Positions 1-59,553 of a stretch of DNA of 59,553 nucleotides are shown here, in pieces. A program made the position numbers and the translations under genes. Source of the DNA: Clostridia bacterium (GTDB lineage Bacteria; Bacillota; Clostridia; Oscillospirales; CAG-272); contig JAFSCG010000106.1 in assembly GCA_017436885.1 (NCBI GenBank), positions 1-59,553 of the forward strand, in the 5' to 3' direction. How positions within the stretch are numbered: the first letter of the stretch is position 1; the number at the start of each line of letters is the position of its first letter. Under the pieces are notes generated by a model. It was not told where the DNA came from. It ran no database searches and saw only the letters and a program-made list of their open reading frames with translations.

Positions 1-418
1 CCTCAAGGCTTTGGCCCTGAGCAAGCACGGGGTATTCAAAGGTAAACGGCTCGTCTATCTCCTCGGGAGCTGTGGTTACGGGCTCGGTTACGGGCTCAGT
101 AACGGGTTCCGTGATCGGCTCGGTTATGGGTTCGGTTATGGGTTCTGTTGGGGCCTCGGTGGTTATCGGTGCTTCCGTAGTGATAGGCGTTTCCGTAGTG
201 ATAGGCGCTTCCGTAGTGATAGGCGCTTCCGTAGTGATAGGCGCTTCCGTGGTAACGGGAGCTTCCGTAGTTATCGGAGCTTCGGTAGTAACGGGCGCGA
301 TGGTCGCGGCGTCGGTGATCTCGTCCGTAACGGGTGGTACGGGCGTGTTGTTGCATGCCGAAAGGCACACTGCGGCAAGTATCAGAGAAAGTGCGGACGT
401 AGGCTTGAAGTGCTTCAT
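1..418 (-). CDS. secreted lipoprotein, N-terminal part only (gene runs off the left edge), with Thr/Glu/Ala/Pro tandem-repeat linker
   Basis: Reverse-strand ATG at 416-418 with GGAGGA 6 nt upstream. It translates to MKHFKPTSALSLILAAVCLSACNNTPVPPV..., i.e. a signal peptide plus lipobox LSAC, followed by (TTEAPI)n. There is no stop before position 1, which is why it is absent from the ORF track. Confidence 0.7.
   Translation of the reverse strand, partial: MKHFKPTSALSLILAAVCLSACNNTPVPPVTDEITDAATIAPVTTEAPITTEAPVTTEAPITTEAPITTEAPITTETPITTEAPITTEAPTEPITEPITEPITEPVTEPVTEPVTTAPEEIDEPFTFEYPVLAQGQSLE
66..296. repeat. in-frame tandem 12-bp and 18-bp coding repeats (about 8 copies of GCTTCCGTAGTGATAGGC-like units at 153-296)
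   Basis: Direct reading shows near-identical 18-mers at 171-188, 189-206, 207-224 and 225-242, with diverged copies on either side. They encode the TTEAPI linker of the minus-strand lipoprotein. Confidence 0.85.
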
Positions 419-538
419 ATATTTTCCTCCATGTTACCGAGGTTATCTGATTACAGTATACAAAAAGAGGAATAATATGTCAATGAACGGTTTTTTAACT
501 ATTTGTAAACTGTTTATTAATAAAACGAAATGAAAAAC

Positions 539-644
539 AGCCTTCTCCTGTGGGAGAAGGTGGCAGCCGAAGGCTGACGGATGAGGAGTTTTTTTAACAC
601 CTCATCCACCGCGTTGCGGTCCCCCTTCCCCCACCGGGGAAGGC
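539..644. repeat. five-hairpin intergenic palindromic element (family A, copy 1)
   Basis: GCCTTCTCC-tgtg-GGAGAAGG, GCAGCC-gaa-GGCTG, GGATGAGG-loop-CCTCATCC, ACCGC-gtt-GCGGT, CCTTCCCC-cacc-GGGGAAGG. The same architecture and arm sequences recur at 6164-6279. Confidence 0.8.
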
Positions 645-716
645 TTAAGTTTTGTTTGCTCTGAACTCGCCGCAGGCATCATAACCTGCTACCTGCTCTG
701 CGGCAGACGTGTCAAG

Positions 717-2081
717 TCAGTCCTTTTTTCTGGAAAGCATCAGGTTGGTAAGGATGCCGAGGATAAGTGCGCATGCGATGGAGGTAATGGTTACCTTGCC
801 GATAGCCATTGCGGTGCCGCCGATACCGCAGATAAGAATTACGGAAACGGTAAAGAGGTTTGCGTGGTTATCAAGGTCGACCTTCTGGATCATCTTAAGA
901 CCGGAAACAGCGATAAATCCGTAGAGGGTGATGCAAACGCCGCCCATTACGCATCCGGGAATGGAATCAAGGAATGCAACGAAGGGAGAAATGAAGGAAA
1001 CGATCACTGCCATTACAGCGGTAGCGGTAATGGTAAGAACGGAAGCGTTTCTGGTGATAGCAACGCAACCAACGGACTCGCCGTAGGTGGTGTTGGGGCA
1101 TCCGCCGAAGAATGCGCCGGCAATAGAGCCGATACCGTCACCAAGGAGGGTGCGGTGCAGACCGGGATCCTCAAGCAGATCGCTCTCGATAATGGAGGAG
1201 AGGTTCTTGTGGTCTGCGATATGCTCTGCAAATACAACGAAAGCAACGGGGATGTAAGCAACTGCAACGGTTGCAACGTAGGAGCCGTTAAGCTCGCCAA
1301 GACCCTTGAAGCCCTCGATAAAGGTGAACTCGGGGATAGCAAGGAAGGTCTTAAGGCTTACGCCGCCCTCAACCAGCGCCTTGAAGGGAGCAAAATCAAT
1401 TACCATAAGTGCAGGGTTCTTGGTAGCGATGCCGATAACGGTGAACACGAGTGCTACCGCGTAGCCTGCGAGGATACCGATAATAAAGGGGATAAGCTTT
1501 GCCATTCTCTTGCCGTATACGGAGCAGAGGGTAACAACTGCAAGAGTAACGATGGCGCAAATGAAGGACGGCCATGCGCTTCCGCTCATAATAAAGGAGC
1601 CGTTTCCGTCCTGGGGACCGTAGGAGAATACGTCCTTAACGGCCGCGCCCGCAAGGGAAAGACCGATAAGTGCAACGGTGGGTCCGATAACGACTGTGGG
1701 CATAAGCTTGTTTATCCAGTTAACGCCCGCAAACTTAACGATAATGGCGATAACAACGTAAACAAGACCTGCAAAAAGCGCGCCCAGAAGAAGTCCGAGG
1801 AATCCGAGGGACATGGACGCCGCACCTGCAAATGCGGTTACCATAGAGCCGATAAATGCAAAGGAGGAGCCAAGGAATACGGGGCTTCTGAACTTGGTGA
1901 AAAGCTGGTAAACGATAGTACCGACACCTGCACCGAACAGTGCGGCGGCAGCGGTCATTCCGTTACCGACGATAGCGGGAACTGCAATGGTTGCAGCCAT
2001 AATGGCAAGAAGCTGCTGGAAAGCAAAAACGATAAGCTGACCAAACTTGGGTTTGTCTTTAACGCCGTAGATGAGTTTCAT
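717..2081 (-). CDS. NCS2-family nucleobase (uracil/xanthine) permease
   Basis: ORF 717..2120 trimmed to the ATG at 2081 (MKLIYGVKDKPKFGQLIVFAFQQLLAIMAATIAVPAIV), with GGAGGAAG upstream. The protein is polytopic and has the NCS2-type motif PNTTYGESVG. Confidence 0.85.
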   Translation of the reverse strand: MKLIYGVKDKPKFGQLIVFAFQQLLAIMAATIAVPAIVGNGMTAAAALFGAGVGTIVYQLFTKFRSPVFLGSSFAFIGSMVTAFAGAASMSLGFLGLLLGALFAGLVYVVIAIIVKFAGVNWINKLMPTVVIGPTVALIGLSLAGAAVKDVFSYGPQDGNGSFIMSGSAWPSFICAIVTLAVVTLCSVYGKRMAKLIPFIIGILAGYAVALVFTVIGIATKNPALMVIDFAPFKALVEGGVSLKTFLAIPEFTFIEGFKGLGELNGSYVATVAVAYIPVAFVVFAEHIADHKNLSSIIESDLLEDPGLHRTLLGDGIGSIAGAFFGGCPNTTYGESVGCVAITRNASVLTITATAVMAVIVSFISPFVAFLDSIPGCVMGGVCITLYGFIAVSGLKMIQKVDLDNHANLFTVSVILICGIGGTAMAIGKVTITSIACALILGILTNLMLSRKKD

Positions 2082-2263
2082 ACTTCCTCCAAAAGAATAT
2101 ATTTGAAAATATTTTAGCACCTACCGCGGGTCAAGTAAACCTTTTTTCGACAAAAAACGCCGTTTCTCCCTTTTGCACAAAAATCAGGGGTCCGTGCTGT
2201 GCGCTATTCTGCCCGCAAATGTGTAATATCGCGTAATTGGAGAGAATTTATTTCCCAAAGCTA

Positions 2264-2292
2264 TTGCAAAAAAAACGGCAACAAGTTATAAT
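2264..2292 (+). promoter_or_regulatory. sigma-A-type promoter of yajC (TTGCAA-17 nt-TATAAT)
   Basis: TTGCAA at 2264-2269, a 17-nt spacer, then TATAAT at 2287-2292, about 45 nt upstream of the yajC ATG. Confidence 0.55.
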
Positions 2293-2335
2293 ATGATATT
2301 ATACTATGTAAAAAATTACCCAAGGAGGCTTTATA

Positions 2336-2671
2336 ATGTTTTCTTATTTTCTCACCGAAGGCACCGCAGATGCAGGTAACATGGGCGCAATGGGCGGCAT
2401 GAGCACCATTATCATGCTCGTTATCCTGTTCGTTGCCATGTACTTCATCGTTATCCGTCCCCAGAAAAAGCAGGAGAGAGAAAAGGCACAGATGCTTAAC
2501 GGCCTGCAGGTAGGCGACGAGATCACCACTATCGGCGGTATCATCGGTAAAGTTATCAGCATCAAGGAAGAGACCTGCATGATCGAGACCGGCAAGGATA
2601 AGACCCGTATTCGTATCCTCAAGTCTGCAGTGAGTCATGTAGACGTAAAGGCCGAAGACGCTCAGCCTTGA
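2336..2671 (+). CDS. yajC: preprotein translocase subunit YajC
   Basis: 111 aa with a single TM helix, followed by IVIRPQKKQEREKAQMLNGLQVGDEITTIGGIIGKV, which is typical of YajC. AAGGAGG lies 8 nt upstream. Confidence 0.9.
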   Translation: MFSYFLTEGTADAGNMGAMGGMSTIIMLVILFVAMYFIVIRPQKKQEREKAQMLNGLQVGDEITTIGGIIGKVISIKEETCMIETGKDKTRIRILKSAVSHVDVKAEDAQP

Positions 2672-3040
2672 ATTTTTGTCCGTATGCTTCAGAACGTTCG
2701 ACAGGCACGACCTTGCCGTACGCAAGTACGGCAGCGCCCAACCGTATCTCGCGCGAGCGAGATAGACGCGACCGGAGGGAGCCGACCGCTTGCGGTCGAT
2801 GATGTACCTATCTCCGTTCTTCGCCTACGAACAAAAATTACTGCGGCTGACATTATTGGAACGTATGGGAGGGGTCTCCCCTCCCGCAATGCTTCATCCC
2901 CGCTGACGACCTTGAGCGCAGAGCCTTGAGATCCTTCGATCGCTTCGCTCTCCCGAGGATGACACAATGCTCGCAGCGAAGGATCTTGCGGGGACTCGCC
3001 CGTTGATTCATTTTCCGCTTATTTTCCGAATATAATGTAA
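2672..3040. repeat. intergenic array of short GC-rich hairpins (mosaic of repeat families)
   Basis: Hairpins include GCCGTAC-gcaa-GTACGGC, TATCTCGC-gcga-GCGAGATA, GACCG-cttgc-GGTC and GGGAGGGG-tc-TCCCCTCCC. The 23-mer at 2867-2889 is identical to 14703-14725. Confidence 0.7.
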
Positions 3041-3064
3041 AAAACCTTATTTCGGGAGGGGAAA

Positions 3065-3487
3065 ATGGTAAGAACGAAAAAAAGGGGCGGGAATTTATCT
3101 CCTGCGGCACGCGTATTTATTCGTATGGCGCTTGCATTGATTGCAACGGCGGTCTTTGCCGTGATATCGGTATTTGCTTCAACGGCCGTTGTTTACGCAA
3201 CGGACGATCCGGGCATGCACGTTGCTGTGGGTGCTTACTGTGCTCTGGCGCTTACTGCCGTGGCGTGCGGAATATTTTCCGCGATATTTTGCCGCGAGTC
3301 CGCTTTTTTATGTGCGCTTTGCACCTCGGGCGCTTCTGCTTGCATTATGCTTGCTGTTGCCGCCTGCTCGGGCGGGGTCTCCCCTGTCTGTGTAACCTTT
3401 TACGCGGCATTTATGCTTATTGCCGTGCTTTTTGCGGGCATCTTCTCCCGCAGGCCCCAAAGAGGACCGAAAACAAGAAGAAGATAA
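3065..3487 (+). CDS. small integral membrane protein (4 predicted TM helices), function unknown
   Basis: 140 aa with GGGAGGGG upstream, a basic N-terminus, hydrophobic Ala/Cys-rich segments and a basic C-terminus. Confidence 0.6.
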   Translation: MVRTKKRGGNLSPAARVFIRMALALIATAVFAVISVFASTAVVYATDDPGMHVAVGAYCALALTAVACGIFSAIFCRESAFLCALCTSGASACIMLAVAACSGGVSPVCVTFYAAFMLIAVLFAGIFSRRPQRGPKTRRR

Positions 3488-3529
3488 AGGAATCTTACCG
3501 CATTGCGGTTTTATAAAGGATGTATAACT

Positions 3530-6157
3530 ATGAGATGGATGTCACTTAACGAGGTACGCGAAAAGTACCTTTCCTTCTTTGAGACCAAGGGCCACCTTAG
3601 ACTGCCCAGCTATTCTCTCGTTCCCCAGAACGACAACAGCCTTCTGCTTATCAACTCCGGTATGGCGCCTATGAAGAAGTTCTTCACAGGTGAGGAGGAG
3701 CCCCCTCGCCGCCGAGTTACCACCTGCCAGAAGTGCATTCGCACCCCCGATATCGACCGTGTCGGCATCACTGCGCGCCACGGTACCTTCTTCGAGATGC
3801 TGGGTAACTTCTCCTTTGGCGATTATTTCAAGGTGGAGGCTATTACCTGGGCGTGGGAATTCCTTACCGAATGGATGGAGATCCCCGCAGAGCTGCTTTA
3901 TCCCTCTATTTTCGAGAACGACGAGGAAGCCTTCGAGATCTGGACCAAGAAGATCGGCGTTCCCGCGGAGCGCGTTATCCGCATGGGACGCGAGGACAAC
4001 TTCTGGGAGCACGGCTCCGGCCCCTGCGGCCCCTGCTCCGAGATCTATTTTGACCGCGGCATCAAGTACGGCTGCGGCAAGCCCGATTGCAAGCCCGGCT
4101 GCGATTGCGACCGCTTCATGGAGATCTGGAACAACGTATTCTCCCAGTTCAACAACGACGGCAACGGCAACTACACCGAGCTCGTGCAGAAAAACATTGA
4201 TACCGGTATGGGTCTGGAGCGTCTTGCCTGCGTTCTGCAGGGCGTTAACAATCTCTTCGAGGTAGACACCGTAAGAAACATTCTGGACACCGTTTGCTCC
4301 TATGCGGGCAAAAAGTACGGCGAAAACGATAAGAACGATATCTCCATCCGCGTGGTTACCGACCACATTCGCGGTGCCTCCTTCATGATAAGCGACGGCA
4401 TCCTCCCCTCCAACGAGGGCAGAGGCTACGTTCTGCGCCGTATCCTTCGCCGTGCCGCACGCCACGGTCGTCTGCTTGGCATCGATCGCGCTTTCCTTGC
4501 CGATCTTTGCGACGTTATGATAGATCAGAACGCCGGCGCGTATCCCGAGCTTGAGGAACGCCGCGAGTACATCAAAAAGGTAATAGCAATGGAGGAGGAG
4601 CGCTTCAACGCAAAGATCGACTCCGGTCTTTCCATCCTCAACAAGCTTATTGCCGACACCAAGGCGGAGGGTGGCAACGTTCTTCCCGCCGCAGGCGTAT
4701 TCGAGCTTCACGATGCCTTTGGCTTCCCCATCGACATCACCCGCGAGATCGCGGCTGATGCGGGTCTGGACGTTGACGAGGAGGGCTTTACCGCTCTCAT
4801 GAACGAGCAGCGTGCCCGTGCCCGTGCCGCACGCGCCAACATCGGCGGCTGGTCCGAGAGCTCCAAATCCTATCTTGCCGACCTGCCCAAGACCGCATTC
4901 TGCGGCTATACGGGCACCGAGGGCGAGGGCAAGGTGCTTTGCCTCATTTCCGGCGAGGACAAGCTTGACATGGTTACCGATGGCGATTTCACCCTCGTGC
5001 TTGACACCACCCCCTTCTACGGAGAGGGCGGCGGTCAGGTAGGTGATAGCGGCGTTATCTCTAACGCTAACTTCACCGCACAGGTGCTTGACACCAAAAA
5101 GACCGACGGTATCTACCTCCATCTTTGCCGTGCCGTTTCCGGCACTCTGAAGATAGGCGACACCGTTTGCGCCAAGGTCGATGCCGACCGTCGTGCCGCC
5201 ATCGCCCGCAACCACACCACCTGCCATCTGCTCCAGGCGGCTCTGCGCCGTGTGCTCGGCACCCACGTTGAGCAGGCAGGCTCTTACGTTGATGCCGATC
5301 GCGTCCGCTTCGACTTTACCCACTTTGCCGCCGTTACCCCCGATGAGCTTAAGACCATCGAGGAGCTCGTAAACGGCGAGATCCTCCGCGGCGAGGCAGT
5401 TATCACCACCGAGACCGATATCGAGAGCGCAAAGAAGGCAGGCGCAATGGCTCTGTTCGGCGAGAAGTACGGCAGCACCGTTCGCATGGTCAAGGCAGGC
5501 GAATTTTCCACCGAGCTTTGCGGCGGTACTCACCTTGATAACACCGCAAAGGCAGGTCTTTTCAAGATAGTTTCCGAGTCCTCCGTTGCCGCAGGCGTAC
5601 GCCGTATCGAGGGCACCACGGGTCTTGGTATCCTTGCAGAGCTCAACGCAAAGGACGATATCCTTGTTGCCGCCGCAAAGGAGCTTAAGGCAACCTCTGT
5701 AAACGACCTTGTTCGCCGTATCGGCGCGCTTCAGGCCGAAATAAAGGAAGCAAAGCGCGAGCTTGATTCCGCAAACGAAAAGCTGAGCGCTGCAAAGCTG
5801 GACGGCATCCTTGCAAACAAAAAGCAGGTAGGCGGCATCTATCTTATCGCTGCCGAGCTTGATATGAAGCCCAATGCGGTCCGCGCTCTCTGCGATAAGA
5901 TCAAGGCGGAGCACAGCGACTGTGTTGCGCTCTTTGCCGCAGTTTCCGAGGGCAAGCTTAATTTTGCCGCGGCTTGCGGACCCGATGCCGTTAAGGCAGG
6001 CGCACACGCAGGCAATCTCTGCAAGCAGGTAAGCCTTATCTGCGGCGGTAACGGCGGCGGACGCCCCGATTCCGCAATGTCCGGCGGCAAGGATCTTTCC
6101 AAGGTAAAGGAAGCTCTTGCCGAGGCAGAGAATATCCTCTCCGGAATGTTGAAGTAA
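3530..6157 (+). CDS. alaS: alanine--tRNA ligase
   Basis: ORF 3503..6157 trimmed to the ATG at 3530, with AAAGGA 9 nt upstream. LNEVREKYLSFFETKGH, FEMLGNFSFGDYFK and the C-terminal editing/DHHA1 region are colinear with AlaS. Confidence 0.95.
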   Translation: MRWMSLNEVREKYLSFFETKGHLRLPSYSLVPQNDNSLLLINSGMAPMKKFFTGEEEPPRRRVTTCQKCIRTPDIDRVGITARHGTFFEMLGNFSFGDYFKVEAITWAWEFLTEWMEIPAELLYPSIFENDEEAFEIWTKKIGVPAERVIRMGREDNFWEHGSGPCGPCSEIYFDRGIKYGCGKPDCKPGCDCDRFMEIWNNVFSQFNNDGNGNYTELVQKNIDTGMGLERLACVLQGVNNLFEVDTVRNILDTVCSYAGKKYGENDKNDISIRVVTDHIRGASFMISDGILPSNEGRGYVLRRILRRAARHGRLLGIDRAFLADLCDVMIDQNAGAYPELEERREYIKKVIAMEEERFNAKIDSGLSILNKLIADTKAEGGNVLPAAGVFELHDAFGFPIDITREIAADAGLDVDEEGFTALMNEQRARARAARANIGGWSESSKSYLADLPKTAFCGYTGTEGEGKVLCLISGEDKLDMVTDGDFTLVLDTTPFYGEGGGQVGDSGVISNANFTAQVLDTKKTDGIYLHLCRAVSGTLKIGDTVCAKVDADRRAAIARNHTTCHLLQAALRRVLGTHVEQAGSYVDADRVRFDFTHFAAVTPDELKTIEELVNGEILRGEAVITTETDIESAKKAGAMALFGEKYGSTVRMVKAGEFSTELCGGTHLDNTAKAGLFKIVSESSVAAGVRRIEGTTGLGILAELNAKDDILVAAAKELKATSVNDLVRRIGALQAEIKEAKRELDSANEKLSAAKLDGILANKKQVGGIYLIAAELDMKPNAVRALCDKIKAEHSDCVALFAAVSEGKLNFAAACGPDAVKAGAHAGNLCKQVSLICGGNGGGRPDSAMSGGKDLSKVKEALAEAENILSGMLK

Positions 6158-6163
6158 TTATAA

Positions 6164-6279
6164 GCCTTCCCCGGTGGGGGAAGGTGTCAGGCGATAGCCT
6201 GACGGATGAGGCGCTTCTTGACAATGACTCCTCATCCGTCACGCCCTTGGGCGTGCCACCTTCTCCCGCAGGAGAAGGC
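6164..6279. repeat. five-hairpin intergenic palindromic element (family A, copy 2)
   Basis: GCCTTCCCC-ggtg-GGGGAAGG, GTCAGGC-gata-GCCTGAC, GGATGAGG-loop-CCTCATCC, CACGCC-cttg-GGCGTG, CCTTCTCC-cgca-GGAGAAGG. It lies immediately after the alaS stop. Confidence 0.8.
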
Positions 6280-6312
6280 TTGATTTGTAATATCATTTTC
6301 ACAGAGGTCAAT

Positions 6313-6972
6313 ATGGTACATCTCGGAAACAGCTGGGACGAGCTTCTTTGCGATGAGTTCAAAAAAGAATACTATCTCCGTCTGCGGGAGTTTTTAAAAA
6401 GGGAGTATGCCGATCCCGCTTTTCCCGTTTATCCTCCCATGCACGATATTTTTAACGCTCTGCGGCTGACGGATTATCACGCAGTCAAGGCGGTCATCAT
6501 CGGTCAGGACCCTTACCACGGGGAGGGTCAGGCTCACGGGCTTTCCTTTTCCGTTAAGGACGGGGTGCCCCCTCCGCCCAGCCTTGTTAACATATTCAAG
6601 GAGTATTCCGCCGACCTCGGACTTCCCGTGCCGCAAACGGGCGACCTTACCCCGTGGGCAAAAAACGGCGTGCTGATGCTCAACGCCGTGCTTACGGTGC
6701 GCGGCGGCATGGCGGCAAGCCATCGCGGCAAGGGCTGGGAGATATTTACCGACAGGGTAATAGAGCTGTTAAACGAGCGCGAACAGCCCATCGTTTTCCT
6801 GCTTTGGGGCGGCTTTGCAAAGAAAAAGGCAGAGCTTATCACAAACCCCGCGCATCACATTCTCACAGCCGCACACCCCTCGCCCCTTTCCGCCTACAAC
6901 GGATTTTTCGGTTGCAGACATTTTTCCAAGGCGTCAGCCCTTGTAAAAGGCGGTATTGATTGGCGTCTTTAA
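6313..6972 (+). CDS. ung: uracil-DNA glycosylase
   Basis: ORF 6184..6972 trimmed to the ATG at 6313 (MVHLGNSWDELL). GQDPYHGEGQAHGLSFSV and the HPSPLSA motif are present. The upstream 43 codons are the repeat element read in frame. Confidence 0.92.
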   Translation: MVHLGNSWDELLCDEFKKEYYLRLREFLKREYADPAFPVYPPMHDIFNALRLTDYHAVKAVIIGQDPYHGEGQAHGLSFSVKDGVPPPPSLVNIFKEYSADLGLPVPQTGDLTPWAKNGVLMLNAVLTVRGGMAASHRGKGWEIFTDRVIELLNEREQPIVFLLWGGFAKKKAELITNPAHHILTAAHPSPLSAYNGFFGCRHFSKASALVKGGIDWRL

Positions 6973-6984
6973 TTGCTTTTTGCG

Positions 6985-7013
6985 TTGACAAGTGCATTTT
7001 TTGGGTGTATAAT
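6985..7013 (+). promoter_or_regulatory. consensus sigma-A promoter (TTGACA-17 nt-TATAAT)
   Basis: TTGACA at 6985-6990, a 17-nt spacer, then TATAAT at 7008-7013. Confidence 0.65.
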
Positions 7014-7019
7014 CGTCTA

Positions 7020-7278
7020 AACAAAAGAATAACGCAGATCATCGGCCATGCCGTTGTCGGGCAGCTAAAAAGCTGCTCGGGGATAAGGAAATCGCGGTGC
7101 AAGTCCGCGGCAACAGCCATTACCGTAACTCCCTTTGGGGTCAAGTCGGAATGCTTATCGGTCTGTGCACGTAAAAGTCTCTTGGGCAAACGGGGAGGCT
7201 GTGTAACGGCGGGCGCGTCCCGCCCCTTTCGGCATGGCAGTGCCGACACACAGTACCCGTGAAGGGTACTTTTATTTT
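7020..7278 (+). promoter_or_regulatory. candidate cobalamin (B12) riboswitch with intrinsic terminator
   Basis: The core AAGGAAATCGCGGTGCAAGTCCGCGGCAACAGCCATTACCGTAAC resembles the conserved GGTGxAAxTCC...ACxGTAA core. GTCAAGTCGGAATGC is B12-box-like. The terminator is GTACCC-gtga-GGGTAC plus a T-run at 7253-7278. The downstream genes are of types typically under B12 control. Confidence 0.6.
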
Positions 7279-7311
7279 ATCCTTTTGATCTGATTAAAAG
7301 GAGAAAGAAAA

Positions 7312-7743
7312 ATGAAAAAGCTTATCAATTCAACTGTTGTTACCGTAGTTTCCCTCGTGCTTGTTTTCTGCCTTGTGGCTTGCGGAGGTCCCACCGTGGA
7401 CAAAACAGGCCTTTGGGAGAACGCCACCTACCTTAAGGACACCGAGCTTGGTAAGGGTGCAAACACCTGCGTTGCCGAGGTGGTAGTGGGCGATCAGAAG
7501 ATCACCTTCACCGTACATACGGACAAGACCACCGTTGGTGCCGCACTCCTTGAGCACGGCATTATCGCAGGCGAGGAGGGTCAGTACGGTCTTTACATCA
7601 AGCAGGTAAACGGCATCACCGCCGATTACGACGTGGACCAAAGCTATTGGGCCTTCTACATCAACGGCGAATACGCCATGACAGGTGCAGATATGACGGA
7701 CATAGCCGAAGGCACCGTATACCGCTTTGAGTACACAAAGTAA
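7312..7743 (+). CDS. DUF4430-type lipoprotein (transcobalamin/intrinsic-factor-like corrinoid-binding domain)
   Basis: MKKLINSTVVTVVSLVLVFCLVACGG gives a signal peptide plus lipobox. The C-terminal segment YWAFYINGEYAMTGADMTDIAEGTVYRFEY is typical of DUF4430. Confidence 0.7.
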   Translation: MKKLINSTVVTVVSLVLVFCLVACGGPTVDKTGLWENATYLKDTELGKGANTCVAEVVVGDQKITFTVHTDKTTVGAALLEHGIIAGEEGQYGLYIKQVNGITADYDVDQSYWAFYINGEYAMTGADMTDIAEGTVYRFEYTK

Positions 7744-8260
7744 AAGAAGTAAGATAAGCCGCAGATTGCGGGATATCGTGCTTTTTGCCGCTCTTGGAAC
7801 GCTGATGTTCGTTTCCAAGCTTATAATGGAGGTTCTGCCAAACATTCATTTGCTTGGAATGCTTACCATGGTCTATACGGTGGTGTTTCGTAAAAAAGCG
7901 CTGATACCCATATATCTCAACGTTGTCCTTATCGGTATTTACGGAGGTTTTTCCCCGTGGTGGGTACCTCATCTCTATCTATGGACCGTTCTTTGGGCGG
8001 TTACGATGCTGATACCAAAAACGATCTCTGCCAAGGTCGCCTGCGTGGTATATCCCGTTATATGCGCCCTTCACGGTCTGTTTTACGGAACTCTGTACGC
8101 TCCCGCACAGGCGTTGATGTTCGGATTCAATTTCAAGCAGACTGTGGCGTGGATAATATCGGGAATTCCCTTCGACCTGCTTCACGCTTGCGGTAACTTT
8201 GCCGCAGGGTTTTTGGTGCTGCCGCTTTCCGGGCTTATGAAAAAACTGTACAAACAATAA
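7727..8260 (+). CDS. ECF-transporter S-component-like membrane protein (CbrT/BtuM-like candidate)
   Basis: 177 aa with a basic N-terminus followed by about 6 TM helices. It overlaps the preceding stop codon. The start is uncertain: TTG at 7727, with alternatives TTG 7766 or GTG 7778, and no clear RBS. Confidence 0.55.
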   Translation: MSTQSKRSKISRRLRDIVLFAALGTLMFVSKLIMEVLPNIHLLGMLTMVYTVVFRKKALIPIYLNVVLIGIYGGFSPWWVPHLYLWTVLWAVTMLIPKTISAKVACVVYPVICALHGLFYGTLYAPAQALMFGFNFKQTVAWIISGIPFDLLHACGNFAAGFLVLPLSGLMKKLYKQ

Positions 8261-8263
8261 ACG

Positions 8264-8304
8264 AAAACAGCATCCCGCGGAGATCTCTCCAAGGGGTGCT
8301 GTTT
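8264..8304. terminator. bidirectional hairpin between convergent genes
   Basis: AAAACAGCATCCC (8264-8276) pairs with GGGGTGCTGTTT (8293-8304). Confidence 0.55.
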
Positions 8305-8309
8305 GACTG

Positions 8310-8981
8310 TTATTTGTTGTTTTTCACGTCGCAAACGGTGAGAGTACCGTCCGCAACGGTAAAGCTTATCTCGTGCCTGCCGTAGGTAAAGCCGTACACT
8401 CTGTCGCCGTCCTCGGCGTATCCGGGGCGCGGGTCTTGGGAGAGCAATTCCCGCAGGGGGGCGCGGAGCTTTTCCTCTATTTTTTCTTCCAGCTCTGTGG
8501 GAATAACAACGTCAAGGCTGTATTTTGCCGCATCGGTGGAAAAGCCGCCCGTGGCATCGGGCTTGCAGTCCGCATGGGGCAGATAAGGCTTTATATCGTA
8601 TATGGGGGTGCCGTCCATTATATCAATGCCCGAAACGGTAATAACGGGTCCTTCGTCGGTCATTTCCCAGCCCTCCAGCTTCACGCAGGAAAGACCGATG
8701 GGATTCGGGCGAAAGGGCGAACGGGTGGCAAACACTCCCATTCTTTTGTTGCCGCCAAGGCGCGGAGGGCGCACGGTGGGCGACCAGGTGGGGCGAAGTG
8801 CCTCGGAAAACTGCCAAATAAGCCAAAGGTGGGAAAAGCCCTCTATTCCGCGCAACGCCTCGGGCACGCGGTATTCGGGCTCGAATACTATCTTGCCCTT
8901 CAATCCCTCCACAAGTCCGCTTTGCCTCGGCAGACCGAACTTTTCGGGGAAGTCGGTGCGAATACGTGCTATTATCTTCAT
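8310..8981 (-). CDS. trmO: tRNA (N6-threonylcarbamoyladenosine37-N6)-methyltransferase TrmO (YaeB/TsaA family)
   Basis: GFSHLWLIWQF, VFATRSPFRPNPIGLS and GTPIYDIKPY are characteristic of the family. Confidence 0.85.
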   Translation of the reverse strand: MKIIARIRTDFPEKFGLPRQSGLVEGLKGKIVFEPEYRVPEALRGIEGFSHLWLIWQFSEALRPTWSPTVRPPRLGGNKRMGVFATRSPFRPNPIGLSCVKLEGWEMTDEGPVITVSGIDIMDGTPIYDIKPYLPHADCKPDATGGFSTDAAKYSLDVVIPTELEEKIEEKLRAPLRELLSQDPRPGYAEDGDRVYGFTYGRHEISFTVADGTLTVCDVKNNK

Positions 8982-8990
8982 GTTCTTTCC

Positions 8991-9482
8991 TTATTTAACT
9001 ATAAATCTCAGCTCGCCCGTGAAATCCAGCACCGTGTCGCCGAGGTCGGTTACGGAGATAAGGTCGGTAATTTCAAGGGTCATGGGGCGGGCGGTAACGG
9101 GGAAATCCTCGGCGTTTATCACAAGCTCGTAGGTAATGGCGTTTGCCTTGGTATCGGTTTCGTATATTGCGTAATTATAACCGCCATCAAGCTTTGCAAA
9201 GGGAAAGTGGGGGTATACGCCGCCAAGCTTTACCTCGTCTGCGCCGATGCCGCTTGGCAGATATACGGTAAAAAATATACGCACGGTCTCCGCCGTCTTT
9301 TCTGCGGAAACCAGCTTGACGTCAAGATCCTCGGAATTACCCTGCGCCACTCTCGTATCCTTTTCTATTTCTATATGTGCCACGTTTGGGTCAAAGTACA
9401 GGCCCAAAGCTACTGCGGTTGCGGTGAATACCACGGCAATGCAAATCAGCGACACGAGGGCGTAGCGTATAAGTTTTTTCAT
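8991..9482 (-). CDS. membrane-anchored extracytoplasmic protein, function unknown
   Basis: 163 aa with AAAGGAGGGG upstream, an N-terminal TM anchor (YALVSLICIAVVFTATAVALGLY) and a beta-rich remainder. Confidence 0.6.
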   Translation of the reverse strand: MKKLIRYALVSLICIAVVFTATAVALGLYFDPNVAHIEIEKDTRVAQGNSEDLDVKLVSAEKTAETVRIFFTVYLPSGIGADEVKLGGVYPHFPFAKLDGGYNYAIYETDTKANAITYELVINAEDFPVTARPMTLEITDLISVTDLGDTVLDFTGELRFIVK

Positions 9483-9631
9483 CGTTTCCCCTCCTTTTTA
9501 TTATTTCCTTATCTGCATTATACAGTAAAAATATGAATAAATCAAGTTTTTCGGAAAAGGAGAAAGCCGTTGAAAAGAGAAGCTTGATGTGTTATTATGG
9601 GATAAAGAATATCAAAACGGAGAATACCGAT

Positions 9632-11170
9632 ATGAGCTACGCCTATTACGAGTATATCGAGGATCGGGGAGATAGGCTTTTTACCGTTGTTTTGCTTCCC
9701 GAGAGGGAGGGCGGCTTTCCCACGGTGGTCTGCCGTTCGCCATACGTTAAAAACACCGTCGACCAAGATGAAAACGATGTGGTGCGCGCCTGCGAGAATA
9801 CCTACGCTCCGTGGCTTTTGCGCGGCTATGCGGTGGTGTTTCAGCATTGCAGGGGGCAGGGGAAAAGCACGGGCGCGTTCGTTCCTTACGTCCACGAGCG
9901 CGAGGACGGTCTTTTGCTGCGCCGTTGGATACGGGGACGCTCTTTTTACAACGGAGAGCTGTTTTTGCTCGGCGCAAGCTACACCGCGTCCCTGCATTAC
10001 GCAACCGCTCCCTTTGAAGCGGATGTCAAGGGTGCGGTGTTTGAGGTGCAGGACACGGAGCGGTATCGGCTGTGGTACCGCAACGCACAGATGCGCAAGG
10101 GACATGCAAATTGGCATTTCGGACTTTATAAAAGCAAATGCGGCTTAAATAAAAGCTTCGGTATGTCATCCTTTTCGGAGCTTCCGCTGGACGGTCTGTC
10201 CGAAAGGGTGCTTGGCGACAGAGCTTGCGATTTTGAGGAGATGCTCCGCGCGGGAGATCCCGAACACCCTTTCTGGGGCACGCGAAACGGCGGTGCGGAA
10301 GCGAAGAATGCCGTGAAAAATGCGGGTATTCCCATTTTGCTTACAACGGGCTACAACGATTTTTATTGCGGCGGACTATTCAGAATGTGGGAGGAGATGG
10401 ACGGCGAGGCAAAGAAGCGCTGTGCCCTGCTGGTTTCGCCGTATAACCACGGCGACGGATACTCGGTGGATAGGGGCATCGCCTTTGAAAAGGGCAAGCG
10501 GGTGGAAAATTTCGGCGCTTCGTACCGCATTGATTGGTTCGATAACATCCGTTTCGGAACGCCACTTCCCTTTGAAAAGGGAGTTATAAGCTATTACCGC
10601 ACCTTTGAAAACGGTTGGCAGACGGATTTCCATGCCGTGCCCACAAGGGAGCTGGAGCTGCCTCTCGGAAAGGGCGTTGGCACTTTTTGTTACGACCCCG
10701 CACATCCGACGGCGTTTTGCGGCGAGGGGACATTTGCGGATGAGTTCAACCCCGAGGGCAGTGTTATCACTCTTTATACCGTGCCTTTCGCACACGACGT
10801 GTTTGTAAAGGGCAGGATGAGAGCAAGGCTTGCGGTGGAATCCGACAGACCGGACACCACGTTTTACATGCGTGTGAGCATTGAAAAGCCCGGCGGGGAT
10901 TACGTGCTGCGCCATGATATTACCTCCCTTTCCCATCAGCTTGGGGATTATGAGGAAAACAGCAGGGTAGAGCTGGAGATGTGCTTCGACGAATACGCGT
11001 TTTTGTTAAGATCCGGAGAAAGACTGCGTGTTGATATCGCCGGCACGGACGATAACATTTACGTCTGCCATACCAACAGAAGAGGCGAATATTACCTGCA
11101 GGATGGAACCGATATTGCATTGAACACCGTGTATCTCTGCGACTTGGTGCTTATTCTTCCCGTTGAGTAA
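9632..11170 (+). CDS. CocE/NonD-family (S15 X-Pro dipeptidyl-peptidase-like) hydrolase
   Basis: ORF 9533..11170 trimmed to the ATG at 9632 (MSYAYYEYIEDRG). PTVVCRSPY, FLLGASYTA (nucleophile elbow region) and the C-terminal beta-sandwich pattern match this family. Confidence 0.7.
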   Translation: MSYAYYEYIEDRGDRLFTVVLLPEREGGFPTVVCRSPYVKNTVDQDENDVVRACENTYAPWLLRGYAVVFQHCRGQGKSTGAFVPYVHEREDGLLLRRWIRGRSFYNGELFLLGASYTASLHYATAPFEADVKGAVFEVQDTERYRLWYRNAQMRKGHANWHFGLYKSKCGLNKSFGMSSFSELPLDGLSERVLGDRACDFEEMLRAGDPEHPFWGTRNGGAEAKNAVKNAGIPILLTTGYNDFYCGGLFRMWEEMDGEAKKRCALLVSPYNHGDGYSVDRGIAFEKGKRVENFGASYRIDWFDNIRFGTPLPFEKGVISYYRTFENGWQTDFHAVPTRELELPLGKGVGTFCYDPAHPTAFCGEGTFADEFNPEGSVITLYTVPFAHDVFVKGRMRARLAVESDRPDTTFYMRVSIEKPGGDYVLRHDITSLSHQLGDYEENSRVELEMCFDEYAFLLRSGERLRVDIAGTDDNIYVCHTNRRGEYYLQDGTDIALNTVYLCDLVLILPVE

Positions 11171-11187
11171 AAAAATGCCATTCGCTA

Positions 11188-11216
11188 TTGAAATGAGCGA
11201 AGGCTTGTGGTATCAT
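11188..11216 (+). promoter_or_regulatory. sigma-A-type promoter of galM-galT (TTGAAA-17 nt-TATCAT)
   Basis: TTGAAA at 11188-11193, a 17-nt spacer, then TATCAT at 11211-11216. Confidence 0.5.
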
Positions 11217-11272
11217 AGTAAAAGAGAAATAATGCTTTTTATTACTTTTTTTATAAAATATCGGAGGGAAAA

Positions 11273-12289
11273 ATGGAAAAGAAGTTATTTGGCTACATGC
11301 CCAACGGCTGTGCGGTGTATTCCTACACCATGAAGAACGGCAAAATGGAAGCGGAGATCGTTACCCTCGGCGGTATCATTCGCCGTCTTGAGGTAAACGG
11401 AACCGACGTTGTTATGGGCTTTGACACCGTGGAGGCTATGCTTACCGATACCTCCAATCAGGGCGCGCTTATCGGACGCTACGGCAACCGTATCAAGGAC
11501 TCCCACTTCTTTATCGACGGCAAGGAGTACAAGCTTTACGCCAATAACGGCAAAAACCACCTTCACGGCGGCAAGTACGGCTACAACCGCAAGCTCTGGA
11601 CTGCAGAGGCAAAGGGCGATAACGTGCTCGTTCTTAAGTACTTCAGCCCCGATCTGGAGGAAAACTATCCCGGTAACCTTGACGTAACCGTTACCTACAC
11701 CCTCTACGAGGACGCTCTCGGCATCCACTACGAGGCAGTAAGTGATAAGGACACCTTCGTTAACCTGACAAACCACGCTTATTTCAACCTTAACGGCGGC
11801 GACGGAAGCAACATCCTCGACCACGTTCTGCAGATCAACGCAGACACCTACACCGCAGTAGACTCTGCCCTCATTCCCGTTGGCAGAGAGGCAGTTGCGG
11901 GCACTATGTTCGACTTCCGCACCCCCAAGAAGATCGGCACCGATCTCCACGGCACCAAGGTAAGCGATCCCGATTTCGGCTACGACCACAACTTCAACCT
12001 TACCGGTGCAGTTAAGGAGACCTACGACGGCAAGGAGCTTAACGTTTGTGCCGTTCTTACCAACGGTAAGCTTACCATGACCACCCTCACCGATCAGATG
12101 GGCGTTCAGTTCTACAGCGCAAACTTCCTTGAGGATCCTCGCGTTCAGTTCAAGGGCGGCGTTGCTCTCAACCGCAGAATGGCTCTGTGCCTTGAGACCC
12201 AGTTCGAGCCCGACGCTCCCACCAGAGGCGAGAACCTGCTGAAGGCCGGCGACAAGTACGAGACCGTAACCGTTTACCGTTTTGCGTGA
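11273..12289 (+). CDS. galM: aldose 1-epimerase (galactose mutarotase)
   Basis: IGRYGNRI, NHLHGG and LTNHAYFNL motifs, with length and colinearity matching GalM. GGAGGGAAAAATG gives the RBS context. Confidence 0.88.
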   Translation: MEKKLFGYMPNGCAVYSYTMKNGKMEAEIVTLGGIIRRLEVNGTDVVMGFDTVEAMLTDTSNQGALIGRYGNRIKDSHFFIDGKEYKLYANNGKNHLHGGKYGYNRKLWTAEAKGDNVLVLKYFSPDLEENYPGNLDVTVTYTLYEDALGIHYEAVSDKDTFVNLTNHAYFNLNGGDGSNILDHVLQINADTYTAVDSALIPVGREAVAGTMFDFRTPKKIGTDLHGTKVSDPDFGYDHNFNLTGAVKETYDGKELNVCAVLTNGKLTMTTLTDQMGVQFYSANFLEDPRVQFKGGVALNRRMALCLETQFEPDAPTRGENLLKAGDKYETVTVYRFA

Positions 12290-12296
12290 GGCCGAT

Positions 12297-13802
12297 ATGC
12301 AGATAATGAAGGACATCAGTGCGCTTCTTGACTATGCGGTAGAGAAGTGCCTTATAGAGGAGTGCGACCGCACCTGGGCTGCCAACCGTCTTATCGAGGC
12401 TCTCGGTCTTGCGGAATTCGTTCCCGCCGAGGAAAAGGACGGACGCGATCTCGAGGCCATCCTTGCCTCTATTTGCGATTACGCCGCAGAAAACGGCCTT
12501 ATGGCTGACAACACCGTTACATACCGCGACCTGTTCGATACCAAGATAATGGGTCTGCTTGTGCCCCGTCCCTCCGAGGTGGTACGCCGCTTTAACGAGG
12601 AGTACGCCAAGTCCCCCGAGGCGGCAACCGAGTATTATTACGCGCTCAGCCGCAATTCCGATTACATACGCACCTACCGTGTAAAGCGCGACCTGCGTTG
12701 GGTTACCGCTACCGAGTTTGGCGAGCTTGACATTACCGTTAACCTCTCCAAGCCCGAAAAGGACCCCAAGGCCATTGCCGCCGCCCTTACACAGAAGGCT
12801 GCCGAGTACCCCAAGTGCCTCCTTTGCAAGGAAAACGAGGGCTTTGCGGGTCATCTTACCCGTCCCGCACGTCAGAACCACCGCGTTATCCCCCTTACCA
12901 TGGCAGGTGAGCAGTGGTATCTGCAGTACTCCCCCTACGTTTACTATAACGAGCATTGCATAGCCTTCAACGGCGCTCACACCCCCATGAAGATCAACCG
13001 TGCCGCCTTTGATAAGCTGCTTGATTTCGTTACCATCTTCCCTCACTATTTTATCGGAAGCAATGCGGACCTGCCCATCGTCGGCGGCTCCATCCTCACC
13101 CACGACCATTTCCAGGGCGGACGCTACGAGTTTGCCATGGCAAAGGCCGAGGCGGAGATGAAGCTTACCTTCGCGGGCTTTGAGGACGTGGAGGCAGAGA
13201 TCGTAAAGTGGCCTCTCTCCGTTATCCGTCTGCGCCACGGGGATAAGACCCGCGTTGCCGAGCTTGGAGAAAAGATCCTCAACGCTTGGCGCGGATATAC
13301 CGACGAGAGCGCGTTCATATATGCGGAGACCAATGGCGAGAAGCACAACACCATCACTCCCATTGCCCGCCGCAGAGGCGAAAAGTACGAGCTTGATCTG
13401 GTGCTTCGCAACAATATCACCACCGAGGAGCATCCCATGGGCGTTTACCATCCCCATGCAGAGCTCCACCATATAAAGAAGGAAAACATCGGACTTATCG
13501 AGGTCATGGGTCTGGCAGTTCTTCCCGCCCGTCTGAAGGCCGAGCTTGCCCGCCTTGCGGAGCTGCTTGTAAGCGGAGGCGATCTGCGCGCCGACGAGCT
13601 TACGGAAAAGCACGCCGATTGGGCTGAAAAGATCGCCGCCGACCACGGCAAGTTCGCAAGCGTTGAGGAGGCCGACGCCGTGCTCCGTGAGGAGGTAGGC
13701 AAGGTATTCTGCCTCGTGCTTTGCGATGCGGGCGTGTACAAGTGCACCCCCGAGGGCAGAGCGGCGTTCAAGCGTTTTGCCGATAGCGTGTCGCGTGCGT
13801 GA
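12297..13802 (+). CDS. galT: UDP-glucose--hexose-1-phosphate uridylyltransferase (class II GalT)
   Basis: ORF 12282..13802 trimmed to the ATG at 12297. About 500 aa, with GGSILTHDHFQGG as in Firmicute-type GalT. Confidence 0.88.
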   Translation: MQIMKDISALLDYAVEKCLIEECDRTWAANRLIEALGLAEFVPAEEKDGRDLEAILASICDYAAENGLMADNTVTYRDLFDTKIMGLLVPRPSEVVRRFNEEYAKSPEAATEYYYALSRNSDYIRTYRVKRDLRWVTATEFGELDITVNLSKPEKDPKAIAAALTQKAAEYPKCLLCKENEGFAGHLTRPARQNHRVIPLTMAGEQWYLQYSPYVYYNEHCIAFNGAHTPMKINRAAFDKLLDFVTIFPHYFIGSNADLPIVGGSILTHDHFQGGRYEFAMAKAEAEMKLTFAGFEDVEAEIVKWPLSVIRLRHGDKTRVAELGEKILNAWRGYTDESAFIYAETNGEKHNTITPIARRRGEKYELDLVLRNNITTEEHPMGVYHPHAELHHIKKENIGLIEVMGLAVLPARLKAELARLAELLVSGGDLRADELTEKHADWAEKIAADHGKFASVEEADAVLREEVGKVFCLVLCDAGVYKCTPEGRAAFKRFADSVSRA

Positions 13803-13975
13803 ACGCGACGCGCAGTTATGATCGCCTACGGCGAACTATGAGTTATAAGTTATGAGATGCTTTTCATCGTTTGAATAAAGAATCGCAAGGCGATCATATC
13901 ATAACGTTTCGCAAAGCGGAACTCATAACGTTTGCATAGCAAACTTATAACTCATAACTTTTATATTTTTGATTC
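13803..13975. repeat. nested inverted-repeat (cruciform-capable) intergenic element
   Basis: A perfect 15-bp inverted repeat TATGAGTTATAAGTT (13837-13851) / AACTTATAACTCATA (13942-13956) encloses an inner repeat ATGATCGCC...GGCGATCAT. Confidence 0.75.
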
Positions 13976-13996
13976 GTATTTATTTCTCAAAAGCCC

Positions 13997-14025
13997 TTGC
14001 AATTTAGAGAAAAGTATGGTATCAT
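13997..14025 (+). promoter_or_regulatory. extended -10 promoter of rpsT (TTGCAA-17 nt-TGgTATCAT)
   Basis: TTGCAA at 13997-14002, TG at 14017-14018 and TATCAT at 14020-14025. An approximately 85-nt leader follows. Confidence 0.55.
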
Positions 14026-14113
14026 ACTATTCTGTGATGACATTTCGGGGAGAACCGCACCCTCTCAGGCGGATCTCCAAATTAAATAATTTCGTGAAGA
14101 GGAGGTGTTTTCG

Positions 14114-14374
14114 GTGCCTAACATTAAATCCGCAAAGAAGCGCGTAAAGGTTAACGAAACCAAGGCGCTCCAGAACAAGATGTTTAAGTCCAGACTTCGC
14201 ACTGCTATGAAGAAGTACGCAGCTGCAGTTGAGTCCGGCGACAAGGCAGCAGCTGAGGTTGCATACAAGGATGCAGTTAAGCTCATCGACCGTGCTGTTT
14301 GCCGCGGTGCAGTTCACAAGAACCTTGCAGCCCGCAAGAAGAGCCAGTTTACCAAGGCTCTCAACAACCTTTAA
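14114..14374 (+). CDS. rpsT: 30S ribosomal protein S20
   Basis: GTG start at 14114, 8 nt after AGGAGG. (M)PNIKSAKKRVKVNETKALQNKMFKSRLRT is typical of S20. Confidence 0.92.
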   Translation: MPNIKSAKKRVKVNETKALQNKMFKSRLRTAMKKYAAAVESGDKAAAEVAYKDAVKLIDRAVCRGAVHKNLAARKKSQFTKALNNL

Positions 14375-14388
14375 TTGTGTTATGTATA

Positions 14389-14424
14389 AAAAACCTGCTG
14401 TTTAACCCGACAGCAGGTTTTTTA
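14389..14424 (+). terminator. intrinsic terminator of rpsT
   Basis: AAAACCTGCTG-loop-CAGCAGGTTTT followed by a T-run. Confidence 0.85.
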
Positions 14425-14426
14425 CA

Positions 14427-14730
14427 TTGAAAATCGCCGTATACTTCAGAGAATTGCCCCAAAGCACCTCGACGTACGTAAGTACGCCTTCGGTTGGCTT
14501 GAGGGAGCAATTTCTTCGTCTACGACGATTTTTAGCTTGGTTAATATCGAAAATCGTCGTATACTTCAGAGAAAAATCCAAAAGCAGCTCGACGTATGAA
14601 GATACGCCTTCTCTTGGCTTTATGGATTTTTTCTTCGTCTACGACGATTTTTAGCGTTTCGATTTCGAAATTGCGTATATTTCAAACAATCTTCAATCGT
14701 AGGGGAGGGGTCTCCCCTCCCGCAAATATC
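14427..14730. repeat. two 120-bp tandem long-hairpin units plus a partial third (family B), ending in the GGGAGGGGTCTCCCCTCCCGCAA hairpin
   Basis: The units at 14429-14533 and 14549-14652 both start AAAATCG(C/T)CGTATACTTCAGAGAA and end TTCTTCGTCTACGACGATTTTT, with a CGACGTA..TACGCC apex. The same design occurs at 37117-37221. Confidence 0.8.
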
Positions 14731-14767
14731 CAACCTCAACGATAGAACGGGAGGCGAAACGCCTCCC

Positions 14768-15928
14768 CTACTTCTCTCCCGCGAGGGAGAGAACGCCCTC
14801 TTTAAGGGCGGCGCAGAAGCGCGTTATGTCCTCGGGCAAGTAATCGGCAGATATGCTGACGCGCACGGTCTTACCTGCGGCGTTTTCGTCAAGACCGAAG
14901 GCAATAAGAGAGGAGGAGGCGTGCTTTGCGTGGCTGGAGCAGGCAGAGCCTGCGGAAACGAATATACCCTTGGCAGAAAGAAAATGCACCAGAGTTTCGC
15001 TTCTGACGCGGCTGTTTGTAATGCTTATTATGTGAGGTGCGCGCACGGGCGGCAGGTTGAATGAGATAAGCTCGCAGTCTCCAAGCTCATTGGTTATTTG
15101 CTCCGTAAGGGCGCGGCATTTGCGGGCGCTTTCCCCAAGCTTTGCCGAGTTTTCCTTAACTGCGGCACCGAATGCCGCAATGCCTACGGTATTTTCCGTA
15201 CCGCTTCGCAGTCCGCTTTCCTGACCGCCGCCGTAGATAACGGGGGAGAGGCGGCGCATTTTTTCCGTTTCGGGCGTGAACCAGAGGGCACCAACGCCCT
15301 TCATGCCGCCCACTTTATGCGCACTTACCGTCACCGCGTCACATCCGAGGCGATGCACGTTCATTGGTATCTTCAAAAAAGCCTGTACCGCATCGCAGTG
15401 CAAAAACGCCTGCGGTGCTTTTTTTCTTGCCGTTTTGAAGGCTGTGGCAACGTCGTACACCGCACCCGTTTCGTTATTAACGTGCATAAGGCTGACTATG
15501 GCGGTGCTTTCGTCAAGAGCGTCCTCCAGCTGTGCCATATCAAGGGTGCCGCCCTTGGTGCGGATGCGCACGGCGCTCCAGCCCATCTCCTCCAGCACCC
15601 GTACTTGATTTTCAATTGCGGGATGCTCGCTGTCGGTTATGATTATTTTTGGCGTGCCGCGAAACTTTTTTGCCCTTGCGGCTCCGAGAATGGCAAGATT
15701 GTTTGCCTCACTGCCCGAGCCGCAGAAAATCAGCCTGCCTTTTGTTTTGTCGCTTCCGAGGGCGGCAAGCACGTTATTCCTTGCCGCGGTCAGCTCCTTT
15801 TCCGCCGCAAGACCGGCGCTGTGCAGGGAAGAAGGGTTTCCGTAAATATCCATAACGCGCACCGCCGCCTCCTTCGCCATAGGCGAAAGGGGCGTGGTGG
15901 CGCTGTTGTCAAAGTAAAGCTCCTTCAT
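14768..15928 (-). CDS. cysteine desulfurase (NifS/IscS-like class V aminotransferase)
   Basis: YFDNSATTP, the PLP-lysine context [14 protein letters not shown] and the catalytic-cysteine context SAGSACSS. Confidence 0.85.
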
Positions 15929-16443
15929 TACATAAAGCGGAATTCCGCAAGGACGAGAGCAACCTTGTCGATATGCTCTTCGAACTTTTCGGGCGTTGCG
16001 GTGAAGGTGAAAACGTATACGGTGCTGTTCTTCACGCAGAATACCTGCATTACCTTATAGTCGCGGGTGCCTGCCTTTGCGGTGTAGGTGTACTGCTTTG
16101 CCTCAACGCCGTCAAGGGCGGTGGCCTTTACCTCGGGCTCGGACATCTCCTTAAAGAGCGCGGAGTATTCCGCCTTTACGCTCTCCCAATATTCGTCCAC
16201 GGTCATGGTCTTTTCAAGGGCGTAGGAGGTCATGGACATGTTGGACTTGTCCGTATCGCTGTAATAAGCGGAGGCAACTCCCGTGGACATATCCACGGTC
16301 CAGTTCTGGGGCACGAAGAAATAGTAGTCGCTTACCTCGTTGCTTGCCAGCTTCATTCCCGTGGGGGCGTTTACCTTGTTGCCGCAAGCGGCAAGGGAGA
16401 GAACTGCCACAAGGCAGAGAATGATTGCGGTGATCTTTTTCAT
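15928..16443 (-). CDS. lipoprotein of unknown function
   Basis: MKKITAIILCLVAVLSLAACGN gives a signal peptide plus lipobox. The stop overlaps the start of the desulfurase gene by 1 nt. Confidence 0.65.
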   Translation of the reverse strand: MKKITAIILCLVAVLSLAACGNKVNAPTGMKLASNEVSDYYFFVPQNWTVDMSTGVASAYYSDTDKSNMSMTSYALEKTMTVDEYWESVKAEYSALFKEMSEPEVKATALDGVEAKQYTYTAKAGTRDYKVMQVFCVKNSTVYVFTFTATPEKFEEHIDKVALVLAEFRFM

Positions 16444-16459
16444 TGTTTTTTCCTCTTTT

Positions 16460-17707
16460 TTATTTATTGGTGGCTTTTATAACTTCCTCTGCGGCGCCGA
16501 TAATGCCGCATTTGCCGCTTTCGTAGGTAAGTCCGCCCTGCAGGAACACGCGGAAGGGCGGGCGCAGGGGTCCGTCAGCGGAAAGCTCGATGGACGAGCC
16601 GCCCACGAAAGCACCTGCCGCCATAATTACCTGATCGTCGTAGCCGGGCATATCCCATGGCTCGGGAGTAAGGAAGGAGTCGATGGGGGAATTTGCCTGA
16701 ATGCCGCGGCAGAAGGCACAAAGAGCGTCTGCACTTTCAAGCTCGATTATCTGTATGATGTCCTGCCTCATCTCGCCCGCCTCGGGGGAAACGCGGTAGC
16801 CGAGTCGGGAGAAAACGTACGCGGCAAGCTGTGCGGTCTTTATCGCCTCCGCAACAACGTGGGGCGCAAAGAAAAGTCCGCGGAAGATGTTCTTGTTCTG
16901 ACCGAGGGTAGCACCCACCTCGCCGCCGATGCCGGGAACGGTAAGTCGGTAGGAGACCAGCTCCACGGCCTTGGCACTTCCCGCCATGTAGCCGCCCGCG
17001 TCTGCCATTCCGCCGCCGGGGTTCTTTATCAGGGAGCCGACCAGCAGGTCTGCACGGTAGGGCTCTATCTCCTCAACAAATTCGCCGTAGCAGTTGTCCA
17101 CCATTACGAAGGCGGAGGAGCGTGCATGCACAAAGTCCGCAAGCTCGTTTATCTCCGCGGCTGTAAGGGTGCGTCTGCCCGCATATCCGCGACTGCGCTG
17201 AACGTAAACCACCTTAACGGTGCCGTCCTCCAGCGCCTTTTCGATGGCGGGATAGTCGAATTCCTCGCGTCCGTTTTTGATGGCAAAATCTATCTGCTTG
17301 TAATTGATGCCGAAGTCGGGAAGGGAGCCCTCGCCGTCCTTCTTTTCCGTAACGCCCTTTAAGGTGTCGTAAAGCTCGCCCGTAACGGAAAGAAGAGTGT
17401 CGCCCGGTCGCAAAAGACCGAAAAGACCGATTGTCAGGGCATGGGTGCCGTTTGCAATGCTGTGGCGTACTATTGCCGCTTCGGTGCCGAATACCTCTGC
17501 GTACACCTCGTCGATAAGCTCGCGTCCGCGGTCGTTGTAGCCGTAGCCGTCGCTTGCGGCAAAATGGGTGGCGCTGATGCGCGCGTTTTTAAAGGCGGTA
17601 AGCACCTTCCTTGTGTTTATCTCGGAAATGCGCGCAATGCGGGCAAAGCAGGGGGCAAGCTCCTCCTCGCCTTGGGCGCAAAGGGCTTCAAGCTGTTCTG
17701 CGTTCAT
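16460..17707 (-). CDS. ynbB: methionine gamma-lyase-family PLP protein (YnbB / aluminium-resistance-protein family)
   Basis: ORF trimmed to the ATG at 17707 (MNAEQLEAL), which forms an ATGA overlap with the upstream gene stop. DGYGYNDRGRE, ANGTHAL and SLIKNPGGG are family-typical. Confidence 0.8.
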   Translation of the reverse strand: MNAEQLEALCAQGEEELAPCFARIARISEINTRKVLTAFKNARISATHFAASDGYGYNDRGRELIDEVYAEVFGTEAAIVRHSIANGTHALTIGLFGLLRPGDTLLSVTGELYDTLKGVTEKKDGEGSLPDFGINYKQIDFAIKNGREEFDYPAIEKALEDGTVKVVYVQRSRGYAGRRTLTAAEINELADFVHARSSAFVMVDNCYGEFVEEIEPYRADLLVGSLIKNPGGGMADAGGYMAGSAKAVELVSYRLTVPGIGGEVGATLGQNKNIFRGLFFAPHVVAEAIKTAQLAAYVFSRLGYRVSPEAGEMRQDIIQIIELESADALCAFCRGIQANSPIDSFLTPEPWDMPGYDDQVIMAAGAFVGGSSIELSADGPLRPPFRVFLQGGLTYESGKCGIIGAAEEVIKATNK

Positions 17708-18660
17708 CACTTGCCTCCCAGGTAAGCACACAGCATAGCGCACGCGCCCTCCGCATCCTTAAGGCTTGCGGTCTCGGCGGAGGTGTGCAGATACTTGGCG
17801 GGAACCGATATGCCGCCCACAGCCGCACCTGCGCCAATGCTCTGCAGGGATATGCCCTCGCCTGCGTGCTCGGTGCTTATCTCGAATTGGAAGGGAACCT
17901 TTGCGGCTTTTGCGGCGTTCTCAAGCTCGGTGCAAAGGGCTCGGTCGCAGACTACGGCTGCGTCCTTCAGCTTTATTGCCGCGCCGTCGCCAACGCGGCA
18001 GCCCTCCTCGGGGCACAGCTCCACGCTGATGGCAATATGGGGCGCAACGTTGTACGCCGCAGCACAGGCACCGCGCAGACCCACGGTCTGGCGGTTGGTG
18101 AATACGAAGTAAATATCGTCGCTCACGTCGGCAAGCTTTTCTGCGGTCTTTATCAGTATCGCACAGGCAAGACGTCCGTCAAGGGCGGTGCCGCAGAGCT
18201 TGTTGCCGCTCTTTACAAGGCGGTGTGCGGTGGCAAAAAAGTCGCCGGGGCGAACCTTCTTTTCGGCTTCCTTGCCGTCCTTTGCGCCGACGTCAACGTG
18301 CATGCGGCGCACGTTAAGCTCGCCGCCCTCGGGAATAAGTATGCCCTTAGTGCCGTTTTCAAATACCACGTCGGCGTAAGCGGCGGAGGTAAGGTCGGGG
18401 CTTCCGCAGGCATCAAAGCGCACAAGTCCGTTCTTTTCCACGTAGGTGGCAACAAATCCGTGCTCGTCGCTGTGGGCGGCAAGCATTATTTTTTGCTTGC
18501 TTTCGCCCTTTCCCTTTTTCAGGCAGATAAGATTGCCCGTAGGGTCGGTGTATATCTCGTCGCAGTAGGGGGTCATCATGCCCTCGATCAGCTTGTTAAC
18601 AGTCGCCTCGCCCGTGGCAAGAGCGGTAACGGAAATGAGCTTTTTTAAAGTATTGTACAT
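17707..18660 (-). CDS. M42-family metallo-aminopeptidase (paralog 3 of 3)
   Basis: MLAAHSDEHGF and the overall pattern match M42 (FrvX/YsdC/CelM). AGGTGAT RBS. Confidence 0.8.
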   Translation of the reverse strand: MYNTLKKLISVTALATGEATVNKLIEGMMTPYCDEIYTDPTGNLICLKKGKGESKQKIMLAAHSDEHGFVATYVEKNGLVRFDACGSPDLTSAAYADVVFENGTKGILIPEGGELNVRRMHVDVGAKDGKEAEKKVRPGDFFATAHRLVKSGNKLCGTALDGRLACAILIKTAEKLADVSDDIYFVFTNRQTVGLRGACAAAYNVAPHIAISVELCPEEGCRVGDGAAIKLKDAAVVCDRALCTELENAAKAAKVPFQFEISTEHAGEGISLQSIGAGAAVGGISVPAKYLHTSAETASLKDAEGACAMLCAYLGGK

Positions 18661-18669
18661 AATATCACC

Positions 18670-19770
18670 TCAATAACTGTCTATCATGTCTGCGTTTTCC
18701 GCAATGGCACAGCAAAGGCGGAACACGGAGCGGTAATCGCTGCTTCCGATAACGCAAGCGGCGCTGTGTATGTATCGGGAAGGTGCGGAAAGGGCCAGGG
18801 TGCGTATGCCGCCAACGGCGCGGTGCACGCTGCCTGCATCGTTTCCGCCGGAAACGAACTTCTTTGTCTGTGCGGGGATATTCTTCTTTTCCGCAAGCTC
18901 CATAACAAAGCTTCTCATACCGCGGTCGTATACCGTGCTCCTGTCCATAAAGGAAACGGCTCCGCCCTCGCCCGTAATGGCAACCTTGCCGCTGTCGGGC
19001 ACGCCTGCGATGTCGGAGGCGGCGGTGCTTTCCAGAATAACGGCGTACTGCGGCTTTACTACCTCGCAGGCAACTGCCGCGCCGCTTGCTCCGATCTCCT
19101 CGCGCACGGTGAAGGCAAGCACCAGATTGACGGGAAGCTCGGCATATCTGTTTTTGTATTCCCGTGCCATGCATATCATCACGGCACAGCCGATGCGGTC
19201 GTCGATGGCCTTTGCCGCAAGCTTTTTGTCGTTCTCGCCGTAGTATTCAAAGGTGGGGATAAAGGTGCCGTAACAGCCCGTCTCCACAATGCCGTCCAGC
19301 TGCTCGCGGCTCGTTGCGCCCACGTCGATGAACAGCTCGTCGGTCCTTGGCAGCTGCTTTCTTTCGTCGGCGGACAGCATGTGCACGGGCTTTGTGGATA
19401 TAACGCCGAATACGTCGCGTCCGTCCACGGTGCGCACGGTAACGCGCCTGCCCATCATTGCCGTGGGCATAATGCCGCCAACGGTGGTAAAGTACAGCAG
19501 GCCCTCGGGGCTTACGCCCGTAATAAGGAAGCCGACCTCGTCCTTGTGGGCAAAGAACATCAGGGTCTTTTTGCTCGGGTCGCTTCCCAGATATGCGTAC
19601 GTATTGCCCAGGCGGTCGCTTTCCACTCGGTCGCAAATGCCCTTAAGCTCGGCTTTTATCAGCTCGTCGACCTCCTCCTCGCAGCCCGCGGGGCCGAAGG
19701 CAACGCAAAGCCGACGGAAAAGCTCCGTATCGGGAGTGATATTCTCAAGATCAAGTATGCTTCTCATCAT
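18670..19770 (-). CDS. M42-family metallo-aminopeptidase (paralog 2 of 3)
   Basis: LMFFAHKDEVGFLITG, DDRIGCAV and REEIGASGA motifs. Its start overlaps the stop of the upstream paralog. Confidence 0.85.
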   Translation of the reverse strand: MMRSILDLENITPDTELFRRLCVAFGPAGCEEEVDELIKAELKGICDRVESDRLGNTYAYLGSDPSKKTLMFFAHKDEVGFLITGVSPEGLLYFTTVGGIMPTAMMGRRVTVRTVDGRDVFGVISTKPVHMLSADERKQLPRTDELFIDVGATSREQLDGIVETGCYGTFIPTFEYYGENDKKLAAKAIDDRIGCAVMICMAREYKNRYAELPVNLVLAFTVREEIGASGAAVACEVVKPQYAVILESTAASDIAGVPDSGKVAITGEGGAVSFMDRSTVYDRGMRSFVMELAEKKNIPAQTKKFVSGGNDAGSVHRAVGGIRTLALSAPSRYIHSAACVIGSSDYRSVFRLCCAIAENADMIDSY

Positions 19771-20801
19771 TCTCCCCTTTCCGCAAATTCCTTGATAAGC
19801 CTTGCGGCGTTTACAAGATCGTTAAGGTCAACTATCTCCTCGGCGGTGTGCATACCCGAGAGGGGAATGCCCATCAGCACGCAGGGAATGCCCTGTCCCG
19901 TAATGTTCAGCGGGTCGGCGTCCGTTCCCGTTCTGCCGCCGTAGGCTATCTTCTGCACGGGAATATCCGTTTCCCTTGCTATGCTGTGCATGCGGGCTGT
20001 CAGCCTTTTGTCGCAAACGGGGGAGGCGGTCAGGCTGGGACCCTTGCCTCTCTTTACCGTTTTGTCCTCTCTCACGCCGGGGAATGCGGCAAACTCCGCG
20101 TCAAGCACTATGGCAATATCGGGCGCAATGTCAAAGCCGCCCGTGCGGGTACCGACACAGCCTACCTCCTCGCGTGCCGCAAGGTGGAGGTATACGTCGT
20201 ACTGCAGCTTTTCTCTGTCTGTTGCGGCAAGGGCGGCAATGGCAGAGGCACAGCTTGCCTTGTTATCAAAGCCGTGCCCGCTTACCGCGTCGAACATCAG
20301 CTCGCAGGGGCGGGATGCAAAGCCGCAAAGGGTGCCGACGCGCACCACGTCCTTTGCCTCGTTTCCAAGGGAGGTATCAAGCATCAGGGATGCAACGTCG
20401 GGTGCGGCACCTGCCTTGGACCTGTCCTGAAGATGGGGAGGGGTGGATGCGAAATACGCAGGCACGGTACGCGTGCCGTAAACGTTCATCCTTGCGGCGG
20501 GCAAAATGCGGGTGTCGATGCCGCCGACTCTGGCAACGGAAAGGAATCCGTCCTCCATTACCTTCGTAACCATAAAGCCTATCTCGTCAAAATGAGCGTC
20601 GATAAGCAGCTTCGGGGCGTTTTCCTTGCCGCAGGAAATGCCGAATATATGTCCTCCGCAGGTCTCCTTGCGATAGAAATCAAAGTATTCTCCCACAAGC
20701 TCGCACAGCTTGTCGCCTGCGTCGCCCTCCATGCCCGATACCGTTGGTATCTCGGAAAGAGCGAACAGCAGCTTTTTCAGTTCTTGTTTGTTCAGTTCCA
20801 T
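19767..20801 (-). CDS. M42-family metallo-aminopeptidase (paralog 1 of 3)
   Basis: LIDAHFDEIGFMVT, FDNKASCA and REEVGCVG motifs. AAGGAGAAAAAATG gives the RBS context. Confidence 0.85.
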   Translation of the reverse strand: MELNKQELKKLLFALSEIPTVSGMEGDAGDKLCELVGEYFDFYRKETCGGHIFGISCGKENAPKLLIDAHFDEIGFMVTKVMEDGFLSVARVGGIDTRILPAARMNVYGTRTVPAYFASTPPHLQDRSKAGAAPDVASLMLDTSLGNEAKDVVRVGTLCGFASRPCELMFDAVSGHGFDNKASCASAIAALAATDREKLQYDVYLHLAAREEVGCVGTRTGGFDIAPDIAIVLDAEFAAFPGVREDKTVKRGKGPSLTASPVCDKRLTARMHSIARETDIPVQKIAYGGRTGTDADPLNITGQGIPCVLMGIPLSGMHTAEEIVDLNDLVNAARLIKEFAERGE

Positions 20802-20850
20802 TTTTTCTCCTTATTTGTCGGGCGAACGCAGTTCGCCCCTACAGAGGTGG

Positions 20851-22308
20851 TCAAAGATTCTTTACAAGCTCTTTGAAGTGTCTGCCGCGTACCTCGAAAT
20901 TGGGAAAAGCATCGAAGCTTGCGCAGGCAGGGGAGAGGATAACGCGGTCTCCCGCCACGGCTATTTTGCTTGCGGCGCGTACCGCATCGTCAAATAGGGG
21001 TTCCTTTATTATTATAAGACCGCTTTCTGCGGTAAGGGGGCATTCCTCCAGCGCCTTGCCTATCTTGGGACCCGCCTCTCCCGTCAGCACCACGGCCTTT
21101 GCCTTCCTGCACAGGTTTTCCGCAAGAGGCGCAAAGGGAATGTTTTTGTCCGAGCCGCCGCAGATAAGTATGCTGTTACTGTCCTTGAAGGTGGAAAGGG
21201 CGGCGGCGGTGCGTGTGGGGCTGGAATCTATGGAGCTGTTGTAATAACGCACTCCGTCCTTTTCGCGCACCAGCTCAAGGCGGTGCTCCACACCGCCGAA
21301 GGTGGGAGCAACGGCTTTCATTGCCTTGCTTACCGTTTGCATATCAAAGCCGCAGGCGATCACAGCGCCGCAGGCGGCCATGTAATTTTCGCGGTTGTGC
21401 TTGCCGGGGAGCAGGATGTCCGCCTCGTTTATAATGGAAACGGGCTCGTTATCTTCGCATTGAGCGTAGATAACGCCGTCTTCAAGCCAAAGCCTGCAGT
21501 CGCCGCCCGCGGGCCGCTTTTCGGAGGAAAAGAGCGTTACGCGTTTTGGGGTGCAAGAGCCTTTGCTCGCGCTCGCCGTTGCCGCGGCAAGCTCGGCACA
21601 GATGGCGTTTTCCGCATTTGTGATAAGTGCCTTGCATTCCTTGTGGCGGAATATATTGGTCTTTGCCGCAACGTATTCGTCCATGTCGGTATGCCAGTTC
21701 AGATGGTTTGGCGAAAGATTGGTAACCACCGCAACGTCCACGCTTCTCTCGGCGCATTGCAGCTGGAAGCTGGAAAGCTCGCAGACCGCAACGTCGTTTT
21801 CCCCAAGCTCACGGGTGAGAGGGATAAGCGGAATTCCGATGTTGCCGCCCACAAGTGCCTTGCGTCCGTTGCCCGAGGTCTTCATCGCCTCGTTTAACAG
21901 CAGTCCCGTCAGGGTCGTGGTGGTGGTCTTTCCGTCGCTTCCCGTAATGCCTACCGTGGCGCAGGGGCATATCTCCAAAAACAGTTCCGCCTCGCTTGTA
22001 AGCGTTGCGCCGCGCTTTACCCCCTCGGCGAAGGCGGGAATATCGGGGCGCAGACCCGGCGCGCGGAATATTACGTCCTCGTCAAGGTCGCAAAGATATT
22101 TTTCGCCGCAGAGAAGGGAAGCGCCCCTTCCCTCAAGCTCCGCAATTTTTGGGGAAAGCTTTTCCTTTTCCTTGGAATCCCGCAGCGTCAGCGTGCCGCC
22201 TATATCAAGGAGATATTCCGCCAGCGGCACGTTGGAAACTCCCATGCCGACCACAGCGGTCCTTTTTCTTCCCACGGCATCAAGCAATGCCATACCCTTT
22301 TCCGTCAC
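20851..22308 (-). CDS. murD: UDP-N-acetylmuramoyl-L-alanine--D-glutamate ligase
   Basis: The ATP-binding loop GITGSDGKTTTTTL, and Mur-ligase middle and C-terminal domains colinear with MurD. GTG start at 22308 after GGAGG. Confidence 0.9.
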   Translation of the reverse strand: MTEKGMALLDAVGRKRTAVVGMGVSNVPLAEYLLDIGGTLTLRDSKEKEKLSPKIAELEGRGASLLCGEKYLCDLDEDVIFRAPGLRPDIPAFAEGVKRGATLTSEAELFLEICPCATVGITGSDGKTTTTTLTGLLLNEAMKTSGNGRKALVGGNIGIPLIPLTRELGENDVAVCELSSFQLQCAERSVDVAVVTNLSPNHLNWHTDMDEYVAAKTNIFRHKECKALITNAENAICAELAAATASASKGSCTPKRVTLFSSEKRPAGGDCRLWLEDGVIYAQCEDNEPVSIINEADILLPGKHNRENYMAACGAVIACGFDMQTVSKAMKAVAPTFGGVEHRLELVREKDGVRYYNSSIDSSPTRTAAALSTFKDSNSILICGGSDKNIPFAPLAENLCRKAKAVVLTGEAGPKIGKALEECPLTAESGLIIIKEPLFDDAVRAASKIAVAGDRVILSPACASFDAFPNFEVRGRHFKELVKNL

Positions 22309-22460
22309 GTCTGCCTCCGTAATTGTAATGGTATTATATTATTATACTATTATAATCCCGTCACCGCAATAGCGTAGCTGTAAAATTCTCAAAAAAGTAA
22401 CATTTTGGGCGGTGCGTTCTGCTTTCGCGTATTTGCTTCAAATATTTTGCGTGTGGTTTG

Positions 22461-22489
22461 TTGACATTTGTTATCATATATGATAACAT
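22461..22489 (+). promoter_or_regulatory. promoter (TTGACA-17 nt-TAACAT with TG extension) overlapped by a perfect 20-bp palindromic operator
   Basis: TTGACA at 22461-22466. TGTTATCATATATGATAACA at 22469-22488 is its own reverse complement. It lies 21 nt upstream of the HTH-kinase ATG. Confidence 0.65.
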
Positions 22490-22509
22490 AGGCTCGGGGT
22501 GGTGATAAT

Positions 22510-23940
22510 ATGGTCAGTAATGAAATAGCAGAGCAGAGAAGTGATATTATAGCAAAGCTTGTTGCGGCAAGGCTTGAAAAAGGCATTACCCAAGCGGAGC
22601 TCGCCAATATGATAGGAACACAGCGCTCCAATATTTGCAGGCTTGAAAGCGGTGCGCAAAATCCCACTGTGGATATGCTTTTGAAAATATCTGCGGCACT
22701 GGGAAAAAGGTTGGAGCTTGAGTTGAGCGATAAGGAGGAAACGGTGGTGCAGACCTACGTTTTAAAGCTGTATGATACGGAGCTTTTAAGGTTTTCCCTT
22801 TCGGAGCGTGGCTTGGAGGGCTTGAAGGCCGAGCTGATATCTGTGAACAAAGATCTGCAGCCTCTTTTCCCATACGGGCTTGAACTCACGGGAGAAGGGG
22901 TGATCTCCTGGCTGAAAAGCCGTGTCGTTCCCAAAAACAGACGCTTTGTGGCGGAGATACTTGCGTCCTTTGGGTTGAATGCAAATGATACGAAGGGAAT
23001 TATAGACGTTTGCATGGGTCTTTCTCTTAACGATAGCTATTGGGTGGTAGAGGAGGATTTTAAAGGCAGCTTTGCAGATTACAATCTTTACGAAAACAGG
23101 TTTTCGGAGATACTGTCGCTTGTTGCTTATACGGGGGTTGAGCAAAGCCACGGCGGGTTTACCACCTCTCCGGAGCTTACCACGGGAGGAGCGCTGCCAA
23201 AGGCTTGGCGTTTTATAGATGGTGATGGCATATATCTTTATAAGGGCGGCAACGATATTCTCACACACGGGGGAAACGAGCCGTACAGCGAATATTATGC
23301 TTCACAGATCGCTTCGCAAATGGGACTTAATGCAGTTTGCTACGATCTTGAGAATTGGAAGGGTATTCTTGCCTCAAAATGCAAGCTTTTTTGCAGTATC
23401 GACGTTTCATACGTGCCTGTGTGGAGAGTGATACCCGACGTTACCATAAAGAAAGCTTTAGATCTTTATGACAGCCTTGGTGCGGATTTCGGCGAGCAGC
23501 TTCGCAGTATGCTTGCCTTTGATGCTCTTATATATAACGAGGATAGGCATTTCGGCAATTTCGGTCTGTTGCGTGATAACAAAACAGGAAGGTTTATTGC
23601 GCCTGCGCCCATGTTTGACCACGGTCATTCGCTTTTCAGTCAGGCGGCACCCGAAAAATTCGAGGATCTTGAAGCTTATTCAAAAACGTTAACAACTCCG
23701 TACGAAGGGCTGACCTTTGACAAAATAGCTGTGGAGGTCATTGGAAAATCACAGATCTCACAGCTTCGTAAAATGGCAAATTTCACTTTCAAGCGTCATG
23801 CCTCGCTTAATTTGGACGAAGGAAGATTGCAAAAGATAGAGGCGTTTATAAGGCGCAGGGCGGTTCAGCTTCTTGCCTTGGCAAAAAGCCATACACACGA
23901 AAAGAGATCGCTCCGTAAAGATCAAGACGCGGATGTGTGA
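22510..23940 (+). CDS. XRE-type HTH domain fused to a HipA-family Ser/Thr kinase (YjjJ/HipH-like)
   Basis: The N-terminus ITQAELANMIGTQRSNICRLESGAQNPTVDMLLKISAALG is HTH_3-like. HipA-like blocks are TTGGALPKAW (cf. SLAGAQxK), NEPYSEYYASQIA, FDALIYNEDRHFGNFGLL (catalytic loop) and APAPMFDHGHSL. Confidence 0.8.
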   Translation: MVSNEIAEQRSDIIAKLVAARLEKGITQAELANMIGTQRSNICRLESGAQNPTVDMLLKISAALGKRLELELSDKEETVVQTYVLKLYDTELLRFSLSERGLEGLKAELISVNKDLQPLFPYGLELTGEGVISWLKSRVVPKNRRFVAEILASFGLNANDTKGIIDVCMGLSLNDSYWVVEEDFKGSFADYNLYENRFSEILSLVAYTGVEQSHGGFTTSPELTTGGALPKAWRFIDGDGIYLYKGGNDILTHGGNEPYSEYYASQIASQMGLNAVCYDLENWKGILASKCKLFCSIDVSYVPVWRVIPDVTIKKALDLYDSLGADFGEQLRSMLAFDALIYNEDRHFGNFGLLRDNKTGRFIAPAPMFDHGHSLFSQAAPEKFEDLEAYSKTLTTPYEGLTFDKIAVEVIGKSQISQLRKMANFTFKRHASLNLDEGRLQKIEAFIRRRAVQLLALAKSHTHEKRSLRKDQDADV

Positions 23941-24012
23941 GATTCGTGGATATCACTTCCGCCATCAACTGTGCAGATTGCGGATGCTTTTGAACCGCAA
24001 AGAAGGATGTTT

Positions 24013-24513
24013 ATGAAAATTAAATTGTGCAGATACGGTAATTACTGCAATAAAAAATTGCTGTTGGGAACGGCTATTTATTGCGCGATAATATTGCTTC
24101 TTTTCCAGGATATCATTGCGGCTATAACGGGCATCTGTATTTTCCTTGCTTTTGCTCCGCTTGCCTATCCAAAGTCCTTTATCATGGACTACGAAATGAT
24201 AAAATACACCCGCATCCATCATTTGAACAACAGGTTCGGTCGCGGTAGCATTATAGTCAAGGTCAAATACGAGGTGTCGCATATATCGAAGATAGAATTG
24301 TTGCAAAATCCAATGGAAAAGCTTTTGGGGCTGGGACATTTAAGGTTTGTTGGTTATACATACCACGAGGCGAAAAAACACATGGACAGAATCGAGCCCG
24401 TGGTCGCTCATTGCCTTTACGGTGTGGTCATGAAAAAGCACAGGTCGGTAATTGAGGATTTTATAAAGAGCGTAAATGCTGGCGGAGAGAAGAATTATAG
24501 CAGCGAATATTGA
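24013..24513 (+). CDS. membrane protein with bacterial PH (bPH_2/YdbT-like) domain
   Basis: ORF trimmed to the ATG at 24013, after AGAAGGA. It has two N-terminal TM helices, then a beta-rich segment with LQNPMEKLLGLGHLRF, similar to the bPH_2 signature. The gene is AT-rich. Confidence 0.55.
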   Translation: MKIKLCRYGNYCNKKLLLGTAIYCAIILLLFQDIIAAITGICIFLAFAPLAYPKSFIMDYEMIKYTRIHHLNNRFGRGSIIVKVKYEVSHISKIELLQNPMEKLLGLGHLRFVGYTYHEAKKHMDRIEPVVAHCLYGVVMKKHRSVIEDFIKSVNAGGEKNYSSEY

Positions 24514-24546
24514 TATTGGCAAGCGCCGATGCGTATAATTGTAACA

Positions 24547-24756
24547 AAAGGGTCGTTAAAGCTAACGGCCCTTTTATTTTGGAGCGTGTATGGCGTTTTT
24601 CGATATGGTTTTATAGGCGTGGGCTTGGCGGCGGACGCCTTTGCCGCCGCGGTGGTGCGCGGACTGCGCATCGGCAGGCTGAGGGCCGCATGCCTTGCCT
24701 CCACGGCACTCACCTTTGCATTCTTTCAGGGGGCTATGACCCTTGCGGCAAAGTAA
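24547..24756 (+). pseudogene. truncated, frameshifted duplicate of the mntP 5' end (direct-repeat copy 1)
   Basis: 24581-24748 matches 31492-31660 except for one missing G (between 24612 and 24613, versus G31524) and G24692 versus A31604. From the ATG at 24590 the frame reads MAFFDMVL-stop. Homology ends at 24748. Confidence 0.85.
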
Positions 24757-24758
24757 TG

Positions 24759-25595
24759 CTATCGGAAATCCCTTGGGGAGATTCCGGTCCGCTTTTTAAA
24801 TTCGCGGGAAAAATGGCAGGGCTCTGTGTAGCCGCAAAGGTTGGCGACCTCGGAAACGCTCATGTGTCCCGATACCAGCAGATGCTTGGCATATTCAATT
24901 CTCTTTCGGATCACGTATTCCTTCGGGGATATGCCGAATTTGTTGTTGAATATCTTTCGCAAATACACCTCGCTCACGCCGCAGAGCTTTGCCAGATGCT
25001 CTATCGTTACGTCGCAGCTCATAAAATCACGTTCGATCGCTTCCAGTGCCGGGGCGATCATTTTTTGTTGGCCGCTTGGCATGTATTTCTTTTCGGTCTC
25101 CTTTTGCAGGTGATAGATAGCGTCGTAAGCTGCACGCATGGTCGCGGCAAAGCACGCAGGGGAACGGGACGACCATTCGACGCACGCTGTTTTGAAGCTT
25201 TTTTTAAGCTCGTCCGCATCTCGCAACGAAACGACGAAGGGTTCGCAGTCTATATCGGCGTCAAAGTTTATGGCGTAGCAATGACCGCCTTTTATTACTT
25301 TGATTTGGTAAGTGGAGTTTTTTGGGAGATAAAAAAGGCATTCGCCCTCCGTGCGCATAACACGCCCGTCGGAAAAGCAATAATCCTTTATTCCGTCTCC
25401 TGCCTCCATTACAAGCCCGTGAAAGGGACGGTCCTTGTGGAACATTTTGCCACAGTTCGGCGGGACGCAAAGGGCAAAATGTATTTTTGATATCAGCGTG
25501 TTTTCCCAGTCTTTTTTCATAGCGGATAAATCGGAACAATAGATCCGTTGCTCCTTTCGAAAAACTCTTGTTTTTTGAATAATCTGCTTAATCAC
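24759..25595 (-). CDS. AraC-family transcriptional regulator (cupin-like sensor domain plus 2 HTH_AraC motifs)
   Basis: The C-terminus IEHLAKLCGVSEVYLRKIFNNKFGISPKEYVIRKRIEYAKHLL...EVANLCGYTEPCHFSREFKKRTGISPRDF is the canonical AraC HTH pair. Confidence 0.88.
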   Translation of the reverse strand: MIKQIIQKTRVFRKEQRIYCSDLSAMKKDWENTLISKIHFALCVPPNCGKMFHKDRPFHGLVMEAGDGIKDYCFSDGRVMRTEGECLFYLPKNSTYQIKVIKGGHCYAINFDADIDCEPFVVSLRDADELKKSFKTACVEWSSRSPACFAATMRAAYDAIYHLQKETEKKYMPSGQQKMIAPALEAIERDFMSCDVTIEHLAKLCGVSEVYLRKIFNNKFGISPKEYVIRKRIEYAKHLLVSGHMSVSEVANLCGYTEPCHFSREFKKRTGISPRDFR

Positions 25596-25706
25596 GGCAA
25601 TTTTACGGGAATATTATAGCATTTTATTTCGAATACATCAAGTACTTTCGGTAATATCATTTTCAAAGATCATTTGCTGTGTATAATGAAAACAGAGGTG
25701 ATCGTT

Positions 25707-27920
25707 ATGGAATACATCAAGGCTGCGGATTACGAATACGTAATAAATAAATATCACGATACGAAAAAGCCGTTTAACAGCTTTTTCAGATTCATCCGAA
25801 GAGACGATATCTTCTCTTCGGAAACGGGTATGGACGGTGATGAGATAAAAGCGCAACTATTGCGGCTCGATGCGGAGCGTGAGGGTGTTTCGCATTCGGT
25901 GAGAAAGGCCATGGGATTTGCCTTCGTTTTGGAAAACACGAGGATCTCCTGCGATAGCCGCGATAGGTTTCCCGCAATCAACGCCATAGATCGCCCCTTG
26001 GAGCAAGTCATGATCGCGCGTTGGCGGCGCGAGGTATTTGAAGAGCTGGTTCCCGACGCGGAAGCGAAAAGAAAGGCCTTGGGAAGCTCGGGCGCGGCGA
26101 ATATTTCTCCGGATTTCGACCACAGCGTTCCCGTGTGGGACAGGATACTTTCCCTCGGGTTCGCGGGGCTGCTTCGGGAGAGCGAGGAGGCGCGAGCGCG
26201 TTGTGAATGCACGCCCGAGCAGGAGGCCTTCTTTGATGGCGTGAAGATAACGTACGAGGCGATAGTAAGCTTTATCGGCAGGCTTGCCGCTTTGGCAGAG
26301 GCAACCGAGGGCTCTCAGCGTATGGCAGAGGCGTTAAAGCATATAGCTTACAATGCGCCGTCAACCTTTTACGAGGCCTTGCTTGTCAACTACGTTTATT
26401 TCATGCTCAGCGAACATATTGAGGGTCTGCAGGTACGTTCACTTTCCAATTTTGACAGGCATTTCAGGCATTTTTATGAGCGGGATATTGCGAACGGCAT
26501 CACCGAGGAAGAGATACGGACCGATCTTGCGTATTTCCTCCTTCAATTCACCGCTATAGGGAACTATTGGAACCAACCCGTATATCTCGGTGGTGAAAGA
26601 GCAGACGGTACAACGGAGATAAATCCTCTGTCGTATATTTTCCTCGACGTGTATGACAAAATGGGGATATACAACCCCAAAATACAGATAAAGGTGGCGG
26701 ACAGCACGCCAAAAAGCTTTCTTTGCCGTGCTCTTGACATGATACGTCGGGGAAACAGCAGTATCGTGTTCGTTTCCGATGCCACCATTCGTAAAGCGCT
26801 GATAAAAAATGCGGGAGCAACGGAGGAAGAAGCAAGGCTTTGCCACGTTAAGGGCTGTTACGAATACGGTATAGAGGGCGTATATTCGGGCGGCATGAAT
26901 TATCTTAACCTCCTCAAGCCCTTGGAATATGTCTTGCACGAGGGGCGCGACGGTATAACGGGTGCATTTGTCGGTGTGAAATGCCCTGCCGCAAAGGATT
27001 ACGATTCCTTTGAACAGCTTTACGACGAATACAAAAAACAGCTTTTGTACGTTATTGACACTACTATCGAAACCGTAAACGGTTTTGAGGAGTATCTCAG
27101 CTATATCAACCCGCAGTCGATGCTGTCCGCAACGTATCCCGACTGCCTGAAAAACGGGCGCGATGCCCTTGTAAACGGGGAAAGTAATCTTAGCGTGGGT
27201 TTTGTTGCATCTCTTGCAGATTCCCTTGCGATGATAAAGAAGTACGTTTTTGATCTGAAGCTTATCTCGCTTCCCGAGCTGGTCCGTATGCTCGATGCGG
27301 ATTTTGAGGGTAACGATGCGTTCCGACGCAGACTTCTTGCCGATCGGGATAAATACGGCAACAACAAGCCGCTCCCCGATGGAATAGCGGTTGATATCGT
27401 AGATTTTGTTGCCAAGCACGTAACGGGAAGGCCGAATGCAAGTGCACGCGGCCGCAAATGGAGCTGCGGATTCCACGTTGCGCGTATGTCCTACTCCCAA
27501 GGAACAAAAACTGCCGCTACACCGGACGGGCGACGTTTTGGAGAGGAGCTGTCCAAAAACTGCTCTGCGGTCATGGGGCAGAATCGCGAGGGTGCAACGG
27601 CTGCCATACTGTCCGCAACCAGGATAGACGCCTCCTCCTTCGCGGGTGATGCTTGTCTTGATATCGGATTGCTTCCCTCGACCGTAAGCGGCGAGGACGG
27701 CTTGCAGGCGATGTACGGCCTGCTGCGTACCTTCTGCCGCCGCGGAGGGCACGCTCTTCAGATCAACGTATTTAATTCCGATATGCTCCGCGATGCCCAA
27801 GCGCATCCCGATAAGTATCGCGATCTGCAGATCAGGGTATGCGGCTGGAACGTGCTTTGGAACAACATAAACAAAAAGGAACAGGACGGCTTTATCCGTC
27901 AGGCGGAGGCACTTGCTTGA
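25707..27920 (+). CDS. glycyl radical enzyme, compact (737 aa), PFL2/dehydratase-like, substrate unknown
   Basis: ATG at 25707 after AGAGGTGA. The C-terminal glycyl motif is QIRVCGWNV (Gly codon 27843-27845). The Cys loop is HVKGCYEYG (Cys codon 26856-26858, Glu two residues later). HALQINVFNSDMLRDAQAHPDKYRDL is typical of the GRE C-terminal domain. Confidence 0.85.
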   Translation: MEYIKAADYEYVINKYHDTKKPFNSFFRFIRRDDIFSSETGMDGDEIKAQLLRLDAEREGVSHSVRKAMGFAFVLENTRISCDSRDRFPAINAIDRPLEQVMIARWRREVFEELVPDAEAKRKALGSSGAANISPDFDHSVPVWDRILSLGFAGLLRESEEARARCECTPEQEAFFDGVKITYEAIVSFIGRLAALAEATEGSQRMAEALKHIAYNAPSTFYEALLVNYVYFMLSEHIEGLQVRSLSNFDRHFRHFYERDIANGITEEEIRTDLAYFLLQFTAIGNYWNQPVYLGGERADGTTEINPLSYIFLDVYDKMGIYNPKIQIKVADSTPKSFLCRALDMIRRGNSSIVFVSDATIRKALIKNAGATEEEARLCHVKGCYEYGIEGVYSGGMNYLNLLKPLEYVLHEGRDGITGAFVGVKCPAAKDYDSFEQLYDEYKKQLLYVIDTTIETVNGFEEYLSYINPQSMLSATYPDCLKNGRDALVNGESNLSVGFVASLADSLAMIKKYVFDLKLISLPELVRMLDADFEGNDAFRRRLLADRDKYGNNKPLPDGIAVDIVDFVAKHVTGRPNASARGRKWSCGFHVARMSYSQGTKTAATPDGRRFGEELSKNCSAVMGQNREGATAAILSATRIDASSFAGDACLDIGLLPSTVSGEDGLQAMYGLLRTFCRRGGHALQINVFNSDMLRDAQAHPDKYRDLQIRVCGWNVLWNNINKKEQDGFIRQAEALA

Positions 27921-27921
27921 T

Positions 27922-28860
27922 ATGCGTGGGGAAAAGGTGTTTTCAAATCGAATTTCAAGCCTTTTGTTGGCTCTGGCCGTCTGTGCTCTGTGGGGGTCTC
28001 TTTACCCATTCGTGAAGCTTGGATATGACGCCTTTAGCATAGACGGCGGAGACGTTCCGTCAATCATACTGTTTGCTGGCGTGCGCTTCGCTGTGTGCGG
28101 TGTTGCCATGGCGGTGTTGTTTTCGGCGGTGAAGGGAAGGCTCCTTGCACCAAAAAGGGAAGACGCGGCACCTGTTTTTACTGTTGCGCTGTTCTCCGTG
28201 ATCCTTCACTATCTTCTTACTTATATCGCGCTGGCGGTGGGCGAGGGCTCCAAAAGCGCAATAATCAAGCAGATCGGATTTCTCTTTTTGAGCTGTATGT
28301 CCTTTCTGTTTATAAAAAACGAGCGGTTTTCTTATAAAAAGCTTTTCTGCGGATGCTTGGGTTTTTCCGGCATAGTCGTTACAAGCATGGATGGCTCCGC
28401 GTTTTCCTTTGCCCTTGGGGACCTATTGCTGGTGCTTTCGTCCTTTTGTGCGGTCATAGGAACAGTAGCGACAAAAAAAGCGGTCAAGCGTACGGAGCCC
28501 TTGGTCCTCGTGGCTTATTCACAGCTTTTCGGAGGCGTTTTGCTTTTGCTCGCGGGGCTTGCCTTTGGCGGGAGGATTGCGCACGTCGACCTTGGCTCCG
28601 CTGTTGTTTTTGCATATATTTGCGTGGCTTCCATCTGTGCGTACGCTCTTTGGAACGTGCTGATAAAATACAATTCCGTTTCCAAGCTTTCAATGATAAA
28701 GTTTACGGAGCCGTTGTTTGCGGTCCTGTTTTCGGGGCTGTTGCTCCGCGAAAACATTTTGAAGTGGAATTATGCGGCGGCTATGATAATTATTTTTACG
28801 GTGATACTTTTGGATAACGGCTTTATACGCAAGCGTCGGGGAAAAGGTGGCTTTAAATGA
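27922..28860 (+). CDS. DMT-superfamily (EamA-type) transporter
   Basis: About 10 TM helices in two EamA-like halves. The ATG lies 2 nt after the GRE stop, and the gene's stop overlaps the activase start (ATGA). Confidence 0.8.
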   Translation: MRGEKVFSNRISSLLLALAVCALWGSLYPFVKLGYDAFSIDGGDVPSIILFAGVRFAVCGVAMAVLFSAVKGRLLAPKREDAAPVFTVALFSVILHYLLTYIALAVGEGSKSAIIKQIGFLFLSCMSFLFIKNERFSYKKLFCGCLGFSGIVVTSMDGSAFSFALGDLLLVLSSFCAVIGTVATKKAVKRTEPLVLVAYSQLFGGVLLLLAGLAFGGRIAHVDLGSAVVFAYICVASICAYALWNVLIKYNSVSKLSMIKFTEPLFAVLFSGLLLRENILKWNYAAAMIIIFTVILLDNGFIRKRRGKGGFK

Positions 28861-29747
28861 AAGCAACGATCTTTGAGATAAAGCGATTTGCCGTTCATGA
28901 CGGCGACGGTATTCGTACTACCGTGTTCTTCAAGGGCTGTTCGCTGAAATGCGTATGGTGCCATAATCCCGAGGGACTGGGCGCTTCTCCGCAGTTAGGC
29001 TACTACGAGCATAAATGCACAGGCTGCGGCGAATGTGCGGCCGTTTGCCCCGCGAATGCTCACCGCACAGAGAGCGGGATCCACGTTTTTGATAGGGAAA
29101 AATGTATCGCCTGCGGCAGGTGCGCCGTTGTATGCACCAATGGAGCGTTAAGCTTTTACGGTAAAGAGGTAACGGTGGAAGAGCTGCTTTCCCTGCTTCT
29201 TGAGGACAGAGAGTTTTACGAGGAGTCCGATGGCGGTGTTACGCTTTCGGGCGGAGAGTGCCTTATGCAGGCGGATTTTTGCGCAGAGCTGCTGAAACGC
29301 CTGAAGGAGCACGGTATCCACACCGCTGTTGATACCTGCGGCTTCGTTTCAAGGGAGACACTGGATCGGGTCATTCCGTTTACCGACGTGTTTTTATACG
29401 ACATAAAGGCCTATGACGAGGAAGTGCATAAAAAATGTACCGGTGTTTCCAATCGCAGGATCCTTGATAATCTTGCGTATCTTGATTCCGTCGGAAAATC
29501 TGTTGAGATACGTATTCCTTACGTTCCCGATCACAATGATGCGGAAATGAGGGACATTGCCCGTTTTGTTTCGACCCTTAAGAACGTTACGAAAATAAGG
29601 GTCCTTCCGTACCATGCATACGCCGGATCGAAATATCGTGCTTTGGATATGGAAAACACCCTTCCCGAAAGGCTTCCTTCTTCAACGGAGTTGGACGAGG
29701 CTAAGGCTATTATCCGCAAGCTCACGAGCATTCGAGTTCAGGACTGA
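28857..29747 (+). CDS. glycyl-radical enzyme activating protein (radical SAM with ferredoxin-like insert)
   Basis: CSLKCVWCHNPE provides the CX3CX2C motif. CTGCGECAAVCP and CIACGRCAVVC provide two auxiliary 4Fe-4S motifs. GGVTLSGGE is also present. Confidence 0.9.
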   Translation: MKATIFEIKRFAVHDGDGIRTTVFFKGCSLKCVWCHNPEGLGASPQLGYYEHKCTGCGECAAVCPANAHRTESGIHVFDREKCIACGRCAVVCTNGALSFYGKEVTVEELLSLLLEDREFYEESDGGVTLSGGECLMQADFCAELLKRLKEHGIHTAVDTCGFVSRETLDRVIPFTDVFLYDIKAYDEEVHKKCTGVSNRRILDNLAYLDSVGKSVEIRIPYVPDHNDAEMRDIARFVSTLKNVTKIRVLPYHAYAGSKYRALDMENTLPERLPSSTELDEAKAIIRKLTSIRVQD

Positions 29748-29816
29748 GGTATACTTACGGTTTTTTTGTGCTTACACAAGCTCAATAAAATAAAAAACAA
29801 AAAACAGGAGGAAAAA

Positions 29817-31343
29817 ATGAAAAAATTCACATTGTTCACGGCAATACTTTTGTGTTTGGCAATGCTTTTACCCGCCTGCGGCACACCGGCAACTCCCCCA
29901 TCGGAAACGGATGGCAGTTCTGCTGACGTTACCACCGAAGCCCCCGTTGTAACGGAATCCCCATATGATGAAAACGGTTTTTTGAAGGACGATCTTCCGG
30001 ACGAGCTTGATTTCAACGACCTTACGGTCAAGATTTTCATTGCGGATTATAACAAGGCGTACGCCGAGGATATGTATAGCGAGGGCTATAATACCGAGCG
30101 CCTTAACGATGCGATCTACGCTATGATCGTAAACGTAGAGGATCGCCTTAACGTTGATCTTGAATATACCATAGAGTCCTACGTTTGGGCCGATTACGAT
30201 AAGTTCCAAGGCAGCGTTAAAACACGCATCATGGCAAACGACGGATCTATGGATCTTATATTCAATAATCATAATGCCGCATACGATATGCTTGAGTACG
30301 AATACTACGTTGACCTTTCCGAAACCAAGTACATAAACGAGGACATGCCCTGGTATAACCAGAGCATTAAGGACAGTCTGCTTACCGATTACGTTCACTT
30401 CCTTGCAGGTGACTTTGCCCTTGCGAACGTAAAAAACACTTACGCAGTTTATTTTAACGCTGATATGTACAAGTCGCTGGGATATACCGAAAATATTTAC
30501 GACGTGGTTGACAGCGGCAAATGGACCATCGACAAGATGGAGGAGCTGATAAAGACTTGCTACTCCGATCTTAACGGAAACGATAAGGCAGATCCCGCAG
30601 ACCGCTTCGGTCTTACCTTCGGAGATACCAATAAGTATCTCGGATTCCTTCCCGCCTTTGACGTAAAGATATTTACAAGGACCAACGACGGCTACGATTT
30701 TACCTATGGAAACGAGCACGCACTTGACGTGGCAAACAGGCTTATTGCCCTTGTGAACACCAATGAGAATGTGCTTAAGGGTCAGGCAAACGGCAAGGAA
30801 GCCGACTTCCCGGATTGGATGATATCCTCCGGAGGCGGTAACAACGCAAGCAGAGTGTTCATTGAGGGACGCTCGCTGTTCTCCTGCGGACTTGTTGCAG
30901 ATGCACCCGCCATTATCAACGCCATAAATTTCGAGTACGGCCTTCTTCCTTATCCCAAGTGGAACGAGGAGCAGGAAAATTACCAAACGACCCTCCAGCG
31001 CAGCTGTAACGCTATGATCCCCGTTTGCTCCACCATAGAGGACGAGGCATCTGCCGTTCTTGAAGCATTGGCAAGCGAATCCCACAGAAATCTGATGCCC
31101 GAGTACTGCGAGGTCTCTCTCAAGACCCGTTATTCTCAGGATAGCGACGTAAGCCGAATGTTCGACCTTATCGCTCACAGCACGGTATACGATCCGGGTG
31201 AAATATACAACAACGGTACGCCCGGCGGATACATACGTTACGCCATTAACGTAAGGCTGGATTGGATGAGCCACATAGCCGCAAACCGAGATGCTCTTGT
31301 TAACAAGATGCAGGAAGTAGTTGATTTCTACAAGAATAAGTGA
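29817..31343 (+). CDS. large extracellular solute-binding lipoprotein (ABC SBP family 1-like), with no adjacent permease genes
   Basis: ATG at 29817 after AGGAGG. MKKFTLFTAILLCLAMLLPACG gives a signal peptide plus lipobox, followed by a TPATPPSETDGSSADVTTEAPVVTESP linker and about 460 aa resembling an SBP. Confidence 0.65.
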   Translation: MKKFTLFTAILLCLAMLLPACGTPATPPSETDGSSADVTTEAPVVTESPYDENGFLKDDLPDELDFNDLTVKIFIADYNKAYAEDMYSEGYNTERLNDAIYAMIVNVEDRLNVDLEYTIESYVWADYDKFQGSVKTRIMANDGSMDLIFNNHNAAYDMLEYEYYVDLSETKYINEDMPWYNQSIKDSLLTDYVHFLAGDFALANVKNTYAVYFNADMYKSLGYTENIYDVVDSGKWTIDKMEELIKTCYSDLNGNDKADPADRFGLTFGDTNKYLGFLPAFDVKIFTRTNDGYDFTYGNEHALDVANRLIALVNTNENVLKGQANGKEADFPDWMISSGGGNNASRVFIEGRSLFSCGLVADAPAIINAINFEYGLLPYPKWNEEQENYQTTLQRSCNAMIPVCSTIEDEASAVLEALASESHRNLMPEYCEVSLKTRYSQDSDVSRMFDLIAHSTVYDPGEIYNNGTPGGYIRYAINVRLDWMSHIAANRDALVNKMQEVVDFYKNK

Positions 31344-31449
31344 GTTGGTGTAAGTCGCGTCGGCGGTACTGCGCTGTCATACCGACGGACAAACGAGAGT
31401 ATATTATACAGTGCTTAAAAATGCACGTCAGATAACTTATAAATAACGC

Positions 31450-31660
31450 AAAAAGGTCGTTGAAGCTTACTTCTGCGGCCTTTTGCTTTTTGGAGCGTGT
31501 ATGGCGTTTTTCGATATGGTTTTGATAGGCGTGGGCTTGGCGGCGGACGCCTTTGCCGCCGCGGTGGTGCGCGGACTGCGCATCGGCAGGCTGAGGGCCG
31601 CATACCTTGCCTCCACGGCACTCACCTTTGCATTCTTTCAGGGGGCTATGACCCTTGCGG
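31450..31660. repeat. direct-repeat copy 2 (mntP upstream hairpin plus the first 160 nt of intact mntP)
   Basis: See 24547-24756. The coding part is near-identical and the upstream ~40 nt are more diverged. Confidence 0.85.
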
Positions 31661-32025
31661 GATATTATGCGGGGGAGCTTTTAGCCTCGGGACTTGAAAA
31701 ATGGTCGGGCATACTTGGGGCAATACTGCTGTTTTTTCTCGGCGGAAGGATGCTGTTTGCCGCCGAGGAGGAAGAGCCTTCTCTGCATCTTATATCTATG
31801 GGATTTGCCACAAGCGTGGATGCCTCCGTAGTTGGTATGGCGTTCTCCCTTCGCCCGTCGGTAAGTGTTTTTCACCTTTGTGCCGTTATCGCCGCAGTAA
31901 CTCTCGTCTTATCTCTTTTGGGCTTTGCTTTGGGTTGCGCCTTTGGCGGCCGCTTCCGCAAAACTGCAAGAATAGGCGGTGCATTGGTGCTTATTGCTAT
32001 GGGTGCACGGTTTTTGATCGGGTAA
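31501..32025 (+). CDS. mntP: manganese efflux pump MntP
   Basis: ORF trimmed to the ATG at 31501 (MAFFDMVLIGVGLAADAFAAAVVRG), after GGAG. It has the two DUF204 half-repeats with (D/S)xDAF/SVDA motifs and FLGGRML, as in MntP. Confidence 0.8.
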   Translation: MAFFDMVLIGVGLAADAFAAAVVRGLRIGRLRAAYLASTALTFAFFQGAMTLAGYYAGELLASGLEKWSGILGAILLFFLGGRMLFAAEEEEPSLHLISMGFATSVDASVVGMAFSLRPSVSVFHLCAVIAAVTLVLSLLGFALGCAFGGRFRKTARIGGALVLIAMGARFLIG

Positions 32026-32100
32026 TTTCTGTTACGTATTGCTTTTTTCGATAATTTGCGATAAAATAATTATATCTATATCCAAAAAAGTGGGTGCCTT

Positions 32101-33504
32101 ATGAATTTCTCCGATCTTTTGTTCCTGTACGCATTCCTGCCCCTGTGCCTCGGAGCGTATTTTATATCAAAAAATATCCGCTGGCGCAACGGTGTGTTGC
32201 TGGTATTCTCCCTTATTTTCTACGCTTGGGGCGATATCCGCTTCCTGCCGCTGTTGGTTTGCGTTGCGCTGGTAAATTACTGCGCCGCACTTCTCCTTCG
32301 CCGCTTCGGGGAGGGGAAGCGCTCCACAGCCGTCCTTGCCGTGGGCATAGTGTTTGATCTGGGGCTTCTCGGCGTATTTAAATACACGGGCTTCCTTTTC
32401 GAGAATATCAACGGGCTTTTCGGCACGTCCCTCGAGGCTCCCGAGCTGGGACTGCCCCTGGGCATCAGCTTCTATACCTTCCGTCTTATCTCCTATCTTC
32501 TTGACGTTCATTGGGAGAAGACCGAGCCCGAGCGCAATTTCGGACGCTTCCTTATGTACGTTTCTCTGTTCCCGTCAACCGTGGCGGGCCCCATCGTGCG
32601 CTACGCGGACGTGCGCGAAAGTCTTACAGAGCGCACCGCCACCCTGCACGACGTTGGCGAGGGTGCATCCCGCATTATCTGCGGACTTGCAAAAAAGGTA
32701 ATCATCGCGGATAGCCTTGCAAAGCTTACCGCCTCTCTTTTCGGCACCGACGTTGCCGCCGCATCCGTTGCCGCCTGCTGGATAGGCGCGGCAGTATACG
32801 CCCTGCAGATGTATTTCGATTTTTCCGGTTACAGCGACATGGCGGTGGGTCTTGCCCGTATGTTCGGCATTCCGTACCCCGAGAACTTCAATTATCCCTT
32901 CCTTTGCAAGACCATTGCGGAGTTCTGGCAGCGTTGGCACATGACTCTCGGCTCATTCTTCCGCGATTATCTGCTGTACGTTCCCATATTCGGCAGTCAG
33001 CGCAAGTATCTTGCCCTGTTCCTCGTTTGGTTTTCCACGGGTATCTGGCACGGTGCCGCATGGAACTACGTTATCTGGGGTCTGTTTTTCGGCGCGTTCA
33101 TCCTGCTTGAAACTCTCCTCGGCAAAAAGCGCATGAAAAAGATCCCCGTGCCCGTAAAGCATATCTACACCAAGCTTGTACTTATCATCGGCTTCGGCAT
33201 CTTCCGCTTTGAAAAAACGGACGAGCTTTTCGCCTTCCTCCGCGGTCTTGTGGGCGCAAACGGCGCACCCTTCTGGGAGGAAACGGTGCTCCACTCCCTT
33301 GCAAACAACTGCTTCCTGCTTGCGGCGGCGTTGCTGTTCTCCTTCCCCGTTATCCGCTTTATTAAGGAAAAGGCAGAAAATAGCCCCATCGGCGTTATTG
33401 CCTACGGCGGCGCAAGACTCGTTTTCTCCGTGCTCATTCTGCTTATCGTCAGCATCATGCTTGTCAATTCCACCGCAAATCCCTTCCTTTACGCCAACTT
33501 CTGA
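32101..33504 (+). CDS. MBOAT-family membrane O-acyltransferase (DltB/AlgI-like) with C-terminal FLYANF tail
   Basis: 467 aa and polytopic. FWQRWHMTLGSFFRDYLY contains the conserved MBOAT His region. The last residues are VNSTANPFLYANF-stop. Confidence 0.88.
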   Translation: MNFSDLLFLYAFLPLCLGAYFISKNIRWRNGVLLVFSLIFYAWGDIRFLPLLVCVALVNYCAALLLRRFGEGKRSTAVLAVGIVFDLGLLGVFKYTGFLFENINGLFGTSLEAPELGLPLGISFYTFRLISYLLDVHWEKTEPERNFGRFLMYVSLFPSTVAGPIVRYADVRESLTERTATLHDVGEGASRIICGLAKKVIIADSLAKLTASLFGTDVAAASVAACWIGAAVYALQMYFDFSGYSDMAVGLARMFGIPYPENFNYPFLCKTIAEFWQRWHMTLGSFFRDYLLYVPIFGSQRKYLALFLVWFSTGIWHGAAWNYVIWGLFFGAFILLETLLGKKRMKKIPVPVKHIYTKLVLIIGFGIFRFEKTDELFAFLRGLVGANGAPFWEETVLHSLANNCFLLAAALLFSFPVIRFIKEKAENSPIGVIAYGGARLVFSVLILLIVSIMLVNSTANPFLYANF

Positions 33505-33519
33505 TAAAAGGATAAAGCC

Positions 33520-35055
33520 ATGGCAAACAAAAAAGAACTGAACAATAAAATACCCGAGGGTCTTTCCAAGGAAAGGCTTGAAAGACGTCTCGACCTTGTG
33601 CGCGTAATATGCCTCGGCACGGTAATGGCCGTTGTAGGCATCGGTCTTCTGGTGCTGGAGCGTCCCACCGAGAGCCTTGCGGAAAAGCGCAAGCTGGCGG
33701 AAAAGCCCGCCTTCTCCCTTTCCGCGGTTCTGGACGGAAGCTATATGCGTCAAATGACAAAGTATTATACGGACACCGTGCCCTACCGCGACCTTCTCGT
33801 GGATCTGGGCGCCTCCGTTCCCGAATATCTCGGCGTGCGCGTCGACGGCGTTAAGATACACGGCGATATCCCTGTGGTGCCTCCCGTAGACGATAAGCCT
33901 CCCGTTATTACCGAGCCTCCCGTAACTACCGACGCACCCGTAACCACCGAGCCCGTAACCGAGCCTCCCGTTACCACGGAGCCTGTTACCACCGATACTC
34001 CCGTAACGGGCGAGCCCGTTATCACCGACCCCGTTACCGACCCCGTAACCGAGCCTGTAACCGAACCTCCAGTAACCGAACCTCCAGTAACCGAACCTCC
34101 CGTAACCGAACCCCCCGTTACGGAGCCTCCCGTTACCACCGCTCCTCCCGTAACCGAGGAGCTTCCCGACGTTAACGACATTCTCCGCGAAAACGGTATT
34201 ATAGTTCTCAATAAGCGCGCCATTATGCTTTATTACGGCTCATACGATGCTACCGCAAGGTACGCCGCATCCGTAAACGAGTATAAAAAGGCGTTGGGCG
34301 ACAAGGTAAACGTGTGGTCTATGATCACTCCCACGGCAGTTGCCTTCTACCTGCCCGATAAATACAGCGCGTACACAAACGACCAGAAGGGTCATATCGA
34401 ATACGCCGCCACCCTCCTTCAGGGAGCAACGGAGATCAACGCCTACGCCGCGCTCCTGCCCCACGTTAAGGAGAACATCTACACCCGCACCGACCATCAT
34501 TGGAGTACCCTTGGTGCTTATTATGCCACCGAGGCCTTCGCAAAGAAGGCGGGCGTGCCCTTTGCTCCTCTTTCCACTTACAAGAAGATCGAGCGCGAGG
34601 GATACGTTGGTACTATGTACGCCTTCACGGGCGATCAGGTGCTGAAGAACAATCCCGAGACCTTCGTTTACTACAAGCCCCAAAACGATTACAGCGTTGA
34701 GTATTTCGACAGAAATATGCAAAACGGCTTTGCAAGCTCGCTGTTCTTTGATTGGGTGGACACACCAAACTCCTATCTTGTTTTCATCGGAAGCGATGAT
34801 CGCGTGACCCACATAACTACCGACTGTAAAAACGGCAGAAGGCTGTTCGTTATCAAGGACAGCTACGGCAACGCCCTCGTGCCCTTCCTTACGGGCTCCT
34901 TCGAGGAGATCTGGGTGGTGGACTTCCGCTACTTCGAGCTTAACGCCGTTCAGTTTATGAAGGACCACGAGATAACCGACTTTATGGTATCTATGTGCGC
35001 ATTCTTCTCCTGCGGCACGGGCGTTGGATATCTGGAATCTATGAGAACGAAATAA
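33520..35055 (+). CDS. DHHW-family protein (extracytoplasmic AlgX/AlgJ/DltD-analogous acyltransferase) with PVTEP-repeat linker
   Basis: An N-terminal TM helix (VICLGTVMAVVGIGLLVL), about 95 aa of (P)VT(E/D)P repeats, and the RTDHHWSTLGAYYA motif. Confidence 0.85.
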   Translation: MANKKELNNKIPEGLSKERLERRLDLVRVICLGTVMAVVGIGLLVLERPTESLAEKRKLAEKPAFSLSAVLDGSYMRQMTKYYTDTVPYRDLLVDLGASVPEYLGVRVDGVKIHGDIPVVPPVDDKPPVITEPPVTTDAPVTTEPVTEPPVTTEPVTTDTPVTGEPVITDPVTDPVTEPVTEPPVTEPPVTEPPVTEPPVTEPPVTTAPPVTEELPDVNDILRENGIIVLNKRAIMLYYGSYDATARYAASVNEYKKALGDKVNVWSMITPTAVAFYLPDKYSAYTNDQKGHIEYAATLLQGATEINAYAALLPHVKENIYTRTDHHWSTLGAYYATEAFAKKAGVPFAPLSTYKKIEREGYVGTMYAFTGDQVLKNNPETFVYYKPQNDYSVEYFDRNMQNGFASSLFFDWVDTPNSYLVFIGSDDRVTHITTDCKNGRRLFVIKDSYGNALVPFLTGSFEEIWVVDFRYFELNAVQFMKDHEITDFMVSMCAFFSCGTGVGYLESMRTK

Positions 35056-35064
35056 GGTGAAGAT

Positions 35065-36861
35065 ATGTTAAAAGAGCTTACCTACCCCTTTGATGCGGAA
35101 TATATTTTGCAAAACCGCCGCAAGCTGAAAAAGACCCTTGCAAATGACGGTACGTCCCGCGTTAAAAAGCGCATTGCCATTCTCGGCGGGGCCACCACGG
35201 GCATCATCCGTCCCGTTTTGGAGATATTCCTCCTTGATAAGGGCATCGAGCCCGAGTTTTACGAATCCGAATACAACCGTTTTTGGCAGGACGGAATGTT
35301 CGGCACACCCGAGCTTGACGAGTTCAGACCCGAGATCGTGTTTATCCACACGGGCGTGCGCAATCTGAATATGCCCGCACCCACCGATACCGCCGAGAGC
35401 GCCGAGGCGCTCCTCGAAAGTGAGTATGCCCGCTACGCCGCCCTTTGGCAGGCGCTGGGCGCAAGGTATAACTGCGTTATTATTCAAAACAATTTCCAGC
35501 CACCCGCATATCGCTTGCTGGGTAATCTGGACGGCACCGACCGCCGCGGCAGGGTGAACTTCGTTAACCGTATGAACCTGCGCTTTGCCGACTATGCGGC
35601 GGCAAACCGCGGCTTCTATATTCACGATATTGCGTACCTTTCCTCTGTTTGCGGTCTTGATAATTGGGACAGTCCCGAGGAATGGTATATGTACAAGCAA
35701 AGTCCCGCAACGGCCTGCGTGCCTATGCTGTGCCACAGCGTTGCAAACATAGTTAAGGCCATTGGCGGTAAGAACAAAAAGGTGCTGACCCTCGATCTTG
35801 ACAACACCCTTTGGGGCGGCGTTGTGGGCGATGTGGGACAGCAGGGGCTTGACCTTGGAGAGGAAACTCCCGTGGGTCAGGCGTACCGCGAGTTCCAGCA
35901 TTACGTAAAAGAGGTCTCCCAAACGGGTATAGTGCTTACCGTTGCCTCCAAAAACGACGAGGAAAACGCGCTGGACGGTCTCCGTCACCCCGACGGATAT
36001 CTGCATCCCGAGGATTTTGCCGTTATCAAGGCAAATTGGGATCGCAAGGACGGAAACATCCTGCAGACCGTGGCAAGCCTTGACCTGCTTCCCGACAGCG
36101 TTGTGTTTGCCGACGATAACCCTGCCGAGCGGCATATAGTTCACGAGAACGTTGCGGGCGCCGCAGTCCCGGAGATGACAAGTCCGGAAAGCTACATCCG
36201 CACCGTTGACCGCGGCGGATATTTTGAGCCCCTCTCTCTTTCGGGGGAGGATCTCAAGCGTAACGAAATGTACCGCGAGAACGCAAAGCGTGCCGAGCTC
36301 TCCCTTTCCTTTGCCGATTACGGCGAGTACTTAAAGAGCCTTGATATGGTTGCGGCCGTTGGCGATTTCCCCGATATTTACCTCAAGCGTATCGCTCAGC
36401 TTGCCAACAAGAGCAATCAGTTCAACCTCACCACCCGCCGCTATACGGAAACCGAGATAGAGGAAATTGCAAAAAGCGGCGAATATATCCGCCTCTGCGG
36501 TAAGCTTGCCGACCGCTTCGGCGATAACGGCGTGGTTTCCGTTATCATAGCAAAAAAGAATGGCGACGAAGCTGATATTCTGCTGTGGATAATGAGCTGC
36601 AGAGTGCTTAAGCGCGGTATGGAGCAGCTGATGCGCAATTGCCTGCTGGAGGCTGCAAGGGACGCAGGCGTCAAGACCTTGCGAGGGTACTATTACCCCA
36701 CCCAAAAGAACGGTATGGTGCGTAACCTTCTCGGAGACCTCGGCTTCGAAAAGATAAGCGAGGACGCAGAGGGAAATACCGAGTGGACTATATCCACGGA
36801 CGCATCTCCCCTTGAGTGTTTTATCGAAAAAACGGATCACCCCGAAAACGAAAGGAAATAA
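35065..36861 (+). CDS. HAD-IIIC / FkbH-like domain protein (candidate ACP-loading enzyme)
   Basis: HAD motifs LTLDLDNTLWGGV, VASKNDEENA and ADDNPAERH. The C-terminal GNAT-like block is NQFNLTTRRY...IMSCRVLKRGMEQ. An extra N-terminal domain of about 230 aa is present. Confidence 0.8.
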   Translation: MLKELTYPFDAEYILQNRRKLKKTLANDGTSRVKKRIAILGGATTGIIRPVLEIFLLDKGIEPEFYESEYNRFWQDGMFGTPELDEFRPEIVFIHTGVRNLNMPAPTDTAESAEALLESEYARYAALWQALGARYNCVIIQNNFQPPAYRLLGNLDGTDRRGRVNFVNRMNLRFADYAAANRGFYIHDIAYLSSVCGLDNWDSPEEWYMYKQSPATACVPMLCHSVANIVKAIGGKNKKVLTLDLDNTLWGGVVGDVGQQGLDLGEETPVGQAYREFQHYVKEVSQTGIVLTVASKNDEENALDGLRHPDGYLHPEDFAVIKANWDRKDGNILQTVASLDLLPDSVVFADDNPAERHIVHENVAGAAVPEMTSPESYIRTVDRGGYFEPLSLSGEDLKRNEMYRENAKRAELSLSFADYGEYLKSLDMVAAVGDFPDIYLKRIAQLANKSNQFNLTTRRYTETEIEEIAKSGEYIRLCGKLADRFGDNGVVSVIIAKKNGDEADILLWIMSCRVLKRGMEQLMRNCLLEAARDAGVKTLRGYYYPTQKNGMVRNLLGDLGFEKISEDAEGNTEWTISTDASPLECFIEKTDHPENERK

Positions 36862-36864
36862 AAA

Positions 36865-37107
36865 ATGACCGCAGAAAACGTATACGTTGAGCTTAATTCC
36901 ATCTTCACCGATATTTTCGACGAGGATATAACCCTGTTCCCCGAGACCACCGCAAAGGATATCGACGGCTGGGACAGCCTTGAGCACATCAACATCATCC
37001 ACGCAGTTGAGAAGCGCTTTAAAATGAAGTTTAAAATGGGCGAGATATCTACCATGAAGTGCGTAGGCGAAATGGTGGAGATTATATTGGCAAGAACGGC
37101 ACTCTGA
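36865..37107 (+). CDS. acyl carrier protein (DltC-like stand-alone carrier)
   Basis: 80 aa and acidic, with the phosphopantetheinylation site DIDGWDSLEHINII. The start is 3 nt after the FkbH-like stop. Confidence 0.85.
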   Translation: MTAENVYVELNSIFTDIFDEDITLFPETTAKDIDGWDSLEHINIIHAVEKRFKMKFKMGEISTMKCVGEMVEIILARTAL

Positions 37108-37440
37108 CCGCGCTGTAAAAAATCGCTTTATACTTCAGATACTGCAACAGGGCCGAATTCGGCGTACGCCAAGTACGCCGTCATCCGGCCCTATTTTGTA
37201 TCTTCGTCAAAGCGATTTTTTGTATGTCGGGGTGGTTAGTTGAGTGAGGCGGGCGACGCACGCTAAGTACGCCTTCGGTTTGCTTTTGAGCTTTTTTCTT
37301 CGTCTAAAGCGATTTTTTGTTTGTCGAGGTGGTTAGTTGAGTGAAGCGGGCGGCGTACGCCAAGTACTCCTTCGGTTTGTAGCCTTCCTCTCCGAGGAAG
37401 GGGGACCGCGAAGCGGTGGAAGGAGTTTTTTCGGTTAATG
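37108..37440. repeat. hairpin-repeat array: one family-B long hairpin (37117-37221), two ~95-bp tandem units, and a partial family-A element (37381-37432)
   Basis: AAAAATCGCTTTATACTTCAGATA...TCTTCGTCAAAGCGATTTTTT. The unit TGTCG(G/A)GGTGGTTAGTTGAGTGA(G/A)GCGGGCG..ACGC.AAGTAC.CCTTCGGTTTG occurs twice. CCTTCCTC-tccg-AGGAAGG and GACCGC-gaa-GCGGT are also present. Confidence 0.8.
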
Positions 37441-37515
37441 GTCATATGAAAAGTGAACAAAATGTAAAATATGCGTCAAAGGTGCGTTTTTGGCGTTTTT
37501 CATTTGCCGTTTTGC

Positions 37516-37544
37516 TTGCAATCATCACATAAATGTGCTACAAT
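37516..37544 (+). promoter_or_regulatory. extended -10 promoter of dxs (TTGCAA-17 nt-TGcTACAAT)
   Basis: TTGCAA at 37516-37521, TG at 37536-37537 and TACAAT at 37539-37544. Confidence 0.55.
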
Positions 37545-37591
37545 TATCAAAACTAAACTCGGGTACTGCGCCCGATAGATGGGAGGGTAAT

Positions 37592-39463
37592 ATGTCTGAC
37601 GGAAGATATCCGCTTTTAAATCAAATAAACTCTCCCGCCGATCTTAAGCGTATGGATGCTTCTCTTATGCCGGCTCTTGCAAAGGAGATACGCTCCTTTT
37701 TGGTAGAAAAGGTCACGGTAAGCGGCGGACATCTTGCATCCAATTTGGGCGTTGTGGAGCTTTCCATTGCTCTCCATCGCGTTTTCGACACGCCGAAGGA
37801 CCATATAATCTTCGACGTTGGTCACCAAAGCTACGTGCACAAGCTGCTTACGGGCCGCCGCGACGAATTCGACAAGCTTCGCAAGCCCGGAGGACTTTCG
37901 GGCTTTACCCGCAGAGGCGAGAGCGAGCACGACGCCTTCGGTGCAGGGCACAGCTCCACCGCCATTTCCGCTGCCGTCGGCTTTGCGGAGGGCGACCGTA
38001 TAGAGGGCAGGGACGCCTTCAGCGTTGCCGTTGTTGGTGACGGAGCCTTCACGGGCGGTATGGTCCACGAGGCGCTGAACAACTGCCGCGGCGATCTTAA
38101 GCTGATAGTAGTGCTTAACGAAAACGAGATGAGCATTTCCAAAAACACGGGAGCATTTGCAAACCACATTGCAAAGATACGCTCATCTCCCAGATATATG
38201 AACACAAAAAGCCGCACCGGAGATATTCTTTCCAAGTTACCCGTAGTGGGCGAACCTATGTACGCCGCAATGCGCGATACGAAAAAGTTTTTCAAAAACA
38301 TTCTCTTCTCCTCCAATTATTTTGAGGAGTTGGGACTTTTCTATCTCGGTCCTGCCGACGGCAACGATTATTTTGCCGTGGAACGGCTTTTGCGCGCCGC
38401 CAAGGAAAAGGGCGAGAGCGTTATTCTGCATCTGAAGACTGTAAAGGGCAAGGGCTATGCTCCTGCAGAGCTGAATCCCCGTGACTACCACGGCGTATCC
38501 CCCAAGGGCACGCCCTCGGTGCGCAACTTTTCTGCCGAGATGGGCGCGTGGCTTGCAAAAGAGGCGGAGCGCGACGGCCGTATTTGTGCCATTACCGCAT
38601 CAATGGCTCATTCCACGGGCCTTTCCCCCTTCCAGAAAAAGTTCCCTCAGCGCTTTTTTGACGTGGGAATTGCGGAGGAGCACGCCGCAACCTTTGCCGC
38701 AGGTCTTGCCGCCCAAGGCAGAAAGCCCTTCTTTGCGGTCTATTCCTCCTTCCTGCAGCGCTCCTATGACAGTATAGTGCACGATATTGCCCTGCAGGGA
38801 CTTGGTGTTGTGCTGTGCGTTGACCGCGCGGGTCTTGCGGCCTCCGACGGACCCACACATCACGGAATACTTGACGTTGCTTTCCTTTCCCAAATGTGCG
38901 GAGTAAGCATTTTTGCTCCCGTTACCTTCCCGTCCCTTCGCCGTGCCATGAAGGCCGCTCTTGACTGTGCCGGCCCTTGCGCTGTGCGATATTCCAATTG
39001 CGGTGAGGTTGACGTAAGCGGATTTACCGCCACGGAGCATCCTATGATAAGCGTTCGCGGCGTGGATGGATGCGATGCCCTTATCATTACCTACGGCAAG
39101 GTAGTAAGCGAGGCAATTGCCGCTGCAGACGCTCTTGCCGGCGAGGGAATTAAAACCGGCATTATCCTTATGGAGCAGATAGCCCCTATGGAGGATATGA
39201 GCGCATATATAGCAAAATTGATACCCGGTACCTGCGGCAAGGTCATCTTCCTTGAGGAGGGTGTACGCAGCGGCGGTGCCGGAATGCTGCTGCTTGACAG
39301 ACTCGGACGCAAGCATCCCCTTGCCCTTTCCGGCAAGAGCGCAACCATCCTTGCCATCGACGATTGCTTCGTCCGCGGCAAGCTTGGGGAGAGCATATAC
39401 GAAACTGCGGGCATTTCCCGCAAGCATTTGATTGCCGAGGCAAAGAGTCCTTCGGCTGATTGA
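37592..39463 (+). CDS. dxs: 1-deoxy-D-xylulose-5-phosphate synthase
   Basis: ORF trimmed to the ATG at 37592, after GGGAGGG. GGHLASNLGVVELSIALH, DVGHQSYVHKLLTGR and GDGAFTGGM (ThDP motif) are present. Confidence 0.95.
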   Translation: MSDGRYPLLNQINSPADLKRMDASLMPALAKEIRSFLVEKVTVSGGHLASNLGVVELSIALHRVFDTPKDHIIFDVGHQSYVHKLLTGRRDEFDKLRKPGGLSGFTRRGESEHDAFGAGHSSTAISAAVGFAEGDRIEGRDAFSVAVVGDGAFTGGMVHEALNNCRGDLKLIVVLNENEMSISKNTGAFANHIAKIRSSPRYMNTKSRTGDILSKLPVVGEPMYAAMRDTKKFFKNILFSSNYFEELGLFYLGPADGNDYFAVERLLRAAKEKGESVILHLKTVKGKGYAPAELNPRDYHGVSPKGTPSVRNFSAEMGAWLAKEAERDGRICAITASMAHSTGLSPFQKKFPQRFFDVGIAEEHAATFAAGLAAQGRKPFFAVYSSFLQRSYDSIVHDIALQGLGVVLCVDRAGLAASDGPTHHGILDVAFLSQMCGVSIFAPVTFPSLRRAMKAALDCAGPCAVRYSNCGEVDVSGFTATEHPMISVRGVDGCDALIITYGKVVSEAIAAADALAGEGIKTGIILMEQIAPMEDMSAYIAKLIPGTCGKVIFLEEGVRSGGAGMLLLDRLGRKHPLALSGKSATILAIDDCFVRGKLGESIYETAGISRKHLIAEAKSPSAD

Positions 39464-39475
39464 TCAGGAGTTAAG

Positions 39476-40465
39476 ATGTTCGGTAAAAAGAGAAAAAAAC
39501 AAATAGCCGCACCGCCCAGCCGCGGCGTTTTTATCGACTCGCTGTACGCTGTGACACCGGAGGAGCTGGGTGCCCATAAGAAAAAGAAGGTAAAAAAGCG
39601 CCTTATAAGCGGTCTTTCCGATATTATTCTTTTGGGTTGCATCGTGGTGTTCGTAATTTGCGCCATTTCTCTTATCGGCGGTGCTATCGACGCAGAGATA
39701 GCAAGCGATATATACGGCGATCTTTCCGAGGGCCTTTTTGAAGCGGAGGACGGAGATTATTACGGCTTTGCCTCCCTGCAAAAGGAGCAGCCTACTCCTA
39801 CTCTTTATTGCGTTACCGAGCTGCTGCGCCTTGGAATTTCGGGCGAGGTAAGCACAAACGCCACCACGGGCGGCTATAACGTGCAGATCGAGCGAATAAA
39901 GAGCCGCCTGAGAGAGATGAAGGCTCAAAACCCCGATATTTACGGTTACATCAGAATAGAGGATACCAACATAAGCTATCCGTTCGTTCTTGGAGAGGAT
40001 AACGAGTTTTATCTTGTTCACGACCCCGTCAATCGCGGATATCTGGACAGCGGCTCCATTTTTGCCGATTACAGATGCAGCCGCCTTGGTGTGGAGTATA
40101 ACAGAAATACCGTGCTCTACGGCCACAATATGACACGCGGTACTATGTTTGCGGAGCTGATAAATTACAATGACGAGGAGTTTTTCCGCACCCACAACGT
40201 ATATGTTTACACGGAAACGGGTCTTTACATCTATCAGCCCTTTGCGTTTTTCAAGACTAACGAGAGGCATCAGTACTTCCGAGTTATATTCTTAAGCGAC
40301 GATGATTACGTAGGCTTCCTTGAAGAGATGAAGAGCTGCTCAATATTTGAAACGGACGTTACCTTCACCCCTGCGGATAAGGTAATAACCCTTTCTACCT
40401 GCACGAACATCGTTTCCTCCGGTCGTTACTGCCTGCAGGCAAAGCTGATAAAGGTGGAGAACTGA
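39476..40465 (+). CDS. srtB: class B sortase
   Basis: An N-terminal TM anchor, the catalytic-His context LYGHNM, the catalytic-Cys context ITLSTCTN, and AGGAG upstream. Confidence 0.85.
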   Translation: MFGKKRKKQIAAPPSRGVFIDSLYAVTPEELGAHKKKKVKKRLISGLSDIILLGCIVVFVICAISLIGGAIDAEIASDIYGDLSEGLFEAEDGDYYGFASLQKEQPTPTLYCVTELLRLGISGEVSTNATTGGYNVQIERIKSRLREMKAQNPDIYGYIRIEDTNISYPFVLGEDNEFYLVHDPVNRGYLDSGSIFADYRCSRLGVEYNRNTVLYGHNMTRGTMFAELINYNDEEFFRTHNVYVYTETGLYIYQPFAFFKTNERHQYFRVIFLSDDDYVGFLEEMKSCSIFETDVTFTPADKVITLSTCTNIVSSGRYCLQAKLIKVEN

Positions 40466-41289
40466 TGAACTGCAAAGGACTTATATGCCCCGTGTGCGGT
40501 TCGCCCCTTTCCGTTGCGGAAAACGGGAGAGGCTTCAGATGCGGCGGGGTAAAGATGCATAATTTTGATATCTCCCGCAGCGGACACGTTAATTTTGCCG
40601 GAGGAGGGTACGATCCCAACAGCGGTGACCCCGTGGATATGGTTCGAGCGCGCATTGCCTTTCTGGAGGAAGGGTGGTTCGAGCCCCTTGCCCGTTGCAT
40701 TGGGGAAACAGTGGGAGCCTTGGGTGGCCTTTGCGTTGACGCGGGTTGCGGTAACGGATACTATACGGAATGGGCAGCTGAGAGAGCGGAGACGGTATAC
40801 GCCTTTGACCTTTCCAAGTACGCGGTGGAGTACGGAGCAAAAAAAGCAAAAAGAGAGGGCAAAAGCTGTCTCTATGCCGTTTCCTCCGTTTACGGTCTGC
40901 CTCTTGCATCCGGATGTGCGGATACGGTGCTTTCCGTATTTGCGCCCGTGGCGGAGGAGGAATTCTGCCGTGTGCTGAAGGACGGCGGACGGCTTATCAT
41001 TGCCGCAGCAGCACCCGACCATCTCCGCGAGCTTAAGGCACAGCTTTACGAAAGCGTTACGGAGAATACCGAGCGGGGCGATCTGCCGAAGACCATGAAG
41101 CTGATCGAAAAAAACAGGGTAAGCTACACCCGCACCCTACATAGCGGTGCAATTGCCGCACTTTACGGAATGACGCCTTACAGCCGACGTACCTCAAGGG
41201 AGGCTGCGGAAAGGCTTTTGGGGCTTGAAGGCTTGGAAATAACTTTTTCATTTGATATATACGTATACGGAAAGAAGGAGCAGGTATGA
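40465..41289 (+). CDS. SAM-dependent methyltransferase with N-terminal zinc ribbon (RlmA/RrmA-like)
   Basis: CPVCGSPL...FRCGG forms the Zn ribbon and VDAGCGNGYY is SAM motif I. The start forms an ATGA overlap with the srtB stop. Confidence 0.7.
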   Translation: MNCKGLICPVCGSPLSVAENGRGFRCGGVKMHNFDISRSGHVNFAGGGYDPNSGDPVDMVRARIAFLEEGWFEPLARCIGETVGALGGLCVDAGCGNGYYTEWAAERAETVYAFDLSKYAVEYGAKKAKREGKSCLYAVSSVYGLPLASGCADTVLSVFAPVAEEEFCRVLKDGGRLIIAAAAPDHLRELKAQLYESVTENTERGDLPKTMKLIEKNRVSYTRTLHSGAIAALYGMTPYSRRTSREAAERLLGLEGLEITFSFDIYVYGKKEQV

Positions 41290-42017
41290 AGATCTCGGTA
41301 TGTATACCCATGTATAACGAATCAAAAATAATCGAGGACAGTGCGCGTCAGCTTTCCGAATACTGCGCGCGCAACTTCGATAACTATGAGATACTGTTCA
41401 TCGACGACGGAAGCACCGATGGATGCGGCGATATGGTCCGCAAATTGGCGCTCCCCTGCGTTAAGGTAACGGGTTATAAGGTAAACCGCGGCAAGGGCTG
41501 TGCGGTGCGCACGGGAATACTTGAGGCAACGGGCGACCTGCGCCTTTTCACCGATGCGGACCTTGCCTACGGCGTTGACGTAATTGCGGAGTGCGTTAAG
41601 GTATACGAAAACGCTCCCGATTCGGATCTTATTATCGGAAGCCGAGCTCTTGCGGGAGACGGCTACGAGGGATACACCTTCATCCGCAAGGCCGCAAGCA
41701 AGGTGTACCTTCTTATGCTGCAGCTCCTTGGCGGCTTTAAGCTGTCCGATTCCCAGGTGGGCTTCAAATGCTTTACCGCAGATGCGGCACAGCGCATTTT
41801 TACCCTTTGCAAGACAGATCGCTTTGCCTTTGATTTCGAGGCACTTTGCTTTGCCACCAAATTCGGTATGAAGATCACGGAGATGCCCGTTAAGATCATC
41901 AATCACGGTGAATCCAAAATAAACGTAATGCGCGACAGCGTGAAAATGTTCCGCGATATTATACGTATCCGCAAGCACGTTAATAAGACCCTTGCGGAGC
42001 AAAAAAAGAATGCTTAA
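41286..42017 (+). CDS. family 2 glycosyltransferase (polyprenyl-phosphate hexosyltransferase-like)
   Basis: SVCIPMYNE, FIDDGSTDG and TDADL motifs. ATGA overlap with the upstream gene. Confidence 0.8.
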   Translation: MKISVCIPMYNESKIIEDSARQLSEYCARNFDNYEILFIDDGSTDGCGDMVRKLALPCVKVTGYKVNRGKGCAVRTGILEATGDLRLFTDADLAYGVDVIAECVKVYENAPDSDLIIGSRALAGDGYEGYTFIRKAASKVYLLMLQLLGGFKLSDSQVGFKCFTADAAQRIFTLCKTDRFAFDFEALCFATKFGMKITEMPVKIINHGESKINVMRDSVKMFRDIIRIRKHVNKTLAEQKKNA

Positions 42018-42540
42018 GTACAAGGTCCGTAAATGCGAGGCCTCCTCCGCCACCGCCCGTGTGCTTCTCTCAGAGCTGCTCTCCGAGGCCTACGGCGAGT
42101 GGGGCGCGGTGCTTGAACGTCAGATATACAAAAACCAAAACGGAAAGCCCCTGCTCCCCTGTGTTTACGGCGTTTATATAAGCATCTCCCATACCCGCGG
42201 CTTTGCCGCCGCGGCAATTGCCGATGCTCCCGTGGGTATCGACGTGGAGGTCGTGAGACCGCTGACGGAAAAGAATATCGCCGTCCTTGACCGCTATTTT
42301 GCGGGCGAGAACACGGAAGCGGCGAAAACCGACCCCTCGGGCGTGGCCTTCTATACCTTCTGGACCCGCCGCGAGGCCGCCTTCAAGGCCTACGCTACCC
42401 GTCCCTTTTACACGGAGGATCCCGTAAAGGGCAGGGAGGAGAGCCTTACCACTCACGTTCAGGTATTCGGAGAGAACGTAATTGCTCTTTCCGTTGCCTG
42501 CGGAGAGCTGAATAACGCAAAAAAAGTGCCGAAATGCTGA
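42010..42540 (+). CDS. Sfp-type 4'-phosphopantetheinyl transferase
   Basis: ATG at 42010, overlapping the GT2 stop. NGKPLL, SISHTRG, VGIDVE and FWTRREAAFKA motifs are present. Confidence 0.8.
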   Translation: MLKYKVRKCEASSATARVLLSELLSEAYGEWGAVLERQIYKNQNGKPLLPCVYGVYISISHTRGFAAAAIADAPVGIDVEVVRPLTEKNIAVLDRYFAGENTEAAKTDPSGVAFYTFWTRREAAFKAYATRPFYTEDPVKGREESLTTHVQVFGENVIALSVACGELNNAKKVPKC

Positions 42541-42556
42541 ATTCGGCACTTTTTTG
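42525..42556 (+). terminator. intrinsic terminator
   Basis: AGTGCCGAA-loop-TTCGGCACT plus TTTTTT, overlapping the PPTase stop. Confidence 0.85.
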
Positions 42557-42616
42557 TTGCAATTTTATGCTTTACGGGTTAAAATAAAAGCAGATTACTG
42601 TGTGGAGGAATAAACC

Positions 42617-45600
42617 GTGAAGATAATAAGGATATTATCCGTATTTCTGGCGACGGTGATGGCGGTGTGCTGTCTGCCCGTTTCTGCCATTGCTCTTTCC
42701 GTACCCGACGGTGCGGACGTGAGCTACGCGGCGGCTGCGGAGAGTATGGTGCTGTTAAAAAACGATAACAAGGCACTTCCCCTTACCGCGGAGGATAAGA
42801 TCGCTCTCTTTGGCGAGGGACAGATATTTACCGACGGAAAATACGGCGGTTTTTTCCTTATGGGAAGGGGAAGCGGGTACTTTATCCTTTCCGAAACGCC
42901 CAAAAGCCCCTGCGACATTCTGCTTTCCTACGTTAGCAAGGGCACGCTTGGCGGCGTTTACACCAAGCTTGTGAATTCCTACAAAATTGCGGCGTCAAAG
43001 GCGGCGAAGGAAACGGATTTTACTTATTCTCCAAAGGATGAGGAGTACACAGCCGCGGCGGAATACGCAGATAAGGCGATATATATAGTAAACCGCAGTG
43101 CGGCAGAGGGAGCCGATACCCAGACCTCGGATTACGGACTTAATTCCCGCGAGATCTCGGAGCTGCGCAAGGTCTGCGCGGCCTTCAAGGGTAAGCCCGT
43201 TATCGTGGTTCTCAATACCGGTCTTGCGGTAAACTGCGGCTTTGCCCTCGGCAGGACCAGCGGTATTTATGCAGATGCGGTGATAACTGCGCCATATATG
43301 GGCATCCGCGGCACGCAGGTGCTGTGCGAGACTCTCACGGGCATTATCAACCCTTCGGGTAAGACTGCGGATACCTACGCAAAAAAGATATCGGACTATC
43401 CCGGATACACGCAGTTTTACGGCTCCAAGGAGAAGGTGGACTACGTTGAGGATATCTACGTTGGGTACAGATATTTCGATACCTTTGGCGTGGAAGTGGA
43501 TTTTCCCTTCGGTTACGGACTTTCCTACACGGAGTTTGAGTACAGCGATATTACCTACGGGGAAAAGGACGGAAGCATCAGCGTTTCCGTGAAGGTTACG
43601 AACACGGGTGCCGTCAGCGGCAAGGAAAGCGTGCAGATATATTATTCCGCGCCTCAAAAGGGCGTTGGCTCTGCCCTTATCTCAAAGGCGGCAAAGGAAT
43701 TGTGCGGCTTTGCAAAAACGCGTCTGCTTGCCCCCGGGGAGAGCGAGGTGCTTACCGTAACCTTTGCCGTGGACTCTATGGCAAGCTACGACGATATAGG
43801 CAGAACGGGCAATGCCTCCGCATACGTTCTGGAGGCGGGCGAGTATTCGGTATACGTTGGCTCCTCGGTCAGTAACGTCAGCCTTGCGGGCGTTCATACC
43901 GAGCCTTCCCTCCGCGTTACCGAGCAATGCTCCAAGCTGTGCGAGCCCGCATCAAGCTTTGAATACATGGTATACGACGGAAAGGAAAAGACCTCCGCAA
44001 AGGCCGTGCAGGACACAAGCGTCCTTCACGAAAAAACGGAGGCGCAGCGTATATACCCCCTTAAGACTTATAGATTCGAGGAGGTGCTTTCGGGCAATAT
44101 CACGCTTGATACCTTCCTTGCCCAAATGAGCGACGAGGAGCTGTGCGAGCTTACGGTCATTACCAATTCCTTTGCAACGGGCGCGTGGGGCGGCACCGAG
44201 GCGGTTGCCGAAAAGTACGGCATTCCAACAATAAACAGCGCAGACGGACCTGCGGGACTGCGCATTACCACAAAGGGCACGGGTATCCCCGGCGCAACTG
44301 CCCTTGCCTGCACCTGGAACAGCGCGCTTATAGAGCCCCTTGGCGATGTGGTGGGGCGCGAGATGCTTGCAAGCAACGTGGACGTCTGGCTTGCGCCCGG
44401 CGTGAATATACACCGTTTTCCCCTTTGCGGCAGGAATTTCGAGTATTTTTCCGAGGATCCGTATCTTTCCGGCGTTATGGCGGCGGAAATGATAAAGGGC
44501 GTTGAAAAGCACGGCGTTGCCGCCTGCGTAAAGCATTTCGTTGCAAACGAGAGGGAGTGGGCGCGCTCGTCCATGTCCTCCAATATGACGGAGCGCGCAT
44601 TGCGCGAGATATATCTCGTGCCCTTCCGTATGGCGGTAGAGGCAGGGGTTAGCGCGGTAATGACCTCCTATAACAAGCTCAACGGCAAAGAAACGGCGGA
44701 AAACTCCGAGCTTCTCCGGGGAATACTTCGCGGAGAATGGGGCTTTGAGGGAATGGTAACCACCGACTGGTCAAACGATTCCACCCTTGTGAACGAGATA
44801 ATTGCGGGAAATAACGTCCGCTCCTCCACCGACCTTACCAAGCTTTCCACCGAAACGCTGACGCGCGCGGTGAAAAGCGGAGCCGTAAGTCGCTCCATGC
44901 TTATAGAAAATGCAAGCTACGTTCTCGGTCTTGCCGCCCGTATGCCGAATGCAAGGCGGCTTGCCGAGCCCAAGGTCCACGAGATAAGCTCCGATGGCAG
45001 GACGGTCATTCAGGGCGAGGATTATTCCCTGAAGCATACCTACGCCCGCTTTGAGATAAGCGGAAGCACCACTATGATGTCGTATTTGCAGTCCACGGAT
45101 AATTACGTTCCGTGGCTCGAATACACCGTAAAAGCGGAGCGTGCGGGAAGCTACGTTCTTTCCGTAAACACCGCAAATAACGCATCTCTCCAATCGGGCG
45201 ACAGCATTCGCGTGTTCGTAAACGGCGTGGAGCAAGCTGCCACCTTCGTTGGCGGCAACACGGGTGGATGGACCACCCTTGCCCTGAAGGAGATAGGCAG
45301 GATAGACCTGCCGAAGGGCACCTCCGTAATAAAGATAAAGTGCACCGACGGAAAGGGCTGCGGCAATTTCGATTACTTCAGACTCGTGCCCGTGGAAAAT
45401 GCGTACACCGCCATTTCCACCCCCGAGGAGCTGTACGCCTTGATGAAGGATCCGAAAAAATGGGCGGGCAAATACTATCTGACCGCCGATATAGATCTGA
45501 GCGGCTTTGAGGATCAAGCCCCCATAGGTAATTACGATAAGAACTTCACGGGCATTTTCGACGGTATGGGACATACCGTAAGCGGCATAAAAATTGAAAG

Positions 45601-46447
45601 CTCCGGGGAAAGGGATCTCGGCCTTTTCGGAAAAACGAAAAACGCGGTCATCCGCTCCCTCACCGTCAGCGGAAGCGTTACCTCCTCCTACGAGGGTGCG
45701 GTGGTAGGCGGTGTGGTGGGTACTGCAGACCCCGGTACCATCATTGCAGAGTGCATCAATAACTGCACCGTTACCTATAAGGGCAGTGCGGGCGCAAAGG
45801 GCGTTGGCGGTATTGCGGGCTATATGTACAGCGGCTCAAGCAAGCTTGTTACCGTAATAAAGGATTGCGAGAATAACGGCGCAATAGCTTGCGAAAACGG
45901 TACTCAAACTGCAAATGCGGGCGGTATCACAGGTTATATGAACAACGCAGGCGCAGGAGCTAACGAGGTGCTGCGCTGTGTTAACAGAGGCGCTGTTACC
46001 GCGCAGGGCGCAAACGTGGGCGGCATTGCGGGCGCAATGCACCAGGCGGCCTCCGGCGGCGGTAATCTTATTGCCCTCTGCGAAGAGAGAAGCTCCGTTT
46101 CGGGCATAGCGGGCAAGAACACCGCTCTGTCTGCGGACATGGTTAAAAAGGGCCGCATCGAAAACTGCGTTGACGAGGGCGAGATGGTATTTGCCACAGA
46201 TGCCGACTGCTTCGTTCTCACTCACGATGGCGTTGCCGTAGGAGCTGTTGCGAATATTGCGTACTGCGACGCAAACGGCGACGGAAGGGTTGACCTGTGG
46301 GACGTTGCGGTGGTGCTGTCCGCGGTAAAGGACAGCTCCGTAAAATATAACGCCTCCCTTACCGATGCAAACGGCAACGGCAAGACGGACGAGGAGGACG
46401 CATTGATAATTTGCTCGCAGGTACTGATCTCTGCTTTTTGTAAATAA
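42617..46447 (+). CDS. secreted multidomain GH3 beta-glycosidase (domain-permuted) with CBM6-like module, GLUG-motif repeats and C-terminal dockerin
   Basis: GTG start after GGAGGA, then a signal peptide. The GH3 C-terminal-type domain (FGYGLSYTEF) and an Fn3-like module come first, then the GH3 barrel (KHFVANE..., GFEGMVTTDWS nucleophile context). A CBM6-like block, GLUG repeats (GGIAGYM, GGITGYM, GGIAGAM) and a dockerin (DANGDGRVDLWD...DANGNGKTDEED) follow. Confidence 0.85.
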   Translation: MKIIRILSVFLATVMAVCCLPVSAIALSVPDGADVSYAAAAESMVLLKNDNKALPLTAEDKIALFGEGQIFTDGKYGGFFLMGRGSGYFILSETPKSPCDILLSYVSKGTLGGVYTKLVNSYKIAASKAAKETDFTYSPKDEEYTAAAEYADKAIYIVNRSAAEGADTQTSDYGLNSREISELRKVCAAFKGKPVIVVLNTGLAVNCGFALGRTSGIYADAVITAPYMGIRGTQVLCETLTGIINPSGKTADTYAKKISDYPGYTQFYGSKEKVDYVEDIYVGYRYFDTFGVEVDFPFGYGLSYTEFEYSDITYGEKDGSISVSVKVTNTGAVSGKESVQIYYSAPQKGVGSALISKAAKELCGFAKTRLLAPGESEVLTVTFAVDSMASYDDIGRTGNASAYVLEAGEYSVYVGSSVSNVSLAGVHTEPSLRVTEQCSKLCEPASSFEYMVYDGKEKTSAKAVQDTSVLHEKTEAQRIYPLKTYRFEEVLSGNITLDTFLAQMSDEELCELTVITNSFATGAWGGTEAVAEKYGIPTINSADGPAGLRITTKGTGIPGATALACTWNSALIEPLGDVVGREMLASNVDVWLAPGVNIHRFPLCGRNFEYFSEDPYLSGVMAAEMIKGVEKHGVAACVKHFVANEREWARSSMSSNMTERALREIYLVPFRMAVEAGVSAVMTSYNKLNGKETAENSELLRGILRGEWGFEGMVTTDWSNDSTLVNEIIAGNNVRSSTDLTKLSTETLTRAVKSGAVSRSMLIENASYVLGLAARMPNARRLAEPKVHEISSDGRTVIQGEDYSLKHTYARFEISGSTTMMSYLQSTDNYVPWLEYTVKAERAGSYVLSVNTANNASLQSGDSIRVFVNGVEQAATFVGGNTGGWTTLALKEIGRIDLPKGTSVIKIKCTDGKGCGNFDYFRLVPVENAYTAISTPEELYALMKDPKKWAGKYYLTADIDLSGFEDQAPIGNYDKNFTGIFDGMGHTVSGIKIESSGERDLGLFGKTKNAVIRSLTVSGSVTSSYEGAVVGGVVGTADPGTIIAECINNCTVTYKGSAGAKGVGGIAGYMYSGSSKLVTVIKDCENNGAIACENGTQTANAGGITGYMNNAGAGANEVLRCVNRGAVTAQGANVGGIAGAMHQAASGGGNLIALCEERSSVSGIAGKNTALSADMVKKGRIENCVDEGEMVFATDADCFVLTHDGVAVGAVANIAYCDANGDGRVDLWDVAVVLSAVKDSSVKYNASLTDANGNGKTDEEDALIICSQVLISAFCK

Positions 46448-46453
46448 TAAGAT

Positions 46454-46497
46454 ACAGGGCTGCAAAGAATTTTTTCTTTGCAGCCCTGTGTTTTTTT
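46454..46497. terminator. bidirectional intrinsic terminator between convergent genes
   Basis: ACAGGGCTGCAAAGA-loop-TCTTTGCAGCCCTGT plus TTTTTTT. Confidence 0.85.
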
Positions 46498-46500
46498 GCG

Positions 46501-47379
46501 TTATTTGCGGTTTTCGTCGATCTTTGCTATCAGGTGCTTGCCGATAATGCCTGCGTAGTTCAGCACGTCGCCCAGTAGCTCGTTGGGAACGGCGATCACC
46601 TGCTCGCCTATCTCGAATGTGAAGTCCCCGGTGTAATCTATCTCGCCGAGGGCTTTGGTTATGCTTGCCCAATCAAGCTTGCCCTGATAGGGAAGCAGGT
46701 GCTGGTCGTTTGTGTAATCGTTGTCGTGTACGTGGAGCGATTGCAATCTGTCGTGCCCCAAGATACGGATGAATTCGGCGGGGGAGTGCGGTCCGTCGGG
46801 AAGTACTATATGCCCAAGATCAAGACACGCAACGGCATACTCGCTGTCGAGGGTGTCCACGTAGCGCACGAACTCCTCTGCGGTGGAGCAGGTGTCGAAG
46901 CTGATATTCCTTCTGATAGGGTGTCTGCGCCACATATTTTCAACGCCGATCTTAACGCCGTATTCCTTTGCGTAGGGAATAAGACGGCGGTAATAATCCA
47001 TATTGAGGGCAAATACCTCCTCCTCGTGTCCCAGATATTCCATGTAGTGAAGGGGGTGTACCACGCATACCTTTGCACCGAGGATGGCGGATATCTCTAG
47101 GGTCTTTACAAACTCGTCGAAATGCTCGGGCGCTTCCCAGCGCTTGGTGGAGTAGCGGAAGGGGGCGTGGGTCTGGTTGCATTTCAGTCCTTCGGCTTCC
47201 ATCCCTTTTCTCAGCTCTGCCGCTACGTCGCGATAATCATCGCGGAGGAGCGGGGATGCGGCTTCGTCAAGGGAAATGAACATATCGCAGGCAGTGAAGC
47301 CTGCGGCCTTGGCAAGTTTTGCCGCATTCTCGATACCGAGCCTTTTTACAAATCCCAAAAAGTTTATCGACAGCTCCAT
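46501..47379 (-). CDS. sugar phosphate isomerase/epimerase (xylose-isomerase-like TIM barrel)
   Basis: 292 aa with the AP-endonuclease-2/TIM pattern: VCVVHP, IGVENM, CLDLGH and HVHDND metal-ligand contexts. Confidence 0.75.
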   Translation of the reverse strand: MELSINFLGFVKRLGIENAAKLAKAAGFTACDMFISLDEAASPLLRDDYRDVAAELRKGMEAEGLKCNQTHAPFRYSTKRWEAPEHFDEFVKTLEISAILGAKVCVVHPLHYMEYLGHEEEVFALNMDYYRRLIPYAKEYGVKIGVENMWRRHPIRRNISFDTCSTAEEFVRYVDTLDSEYAVACLDLGHIVLPDGPHSPAEFIRILGHDRLQSLHVHDNDYTNDQHLLPYQGKLDWASITKALGEIDYTGDFTFEIGEQVIAVPNELLGDVLNYAGIIGKHLIAKIDENRK

Positions 47380-47395
47380 TTTTGCACCTCTTATA

Positions 47396-48058
47396 TTATA
47401 AGTGTATCTCGTCTATCTGCAGGAACTTTTCCGCCTCTCTTACGGAGGCGATGGGGTAGTTTTTAAATCTGCCGCAGCTACGGCAGAACACCTTTACCTT
47501 GTCGCCGAGGCAGAGCGCGTCGTAATCGCCGTGACCATCCTTGCAGCCGCAGGTAATAAGGCCGTCCTCCTCAAGCTCCATAAGGATGAACTTGATAATA
47601 TCGTATATCTCTGCGTGGTTCATATTTTTCAGCGTGTCGGTGTCATCGATATCGTCGGTGTCGGGAGTCTCCTCGTCATATTCGGACTCCTCGTCCAATC
47701 CAACCATACTCCTCAGCACCTGCTCCTGCTCGTCAAGGGCGGCACGCACCTTTTCCTGCTGACCGAAGAAGCATACGTCAAGGCCCGAAACGGAGCAGGG
47801 TACCGAGAAGATATCTCGGGAGAAGAACACCTGAGTGCTTACGGTGAAGCTGTGCTCGGAGCCGCAGGCAAGGCAGGGGGTGGAAAGACGGACCTTGTCG
47901 TCCTTGGTTTTTGATATATCCATGGCGCTTTTTTTGCACACGCAGTTCAGCTTCATTCTGTCCGCGGTGAGGGAAAAAACGCCGACAGGTGCCATAACTC
48001 CGCAGCCGCAAACGGGACAGCGGTATGCAACGGTAGTCTTTTTAGGGTCTAAAAGCAT
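47396..48058 (-). CDS. cysteine-rich protein with two zinc-ribbon-like modules separated by an acidic linker, function unknown
   Basis: ORF 47396..48286 trimmed to the ATG at 48058 (MLLDPKKTTVAYRCPVCGCG), after GGAGATAT. CPVCGC...CVC...CLAC is followed by EESEYDEETPDTDDIDDTD and then CGC...CRSC. Confidence 0.6.
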   Translation of the reverse strand: MLLDPKKTTVAYRCPVCGCGVMAPVGVFSLTADRMKLNCVCKKSAMDISKTKDDKVRLSTPCLACGSEHSFTVSTQVFFSRDIFSVPCSVSGLDVCFFGQQEKVRAALDEQEQVLRSMVGLDEESEYDEETPDTDDIDDTDTLKNMNHAEIYDIIKFILMELEEDGLITCGCKDGHGDYDALCLGDKVKVFCRSCGRFKNYPIASVREAEKFLQIDEIHL

Positions 48059-48068
48059 ATATATCTCC

Positions 48069-49289
48069 TTAATTTGGCAGCTCGCTCGTATCGGCGCGAA
48101 TGGCTGCCTGATGCTCTGCAAGAGTCTTTGAGAACACGGTCCGTTTATCGGACTTGGTGTAAAAATAATAGTAACTCGTTTTAGCGGGGTACATTGCGGT
48201 AACGATGGCATCGTAGCCGGGGCTTGAGATAGCTCCGGGAGGAAGTCCGTCGTTTTTGTAGGTGTTGTAGGGGCTGTCGACCTCAAGGTCGGCGGGCACT
48301 ATCTTTTCGGGGCGCTTTCCTGTTTTGACGTGGATAGCGTAGGCGGCAGTGGCGTCACTTTCAAGGCGAGGGAATGCCGCGGGGTTATTAAGGCGGTTGT
48401 GGAATACGGATGCAACGTTCTCGAACTCCTCAAGATAGTATGCTTCCTCCTGTATGAAGGATGCAATGGTCACAACCTGATCCACCGTGAGGCCAAGCTC
48501 CGCACAGCGATCGTAATATACGTCTTTAAATTTGCGGTCAAAGTTATTAAGCAGCTTGTATACCACCTGCGCAGGGGTGGCATCGGTATAAAAATCGTAG
48601 GTATCGGGGTACAGATAGCCTTCCAAACGGTAATAACGCTTGGAAAGGTCCTGCTCCATAAGCTCACGCACAAAGCGGAACTCGCTGTAATCCACCTCGT
48701 TGATGGCGCGGATAAAGCCCTCGCGGTCGCCGATACCGTGGGAAACGAACAGCTCGATGATATCCTCAACGCAATATCCCTCGGGGATGGTGATGCGTAC
48801 GATGGAGCGCACGAATTTGTATTTGAATTCGGAAAGGAGCTGGTCGTAGTTAAGCTGGGGGGATACCTCGTATTCTCCCGCGATGAACTCGCCGTCGTCC
48901 TCCTTGAGGCCTGCGTACATAACGAATATCTTCGGATGCTTTATAATGCCTGCCTCGTGCAGAAGAGTGCTTATATCCTCTACGGTCGCATTCTCGGGCA
49001 CCGTAACGCTTACGGGCTCCTCCGGCTTAACGAAGGCAAAAACGTCGTTTCCGACGGAAATAACGAATGCCCCCGCAAAGGCGGAAACAACGATTATAAA
49101 TACCAAAAATACCGCTATTTTTACCAGTGCTGAAACAACGCCGGTATTGACGGTCTTCTTTTTCCTCCTGCGGCGCGGAGCAGCCATTGCCCTTTGCTTT
49201 TCCCTTGTGTAGGACTTCGCTTCACGGGGTTGGTCCTTTCCCTTTCCCATAGAAGCGGGTCTTGACTTTTCGCTTTCGCTTTTTTTCAT
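48069..49289 (-). CDS. mltG: endolytic murein transglycosylase MltG (YceG family)
   Basis: ATG at 49289 after GAGGT. It has a basic N-terminus plus a TM helix, then YLYPDTYDFY, ASFIQEEA, FHNRL and SPYNTYKNDGLPPGAISSPG. Confidence 0.9.
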   Translation of the reverse strand: MKKSESEKSRPASMGKGKDQPREAKSYTREKQRAMAAPRRRRKKKTVNTGVVSALVKIAVFLVFIIVVSAFAGAFVISVGNDVFAFVKPEEPVSVTVPENATVEDISTLLHEAGIIKHPKIFVMYAGLKEDDGEFIAGEYEVSPQLNYDQLLSEFKYKFVRSIVRITIPEGYCVEDIIELFVSHGIGDREGFIRAINEVDYSEFRFVRELMEQDLSKRYYRLEGYLYPDTYDFYTDATPAQVVYKLLNNFDRKFKDVYYDRCAELGLTVDQVVTIASFIQEEAYYLEEFENVASVFHNRLNNPAAFPRLESDATAAYAIHVKTGKRPEKIVPADLEVDSPYNTYKNDGLPPGAISSPGYDAIVTAMYPAKTSYYYFYTKSDKRTVFSKTLAEHQAAIRADTSELPN

Positions 49290-49302
49290 AAATACCTCGT
49301 TA

Positions 49303-50175
49303 TTAAATGAGCAGTGCCGCCGCAAATATGATTATGCACGCGGCAGAGGCGGGTGACAGCAGTGCGCTGAAAAAACCTCCTGCGCCTTCGTGCCCCTTGC
49401 GGGGGGAAAGCGCGTTTTGCTCGGAATATACTGCGTAGGTACGCTGGCATTCGCCGAATATCAGTATCAGACAGATAAGGAGTACTACGGTCAGTATGAC
49501 CGCAATAAGCGTTATATCGTCGGTTATGGCGAAAAACGCCTGTATCTTATCCGCCCCAAGCATCACCGTGAGATTGTAAAGCAGATGCACGGTGCAGGAT
49601 GCAAGGACGGAGCGTGTAACGTAAGCACACAGGGCAAGCATCAGTCCGCAAAAGAAGTATACGGGCAGTCCTCTGAGACTGAAATGGAACATAGCGAAAA
49701 GCAGGGAGGAGAGAGCTACGGCGGTAAAGGGACCGTAATGCTCCAACTCCGTCATTACCATTCCGCGGAAAAACAGCTCCTCGCTGAGGGCGGGAAGCAC
49801 TGCCATACACAGCACCGCAAGGCTGGAGGGTTCGCTGCTCGGTGCAACGGAGGAGCTTGCCGAATTGCCGAAAACAAGGGAAAGCAGCAAAGAGCCGCAA
49901 AAAACCGCAACGGTAAAAAGCAGCAAGAACACGATCTTTGATGGGCTGAACAGCCTGATGTGCATTTTTGATACCGTTTTTTCACCGTTTATGGAATTAT
50001 ACAGCGCTGCGGGAATAAGCAGTGATGCAAACTGCACTATAAGCCCGTAGCTGTACACCTTGCCTCCCGCCGGAAGCAAAAACGACAGCCCGATGGACAG
50101 CAAAAATACTGCCGCAGTCAAGTACAGTACGCCTGTTTTGCTCTTTTCCTTAGTAGTATTACTCAATTGTGCCAT
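49303..50175 (-). CDS. CPBP-family intramembrane glutamic endopeptidase (CAAX protease-like)
   Basis: EELFFRG, FAMFH and HLLYN motifs. The start is uncertain (ATG 50175 or GTG 50187) and there is no clear RBS. Confidence 0.75.
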   Translation of the reverse strand: MAQLSNTTKEKSKTGVLYLTAAVFLLSIGLSFLLPAGGKVYSYGLIVQFASLLIPAALYNSINGEKTVSKMHIRLFSPSKIVFLLLFTVAVFCGSLLLSLVFGNSASSSVAPSSEPSSLAVLCMAVLPALSEELFFRGMVMTELEHYGPFTAVALSSLLFAMFHFSLRGLPVYFFCGLMLALCAYVTRSVLASCTVHLLYNLTVMLGADKIQAFFAITDDITLIAVILTVVLLICLILIFGECQRTYAVYSEQNALSPRKGHEGAGGFFSALLSPASAACIIIFAAALLI

Positions 50176-50176
50176 A

Positions 50177-50722
50177 TTATTTTGCACATACGGCGGAGGA
50201 AACTTTATCCGCCGTTTTTCTGTCCTTCATTGCGGTTATCAGCTCAAGGCCGAAATCAAATGCGGCACCCATACCTGCGGCGGTAATAAAGCGTCCGTCG
50301 CGTACCACGTTTGCCTCGGGTATCTCTGCGCCCTCCAGATATTTGCGGAATTCGGGGAATGCGGTGGCCTTTTTGCCCTTAAGCATTCCTCGCTTGCCGT
50401 ACACCATGGGCGCGGCGCAGATAGCGGCAAAAAAGCCGCCGCATTTTTCCGTTATTTCAATAAGCTTATCCGTTTCGGGTGCTTCGTCCAGATTTGTGGC
50501 ACCCGGAAGTCCGCCGGGAAGCACCAGCATATCGAGCTTCTCGCCGCTTTCTATGAGCTCTGCGGCGGTCATTGCGCAATCAACGGTAACGCCGCAGCTT
50601 CCGCCCGCGGTCTTACCCTTAAGTCCCACGAAGCGTACGTCAAGTCCTGCGCGCTTCAGCAGATTGTATGGGCAGATGGCCTCCACGCATTCGTAGCCCT
50701 CGGCAACAAGTATGGCTATCAT
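50177..50722 (-). CDS. DJ-1/PfpI (ThiJ) family protein
   Basis: ATG at 50722 after AAGGAGAA. VLPGG and the nucleophile-elbow context AICAAP are present. Confidence 0.85.
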   Translation of the reverse strand: MIAILVAEGYECVEAICPYNLLKRAGLDVRFVGLKGKTAGGSCGVTVDCAMTAAELIESGEKLDMLVLPGGLPGATNLDEAPETDKLIEITEKCGGFFAAICAAPMVYGKRGMLKGKKATAFPEFRKYLEGAEIPEANVVRDGRFITAAGMGAAFDFGLELITAMKDRKTADKVSSAVCAK

Positions 50723-50732
50723 ATCGTTCTCC

Positions 50733-51701
50733 TTATTTTTTTGAGGATACAAGCACCTTTCGCGGCTTTGAACCGTTGTAAGGGCCAACGTATCCCTCTT
50801 TTTCCATTTTTTCCATCAATCCTGCGGCTTTGGCGTAGCCTATCTTCAATGCGCGCATCAGAAGCGCAATGGATACGCGCTCCCGCCCGGCCGTCAGCTC
50901 CAGTGCCTCCGCGTAAAAGTCGCGCGGCCTTTTTTCCGTGGGCCGAGGCAGGTCGATAAGGGCAGGCGTGCCGTAGCGTCTTGCACGCCCAAGGGCCTGC
51001 GCCGTTTGTGCCTCCGTAAATATTTCGGGGGCAAGCAGCGTGGGCTGTACCGCACCAATGGGTGAAAACAGCACGTCGCCCTTTTCAAGGAGTTCCGCGC
51101 CTGCCGTATCAAGTATCAGACGGCTTTCCTTCGCGTTTTCCGTTTTGAATGCGATACGCGACGGGATATTGGCCTTAACGGCGGCAGGGATCGCCTTTGT
51201 CGTGGCCTTATCCGTGCAGGCTATCAGATGTATGCCTGCCGCTCTTGATTTTGCACCGATGCGGGCTATATATTCTATTCCGTTTTCAGTAAGTTTGTCA
51301 ATGCCGTCTATGGCTATGACCGCGAGGTAAAGCTTGCTTTGCGCCTCCCTGTTATAGCGCTCTATATTGTATACCCCCTCCCTTGCAAAAAGCTCGTAGC
51401 GGCGGTCGGTTTCATCTACCGCCCATCTAAGGGCGGCCTCCGCATCTTCGGCATTTCGCAGTACGGGGAACAGTAAATGGGGAAGGGAGCAAAGCTCCTC
51501 AAGTCCGCTTTCGGAAATAACAGCCGTTCTCATCTCCTCGGGCGAGTGGCAAGAGGCAAGCTGACAGATAAGGGATGAGAGCAGCCTGTCCGCCTTCCCG
51601 AGTATCAGCAGATGGGGCATACGCATCAGATCCGCGTATACACCGTTACCGTCCTTGCCGTGTCCGAGGCACAGCATAAGGGACATAGCGTCGATTTCCA
51701 T
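50733..51701 (-). CDS. soluble FtsK/SpoIIIE-like paralog with degenerate Walker A/B motifs and an intact gamma (winged-helix) domain
   Basis: It aligns by eye to the ftsK motor. MPHLLILGKADRLLSS stands against MPHMLVAGATGMGKSV, AVIAIDGIDKL against IVIIIDELADL, GIHLIACTDKAT against GIHLVIGTQRPS, and ANIPSRIAFKT against ANIPSRIAFTV. The C-terminus is IGYAKAAGLMEKMEKEGYVGPYNGSKPRKVL. Confidence 0.8.
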   Translation of the reverse strand: MEIDAMSLMLCLGHGKDGNGVYADLMRMPHLLILGKADRLLSSLICQLASCHSPEEMRTAVISESGLEELCSLPHLLFPVLRNAEDAEAALRWAVDETDRRYELFAREGVYNIERYNREAQSKLYLAVIAIDGIDKLTENGIEYIARIGAKSRAAGIHLIACTDKATTKAIPAAVKANIPSRIAFKTENAKESRLILDTAGAELLEKGDVLFSPIGAVQPTLLAPEIFTEAQTAQALGRARRYGTPALIDLPRPTEKRPRDFYAEALELTAGRERVSIALLMRALKIGYAKAAGLMEKMEKEGYVGPYNGSKPRKVLVSSKK

Positions 51702-51713
51702 AGGGATCCCCCC

Positions 51714-54485
51714 TTATTCTTCCGTGTTTTTAACTCCGAGGCGGTCGTTTACCACCAGCTCACGGAATTGCTGAACGGTGATAAGCACCTCGCGGGGCTT
51801 GGTTCCGTCGGGAGGTCCGACGTAGCCGAGGCGTTCCATCTGGTCGATTATTTTTGCGGCGCGTCCGTAGCCGATGCTCAGATTGCGCTGGAGCAGGGAG
51901 GTTGCCACCTTGTTGTTGTTAACGGCAAGCTCCACTGCCTGACGGAACTTGGGGTCAAGCTCGCCGCCGTCGTCGCCGTCCATATCATCACCTGCGGATT
52001 TGCTGGAGGCGGAGCAACGCTGTGCCTCGCGCTCGATATCTGCCATTATCTCCTCGCTGTATTCGTTCTCGCCCGCGTTGGAGCGCACAAAGGCGGTAAC
52101 TCTCTCTACCTCCTCGGTGGAAACGAAGGAGCCCTGAACGCGCATTGGCTTCATCATTCCGACAGGGGCGTACAGCATATCGCCGCGTCCGTTAAGACGC
52201 TCGGCACCGCCCACGTCGATAATGGTACGGCTGTCCACCTGGGATGCAACGGTAAAGGCGATACGGGAGGGAATGTTTGCCTTGATAAGACCGGTAATAA
52301 CGTCAACGGAGGGACGCTGCGTACCGATAACGAGATGTATTCCCGCGGCTCTTGCCTTTGCGGCAAGGCGGTTGATGGAGTTTTCCACCGTGTCGCGGGC
52401 AACGAGCATAAGGTCCGCAAGCTCGTCGATGATAATAACGATGTACGGCATCTTCTCGTAGCCGGGAACGCCGTTTACGGTACCGTTGTAGTCGCCGATG
52501 TTACGGGCACCGACCTCCTCGATAAGACCGAAGCGGCGCTCCATCTCGTTTACCGCCCAGCTGAGGGCACCTGCCGCCTTCTGGGGCTCGGTAACAACGG
52601 GAACGAGCAGGTGGGGAATGCCGTTGTAGGTTCCCAGCTCAACTCGCTTGGGGTCCACAAGGATAAGGCGCAGGTCGTCGGGGGAGGTGCGGTACAGCAG
52701 GCTTACAAGCAGGCTGTTTATACAAACGGACTTACCCATACCGGTGGCACCTGCCACCAGCATATGGGGCATCTTGGAAATATCGCAGAATACGGGCACG
52801 CCCGCAACGTCAACGCCAAGGGCGGCCATCAGGCGGCGCTTTTTGTTTTCCTCACAGGTGAACTGCTTGCTTGCGATAAGCTCGCGCAGGAATACGGTGG
52901 CGGCGGTCTTGTTGGGCACCTCGATACCAACGGCGGCCTTGCCGGGGATGGGTGCTTCGATGCGCACGCCCATGCTTGCAAGGCTGAGGGCAATATCGTC
53001 CACGCGGTTGGCAATGGATTTAACGCTTGTGCCCGCCTCGGGCTGCAGCTCGTAACGGGTGATGGTTGGGCCAACGGAAACGCTGGTTATCTTGGTGTAA
53101 ACGCGGAAGCTTGCAAGGGTGTCCACAAGGCGCTGTGCATTGGCCTGCATTTCCGCAGTCATATCCTCGGTCTTTGGCTTTTCGGGGATGGCAAGAAGGG
53201 ATATGGGAGGAATGCGATATTCGGCCTTGGGCTTTGGCGGTTCCTCCTTTTTCGGCTCGTCGGCCTCAAGGATGGCGTTCTGCTTGGATTCTGTTATGTC
53301 ATCGGGCAGCTCCTCGGGGTCCTCAAGACCCGAGAGATCGTTTACCTTGTCGGGGTCACCGAGACCGAAGATGTCCTCGAGGTCGGGCAGTATCATCTTG
53401 CCCTTAAGAGGAGAATCTTCGTCAAGCTCGGTCTTTTTCTCGGCGGCAGCCTTTTCTTCTTTTACCTCAGCGTGCGCTGTTTCGGGCACGGGGGCAGGCT
53501 CGCGGATCGGTTCTGCCGTGGCTTCGGGAAGCTCCTCATAGGGCTCCTCCTCGGTGTAGTCCTCGTTTTGGGCAATGTTTATAATTGGTGTGGGCATCTC
53601 AACCGGGGTATGCTCCTCGGCATGCACGTGCTCGCGCTGTGTTCCGCTTTTTTTGGGCGTGGGGAGCTCGCTTGCATCCTCTTCTGCGGCTGCTTCAGCC
53701 TTTTTCAGCATTGCGGCGGTGCGGCGTGCCTCTTCCTTTTCAAGGCGCAGACGCTCAAGTCTCTCCTCCTCTGCCGCAAGCTCTGCCTCGTGCTTTTCCT
53801 TGCGCAGGGCGCGCTTTTCCGCGTTCACCTTAAAGGAGTAGCGCAGGTATATCCAGATATCCTTCGGCGTGATGGAAAGGAAAAACATGGTGAACACGGC
53901 GGTAAAGCACACGGTTACGATAAAGGTGCAAAGACGGCCGATGCTCTTTGCAAGGATAAAGGAAAGAAAGCCGCCGAAAAGTCCGCCGCCCTTAGCGAGG
54001 GAGAAAAGTCCCTTAAGCTGGGGTGCGTCGGTATAACAGGTGTGTATAAAGGCGGAAACGGTTACGGTGAGCAGCATAAAGGAAACAAGGCTTCCGAGGC
54101 GGAAGTCGTCCTCAACTATCTTTTTCCATCTCCAGCCGAACAGCGCAAGGGCAAAGGGAATAAGCCACGCGCCGTAGCCGAAAAGGCCGAAAAGCGCGGC
54201 ACTGGTCCACTTGCCGAGAAAGCCCGAGGTGCTTCCCGAAATAAGGAATACAAGCACCAGAACTGCACATAATACGAATACGTAGGGCAGTATCTTGTTA
54301 AGGGCGCTGTTGGGGTTCGGTGGGATACGCACGCGCAGCTGTTCTGCGGGTGCCTCCTCCGCGACGGATTTTTTGCTTTTTTTGCTCTTTGGAGAAGGGG
54401 CAGGCTCCGTACTTTTTTTCTTCTGTGTTGCGGGAGCTGTATTTTTATCGGAGGGCTTTTTGCCGTTGTTTTTTTCGTTTGCCAT
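51714..54485 (-). CDS. ftsK: DNA translocase FtsK/SpoIIIE
   Basis: ATG at 54485 after AAAGGAG. It has N-terminal TM helices, a Glu/Lys/Pro-rich linker, the motor motifs GATGMGKS (Walker A) and IIIDELADL (Walker B), and a gamma domain. Confidence 0.92.
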   Translation of the reverse strand: MANEKNNGKKPSDKNTAPATQKKKSTEPAPSPKSKKSKKSVAEEAPAEQLRVRIPPNPNSALNKILPYVFVLCAVLVLVFLISGSTSGFLGKWTSAALFGLFGYGAWLIPFALALFGWRWKKIVEDDFRLGSLVSFMLLTVTVSAFIHTCYTDAPQLKGLFSLAKGGGLFGGFLSFILAKSIGRLCTFIVTVCFTAVFTMFFLSITPKDIWIYLRYSFKVNAEKRALRKEKHEAELAAEEERLERLRLEKEEARRTAAMLKKAEAAAEEDASELPTPKKSGTQREHVHAEEHTPVEMPTPIINIAQNEDYTEEEPYEELPEATAEPIREPAPVPETAHAEVKEEKAAAEKKTELDEDSPLKGKMILPDLEDIFGLGDPDKVNDLSGLEDPEELPDDITESKQNAILEADEPKKEEPPKPKAEYRIPPISLLAIPEKPKTEDMTAEMQANAQRLVDTLASFRVYTKITSVSVGPTITRYELQPEAGTSVKSIANRVDDIALSLASMGVRIEAPIPGKAAVGIEVPNKTAATVFLRELIASKQFTCEENKKRRLMAALGVDVAGVPVFCDISKMPHMLVAGATGMGKSVCINSLLVSLLYRTSPDDLRLILVDPKRVELGTYNGIPHLLVPVVTEPQKAAGALSWAVNEMERRFGLIEEVGARNIGDYNGTVNGVPGYEKMPYIVIIIDELADLMLVARDTVENSINRLAAKARAAGIHLVIGTQRPSVDVITGLIKANIPSRIAFTVASQVDSRTIIDVGGAERLNGRGDMLYAPVGMMKPMRVQGSFVSTEEVERVTAFVRSNAGENEYSEEIMADIEREAQRCSASSKSAGDDMDGDDGGELDPKFRQAVELAVNNNKVATSLLQRNLSIGYGRAAKIIDQMERLGYVGPPDGTKPREVLITVQQFRELVVNDRLGVKNTEE

Positions 54486-54590
54486 GGCTACTCCTTTTAG
54501 AATTCGATACATAGTTGATTTTACCATATCCGTTCAAGGATTACAACTATATATTTAATAATGTAACGATTTTTTAACATTTGGAAAAGT

Positions 54591-54965
54591 ATGAAAAAAC
54601 ACGGAAAAATAACAAAATACGTCCTGCTTTGCGCCGCGGGCGCGGTGGGCGGCACGGTAAACGGACTTCTCGGCTCGGGGGCGGGTATAGTGCTTATCTA
54701 CGCCCTCGCCCGCCTTTACCCCGAAAAGGAGAACAGGGAGATATTTACTCTCTCCCTTGCCACGGTGTTCTTCCTTAGCCTCTGCTCGGCTGTTTTTTAC
54801 GGCGCGGAGGGCAGATATTCGGTTGAAGACTTTCTCCCCTACGCGCTGCCTGCCGCCGTTGGGGGTGCAGGCGGCTCCTTTTTACTTTCAAGGCTTAATG
54901 CAAGGGTGTTGAAAAAGGTGTTTTCAGCCCTGCTCATAATTTCGGGAATTCTGATGTTGAGGTAG
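54591..54965 (+). CDS. half-size (4-TM) TSUP/TauE-SafE-family membrane protein, first of an adjacent pair
   Basis: 124 aa with Gly-rich TM segments (GAVGGTVNGLLGSGAGIV), as in TauE/SafE repeats. Confidence 0.65.
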   Translation: MKKHGKITKYVLLCAAGAVGGTVNGLLGSGAGIVLIYALARLYPEKENREIFTLSLATVFFLSLCSAVFYGAEGRYSVEDFLPYALPAAVGGAGGSFLLSRLNARVLKKVFSALLIISGILMLR

Positions 54966-54967
54966 CC

Positions 54968-55318
54968 ATGGTCGATATAATTGCCGCCCTCGCCTGCGGC
55001 GTTCTCACGGGGATGGGAGTGGGAAGCGGCGGGCTTTTTATGATATATCTGCTCCTTGTGCGGGAGCTGCCCCAGCTTACGGCGCAGGGGCTTAACCTGC
55101 TCTTTTTTCTTTGCTCTGCGGGCGCGTCCTTGCCCGTAAATCTGCGCCGCGACCGTCCCTGTCTGCCCGCCCTTCTCTGCCTTTGCCTTTTCGGTGCCGC
55201 AGGCTCGTTTTTCGGCACGGCGCTCGGCAACGTCATTGACGGCGCTTTGCTGAAAAAGCTTTTCGGCGCGCTTATCCTCCTCTCCGGCATCATCGGACTT
55301 GTGGGGAAGGGAAAATGA
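54968..55318 (+). CDS. half-size (4-TM) TSUP/TauE-SafE-family membrane protein, second of the pair
   Basis: 116 aa with GVLTGMGVGSGGLFM. The start is 3 nt after the preceding stop, with GAGGT upstream. Confidence 0.65.
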   Translation: MVDIIAALACGVLTGMGVGSGGLFMIYLLLVRELPQLTAQGLNLLFFLCSAGASLPVNLRRDRPCLPALLCLCLFGAAGSFFGTALGNVIDGALLKKLFGALILLSGIIGLVGKGK

Positions 55319-55361
55319 CGTTAAAATCTTTGCAAATCGGTAAAAAAATTAATTTTTCCTA

Positions 55362-55390
55362 TTTACAATTGAAAAAATATGTGGTAGAAT
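55362..55390 (+). promoter_or_regulatory. extended -10 promoter of rpsO (TTTACA-17 nt-TGgTAGAAT)
   Basis: TTTACA at 55362-55367, TG at 55382-55383 and TAGAAT at 55385-55390. An approximately 110-nt leader follows. Confidence 0.5.
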
Positions 55391-55501
55391 GTCAGCTGTG
55401 AACCTTTGCCACGGACTGCGGCTAAAATTCCCCGAGCTTTTTGGGGTCATCACCTGCCCGCCCTCTGTGACTAAGGAAATATTAAAAAGAGGTGAAAAAC
55501 T

Positions 55502-55771
55502 ATGGCACTCCAGAAGGACATCAAGCAGGAAATTATCACTACCTACGCCGTTCACGAGGGCGATACCGGTTCTCCCGAGGTTCAGATCGCTATCCTCACC
55601 AACCGCATCAACTCTCTCAACGAGCATCTTAAGGCAAACCCCAAGGACCATCACAGCCGCCGCGGTCTGCTTAAGATGGTAGGTCATCGCCGTAATCTCC
55701 TTGCATACCTTCAGAAGAAGGATATCGAGCGTTACCGCGCTATCATCGCCAAGCTCGGCATCCGTAAGTAA
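55502..55771 (+). CDS. rpsO: 30S ribosomal protein S15
   Basis: [45 protein letters not shown] is canonical S15. Confidence 0.95.
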
Positions 55772-55786
55772 TCCGAATAATCCCAC

Positions 55787-55809
55787 GGAGGCGGCGCTCT
55801 GCCGCCTCC
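55787..55809 (+). promoter_or_regulatory. GC-rich hairpin in the rpsO-pnp spacer (attenuator or processing site candidate)
   Basis: GGAGGCGGC-gctct-GCCGCCTCC, with no T-run after it. Confidence 0.4.
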
Positions 55810-55951
55810 TCGGACTATACGGGCAAATTTGCAGAAATAAGTTAGAAAAAAGAGCCCTGCACGTTTAGCAGTTAAATATGCCGCAAAGGAATTTGCGCCG
55901 TATTTAAGTGCTAAACACCGTGGGGACAGAATTTTACGGAGGAAATTTAAA

Positions 55952-58039
55952 GTGTTTGAGAATTTCAAGGTTTATCACTACACCCTTGCAGGCAGACCTC
56001 TTTCCGTTGAGATAGGAAAGATGGCAGGCCTTGCAAACGGCTCCTGCCTTGTTCGCTACGGCGACACCGCAGTTCTTGCCTGCGCTACCGCAAGCGCAAG
56101 ACCCCGCGACGGTATCGACTTCCTTCCCCTCAGCGTTGACTTTGAGGAAAGACTGTACGCAGTAGGCCGCATCCCCGGCAGCTACTTCAAGCGCGAGGGC
56201 AAGCCCACCGAGAAGGCTATCCTTGCTTCCCGCGTTATCGACCGTCCCATCCGTCCCCTTTTCCCCAAGGATCTCCGCAACGACGTCAACATTTCCCTTA
56301 CCGTCCTTTCCGTGGATCTTGACTGCTCTCCCGAGATCACCGCTATGATCGGTGCATCCATTGCCCTTTCTATCTCCGATATTCCGTGGAACGGACCTAT
56401 CGCAGGTGTGTTCATGGGTCTTGTTGACGGCGAGCTGGTCGTTAACCCCACCCTTGCACAGCGCGAAAAGAGTGACCTCGAGCTTACCGTTGCAGGCTCT
56501 GCAAAGAAGGTAGTTATGATCGAGGCGGGCGCAAATCAGGTCGAGGACGACAAGATGTTCGAGGCTATCATGACCGCCCACGAGGAGATCAAGGACCTCC
56601 TTCTGTTCATCGACGGCATCGTTGAGGAGCAGGGCAAGCCCAAGTTCGAGTACGAGCATCACGAGGTAGACGAGGAGCTTTACAACAAGATCTCCGAGTT
56701 CTGCATCGACGATATCCGCGTTGCTCTCGATACCGACGACAAGAACGTTCGCGACGACCGCATGAACGTTATCACCAATAACGTATACGCAAAGTTCGAC
56801 GAGGAGTATCCCGACAGCCATCCCATGATGGACGAGATCCTCTACAAGATCCAGAAGTTCGTTGTTCGCCGCTGGCTCCTTGACGAGCACAAGCGCGTAG
56901 ACGGACGTGCCCTCGATCAGATCCGTCCTCTCGCTGCAGAGGTTGGTCTTTTCAAGCGCGTTCACGGCTCCGGTCTCTTTACCCGCGGTCAGACTCAGGT
57001 CCTCACCATTGCAACTCTCGGCCCGATCAGCGAAGCACAGCTTCTTGACGGCATCGACGAGGAGCTTGAAAAGCGCTATATGCACCACTACAATATGCCC
57101 GGCTACTCCGTTGGCGAGGCAAAGGCAAGCCGCAGCCCCGGACGCCGCGAGATCGGCCACGGTGCTCTTGCAGAGCGTTCTCTCGTTCCCGTTCTCCCCT
57201 CTGTTGAGGAGTTCCCCTACGCTATCCGCCTCGTTTCCGAGGTTATCAGCTCCAACGGTTCCACTTCTCAGGGCTCCGTTTGCGGTTCTACCCTTGCACT
57301 TATGGATGCAGGCGTTCCGATCAAGGCTCCCGTTGCAGGTATCTCCTGCGGTCTTATCACCGAGGGCGATCGCTGGATGACCATGATCGACATTCAGGGT
57401 CTTGAGGACTTCTACGGCGACATGGACTTCAAGGTTGCAGGTACTCACAAGGGTATCACCTCCATTCAGATGGACCTCAAGATCGACGGTCTTACCCCCG
57501 AGATCATCCGTGAGGCTCTTGCCGTTACCCACAAGGGCCGCGATTACATCATCGACGATATCATCCTTAAGGCTATCGAGGCTCCCCGTGCAGACGTTTC
57601 CGAGTATGCACCCAAGATGCTTACCATGAAGGTACATCCCGATAAGATCCGCGAGATCATCGGTACCGGCGGAAAGGTAATTCAGAAGATCTGTGCCGAC
57701 ACCGGCGCAAAGGTAGATATCGAGGACGACGGCTCCGTATTCATCTCCGCTGTAAACCGCGACGCGGCTTACAAGGCAAAGGAGATCATTGACGGCATCG
57801 TATTCGTTCCCGAGGCAGGCGTTACCTACAACGGAACCGTTACCAGGATCATCCCCATCGGTGCTTTCGTTGAGATAGCTCCCGGCAAGGAGGGCATGGT
57901 ACACATTTCCAAGCTTGCTCCCACACGCACCGAGAAGGTAGAGGACGTTGTTAACGTTGGCGACAAGGTCAGAGTTAAGTGCCTTGGCTTCGACGAAAAG
58001 AACCGTCTTAACTTCTCCATCAAGGATGCAGACAAGTAA
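55952..58039 (+). CDS. pnp: polyribonucleotide nucleotidyltransferase (PNPase)
   Basis: GTG start at 55952, 8 nt after GGAGG. Two RNase PH domains, a KH domain (GGKVIQKI) and an S1 domain are colinear with PNPase. Confidence 0.95.
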   Translation: MFENFKVYHYTLAGRPLSVEIGKMAGLANGSCLVRYGDTAVLACATASARPRDGIDFLPLSVDFEERLYAVGRIPGSYFKREGKPTEKAILASRVIDRPIRPLFPKDLRNDVNISLTVLSVDLDCSPEITAMIGASIALSISDIPWNGPIAGVFMGLVDGELVVNPTLAQREKSDLELTVAGSAKKVVMIEAGANQVEDDKMFEAIMTAHEEIKDLLLFIDGIVEEQGKPKFEYEHHEVDEELYNKISEFCIDDIRVALDTDDKNVRDDRMNVITNNVYAKFDEEYPDSHPMMDEILYKIQKFVVRRWLLDEHKRVDGRALDQIRPLAAEVGLFKRVHGSGLFTRGQTQVLTIATLGPISEAQLLDGIDEELEKRYMHHYNMPGYSVGEAKASRSPGRREIGHGALAERSLVPVLPSVEEFPYAIRLVSEVISSNGSTSQGSVCGSTLALMDAGVPIKAPVAGISCGLITEGDRWMTMIDIQGLEDFYGDMDFKVAGTHKGITSIQMDLKIDGLTPEIIREALAVTHKGRDYIIDDIILKAIEAPRADVSEYAPKMLTMKVHPDKIREIIGTGGKVIQKICADTGAKVDIEDDGSVFISAVNRDAAYKAKEIIDGIVFVPEAGVTYNGTVTRIIPIGAFVEIAPGKEGMVHISKLAPTRTEKVEDVVNVGDKVRVKCLGFDEKNRLNFSIKDADK

Positions 58040-58055
58040 TTAATGCAACGTAGAG

Positions 58056-58097
58056 GCGGGATACACGGCGCCGCCGTGTATCCCGCTGATTTTTTTA
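58056..58097 (+). terminator. intrinsic terminator of pnp
   Basis: GCGGGATACACGGCG-c-CGCCGTGTATCCCGC, then a T-run at 58090-58096. Confidence 0.85.
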
Positions 58098-58110
58098 CGG
58101 AGGTTCAGTT

Positions 58111-59289
58111 ATGCAGAATTATAACGATTATAATTACAACGCACCGAGAAGGCAGAATAATGCGATACTCATTCTGCTTATAATTCTTATTTCTCTTGTT
58201 CTGGCGGTTGCCGTTATGGGAATTATCTATATGCTCAGAACTCCCGTGGTCGCTCCCCCTGCGGACGGAACTACCGATCCCACGGTAACCACCGACCCCG
58301 TCGCAACCGATGAGCCCGGCGTAACCGACGAGCCCGCCGTTACCACCGAGGCTCCCGTAACCGAGCCGACTCCCGACGATAGAGGAATTACCTTTATCGG
58401 AACCCCCGTCAAGAGCACGGGAATATTCTCCGGTAATCTTATCCTCGTTAACAAGGACCACGGCTACAATTTTGAGGTGAACGCAAAAAAAGACTCGAAC
58501 GTTGGCTCTCTTTACGATTTCTGGAAGCCTTGGCCCAAGTACAGCTACAAACTGACCGGAACCAAGGTAAAGATGCACACCTCCACCGCAGAGCTGATGA
58601 GCGTAATGTTTGACGGTTTCCTTGACGAGACCGAGCTTAACGACTATCTTATCACCAGCGGTTACCGTGATTATCAGCTTCAGCAGGAGACCCTCGACGA
58701 AATGATCGCCGACTACGGCAGCGAGAGCGCGGCGCTCCGCTATTGCGCTCTGCCCGGCTACAGCGAGCACCATACGGGTCTTGCCTTCGACGTTTACGTA
58801 TTCACCGACGAGCAGAAGACCTATAAGCTGGGCGAGGAAAAAATGCCCGGTGTTTACAACTGGATCTATGATAACTGCGCCAAGTACGGCTTTATCCACC
58901 GCTATCAGGCAGGCAAGGAGAGCATAACGGGCTTTGCCGAGGAAAGCTGGCATTTCAGATACGTTGGCTTGCCCCACGCTCAGATAATGGAGGAAAGAGA
59001 TTTCTGCTTTGAGGAGTACATCAATTTCCTGAAGGACTACACCTACGATAATTACCTTGTGGCAGAGGGTGCCGACGGCAAAACCTACGCCATCTATTAC
59101 GAGGAGGTAGAGCTTGAGACCGTCGTTATCGAGGAGGTAAAGGACGCAAACGGAAACGTTATCACCCCCGCAAGCGTTACCGAGCAGCTTCCCGACACCG
59201 CAACTCTTCACCTTCCCATCGGAGATTTCCCCTACGAGGTCAGCGGCAACAACGTTGACGGCTTTATCGTTACTATTACTTTGAAGTGA
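58111..59289 (+). CDS. M15B (VanY-type) D-alanyl-D-alanine carboxypeptidase-family protein, membrane anchored
   Basis: An N-terminal TM helix, a PT-rich linker (TDPTVTTDPVATDEPGVTDEPAVTTEAPVTEPTP), then SGYRDYQLQ, PGYSEHHTGLAFD and ESWHFRYVG. Confidence 0.85.
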   Translation: MQNYNDYNYNAPRRQNNAILILLIILISLVLAVAVMGIIYMLRTPVVAPPADGTTDPTVTTDPVATDEPGVTDEPAVTTEAPVTEPTPDDRGITFIGTPVKSTGIFSGNLILVNKDHGYNFEVNAKKDSNVGSLYDFWKPWPKYSYKLTGTKVKMHTSTAELMSVMFDGFLDETELNDYLITSGYRDYQLQQETLDEMIADYGSESAALRYCALPGYSEHHTGLAFDVYVFTDEQKTYKLGEEKMPGVYNWIYDNCAKYGFIHRYQAGKESITGFAEESWHFRYVGLPHAQIMEERDFCFEEYINFLKDYTYDNYLVAEGADGKTYAIYYEEVELETVVIEEVKDANGNVITPASVTEQLPDTATLHLPIGDFPYEVSGNNVDGFIVTITLK

Positions 59290-59305
59290 TTATTTAAATA
59301 ATTGC

Positions 59306-59338
59306 AACAGCTCCGCGTTTATTTAACGCGGAGCTGTT
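59306..59338. other. 14-bp-stem hairpin after the M15 gene (weak terminator candidate, no downstream T-run)
   Basis: AACAGCTCCGCGTT-tattt-AACGCGGAGCTGTT. Confidence 0.4.
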
Positions 59339-59436
59339 ATGCAAAGTACGAAGCCGGCGAACTGAACGTAAGAGTAAGCGTGATCGATGCATTGAAAAAG
59401 ATATACGGTTGCTCGTATGAAGATTTCTTTATTGGA
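59338..59436 (+). pseudogene. 3' remnant of an XRE-family HTH gene
   Basis: YAKYEAGELNVRVSVIDALKKIYGCSYEDFFIG matches the recognition-helix-to-C-terminus part of HTH_3 proteins. The first ~25 residues of the domain and any credible start are missing. Confidence 0.4.
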
Positions 59437-59553
59437 CTCGAATCCGTACAATGTAGGGCGGGGGCTTGCTCCCGCCGTATTGTGTGTCTTCGCCATTTAT
59501 CACTGAAGGGGATGTAAAAAAAGGCAGGACCGCAAAAAAGAGAAAAACATTGA

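Follow-up and report, generated by a model that had tools for sequence, protein, structure and literature searches.

Why does a chromosomal segment from an uncultured Clostridia lineage carry the start of one gene, mntP, twice, once on each side of a five-gene cassette? The window, which is the whole stretch of 59,553 nt analysed here, contains a left repeat at 24577-24748 (172 nt, plus strand), comprising the RBS and mntP nucleotides 1-159 (1-160 in the register of the intact gene). The right repeat at 31488-31660 (173 nt, plus strand) comprises the RBS and nucleotides 1-160 and lies within the intact gene. The two are colinear and in direct orientation, and our alignment agrees with an earlier note on this DNA that they differ only by one G, missing after 24612 (equivalent to G31524), and one transition (G24692 versus A31604). 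The right edge given there, 24748/31660, is exact, while near-identity on the left begins 4 nt further out than had been described, at 24577/31488. Upstream of this point, 24545-24576 and 31449-31487 are homologous and, as also noted, far more diverged. Both contain a hairpin and a T-run, with fold energies of -18.6 and -21.8 kcal/mol, respectively, and are separated by a 7-nt indel and several substitutions. In a comparison of the window with itself, which had been proposed as a check, the 172/173-nt pair stands out as the longest and most identical repeat, present in two copies only.

The two copies differ in what they encode. Translation of 24590-24616 gives MAFFDMVL followed by a stop codon, and the right copy continues into an intact mntP of 174 aa (31501-32025, plus strand), both as predicted. 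The right-copy protein matches the Pfam family Mntp (PF02659) with 95.6 bits against a cutoff of 24.4, over residues 32-172 and thus the full-length domain. Its manganese specificity is presumed only, because the score for the NCBIfam equivalog (50) lies below the cutoff of 214.

The window is a MAG contig, and short-read assembly graphs do branch at the mntP repeat. The arrangement might accordingly be a metagenomic misassembly, in which strains of two different gene contents (types I and II, described below) were stitched together at a common mntP k-mer. This is extremely improbable. The junction at 24748/24749, where the left repeat ends, is unique and occurs in neither type I nor type II, and within a genome, the left copy is set apart from the right one by private mutations. 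The same left junction is found in three assemblies from at least two projects (L004 and L019 from ENA, and L022, NCBI GCA_045538915.1), among them a strain with 98.1-98.4% identity to the window. Since these three assemblies share the junction and L019 has both copies on one scaffold, we conclude that the arrangement is not an assembly artefact.

The conserved left flank of the locus is murD (20851-22308, minus strand; NCBIfam TIGR01087, 311.8 bits, cutoff 211.95), a possible homologous anchor. Its actual neighbour is a gene of 476 aa with HTH_3 and HipA_C-like domains (22510-23940, plus strand; Pfam and PADLOC), which had been overlooked in the earlier description of the gene neighbours and is absent in the relatives L020, L030 and L031. 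The next gene encodes a predicted membrane protein of 166 aa (24013-24513, plus strand) that adjoins mntP in the empty-site haplotype; its former assignment as a PH-domain protein does not hold, the bPH_2 match being insignificant (E = 0.15). The GC content of 22406-24576 is 0.449, compared with 0.527 for the window. On the right, the conserved flank present in all haplotypes is an MBOAT/DltB-like gene (32101-33504, plus strand).

Between the repeats, domain searches identify the gene set that had been proposed from the letters. An AraC-family regulator of 253 aa (24759-25520, minus strand; Pfam HTH_18 and HTH_AraC) forms the left end of the cassette; its called start is the ATG at 25520, and the exact protein is present on L004 and L005. 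A glycyl radical enzyme (GRE) of 737 aa (25707-27920, plus strand) has PFL-like and Gly_radical domains, an RVCGW glycine loop and a GCYE cysteine loop. It scores below every equivalog cutoff (HypD, 282 versus 1100), and its closest PDB entry is 6vxc (E = 7e-70). An EamA/DMT transporter of 312 aa, recognized by domain matches (27922-28860, plus strand), is followed by a radical SAM GRE activase (28857-29747, plus strand) with a CX3CX2C motif and 342 bits for TIGR02494 (cutoff 174). With the domains, both loops and an activase score above cutoff in place, the GRE and the adjoining activase qualify as an enzyme/activase pair. The last gene (29817-31343, plus strand) encodes a 508-aa lipoprotein with the lipobox LLPAC. 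It has no direct match in Pfam or the PDB, but homologues with 29-54% identity carry SBP_bac_1/SBP_bac_8 domains, which makes it a distant extracellular solute-binding protein (SBP); no ABC partner genes lie nearby, and its description as an orphan SBP is acceptable.

An accessory block flanked by direct repeats could be a site-specific mobile element, an integrase-type island or transposon targeting mntP, with the repeat as att site or target duplication. Islands that duplicate att sites at tRNAs or gene 3' ends likewise place direct repeats of a host gene around an accessory block and have empty sites in relatives. This explanation is effectively refuted. Pfam and NCBIfam searches of the five cassette genes found no integrase, transposase or relaxase, in line with the earlier reading, and these genes leave no coding space unused. 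There are no inverted repeats at its ends, a tRNA scan of the window found none, and blastn of 24500-31700 against plasmids and phages gave no match. In contrast to the 15-60 nt core of an integrase island, the repeat consists of 172 coding nucleotides from a gene 5' end, with different kinds of boundary at its two sides. Moreover, L030 appears to have the cassette in this slot with no repeats around it.

Comparison with relatives shows that the murD-mntP interval is a variable slot in this lineage, with at least four states. Colinearity with the window extends in every haplotype through murD to 22405 and resumes rightwards from the mntP RBS; L020, L030 and L031 align up to 22405-22510. The left boundary of the slot is at 22391-22405 (AAAAAAGTAACATTT), directly after which L030 departs from the window. 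In type I (L020), murD is followed by the 166-aa gene, a leader that we call type A, a single intact mntP and the MBOAT gene. Type IV (L031-L033) has the same layout minus 1.9 kb, deleted between 9-nt repeats (GGTTTGTTG). Both types are empty sites of the kind that the earlier note had suggested looking for, with a single intact mntP beside the 166-aa gene. The cassette is accessory, because these relatives lack it in spite of 91-96% identical flanks.

Type II comprises murD, 36 nt, the AraC-GRE-DMT-activase-SBP cassette, a type-B leader and mntP, with no mntP fragment. It is a reconstruction from two short contigs of different samples and of lineages other than that of the window. In one (L030, a JGI contig), the AraC end of the cassette (96% nucleotide identity) lies directly beside murD, with no 166-aa gene, type-A leader or mntP fragment. 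In the other (L021), the truncated activase gene, the 508-aa gene and the type-B leader abut a single mntP. With one end of the cassette adjoining murD and the other a single mntP, the cassette appears to occupy the slot without duplication. A single contig spanning murD, cassette and mntP without the fragment was not found. Exact-pattern scans of metagenome contigs gave 0 matches, in a collection that evidently lacks the sample of L030, so that the result has no bearing on rarity. Type III, represented by the window and conspecific strains, contains both slot contents in tandem.

The mntP leaders follow the same division. The type-A leader (24510-24580, plus strand) is near-identical to those of L020 and L031. 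It has a promoter-like TTGATA-18-TATAAT at 24510-24539, followed by a 13-bp hairpin (24546-24575) and a T-run. The type-B hairpin and T-run (31449-31487, plus strand) is homologous to it, diverged, and near-identical to the L021 leader. Each type is conserved across lineages, the two are about 30% diverged from one another, and identity switches between them at the RBS. An Rfam scan of the window at gathering thresholds gave no match, and no yybP-ykoY riboswitch precedes either copy of mntP. L031 (type A) and L021 (type B) are 97% identical to each other over mntP-MBOAT, so the two haplotypes can coexist with one mntP allele, which is a precondition of the splice proposed below.

The left repeat ends 10 nt away from the stop codon of the AraC gene, at a junction that appears to be illegitimate (24748/24749, between GACCCTTGCGG and CAAAGTAATGC). 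L030 carries the murD intergenic region, 36 unique nucleotides and then the AraC flank, and matches the window again from 24744 onward. The overlap of the junction with the type-II flank (TGATCCTGTGG) is an exact GG (2 nt), or 9/12 with one gap (TGACCCTTGCGG versus TGATCCT-GTGG). Compared with random positions, the anchored score reaches p of about 0.008; the gapped match is only modestly significant, and its score is equalled at 12/512 mntP positions. The window lacks the 36 nt that L030 has between 22405 and the junction, which amounts to a deletion only if type II was the recipient. We also considered these 36 nt as a degraded mntP remnant. They have 14/36 ungapped matches, with the likeness confined to the last 12 nt, and microhomology was preferred.

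Taken together, the window is probably the product of a single illegitimate join between two slot contents, type II and a variant of type I here called type I', most likely made by homology-facilitated illegitimate recombination (HFIR) between conspecific strains. The type-I' content, low in GC, would consist of the HipA-like gene, the 166-aa gene, the type-A leader and the 168 nt that begin at the RBS region of mntP. The type-II content would enter type III from 36 nt inside its start, through one microhomology-associated join at 24748/24749. The repeat, the junction, the four haplotypes and the asymmetric decay of the copies are observed; the sequence of events, the choice of recipient haplotype and the enzymology are inferred from them. 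On this model, recombination took place between the DNA of two conspecific strains with a common mntP allele. One end of the incoming DNA would have paired homologously, in the simplest case on the murD side of a recipient that already had the cassette. The other end, stopping by chance inside mntP, would have been joined illegitimately 36 nt away, with 2.3 kb inserted and 36 nt deleted as the net result. The 'duplication' of the mntP 5' end would then exist because both haplotypes end in mntP. The inserted piece may well be the 2.3-kb block of HipA-like gene, 166-aa gene and truncated mntP, placed beside a resident cassette, rather than the cassette inserted into mntP. An analysis of SNP sharing in the murD flank gave no usable signal for donor versus recipient. 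Both proposed parents are hypothetical, as no type-I' or type-II strain with the window-type mntP allele was found.

HFIR is characterized by one homologous and one illegitimate end, microhomology of 3-10 bp and insertion coupled to deletion (PMC3240628). It has been described in Streptococcus pneumoniae, Acinetobacter baylyi and Pseudomonas stutzeri (Prudhomme 2002; de Vries & Wackernagel 2002; Meier & Wackernagel 2003; all as cited in PMC3240628). Like its products, the window has continuous homology on one flank, a novel junction on the other, at what may be a short microhomology, and no dedicated recombinase; with type II as the recipient, foreign DNA (here 2.3 kb) would also have been inserted together with a small deletion (here 36 nt). 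It differs in being a natural product, inferred from comparative data and not from experiment, and in its exact microhomology of just 2 nt (9/12 gapped). Furthermore, the inserted end carries a piece of a gene that is also present 6.9 kb downstream, which creates the direct repeat. Sequential displacement at T6SS effector-immunity and Rhs loci, which leaves arrays of orphan remnants (PMC5361080), is also similar. There too, a module comes in by way of a conserved anchor gene at one end and an illegitimate join at the distal end, and old content or fragments are stacked and not replaced. Toxin and immunity genes make up those arrays, presumably under selection for immunity; the window instead stacks a GRE cassette of metabolic character and the HipA-like gene with its 166-aa neighbour. 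Their remnants are 3' fragments, whereas that of the window is a 5' fragment.

The earlier note had proposed a Campbell-type integration, in which a non-replicating circle with the cassette (AraC to SBP), the type-B leader and mntP nucleotides 1-168 entered a type-I' chromosome by a single homologous crossover, the reverse of which could loop the cassette out. The product has the topology of such an insertion-duplication with a 5' fragment: a truncated copy upstream and a complete copy downstream, with the insert bracketed by direct repeats of a target-gene segment (172/173 nt, one indel and one substitution). Repeats of 172 nt at 99% identity suffice for RecA-dependent recombination. Empty sites with a single intact mntP exist (L020, L031-L033). 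In E. coli conjugation, recircularised linear DNA produces lacZ duplications of 109-950 bp by a single crossover, more commonly than true HFIR occurs; these direct repeats of the homologous segment likewise bracket the insert, and their length range includes 172 nt (PMC3240628).

Campbell integration would yield the same product, but it is less parsimonious and we consider it unlikely. Closing the circle would still take the same illegitimate join, of mntP nucleotide 168 to the AraC flank, with transfer and crossover as additional steps. Only the 46 nt that separate the slot boundary from the AraC stop could have held the left end of the circle, while HFIR anchored in murD predicts a join at 36 nt from its anchor. 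No counterpart of the cassette was found among plasmids or phages. Unlike a typical insertion-duplication, the window shows no vector or replicon, and the circle would have to be a chromosomal fragment closed illegitimately; the leaders beside the two repeats are also different alleles (A and B). No circle or excision product was seen, the Logan contigs of two samples breaking at the repeat edges (24606 and 24719). The earlier proposal was thus right about the product topology and the empty sites, but the duplication does not appear to be a footprint of the cassette's arrival, as the cassette ends in L030 and L021 show none. Homology-dependent rather than site-specific recombination is the right class of mechanism, and the searches revealed no link to an integrase, transposase, tRNA, plasmid or phage. 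The circular DNA is not required, and the product alone cannot separate a circle from a linear anchor with an illegitimate join.

The later history of the copies bears on the age of the splice. In a comparison of the window with strain S2, six changes fall in the left copy and none in the right (Fisher p = 0.015). They comprise the frameshift, four nonsynonymous and one synonymous change; two are private to the window and four to S2, in which the left copy has an ORF of 55 aa instead of MAFFDMVL. The two repeats were identical to each other in the ancestor of the window and S2. This identity and the asymmetric change that followed point to a recent origin of the duplication. Judged from the sequence, the left fragment is a truncated, decaying mntP pseudogene without function and the right copy is the working gene. 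In no relative is the left copy part of a longer functional gene, an outcome that had been named as one that would speak against the insertion reading. The frameshift is specific to the clade of the window and absent in strain GCA_045538915.1, and is thus a later mutation, not part of the splicing event.

An old ancestral tandem arrangement, its repeats kept alike by gene conversion, would instead have given rise to type I by loop-out and to type II through loss of its left part. L020, with a type-A leader and full mntP, does resemble the expected loop-out product. L019, which differs from the window at three positions over 19,295 nt, has A31604G as one of them, making its right copy equal to the left and compatible with conversion, although bubble-popping between repeats in short-read assembly explains this change equally well. 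The 36 murD-AraC nucleotides of L030 have no counterpart in the window, so type II did not arise from type III by deletion. Each of the left copies, in the window and in S2, has gone its own way, with two and four private changes, respectively, uncorrected from the right copy, and the leaders that border the repeats are still about 30% diverged. We regard an ancestral duplication as improbable.

The intact mntP body, from about nucleotide 85 to just beyond the stop codon, is a highly diverged allele with 62-63% amino acid identity to relatives. In a search of GTDB representative genomes, the best MntP match was only 35% identical, from which we conclude that the lineage of the window is not among them. 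The blastn identities had suggested a conversion of the 5' end of the right copy from an L020-like allele; this was ruled out by a four-way alignment, in which both copies are the window-specific allele from about nucleotide 95 onward. From the RBS to about nucleotide 95, mntP is 97-100% conserved among haplotypes with wholly different neighbours, namely the cassette or the HipA-like/166-aa genes on the left and mntP bodies of 62-85% amino acid identity on the right. This segment could conceivably serve, repeatedly and without a recombinase, as an anchor or docking site for exchanging, stacking and looping out alternative gene blocks, a reading that we consider improbable. If it were true, the 172-nt repeats would make the GRE cassette reversibly excisable at a biologically meaningful frequency.

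From the comparisons made here, the duplicated mntP start looks like an ordinary scar, left where two versions of a variable site were spliced, and not like a new kind of mobile element. Recombination is known to have this outcome, and present understanding of it is unchanged. For annotation, the locus cautions that a direct repeat around a cassette does not prove that the cassette is the inserted piece, and short-read assemblies can break at a repeat of 172 nt. In the window strain, the repeat could yield variants that have lost the cassette and retain a frameshifted mntP; three quarters of the homology lie downstream of the frameshift. The locus offers a clean natural case, in uncultured gut-type Clostridia, of accessory blocks stacked at a chromosomal hot spot without mobile-element machinery, with parental-type arrangements (empty, cassette only, both) all recovered from public data and the junction resolved to the nucleotide.

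The region contains, from left to right, murD (20851-22308, minus strand), an HTH and HipA_C-like gene (22510-23940) that the earlier note had overlooked, a gene for a 166-aa membrane protein (24013-24513), a fragment of mntP and the 6.7-kb cassette. The cassette comprises an AraC regulator (24759-25520, minus strand) with its stop codon 10 nt from the repeat end, a glycyl radical enzyme (GRE) with RVCGW and GCYE loops, an EamA transporter, an activase and a 508-aa lipoprotein, which has more distant homologues with SBP_bac_1/8. It is followed by intact mntP, an MBOAT/DltB-like gene and the gene for a DHHW protein. The GRE scores under every equivalog cutoff, and its nearest solved structure is HypD; the PH domain assigned earlier to the 166-aa protein was not significant. 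GC content is 0.449 in 22406-24576 and 0.489 in the cassette, compared with a window value of 0.527. An origin through a site-specific element is extremely improbable; as previously claimed, gene annotation of the region shows no integrase or transposase, scans of the window returned no tRNA or Rfam match, and the cassette has no plasmid or phage match.

Outside the species, the nearest AraC (62% identity) is found on Ruminococcaceae MAG contigs from JGI, NCBI and ENA (L023-L028), where three different GREs, two activases and two AraC regulators stand in tandem. Stacking of AraC-GRE-activase modules thus seems to occur in genomes elsewhere in Oscillospirales too.

The segments 24577-24748 and 31488-31660 align colinearly, without rearrangement, and differ in two places only: a G is missing after 24612 in the left copy (G31524 in the right copy), and G24692 on the left corresponds to A31604 on the right. 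In a self-comparison of the whole window this is the longest and most identical repeat, with a copy number of exactly two. The left copy translates as MAFFDMVL-stop, while the right copy encodes an intact 174-aa protein with an Mntp domain. The direct duplication of the mntP 5′ end described in the earlier note, and its reading of the two copies, are therefore borne out. The ~32-55 nt 5′ of each copy are homologous as well but far more diverged, with a 7-nt indel and several substitutions, and both versions fold into a hairpin followed by a T-run.

Smaller repeats occur elsewhere on the contig. Tandem pairs of ~95-120-nt intergenic repeats lie at 14426-14684 and 37201-37379, with 78% and 90% identity within the pairs. 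The two sites have a common core, TTCTTCGTC...CGATTTTT, and a hairpin-like motif, GTACGCCTTCGG, which points to a small dispersed repeat family. An inverted repeat of ~110-120 nt (539-647 and 6161-6280; 76% identity) has its arms 5.5 kb apart.

The window is a contig from a MAG that NCBI lists as 'Clostridia bacterium', and its arrangement is supported by three other assemblies. An ENA scaffold that is 100% identical (L004) covers the left junction, and a second one (L019; 99.98%) covers both copies. In strain S2 (NCBI MAG GCA_045538915.1), which is 98.1-98.4% identical, this left junction recurs on contig L022, and L029 holds the right copy. In Logan, the unitigs of two additional runs end exactly k-1 bases inside each repeat end (24606, 24719), the pattern that a repeat with two copies should give. 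The arrangement is genuine, and misassembly has next to no probability as its explanation.

Close relatives of MntP are nearly absent, with a best identity of 35% among GTDB representatives; in a large protein collection a 99% cluster is followed by sequences at 61-62%. Related contigs nevertheless reveal several states of the variable slot between murD and mntP. The single intact mntP at an empty site that the earlier note predicted was found in L020 (type I), which reads murD, 166-aa gene, type-A leader, intact mntP and truncated MBOAT gene, with flanks 91-96% identical to the window and with neither the cassette nor the HipA-like ORF. Three JGI contigs (L031-L033; type IV) share this layout minus 1.9 kb between two 9-nt direct repeats, GGTTTGTTG (22455-22463 and 24344-24352); the deletion takes out the HipA-like gene together with two thirds of the 166-aa gene, leaving the last 57 codons of the latter. 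It is the second rearrangement of this slot to be mediated by microhomology. L030, from JGI sample 3300041581, follows the murD upstream region to window position 22405, continues with 36 nt of unique sequence, and proceeds to CAAAGTAATGC... and an AraC gene 96% identical to that of the window, and lacks the HipA-like gene, the 166-aa gene, the type-A leader and the mntP fragment. L021, from sample ERR11635919, carries a truncated activase gene, the 508-aa gene, a type-B leader, a single mntP and a truncated MBOAT gene. Taken jointly, L030 and L021 appear to define a state in which the cassette alone occupies the slot (type II). The earlier insertion reading is thus supported in part: empty sites exist, but these two contigs suggest that the cassette can occupy the slot without an mntP fragment or duplication.

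The HipA-like gene has features of its own. L020 keeps, at 2380-2500, the promoter and palindromic operator TGTTATCATATATGATAACA found 5′ of this gene, while the ORF is precisely absent. Between the window and S2, the HipA-like gene (within 22510-23962) differs by 0.21%, compared with 4.05% for the adjoining murD and 2.6% for the 166-aa gene, which suggests a recent exchange of the HipA-like gene. Its product gives weak PADLOC matches to the candidate defence family PDC-M03A.

The leaders upstream of mntP fall into two classes. In the window, the left copy has a type-A leader, nearly identical in sequence to those of L020 and L031, and the right copy a type-B leader, nearly identical to that of L021; the two types are ~30% different, and shared sequence begins at the RBS. 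The mntP-MBOAT segments of L031 (type A, without cassette) and L021 (type B, with cassette) are 97% identical, so at least one lineage has both states of the slot on a single mntP background. Both copies in the window carry the window-specific mntP allele, and the parental molecules were thus most probably conspecific.

The two classes (24510-24589 and 31430-31500) are deeply diverged from each other, and each is conserved across lineages. Type A has a near-consensus promoter-like TTGATA-18-TATAAT, then a strong hairpin and T-run and directly the RBS; this combination could be an attenuator; no Rfam family matched the mntP leader. The mntP body (31585-32035), which spans ~nt 85 to a point ~10 nt beyond the stop, shows 50-75% nucleotide and 62-63% amino acid identity between the window and its relatives, and 77-85% amino acid identity among L020, L021 and L031 themselves, whereas the sequence immediately flanking it on both sides is 97-98% identical. 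mntP thus behaves like a sharply bounded allele that is hypervariable or has been replaced repeatedly.

The window's arrangement (type III) can be read as a composite of type-I′ content (22406-24576, with the HipA-like gene, the 166-aa gene and the type-A leader), mntP from its RBS to ORF nt 160, and type-II content from 36 nt inside. The whole structure is explained by one novel junction, 24748|24749. At this point mntP TGACCCTTGCGG meets the type-II flank TGATCCT-GTGG; the exact overlap is GG, and a gapped match covers 9/12 positions (p ~0.008 against random positions, yet 12/512 positions inside mntP are equally good). A linear DNA held at one end by a homologous anchor and joined illegitimately at microhomology at the other would produce such an insertion together with a small deletion. 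These are the hallmarks of homology-facilitated illegitimate recombination (PMC3240628), and we consider this the probable origin of the window's arrangement. In the simplest version, the recipient would be of type II and the incoming DNA would anchor on murD, with a gain of 2.3 kb and a loss of 36 nt; the cassette would already have been resident, and the inserted piece would be the one carrying the mntP fragment. The junction is just 36 nt from the anchor end, as murD anchoring predicts. Campbell-type integration of a circle carrying a type-B leader and mntP 1-168, as earlier proposed, would yield the same product and has experimental precedent, with duplications of 109-950 bp (PMC3240628). 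Closing the circle would still take that same illegitimate join, further steps would be needed, and the circle end would have to fall by chance within a 46-nt interval; we regard it as unlikely. T6SS and Rhs loci, in which old and new contents are stacked with gene remnants, resemble the slot in these respects and have been given the same explanation as we favour here (PMC5361080). The feature would thus be a recombination scar of a known kind rather than a new mechanism, well documented by four natural haplotypes.

The left copy has changed since. In S2 it has no frameshift and forms a 55-aa ORF, with A at the position of 24692, so both differences arose later, in the window's clade; the frameshift was not part of the event. 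The S2 left copy carries four substitutions of its own; three are nonsynonymous, and none is present in the S2 right copy, which is identical to that of the window. Between the two strains 6/172 positions of the left repeat differ, against 0/173 of the right (Fisher p = 0.015). This pattern indicates that the copies were identical in the strains' common ancestor and that the left has since decayed as a pseudogene, which makes the event recent relative to the 4-9% divergence from other lineages. An old duplication maintained by conversion is improbable. L019 differs from the window at 3/19,295 positions, one of which, A31604G (L019 position 10104), makes the right copy equal to the left and changes Tyr35 of MntP to Cys; this may be either gene conversion between the repeats or repeat cross-talk during assembly.

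The mntP fragment (24590-24757) retains a promoter-like site and RBS and faces AraC, a convergent gene (24759-25520, minus strand) whose 3′ end is 10 nt away with no terminator between; read-through would be antisense to the cassette's regulator.

Loop-out of the cassette between the repeats is mechanistically reasonable; the few samples available showed no excision product. Most such crossovers in the window strain would leave mntP frameshifted.

Follow-up and report, generated by a model that had tools for sequence, protein, structure and literature searches.

Positions 24,759 to 31,343 of the window, by which we mean the whole 59,553-nt stretch of gut Clostridia bacterium DNA that was analyzed, hold genes for an AraC-type regulator, a glycyl radical enzyme (GRE), an EamA/DMT permease, a radical-SAM activase and a lipoprotein. 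It is probable, though by no means secure, that these five genes constitute one inducible, horizontally inserted catabolic module for a carbohydrate-derived substrate. GREs carry out difficult anaerobic chemistry, and their effects in the gut include the formation of TMA, H2S, p-cresol and skatole and the use of hydroxyproline. A sequence-only reading of this DNA had proposed an inducible system for the uptake and radical cleavage of a small polar metabolite. That proposal is supported, and none of the findings that would have refuted it (a known substrate for its clade, misaligned catalytic residues or a longer reading frame) was made; the ‘small polar metabolite’ is refined here to one that is most likely carbohydrate-derived. 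Uptake, induction and catalysis are inferred, with no expression or activity data.

All five open reading frames are present at the positions originally given for them and are intact, with ribosome-binding sites and translational coupling (Table 1). Regulator, operator-like motif, enzyme, activase, transporter and receptor together occupy 6.9 kb. A direct repeat of 179 nt flanks precisely this set of genes, and its two copies are identical except for one substitution and one deleted nucleotide. The AraC stop codon lies 3 nt beyond the end of the left copy. A tblastn search with MntP as the query gives a match at 24571-24747, and the Mntp family of Pfam is detected in the window. Because the 5′ end of mntP is directly repeated on both sides and the GC content of the unit (0.489) is lower than that of its flanks (0.532), the unit looks like an inserted module that was apparently acquired horizontally. 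The cassette of the window contains no glycoside hydrolase, esterase, lactonase, kinase or aldolase gene. Microcompartment, aldehyde-dehydrogenase, TRAP and sulfite-reductase genes are likewise missing from its vicinity, as judged by the open reading frames and Pfam families of the window. The earlier statement that the unit resembles none of the known GRE neighborhoods holds for microcompartment, TRAP and sulfonate genes and for an open reading frame encoding an HPAD small subunit.

Table 1. Coordinates of the cassette genes, the GRE promoter and the bordering repeat copies within the window
Feature	Position	Strand	Basis or description
Left direct repeat copy	24577..24755	+	Frameshifted fragment of the mntP 5′ end, codons 2-62, 179 nt
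AraC/XylS-family regulator	24759..25595	-	HTH_18 (PF12833) 8.5e-23, HTH_AraC 9.1e-16; divergent from GRE
GRE promoter region	25627..25687	+	Operator-like motif 25627-25649; -35 TTTTCA 25660-25665; -10 TATAAT 25682-25687 (promoter scan)
Glycyl radical enzyme (GRE), 737 aa	25707..27920	+	Pfam PFL-like PF02901 4.5e-89, Gly_radical PF01228 1.3e-20
EamA/DMT-superfamily permease, 312 aa	27922..28860	+	PF00892 2.5e-32 in two stretches
GRE activase, radical SAM, 296 aa	28857..29747	+	TIGR02494 342 bits versus cut-off 174
Lipoprotein, 508 aa	29817..31343	+	Predicted divergent MalE-like (cluster-B, carbohydrate-type) solute-binding protein (SBP)
Right direct repeat copy	31488..31667	+	Within the intact mntP gene (31483-32025)

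The GRE is annotated by NCBI as a ‘hypothetical protein’. Its candidate catalytic residues are Cys384 (codon 26856-26858) in KGCYEYG, Glu386 (codon 26862-26864) in the same loop, and Gly713 (codon 27843-27845) in IRVCGWNV. These three align with C441, E443 and G786 of YbiW, and Cys384 and Gly713 align with C419 and G734 of PflB, which bears out the initial assignment of the Cys and Gly positions. The loop had also been described as the G-C-x-E arrangement of dehydratase- and lyase-type GREs and not the CC arrangement, and this is correct: it reads GCYE, with Glu386 opposite the YbiW glutamate. The C-x-E motif is the Cys loop of the GRE 1,2-eliminase/isomerase class as defined in a 2026 review. 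The AF2 model of the enzyme has a pLDDT of 87, and Foldseek matches it to many GREs with a probability of 1.0 and a TM-score of about 0.8.

On sequence evidence, ATG 25707 is the correct start of the GRE, since it is preceded by the ribosome-binding site GAGGTG (25695-25700), the longer frame opening at TTG 25674 would contain the -10 element, and more than 120 homologs of 734-749 aa align from residue 1. The same three observations uphold the view that no start further upstream would give an enzyme of standard length. Relative to GREs of ~790 aa, the protein is shortened in the alignment by several internal deletions with no N-terminal truncation. The short length and the Cys-Gly-Trp sequence around the radical glycine, both singled out by the sequence-only reading as unusual, are real, but they are hallmarks of a whole clade and not peculiar to this gene. 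In an alignment of 43 orthologs (63-74% identity to the window enzyme), no variation is seen at the catalytic residues or at more than 150 other columns, which points to purifying selection; the radical Gly and catalytic Cys are also invariant in 122 clade sequences. We consider it very likely that the GRE and its activase are a working pair using C-x-E chemistry, with activity and glycyl radical formation inferred.

As judged by sequence comparison, the GRE is not an oddity but belongs to a very large, uncharacterized clade, whose proteins measure ~680-770 aa. Among the best matches, more than 100 clusters at 50% identity score above any characterized GRE. Clade members are recognized by the motifs G-C-Y-E and R-V-C-G-W-N and by Arg244, which is invariant. 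Their sequences come from ruminant, termite and human gut metagenomes, the carriers all being uncultured metagenome-assembled genomes (MAGs). Lys617 is invariant alongside Arg244 in the 122 clade sequences, and the two residues could indicate an anionic, non-sugar substrate.

The window GRE falls below the cut-off of every curated GRE model considered (HypD, CutC, HpsG/HpfG, HPAD, IAD, PFL and GD/PFL2), with NCBIfam equivalog scores that reach only 8-27% of the cut-offs. It also stands apart from PflB, YbiW and PflD in a neighbor-joining (NJ) tree, and it lies in no clade of known substrate, in line with the original label ‘substrate unknown’. HypD is the best solved relative (25% identity, PDB match 7e-70), and Foldseek TM-scores to HypD, propanediol dehydratase (PD) and glycerol dehydratase (GD) are 0.80-0.83. 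Assignment to HypD is nevertheless rejected at 282 bits versus 1100 (NF043068) and by the loss of its substrate residues, with D278 replaced by Q242, D339 by N289 and T645 by A592, and S334 falling in a gap. The glycerol dehydratase/PFL2 subfamily (TIGR01774, 294 bits versus 678), choline TMA-lyase CutC (TIGR04394, 185 versus 1050) and the sulfonate enzymes HpsG and HpfG (211 and 195 versus 1000) are rejected on score. The arylacetate decarboxylases HPAD (186 bits versus 1150) and IAD (163 versus 1100) are likewise excluded on score, HPAD in addition by the lack of a small-subunit reading frame in the cassette, and pyruvate formate-lyase by score (TIGR01255, 79 versus 994) and by the GCYE loop without Cys-Cys. 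The YbiW and PflD isomerases are only 21-24% identical and lie on a separate branch, and the cassette lacks PTS and aldolase genes.

The regulator has a C-terminal double helix-turn-helix domain that was confirmed with Pfam, and no Pfam model matched its N-terminal sensor domain. Its start is uncertain, either GTG 25595 (278 aa) or ATG 25520 (253 aa); the orthologs measure 253 aa and their alignment begins at residue 26. A motif, TTGTTTCGATTTCGTCAAGTGTTTTG followed by TTTACA, is found at the same position 5′ of the GRE gene in nearly all orthologous loci, and the window carries a diverged version of it. Binding of the AraC protein to this operator-like motif at the GRE promoter is inferred, with no binding data. 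A divergent AraC ortholog accompanies 27/31 orthologous loci, and together with the conserved motif and the bracketing repeat this confirms the regulator as part of the unit.

The true start of the DMT gene is ATG 27922, 2 nt past the GRE stop codon (TGA, 27918-27920), where homolog alignments also begin. Its end overlaps the activase start in an ATGA at 28857-28860, so the translational coupling reported on both sides is present. The protein has two EamA domains and at least 8-9 strong hydrophobic segments by a crude hydropathy scan. Orthologs with 43-59% identity occupy the same slot at 15 of the 31 orthologous loci with adequate flanks, which sustains the claim that the transporter belongs to the pathway; one of them (locus L001) is a 95-aa remnant. 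The permease scores below the cut-off of all specific NCBIfam equivalogs. Its best curated matches, all far under cut-off, are carboxylate, amino-acid and amine carriers together with exporters (YedA, YddG), and it could therefore export the product instead of importing the substrate. The activase, found downstream of the GRE in 24/31 orthologous loci, has the motif CX3CX2C at residues 28-35 and CX2CX2CX3C at 54-64 and 83-93. The latter two form a two-cluster ferredoxin-like insert of the eliminase type.

The lipoprotein gene has an AGGAGG ribosome-binding site and encodes a signal sequence with the lipobox LLPAC. The protein itself has no match in Pfam (even at E = 10), NCBIfam or PDB sequences, and 11 of 120 homologs among the matches listed carry PF01547 or PF13416. 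Its AF2 model (pLDDT 90.9) has a predicted two-lobe fold of the periplasmic-binding-protein type II, matched by Foldseek with a probability of 1.0 to TMBP, AbnE, MalE and RafE. From this model, the lipoprotein is a divergent MalE-like SBP; a dinucleotide-binding protein is also among the fold matches. Homologs that are at least 31% identical adjoin a short GRE gene in 9 of 11 loci. This linkage and its position inside the repeat bracket substantiate its inclusion in the unit, and close SBP homologs are linked to GREs in three GRE subfamilies. The SBP had been described as lacking permease partners, and indeed the whole window contains no detectable gene of the MalF, MalG or MalK type, with a partner elsewhere in the genome not excluded. 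MalF/MalG-like permeases occur at only 1 of 147 loci (L051).

A carbohydrate-derived substrate for the GRE is likely in our view, while the chance that any one specific compound we might name is the substrate is slight. The orthologous cassettes, from animal-gut MAGs, share the AraC gene, the operator-like promoter motif and the activase, and variably carry a DMT permease, an SMP-30-type lactonase, carbohydrate esterases, a second GRE or an SBP. The slot between GRE and activase is taken in some by an SMP-30/gluconolactonase-type gene (PF08450, 3e-46), whose product best matches regucalcin and the xylonolactonase XylC in the PDB. Elsewhere an esterase fills it, either of the SASA carbohydrate type (8e-58) or SGNH-like. 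Fusions to AXE1, SASA, GH2, GH78 or 3-keto-disaccharide-hydrolase domains occur in distant clade members, from subfamilies only 33-40% identical to the window GRE. Neighboring genes at clade loci encode GH5, GH20, GH28, GH30 and GH65 enzymes, arabinofuranosidases, an arabinose-isomerase-like protein, GFO/IDH/MocA oxidoreductases and AP_endonuc_2 proteins, and the neighborhoods beyond the cassette are heterogeneous. A GNYWNQP segment that is invariant in the orthologs and rich in aromatic and amide residues aligns with Asp339/Phe340 of HypD. To our knowledge, YbiW and PflD are the only characterized GREs that act on carbohydrates. The most likely candidates are sugars, either free or deoxy, sugar acids and their lactones, anhydro-sugars and small glycosides, which would originate from plant or host glycans in the animal gut.

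In the mechanism that we propose, the AraC-type activator would sense the substrate or a derivative and turn on the promoter, whose conserved operator abuts the -35 element. The substrate would bind to the MalE-like lipoprotein on the cell surface, enter through the DMT permease, or both; these steps are inferred. In the cytoplasm, the radical-SAM activase, using S-adenosylmethionine, would generate a radical on Gly713, a step for which the genes and motifs are observed and the chemistry is inferred. The radical would pass from Gly713 to Cys384, and the resulting thiyl radical would abstract hydrogen from a substrate carbon that bears a hydroxyl. Glu386 in the C-x-E loop would deprotonate the hydroxyl, and the ketyl radical would then expel the oxygen substituent on the adjacent carbon. 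The leaving oxygen may be that of water or of the ring; an ester or glycosidic oxygen is a further possibility. The product radical would finally regain hydrogen from Cys384. Both the GRE 1,2-eliminases and the ring-opening isomerases YbiW and PflD use this chemistry, and a C-O-cleaving reaction of the eliminase/isomerase type is the best reading by analogy. Since the module has no downstream enzymes, the keto or deoxy product would enter general metabolism.

The substrate could instead be a small non-carbohydrate polar metabolite, such as a short diol, amino alcohol, hydroxy-amino acid or organosulfonate, as for all characterized GRE 1,2-eliminases, with the sugar-related neighbors a coincidence in saccharolytic Clostridia. 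The C-x-E loop fits this, as do top structural matches to HypD, propanediol dehydratase and glycerol dehydratase, the absence of carbohydrate-active genes from the window cassette and the carboxylate, amino-acid and amine transport of the closest curated DMT families; Arg244 and Lys617 could hold a carboxylate or sulfonate. We nonetheless judge it improbable. The equivalog scores are uniformly low, the HypD substrate residues are replaced (D278Q, D339N, T645A, with S334 in a gap), and microcompartment, aldehyde-dehydrogenase, TRAP and sulfite-reductase genes are absent nearby. The SBP fold belongs to the carbohydrate (MalE-like) class, and coincidence is hard to accept for lactonase and esterase genes inside orthologous operons and for fusions to glycoside hydrolase and esterase domains.

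Those fusions, in particular to GH2, GH78, AXE1, SASA and 3-keto-disaccharide-hydrolase domains, could also be taken to mean that the GRE is itself a radical glycoside- or ester-cleaving lyase, which would act on an intact glycoside or O-acylated sugar by abstracting hydrogen from a carbinol of the ring and expelling the glycosidic or acyloxy oxygen, in parallel to 3-keto-glycoside elimination. GFO/IDH/MocA and AP_endonuc_2 genes, typical of the oxidative-eliminative glycoside pathway, recur nearby, the SBP encoded alongside, ~100 aa longer than MalE, is similar to oligosaccharide binders, and YbiW and PflD show that a radical at C2 lets a GRE cleave a C-O bond of a ring. The fusions, however, would equally fit a hydrolase that releases a monosaccharide for the GRE. 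A DMT permease is also improbable as an oligosaccharide carrier, the shorter enzyme with trimmed loops does not suggest a larger pocket, and cleavage of this kind is without precedent or direct evidence, which leaves it a doubtful prospect. That the cassette is a decaying remnant, or the GRE non-catalytic, is very hard to credit: the DMT gene is reduced to 95 aa in the L001 lineage, a nearby activase is missing at some orthologous loci and the NCBI name is ‘hypothetical’, but the five frames are intact with ribosome-binding sites and coupling, the catalytic residues and more than 150 columns are invariant and the promoter/operator motif is conserved.

With a carbohydrate-processing GRE as the preferred reading, the locus offers a compact, complete entry point to an uncharacterized clade. 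The linkage to esterases, a sugar lactonase, glycoside hydrolase fusions and a carbohydrate-type SBP defines a concrete, testable substrate space, and the co-encoded binding protein is a cheap route to a ligand. A broader and only tentative proposal is that short GCYE/RVCGWN GREs form a large unrecognized class in anaerobic bacteria of the gut that performs O2-independent radical C-O cleavage directly on unphosphorylated sugars, sugar acids or lactones and glycosides, each subfamily with its own sugar and AraC regulator and with a satellite MalE-like receptor. If so, radical sugar-acid dehydration, ring opening and deglycosylation or deacylation would be examples, and a new mechanistic category in glycan catabolism would stand beside hydrolases, lyases, phosphorylases and the oxidative 3-keto route. 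New chemistry would change the annotation of anaerobic glycan breakdown.

Among known systems, the lipoprotein is closest to the MalE-like SBPs (cluster B, CUT1-type; TMBP 1EU8, AbnE 6RJY, RafE 2I58), with which it shares the predicted two-lobe fold, a lipoprotein signal and, in some of its homologs, matches to PF01547/PF13416. It differs in its 11-14% identity, TM-scores of only 0.5-0.65 and ~100 additional residues, and it and most homologs have no adjacent ABC permease or ATPase gene, the close homologs being linked instead to GRE and activase genes. PflB belongs to the same superfamily as the GRE, with aligned Gly and Cys residues, but is the most distant sequence in the NJ tree and has ACCV in place of GCYE.

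The GRE 1,2-eliminases, namely HypD (C. difficile, 6VXC/6VXE), glycerol dehydratase (1R8W), propanediol dehydratase (5I2G), CutC, IslA/IseG, HpsG/HpfG and HpyG/HpzG, have in common with the window GRE the ten-stranded barrel, the C-x-E Cys loop and R-V-x-G-aromatic Gly loop at aligned positions, and an adjacent activase with a ferredoxin-like insert. The window enzyme is only 20-25% identical to them and ~50-100 residues shorter through distributed deletions. The Val/Ile of their C-x-E motif is replaced by Tyr and their Ala/Ser-Gly-Tyr/Phe by Cys-Gly-Trp-Asn, and Arg244, Lys617 and Asn618 are specific to its clade. Their microcompartment, TRAP or sulfonate genes give way here to DMT, SBP and AraC genes and sugar-related partners. 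According to the 2026 review, YbiW and PflD are GRE isomerases that open the rings of 1,5-anhydroglucitol-6-P and 1,5-anhydromannitol-6-P. They (8ID7, 8ID0, 8YJO) share the C-x-E loop and the fold (TM 0.80-0.82) with the window GRE. Their substrates are phosphorylated and their genes lie beside PTS components, a sugar phosphatase and fructose-6-P aldolase (E. coli ybiW-fsaA, frw-pflD), whereas the window cassette, without PTS, kinase or aldolase, uses a DMT permease and an SBP.

The locus is best read as an inducible glycyl radical enzyme (GRE) system of a large, uncharacterised, carbohydrate-linked clade, and the substrate of its enzyme is unknown. The sequence-only reading had described a five-gene unit with an uncharacterised GRE on this 59,553-bp contig, which comes from a MAG of an uncultured 'Clostridia bacterium'; that observation is confirmed and its interpretation is supported. 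ORF analysis finds all five genes intact (see table). The gene junctions proposed in the same reading are borne out as well: the GRE stop codon TGA is followed after a gap of two bases by the DMT start codon, and the DMT and activase genes share an ATGA overlap. The GRE and lipoprotein start codons are preceded by the RBSs GAGGTG and AGGAGG, respectively. The locus is of interest for research on radical enzymes and on gut glycan metabolism.

Features of the five-gene unit and its flanks (forward-strand coordinates)
Feature	Position	Strand	Description
HTH_3 protein, 476 aa	22510-23940		left of unit; weak HipA_C-like match; GC 0.466
ORF, 180 aa	23971-24513		left of unit; no Pfam hit; GC 0.413
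Direct repeat, left copy	24577-24755		frameshifted mntP fragment, ending 3 nt before AraC stop codon
Five-gene unit	24759-31343		GC 0.489
AraC-family regulator		minus	HTH_18, 8.5e-23
Operator-like motif	25627-25649		diverged copy
Promoter-like element	25660-25687		TTTTCA-16-TATAAT
GRE, 737 aa	25707-27920		PFL-like 4.5e-89, Gly_radical 1.3e-20
EamA/DMT permease	ATG at 27922		
DMT/activase overlap	28857-28860		ATGA
GRE activase	28857-29747		TIGR02494, 342 bits vs cut-off 174
Lipoprotein, 508 aa	ATG at 29817		
Direct repeat, right copy	31488-31667		start of intact mntP gene
ORF downstream of MBOAT gene	33520-35055		long Pro/Thr/Glu/Val-rich repetitive linker (PVTEPPVTEPPVTE...)

An upstream start or an N-terminal truncation as the origin of the short GRE is ruled out by its homologs, by the RBS and promoter context and by the placement of the deletions. 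The ATG at 25707 and the short length are real, since over 120 homologs (63-99% identity) have lengths of 734-749 aa and match the enzyme over its full extent. The longer ORF beginning at TTG-25674 is disfavoured because the promoter-like element overlaps that start, and the residues missing relative to Escherichia coli YbiW are scattered over several internal deletions in the alignment.

A direct repeat of 179 nt, its copies differing by one substitution and one 1-nt deletion, flanks the five genes and independently delimits the unit within the boundaries previously drawn from sequence, lipoprotein included. Together with the lower GC of the unit (0.489, against 0.532 on both sides), the mntP repeat is consistent with a segment of about 6.9 kb having inserted and supplied a replacement 5' end for mntP. 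The five genes show no integrase or transposase domain and no recombinase is encoded in the unit, so the mechanism of insertion is open. The two ORFs left of the unit may be part of the same accessory island. On the other side, the ORF with the repetitive linker, which also yields a long spurious antisense ORF, is probably the source of the DHHW-family Pfam match in the window; matches were not resolved per ORF.

Scanning one genome per GTDB species yielded 58 loci. Every one lies in a MAG assigned to Clostridia, Oscillospiraceae or 'Eubacteriales' and originating from the gut of goat, sheep, deer or another animal; relatives with 37-39% identity are present in Victivallaceae. Components were counted by tblastn in the 31 orthologous loci with adequate flanks and a GRE at least 54% identical. 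A divergent AraC gene is found in 27 of these 31 loci, a downstream activase in 24 and the DMT in 15, one of them a 95-aa remnant. Less frequent are an SMP-30/gluconolactonase-type gene (10/31), a SASA carbohydrate esterase (7/31), a second GRE (7/31), an SGNH-like esterase (3/31) and the lipoprotein (3/31). Counts of neighbour families are approximate, as the crude ORF caller accepted some antisense ORFs in GC-rich loci; the tblastn-based component counts do not depend on it.

Nearly all orthologs have the motif TTGTTTCGATTTCGTCAAGTGTTTTG upstream of the GRE, with a -35 box (TTTACA) and then a -10 box coming after it. Its placement beside the -35 box is that expected for an AraC/XylS-type activator, with binding inferred rather than demonstrated. 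Control of the operon by a riboswitch or another RNA element is rejected, since no Rfam family reaches its gathering score in the window; tRNA genes are likewise absent from the entire window. In L020, one of the collected loci, a tandem pair of operator-like motifs (8104-8161) precedes a 483-aa gene without a Pfam hit (8246-9697) and lies 1.8 kb upstream of the motif of that locus's own GRE. This gene is possibly a further member of the GRE regulon.

The catalytic residues of the GRE were located by a MAFFT alignment with E. coli PflB, PflD and YbiW, in which Cys384 corresponds to PflB Cys419 and YbiW Cys441, Glu386 to YbiW Glu443 and Gly713 to PflB Gly734. According to the 2026 GRE review, Cys441 and Glu443 of YbiW are catalytic and substrate-binding residues, and C-x-E is the hallmark of eliminases and isomerases. 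An AlphaFold2 model generated with 43 orthologs as input (pLDDT 87, pTM 0.89) resembles HypD, propanediol dehydratase, glycerol dehydratase, HplG, CutC and YbiW, with TM scores of 0.80-0.83 at 20-25% identity. In the activase, the radical-SAM motif CX3CX2C is accompanied by two motifs for ferredoxin-type clusters.

Among 1.84 billion cluster representatives, searched exhaustively with HMMER, 4990 are relatives of the GRE. The best 150 of these are mostly 680-770 aa long and score 250-820 bits, above the best solved GRE (HypD, 239 bits), and a neighbor-joining tree places the short GREs apart from PflB, YbiW, PflD and representatives of roughly 790 aa. Hallmark residues of the clade, counted over 122 short-clade sequences, are the Tyr of the C-x-E loop (G-C-Y-E; 114), Cys712 of R-V-C-G-W-N (109), Trp714 (119), Asn715 (114), Arg244 (119), Lys617 (98) and Asn618 (117). 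They are missing or rare in the 11 non-clade sequences of the same alignment, which comprise PflB, PflD, YbiW, a 667-aa GRE from locus L001 and seven longer representatives. The window enzyme (MBQ7010972.1) and many orthologs are publicly annotated as 'hypothetical protein' because they score under the cut-offs of the curated GRE models, and the clade is therefore largely invisible to annotation-based surveys.

Positions 241-242, 284-290, 387, 397-399 and 589-596 differ among the short-GRE subfamilies, a pattern expected for specificity determinants. Several subfamilies can adjoin, as in L001 with three GREs in a row; identity to the window enzyme is 36-40% for the 719-aa and 725/727-aa types. 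Beside the ortholog cassette of L001, positions 12437-17523 hold a second AraC gene, another activase and two further GREs. One of these is the 719-aa RVCGWN type, and the 667-aa enzyme, far shorter than PFL, combines a Cys-Cys loop resembling that of PFL (SACCS) with the glycyl motif R-M-Y-G-F. Six short-clade GREs (P0256, P0264, P0269, P0273, P0278 and P0311) retain the RV(C/S/T)GW glycyl motif with the Glu of C-x-E replaced (GCWD, GCYN, GCFN, GCNN), which hints at chemistry without the usual catalytic base.

The lipoprotein of the window by itself has no hits in Pfam, NCBIfam or PDB sequences, and PF01547 or PF13416 is present in some of its homologs. Its AlphaFold2 model (pLDDT 90.9) matches MalE-like carbohydrate-binding proteins (among them TMBP, AbnE, MalE, RafE and GltA) with a probability of 1.0. 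In 9 of 11 loci, homologs with 31-56% identity directly adjoin a short GRE; an activase and a divergent AraC gene usually accompany them, and these loci span three GRE subfamilies. A MalF/MalG-like permease is absent from the window and from 146 of 147 collected loci (1.8 Mb), so the orphan state is a trait of the whole lipoprotein family. One permease can serve several binding proteins, as with HisJ/ArgT and multiple OppA proteins. By this analogy, the most economical reading is that the lipoprotein would be a satellite receptor docking on a permease encoded elsewhere, with another role not excluded. Pairing of the lipoprotein with the DMT as a binding protein-dependent secondary transporter is rejected as generally valid: both genes occur together in the window alone, and a DMT is mostly missing from the loci where the lipoprotein is GRE-linked (L029-L031 and L064-L074). 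The lipoprotein and the DMT therefore probably do not act as partners. In contigs from termite, rumen and human gut metagenomes (L075-L146, e.g. L098, L113, L115 and L131), paralogs of lower identity (25-30%) are arrayed in tandem, with 2-5 copies per array and neither GREs nor adjoining ABC permease genes. They make up an expanded orphan family of MalE-like lipoproteins whose role is unknown.

The link to carbohydrates rests on this binding protein of carbohydrate type and on the genes associated with the clade. Operons include carbohydrate esterases and a lactonase nearest to regucalcin/gluconolactonase and the xylonolactonase XylC, and neighbouring genes encode arabinofuranosidases, enzymes of families GH5, GH20, GH28, GH30 and GH65, an isomerase resembling AraA, and GFO/IDH/MocA and AP_endonuc_2 proteins. 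Clade members are also fused to AXE1, SASA, GH2, GH78 and 3-keto-disaccharide-hydrolase domains. The fusions (P0260, P0282, P0286, P0293, P0296, P0317 and P0348) are single polypeptides of 940-1560 aa whose short-clade GRE is preceded, at the N-terminus, by a domain of carbohydrate esterase or glycoside hydrolase type; the N-terminal 850 aa of P0317 match no Pfam model. The carbohydrate case is weakened in that the accessory enzymes are absent from the window's own unit, the fusions occur in distant subfamilies and the DMT has carriers and exporters of carboxylates or amines as its nearest curated relatives. The lactonase and the eliminase would be linked if an aldonic or uronic acid were dehydrated by radical chemistry to a 2-keto-3-deoxy acid. 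This idea would fit the invariance of Arg244 and Lys617 as well as the absence of dedicated downstream enzymes, and is chemically attractive but unproven.

The GRE is inferred to work like a C-x-E eliminase/isomerase but belongs to no known family, and its substrate is unknown. Three lines of evidence exclude membership of any characterised GRE family: the cut-offs of the curated HMMs, the tree and the mapping of HypD residues. With each of the NCBIfam equivalog and subfamily models, its score is far under the curated cut-off: GD/PFL2 (294 bits vs 678), HypD (282 vs 1100), HpsG (211 vs 1000), HpfG (195 vs 1000), CutC (185 vs 1050), HPAD (186 vs 1150), IAD (163 vs 1100) and PFL (79 vs 994). The 2026 review's list of all GREs characterised to mid-2026 contains no counterpart, and targeted literature searches on the short-GRE clade returned nothing relevant. 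Substrate residues of HypD (Backman et al., 2020) were transferred through the HMMER alignment. For HypD His160, whose mapping is not rigorous, H139 (present in 121 of 122 clade sequences) is no more than a probable equivalent. Among the HypD substrate residues, D278, D339 and T645 are replaced by Q242, N289 and A592 in the window enzyme, S334 falls in a gap and only Y450 is retained, as Y399.

Follow-up and report, generated by a model that had tools for sequence, protein, structure and literature searches.

D-alanylation of teichoic acids by the Dlt system and O-acetylation by PatA/PatB are the closest described systems to the operon presented here. For both DltX/DltB/DltD and PatA/PatB a relay via a tyrosine residue has been demonstrated, and in non-Dlt bacterial MBOATs a fused FxYxxF tail is the norm, the tail of Neisseria PatA reading FIYANF (PMC12148441). 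O-acyl transfer to wall polysaccharide by the DHHW family has been demonstrated for BcPatB1 only (PMC9487903). FkbH-like enzymes paired with standalone ACPs have in turn been assigned the conversion of 1,3-bisphosphoglycerate to glyceryl-ACP (PMC7489565). In line with the original prediction, no characterised pathway composed of an MBOAT, a DHHW protein, an FkbH and an ACP turned up in the literature, and the module appears never to have been characterised.

We analyzed a stretch of 59,553 nucleotides from a Clostridia bacterium (JAFSCG010000106.1), which we refer to as the window. All features described below are located on the + strand. The ORF listing gave four co-directional ORFs encoding an MBOAT, a DHHW-family protein, an FkbH-family enzyme and an ACP, separated by intergenic gaps of 15, 9 and 3 nt, and such short gaps suggest that the four genes are co-transcribed. 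This arrangement and all motifs quoted in the original prediction are present as claimed, and the four family assignments hold, three of them by scores above the cutoffs of PF03062, PF14286 and TIGR01686 and that of the ACP, whose scores with ACP models stay below threshold, by a profile match to 2LML. Among the four genes and their immediate neighbours no match to the AMP-binding family (DltA-type ligase) was found. With moderate confidence we read the operon as a system for O-acylation of an extracytoplasmic glycopolymer after its synthesis, carried out by an MBOAT-SGNH relay that is fed by a carrier protein.

On sequence grounds the proposed acyl-ACP synthase is the FkbH-family enzyme (35065..36861, 598 aa). 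It passes TIGR01686 with 247.9 bits (cutoff 146.65) over residues 238-562, covering the HAD and C-terminal domains, and PF21211 (FkbH_N) with 31.8 bits (cutoff 27). An N-terminal domain of about 235 aa (PF21211, with weak GDSL similarity) is followed by a HAD-IIIC phosphatase domain and a C-terminal domain of GNAT fold. The protein matches PDB 3SLR at 1.5e-43; in a Foldseek comparison of its AF2 model (pLDDT 84.6), the part up to about residue 390 matched 3SLR and the C-terminal domain matched GNATs. HAD motif I, DLDNTLWGG with Asp244 and Asp246, is located at aa 244-252 (35794..35820), SKNDE at aa 295-299, DDNPAER at aa 350-356 and SCRVLKRG, within the GNAT-fold domain, at aa 511-518 (36595..36618). 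In the alignment DLDNT, SKN, DDNP and SCRV, including Cys512, are invariant in 40 orthologues as well as in the FkbH homologue of the zwittermicin cluster of Bacillus thuringiensis, and every catalytic motif shared with this homologue has been kept. Cys512 we take to be the acyl-thioester site, from work on OzmB/FkbH. Overall identity to the zwittermicin-cluster homologue is only 26%, so that the identity of the substrate is insecure.

The acyl group of the module is probably glyceroyl, as judged from the family of the enzyme. Alternatively, the same relay could carry a different group, either another small hydroxy-acyl or phospho-acyl residue or a glyceryl-ACP that is modified by an enzyme encoded elsewhere. 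The low identity to the PKS-associated homologue, the N-terminal domain and the breadth of TIGR01686, which is a 'subfamily_domain' model, speak for such a group. We nevertheless regard it as unlikely: the HAD phosphatase motifs and the SCRV cysteine are all invariant, and the four-gene operon contains no tailoring genes, nor does it contain the dehydrogenase or methyltransferase genes of the methoxymalonyl route. Furthermore, all characterised FkbH-type enzymes known to us use 1,3-bisphosphoglycerate.

The discrete ACP (36865..37107, 80 aa) stays below threshold with the NCBIfam ACP models (16-28 bits, cutoffs 66-84) and has no match to PF00550 at E <= 0.01. A profile of this protein and nine orthologues matches 2LML, a solved 'putative ACP', at 3e-24 and also AcpP-type ACPs; no DltC is found among the best 60 of the 70 matches of this profile. 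The phosphopantetheine site WDSLEH with Ser38 (GWDSLEH, aa 35-41) is invariant in 10 orthologues from the locus types A and B described below. An Sfp-type PPTase had been suggested as a possible source of holo-ACP. The ORF itself is real (41992..42540 with a TTG start, or from 42010 with an ATG start) and matches PF01648 with 32.6 bits (cutoff 25) and PF17837 with 23.2 bits. In 86 related loci, on the other hand, no PPTase homologue was detected within 8 kb; the gene is therefore not a conserved neighbour and its link to the module is weak, leaving it as a possible activator of the ACP.

The MBOAT (32101..33504, 467 aa) is of the AlgI/PatA type. It passes PF03062 with 91.5 bits (cutoff 27) and falls below the DltB equivalog model TIGR04091 (162.6 bits, cutoff 375). 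For its AF2 model (pLDDT 83.9, pTM 0.85) the top Foldseek match is DltB (6BUG, E 8e-12, TM 0.64-0.71), followed by PORCN, HHAT and LPCAT3; the fold matches thus include MBOATs of the eukaryotic kind, which acylate lipids and proteins. The WHGAAWN motif (33046..33066), the counterpart of the DltB WHG motif in the alignment, contains the conserved MBOAT histidine, His317, which does not vary among 40 orthologues or among 73 more distant relatives.

At its C-terminus (...VNSTANPFLYANF) the MBOAT carries the hexapeptide FLYANF (33484..33501), an FxYxxF acyl-shuttle motif with Tyr464. F462, Y464 and F467 show no variation in these two sets of sequences, and with the exception of two variants all complete MBOATs of the loci L001-L086 end in FxYxxF. 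A separate DltX microprotein is absent: the MBOAT itself bears the motif, with just 75 nt upstream of its start. The original prediction had singled out this fused, DltX-like tail as a distinctive feature. This part does not stand, since the tail is the published norm (PMC12148441) and also occurs in related MBOATs without FkbH or ACP, wherever the C-terminus is readable; it is nothing specific to the module. As to its location, the K/R-rich loops at 21-30, 67-75, 341-349 and 414-428 predict an N-out, C-out topology, and the C-terminal helices that are added to the DltB core (394-412, 417-425 and 429-456) are confidently modelled by AF2, the tail residues themselves having a pLDDT below 50. 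These loops and the modelled last helix, 429-456, predict a tail outside the cytoplasm, as had been proposed.

GTDB species-representative genomes were scanned with an alignment of the FkbH-family enzyme. At least 600 stretches matched, and a relative is encoded in at least 585 of them; the synteny counts use the best 80 of these relatives, kept as distinct loci. The operon of this gut Clostridia genome is found conserved across hundreds of species. An ACP adjoins FkbH in 72 of the 77 loci with enough flank, and in 63 of 80 an MBOAT is located at most 8 kb from it. Of the 36 loci whose flanks reach 5 kb or more to either side, 29 have an MBOAT nearby. These counts place the four-gene arrangement far beyond chance, which bears out the co-occurrence that had been predicted. 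Three types of loci can be distinguished. In type A, an MBOAT gene is followed by one to three DHHW genes and then by FkbH and ACP. Type B combines FkbH and ACP with an MBOAT of a different clade, and a GDSL lipoprotein, GT2, DUF6056 and YdjC are encoded nearby. In type C, FkbH is found with an MBOAT of a third clade and an unclassified anchored protein, and there is no ACP within 8 kb. A related module is present in a proteobacterium, on pSymB of Sinorhizobium meliloti, where RkpR and capsule genes lie at a distance of about 5 kb from the genes for an MBOAT ending in FLYQGF, an anchored protein of 409 aa, an ACP and an FkbH-like protein. Altogether the MBOATs linked to FkbH belong to three clades, the putative outer partners are of three kinds and the loci come from two phyla; without a functional link, this recurrence in several gene orders would be difficult to account for.

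The two halves can also be found apart. We therefore weighed whether the locus consists of two independent units, with the MBOAT and the DHHW protein forming an acetyl-CoA-dependent O-acetyltransferase like PatA1/PatB1 or CcsH/CcsI and FkbH-ACP providing glyceryl-ACP for unrelated ends, for example a small metabolite, a lipid or a glycolipid anchor. In the reverse test with 80 MBOAT relatives at 35-52% identity, a DHHW neighbour was present in 55 but FkbH-ACP in only one, the tail being unchanged in these close relatives; the feed is thus a clade-specific add-on and not a generic neighbour. FkbH-ACP pairs stand alone among housekeeping genes at two loci (L030 and L034), which together with the many MBOAT-DHHW pairs lacking FkbH-ACP shows that the halves are separable. 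At three loci or more (L015, L058 and L066) no MBOAT could be detected in the roughly 5 kb of upstream flank of a DHHW-DHHW-FkbH-ACP arrangement; for three further loci of this kind the flank was too short for a call. Residue 277 of the MBOAT, in the FWQRWH motif (32923..32940), is Gln in all 34 type A MBOATs and Arg in 64 of the 73 relatives without FkbH, the aligned residue of DltB being Asn. R138W and R277Q are fixed in type A only, both Arg being conserved in relatives without FkbH. Type B and C MBOATs mostly keep the Arg at position 277, so that Gln277 is just a clade marker, and a comparison of types A, B and C yielded no signature common to all FkbH-linked MBOATs. Against two separate units stand the gaps of 3-15 nt with the co-transcription they suggest, and the proximity of the MBOAT in most of the best 80 of at least 585 loci across clades, gene orders and phyla. 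In addition, a search for other users of glyceryl-ACP, namely KS, FabH-like or PKS genes, found none in the window and none among the neighbouring genes checked with Pfam at six related loci (L001, L030, L034, L079, L167 and L168). On balance we consider two independent units distinctly improbable and retain the carrier-fed relay.

The final transfer in this relay is attributed to the DHHW-family protein (33520..35055, 511 aa), a putative SGNH-type extracytoplasmic acyltransferase. It passes PF14286 with 183.5 bits (cutoff 25), has matches to PDB 4NZK (2e-72) and to B. cereus PatB1 (4e-11), and shows a weak ALGX match (PF16822, E 1.3e-4). Its only hydrophobic segment, at about aa 29-47 (33613..33657), is the sole membrane anchor, and eight K/R ahead of it predict an N-in, C-out orientation. 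A linker of about 100 aa rich in Pro, Thr, Val and Glu (33865..34164; 29 P, 23 T, 20 V, 13 E) contains PVTEP repeats and is encoded by imperfect 15-nt tandem repeats (33896-34157). The single anchor, the long linker and the predicted outward orientation agree with what had been read from the sequence originally. RTDHHWS (aa 323-329, 34486..34506; block V), with the putative Asp and His of the catalytic triad, aligns with TDHHW of PatB1 and 4NZK. KDSYGNA (34855..34875), with the putative nucleophile Ser448, aligns with KDSFANA of PatB1, which holds the catalytic Ser (PMC9487903). DFRYF (34921..34935), with a putative oxyanion-hole Arg, aligns with DLRHY of PatB1 and corresponds to the described block II motif DxRY (PMC9487903). 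The length of the Pro/Thr stalk suggests a reach into the wall. That the acceptor is instead a membrane lipid, a lipoprotein or a secreted protein would fit the fold matches to eukaryotic MBOATs and the window itself, where housekeeping genes flank the module and no obvious polymer-synthesis genes adjoin it, but is very unlikely given this stalk, the location of type B, type C and S. meliloti loci among GT2, GtrA, DUF6056, YdjC and capsule-export genes, and the acetylation of wall polysaccharide by the characterised DHHW member (PMC9487903).

The catalytic motifs are intact in all four proteins (His317 and Tyr464 of the MBOAT; Asp/His, Ser and DxRY Arg of the DHHW protein; the FkbH motifs; Ser38 of the ACP), and O-acylation by the carrier-fed relay could proceed in three steps. 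In the cytoplasm, the FkbH-family enzyme would take a phosphorylated three-carbon acyl donor, by family membership most likely 1,3-bisphosphoglycerate; the HAD domain would take off the phosphate, and Cys512 would hold the acyl group and hand it to the phosphopantetheine arm of the ACP, the likely product being glyceryl-S-ACP. The acyl-ACP would then dock at the cytoplasmic face of the MBOAT, for which conserved synteny and the analogy to DltC-DltB speak, and His317 would catalyse transfer through the MBOAT to Tyr464 of the FLYANF tail at the outer face. In the last step, by analogy to PatA-PatB and DltX-DltD, the anchored DHHW protein on its Pro/Thr-rich stalk would accept the acyl group on its catalytic Ser and acylate a polymer of the wall or surface at a hydroxyl. 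The module is thereby predicted to yield a glyceroyl (2,3-dihydroxypropanoyl) group in ester linkage, or a close relative of it.

Taking a wider perspective, we tentatively propose a second carrier-fed MBOAT relay that does not depend on Dlt, is widely distributed in gut Clostridia and is also found in rhizobia, and that may esterify surface glycopolymers with glycerate from glycolytic 1,3-bisphosphoglycerate without ATP-dependent adenylation. If true, MBOATs of the AlgI/PatA type with a fused Tyr shuttle can take acyl-ACP instead of acyl-CoA. The proposed feed of the MBOAT by FkbH and ACP is the new part of the module, because the non-Dlt MBOAT/SGNH pathways are described in the literature as working without a carrier protein.

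Compared with known systems, the module as proposed shares with Dlt (DltX, DltA, DltB, DltC, DltD) a carrier-protein thioester as the cytoplasmic donor of the MBOAT, the FxYxxF Tyr as trans-membrane acyl shuttle and an anchored SGNH-type protein for the final transfer (PMC12148441), and its MBOAT matches DltB best in both sequence and fold. It differs in that the loader is an FkbH/HAD-GNAT protein and not a DltA-type adenylating enzyme, the motif is on the MBOAT with no DltX, the outer enzyme is DHHW instead of DltD, and the carrier matches ACPs, with DltC not among the best 60 of 70 matches. An MBOAT with fused FxYxxF tail and a separate SGNH-type transferase are also found in PatA/PatB (Gram-negative peptidoglycan O-acetylation), in PatA1/PatB1 of B. 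cereus (O-acetylation of secondary cell wall polysaccharide) and in the Clostridial CcsH/CcsI, PatB1 and CcsI belonging to the DHHW family like the protein described here (PMC9487903, PMC7710045). These systems, however, use acetyl-CoA and are stated to work without a carrier protein (PMC12148441), whereas the module has an ACP and a loader and its type A MBOAT clade has replaced two Arg of the FkbH-less relatives (R138W, R277Q). AlgI/AlgJ/AlgF/AlgX (alginate) and WssH/WssI (cellulose) have in common with the module the logic of an MBOAT and a periplasmic SGNH-like transferase (AlgX/AlgJ), but lie within polymer-synthesis operons, transfer acetyl and have no ACP or FkbH. Finally, FkbH/FkbJ, ZmaN/ZmaD and the tetronate 'glycerate-utilisation operon' (for example Mad7/Mad8) likewise place FkbH directly beside a discrete ACP (PMC7489565), with the HAD motifs and the SCRV Cys conserved. 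There the product feeds a PKS or FabH-like enzyme of secondary metabolism, whereas in the module, which has no PKS, KS or tailoring genes, the conserved neighbourhood comprises an MBOAT and a putative extracytoplasmic transferase.

The window is of chromosomal origin and comes from an uncultured Clostridia bacterium. On its + strand the module is encoded by four open reading frames arranged as the original prediction had described: an MBOAT protein (32101–33504, 467 aa), a DHHW protein (33520–35055, 511 aa), an FkbH-like protein (35065–36861, 598 aa) and an acyl carrier protein (ACP; 36865–37107, 80 aa), separated in this order by gaps of 15, 9 and 3 nt. Every motif quoted in that prediction was found at its position, and the family assignments agree with curated models: the MBOAT scores 91.5 bits against PF03062 (cutoff 27), the DHHW protein 183.5 bits against PF14286 (cutoff 25) and the FkbH-like protein 247.9 bits against TIGR01686 (cutoff 146.65, residues 238–562) as well as 31.8 bits against FkbH_N PF21211 (cutoff 27). 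Curated ACP models score the 80-aa protein under their cutoffs, but a profile built from it and nine orthologues retrieved 2LML, a “putative acyl carrier protein” (3e-24), followed by AcpP-type ACPs, with no DltC among the listed matches; the serine of its WDSLEH motif is invariant among orthologues. Three of the four proteins are related to solved structures of unknown function: 3SLR (BF1531 of B. fragilis) is about 28% identical to its relative in the module (35065–36861), 4NZK (EUBSIR_00411 from E. siraeum) is a relative of the DHHW protein (33520–35055) and 2LML of the ACP (36865–37107). Promoter and terminator scans across 31300–37600 gave counts equal to the shuffled expectation and were hence uninformative.

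Residues 18–392 of the FkbH-like protein match 3SLR, which comprises the N-terminal and phosphatase part of BF1531 (1.5e-43). In an AF2 model (pLDDT 84.6) the C-terminal domain adopts a GNAT fold, with a TM score of about 0.7 to RimI, PAT and SpeG. The motifs DLDNT, SKN, DDNP, KSNQFN and SCRV (Cys512) are invariant across 40 FkbH orthologues and are also conserved in a homologue on a B. thuringiensis plasmid. The gene order around this homologue is hybrid NRPS/PKS, flavin oxidoreductase, ABC exporter, FkbH homologue, NRPS, hydrolase, NRPS, and by this order we take it to be ZmaN of the zwittermicin cluster. Glyceryl-ACP synthase activity has been demonstrated for ZmaN. FkbH-like enzymes with standalone ACPs are assigned the synthesis of glyceryl-ACP, with 1,3-bisphosphoglycerate as the source (PMC7489565).

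The DHHW protein has a single anchor helix (aa 29–47) preceded by a basic N-terminus, and a stalk of some 100 residues in which Pro, Thr, Val and Glu are abundant and which is encoded by imperfect 15-nt repeats. Its catalytic domain matches PDB 4NZK (2e-72), and the TDHHW, KDS(Y/F)xNA and DxRY blocks can be aligned with those of B. cereus PatB1. In the sole characterised DHHW enzyme, a wall-polysaccharide O-acetyltransferase, these blocks are described as its triad and its oxyanion elements (PMC9487903).

For the MBOAT, an AF2 model with 40 orthologues as input reached a pLDDT of 83.9 and a pTM of 0.85. The top structural match of the model is DltB (6BUG, E 8e-12), with eukaryotic MBOATs next. 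An assignment as DltB orthologue was rejected, the score of 162.6 bits being under the equivalog cutoff of 375. His317 (WHGAAWN) is invariant, as are F462, Y464 and F467 of the C-terminal tail. Loops rich in Lys and Arg are found at residues 21–30, 67–75, 341–349 and 414–428, and the uncharged tail lies beyond the confidently modelled last helix (429–456). An N-out, C-out topology is predicted; the seven tail residues are poorly modelled (pLDDT < 50), so the basis for this topology is the positive-inside rule together with homology. The original prediction of a DltX-like tail fused to the MBOAT was correct, but the tail turned out to be an ordinary feature: apart from a few variants, every complete MBOAT of the examined loci carries an FxYxxF-type ending whether FkbH is present or absent, and this hexapeptide, fused to the C-terminus via two extra transmembrane helices, has been published for non-Dlt bacterial MBOATs (PMC12148441; Anderson, Schultz et al., JBC 2025). 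In that study the Tyr of PatA is auto-acetylated from acetyl-CoA, and an acetylated FIYANF peptide serves as acetyl donor to PatB (PMC12148441).

We assessed the linkage of the four genes in both directions. In the forward direction an FkbH alignment was scanned against one genome per GTDB species. At least 600 stretches matched and 585 of the matches listed encode a relative; the best 80, all distinct loci, were kept and their neighbours identified by searching the ORFs with the window proteins. Among these best 80 of at least 585 relatives, an ACP lies beside FkbH in 72 of the 77 loci with enough downstream sequence, and an MBOAT lies within 8 kb of FkbH in 63 of 80, or in 29 of the 36 with at least 5 kb on each side. 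By rough estimate, a 16-kb window in a genome of about 3 Mb that has a few MBOAT genes would include one in about 1–3% of cases. The linkage is not that of one frozen operon: three arrangements were distinguished among the best 80 loci. Type A (36 loci, Oscillospirales) has the gene order of the window, the number of DHHW genes varying from one to three. Type B, with 23 loci mainly from Lachnospiraceae (among them Eisenbergiella tayi DSM 26961), has FkbH, ACP and an MBOAT of a different clade amid GT2, DUF6056, YdjC and a GDSL-family lipoprotein. Type C, found in four of the 80 genome loci (L011, L012, L017, L018) and in the metagenome loci L001 and L002, has FkbH followed directly by a third-clade MBOAT, after which come a 363-aa anchored protein, DUF6077 and a protein of 254 aa. 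A profile search with filters off, run on every stop-to-stop segment of 30 aa or more, detected no ACP within 8 kb in the type C loci. Altogether the module is carried by Oscillospiraceae, Ruminococcaceae and Lachnospiraceae, in hundreds of species.

In the reverse direction, 80 metagenomic loci encoding MBOAT relatives at 35–52% identity were analysed. A DHHW neighbour is present in 55 of these and FkbH-ACP in a single one, the closest relative (52% identity); where 4 kb or more of downstream sequence was available (42 loci), 34 have DHHW and one has FkbH. The MBOAT-DHHW pair is therefore a common chassis, to which FkbH-ACP has been added in a clade-specific manner.

Two residues of the MBOAT differ between type A and its relatives. 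R138W and R277Q occur in 34 of 34 type A sequences (Trp138 within 32509–32514, Gln277 within 32923–32940 of the window), whereas Arg is found in 57 of 73 (position 138) and 64 of 73 (position 277) relatives without FkbH; DltB has Asn at the site of 277. Judged from these alignments, the substitutions may reflect a change of the donor site in type A. As a universal MBOAT signature of ACP use they were rejected and are not relied on here, because type B and C MBOATs adjoining FkbH-ACP mostly retain Arg or Lys at these sites.

A less likely alternative to a joint pathway is that the MBOAT-DHHW pair acts as an acetyl-CoA O-acetyltransferase and FkbH-ACP forms a separate unit. In loci L030 and L034 the FkbH-ACP pair stands alone amid phosphofructokinase, dnaX, ybaB and recR, and the cassette can therefore be unlinked from any MBOAT. 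In five further loci (L003, L004, L015, L058, L066) no MBOAT was present within the available upstream flank, about 5 kb, of DHHW-DHHW-FkbH-ACP. The loci short of an MBOAT or ACP may have these partners elsewhere in the genome or may represent real mechanistic variation. L015 is also the locus whose first DHHW gene shares 94% identity with EUBSIR_00411, the protein crystallised as PDB 4NZK. Upstream of the genes in L003 we noticed serC-like and serA-like genes, encoding enzymes of 3-phosphoglycerate metabolism.

A tblastn search of plasmids located the same gene set in a second phylum, on pSymB of the proteobacterium Sinorhizobium meliloti (L167, CP140934.1, 1032913–1037948), about 5 kb from RkpR and capsule and capsule-export genes. 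It encodes a 522-aa MBOAT ending in FLYQGF, a 409-aa anchored protein, an 83-aa ACP with WDSL and a 628-aa FkbH-like protein. The 409-aa protein is annotated as “TonB-dependent receptor”, which is likely a misannotation. Neither a Pfam search with this protein nor Pfam, NCBIfam and PDB sequence searches with the 363-aa protein of type C returned a family. The sole link between the two is a pairwise BLASTP match (E 4e-9), in which G-(G/S)-S and D-x-x-H motifs align. At the sequence level they are distant homologues, and the motifs are suggestive of an SGNH/DltD-like enzyme.

In the window the module's neighbours are MntP, a lipoprotein, Dxs, a sortase, an RlmA-like methyltransferase, GT2, a PPTase and a GH3-dockerin protein, and these give no support for a glycopolymer acceptor. 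A glycopolymer context is supported in other loci, where GT2, GtrA, an aminotransferase, DUF6056, YdjC and genes for capsule export are neighbours. The Sfp-type PPTase, originally considered as a source of holo-ACP, was rejected as a module component: a search within 8 kb in 86 related loci found no homologue. It is tightly packed with the methyltransferase and a 243-aa GT2 (40465–42540). The methyltransferase ORF shares 4 nt with that of GT2; the overlap of GT2 with the PPTase is 26 nt if the latter starts at TTG and 8 nt if it starts at ATG. This packing suggests that the three are co-transcribed. Downstream, a 1276-aa GH3 protein (42617–46447) has permuted domains, the GH3 C-terminal domain preceding the N-terminal one, and a C-terminal type I dockerin, which suggests an organism with cellulosome-type scaffolds. 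Upstream of the module, consecutive genes at 25674–29747 encode a PFL-like glycyl-radical enzyme of 748 aa, a transporter of the EamA type and a radical-SAM activase, followed by a 525-aa lipoprotein without Pfam family (29766–31343). The manganese-efflux gene mntP (31483–32025) is located just upstream of the module. In L005 (2288–2848) and L006 it again occurs close to the module, there on the other strand; this may be residual synteny.

Gene order, family membership and intact catalytic motifs are observed for the module, together with its predicted topology and a conserved linkage that survives shuffling. In the joint pathway that we propose, the FkbH-like enzyme would load the adjacent ACP, and the acyl-ACP would be the donor for the MBOAT. 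The acyl group transferred would be glyceroyl and the acceptor a surface glycopolymer. Acyl groups on wall polymers, such as D-alanine and acetyl, control charge, autolysin activity, resistance to lysozyme and antimicrobial peptides, and immune recognition. To our knowledge the wall polymers of Oscillospiraceae, Ruminococcaceae and Lachnospiraceae, dominant taxa of gut and rumen, have hardly been characterised. Should the acyl group be glycerate, Gram-positive surfaces would carry an ester of a new kind, neutral and diol-bearing, that is directly linked to glycolytic flux. Some carriers of the module are in culture or open to genetics (S. meliloti with pSymB, Eisenbergiella tayi DSM 26961 and [Eubacterium] siraeum) and structures of relatives are solved, and the hypothesis is therefore directly testable.

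A full-text literature search, which did not extend to the 2023 Nature Microbiology paper on DltX (Schultz et al., PMC10664464), gave no publication in which FkbH or HAD-IIIC is combined with an MBOAT in the setting of the cell envelope. The relay logic from thioester to Tyr to Ser to polymer is already established (PMC12148441). Like Dlt, the module is proposed to use a carrier-fed MBOAT relay. It shows none of the features that mark a Dlt system: DltA and DltX are absent, as is any orthologue of DltB, DltC or DltD. Structurally it belongs with MBOAT-DHHW pairs of the PatA/PatB1 type, from which it differs by the gain of an FkbH-ACP cassette otherwise known from polyketide pathways. Bacterial MBOAT-SGNH systems have been divided into Dlt, with a carrier protein and a separate DltX, and all others, with acyl-CoA, a fused tail and no carrier (PMC12148441). 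The module breaks this division because its MBOAT has the fused tail and yet is accompanied by a dedicated carrier, whose loader is of a non-adenylating type, and its novelty is that of an exception to the generalisation that non-Dlt MBOATs lack a carrier.
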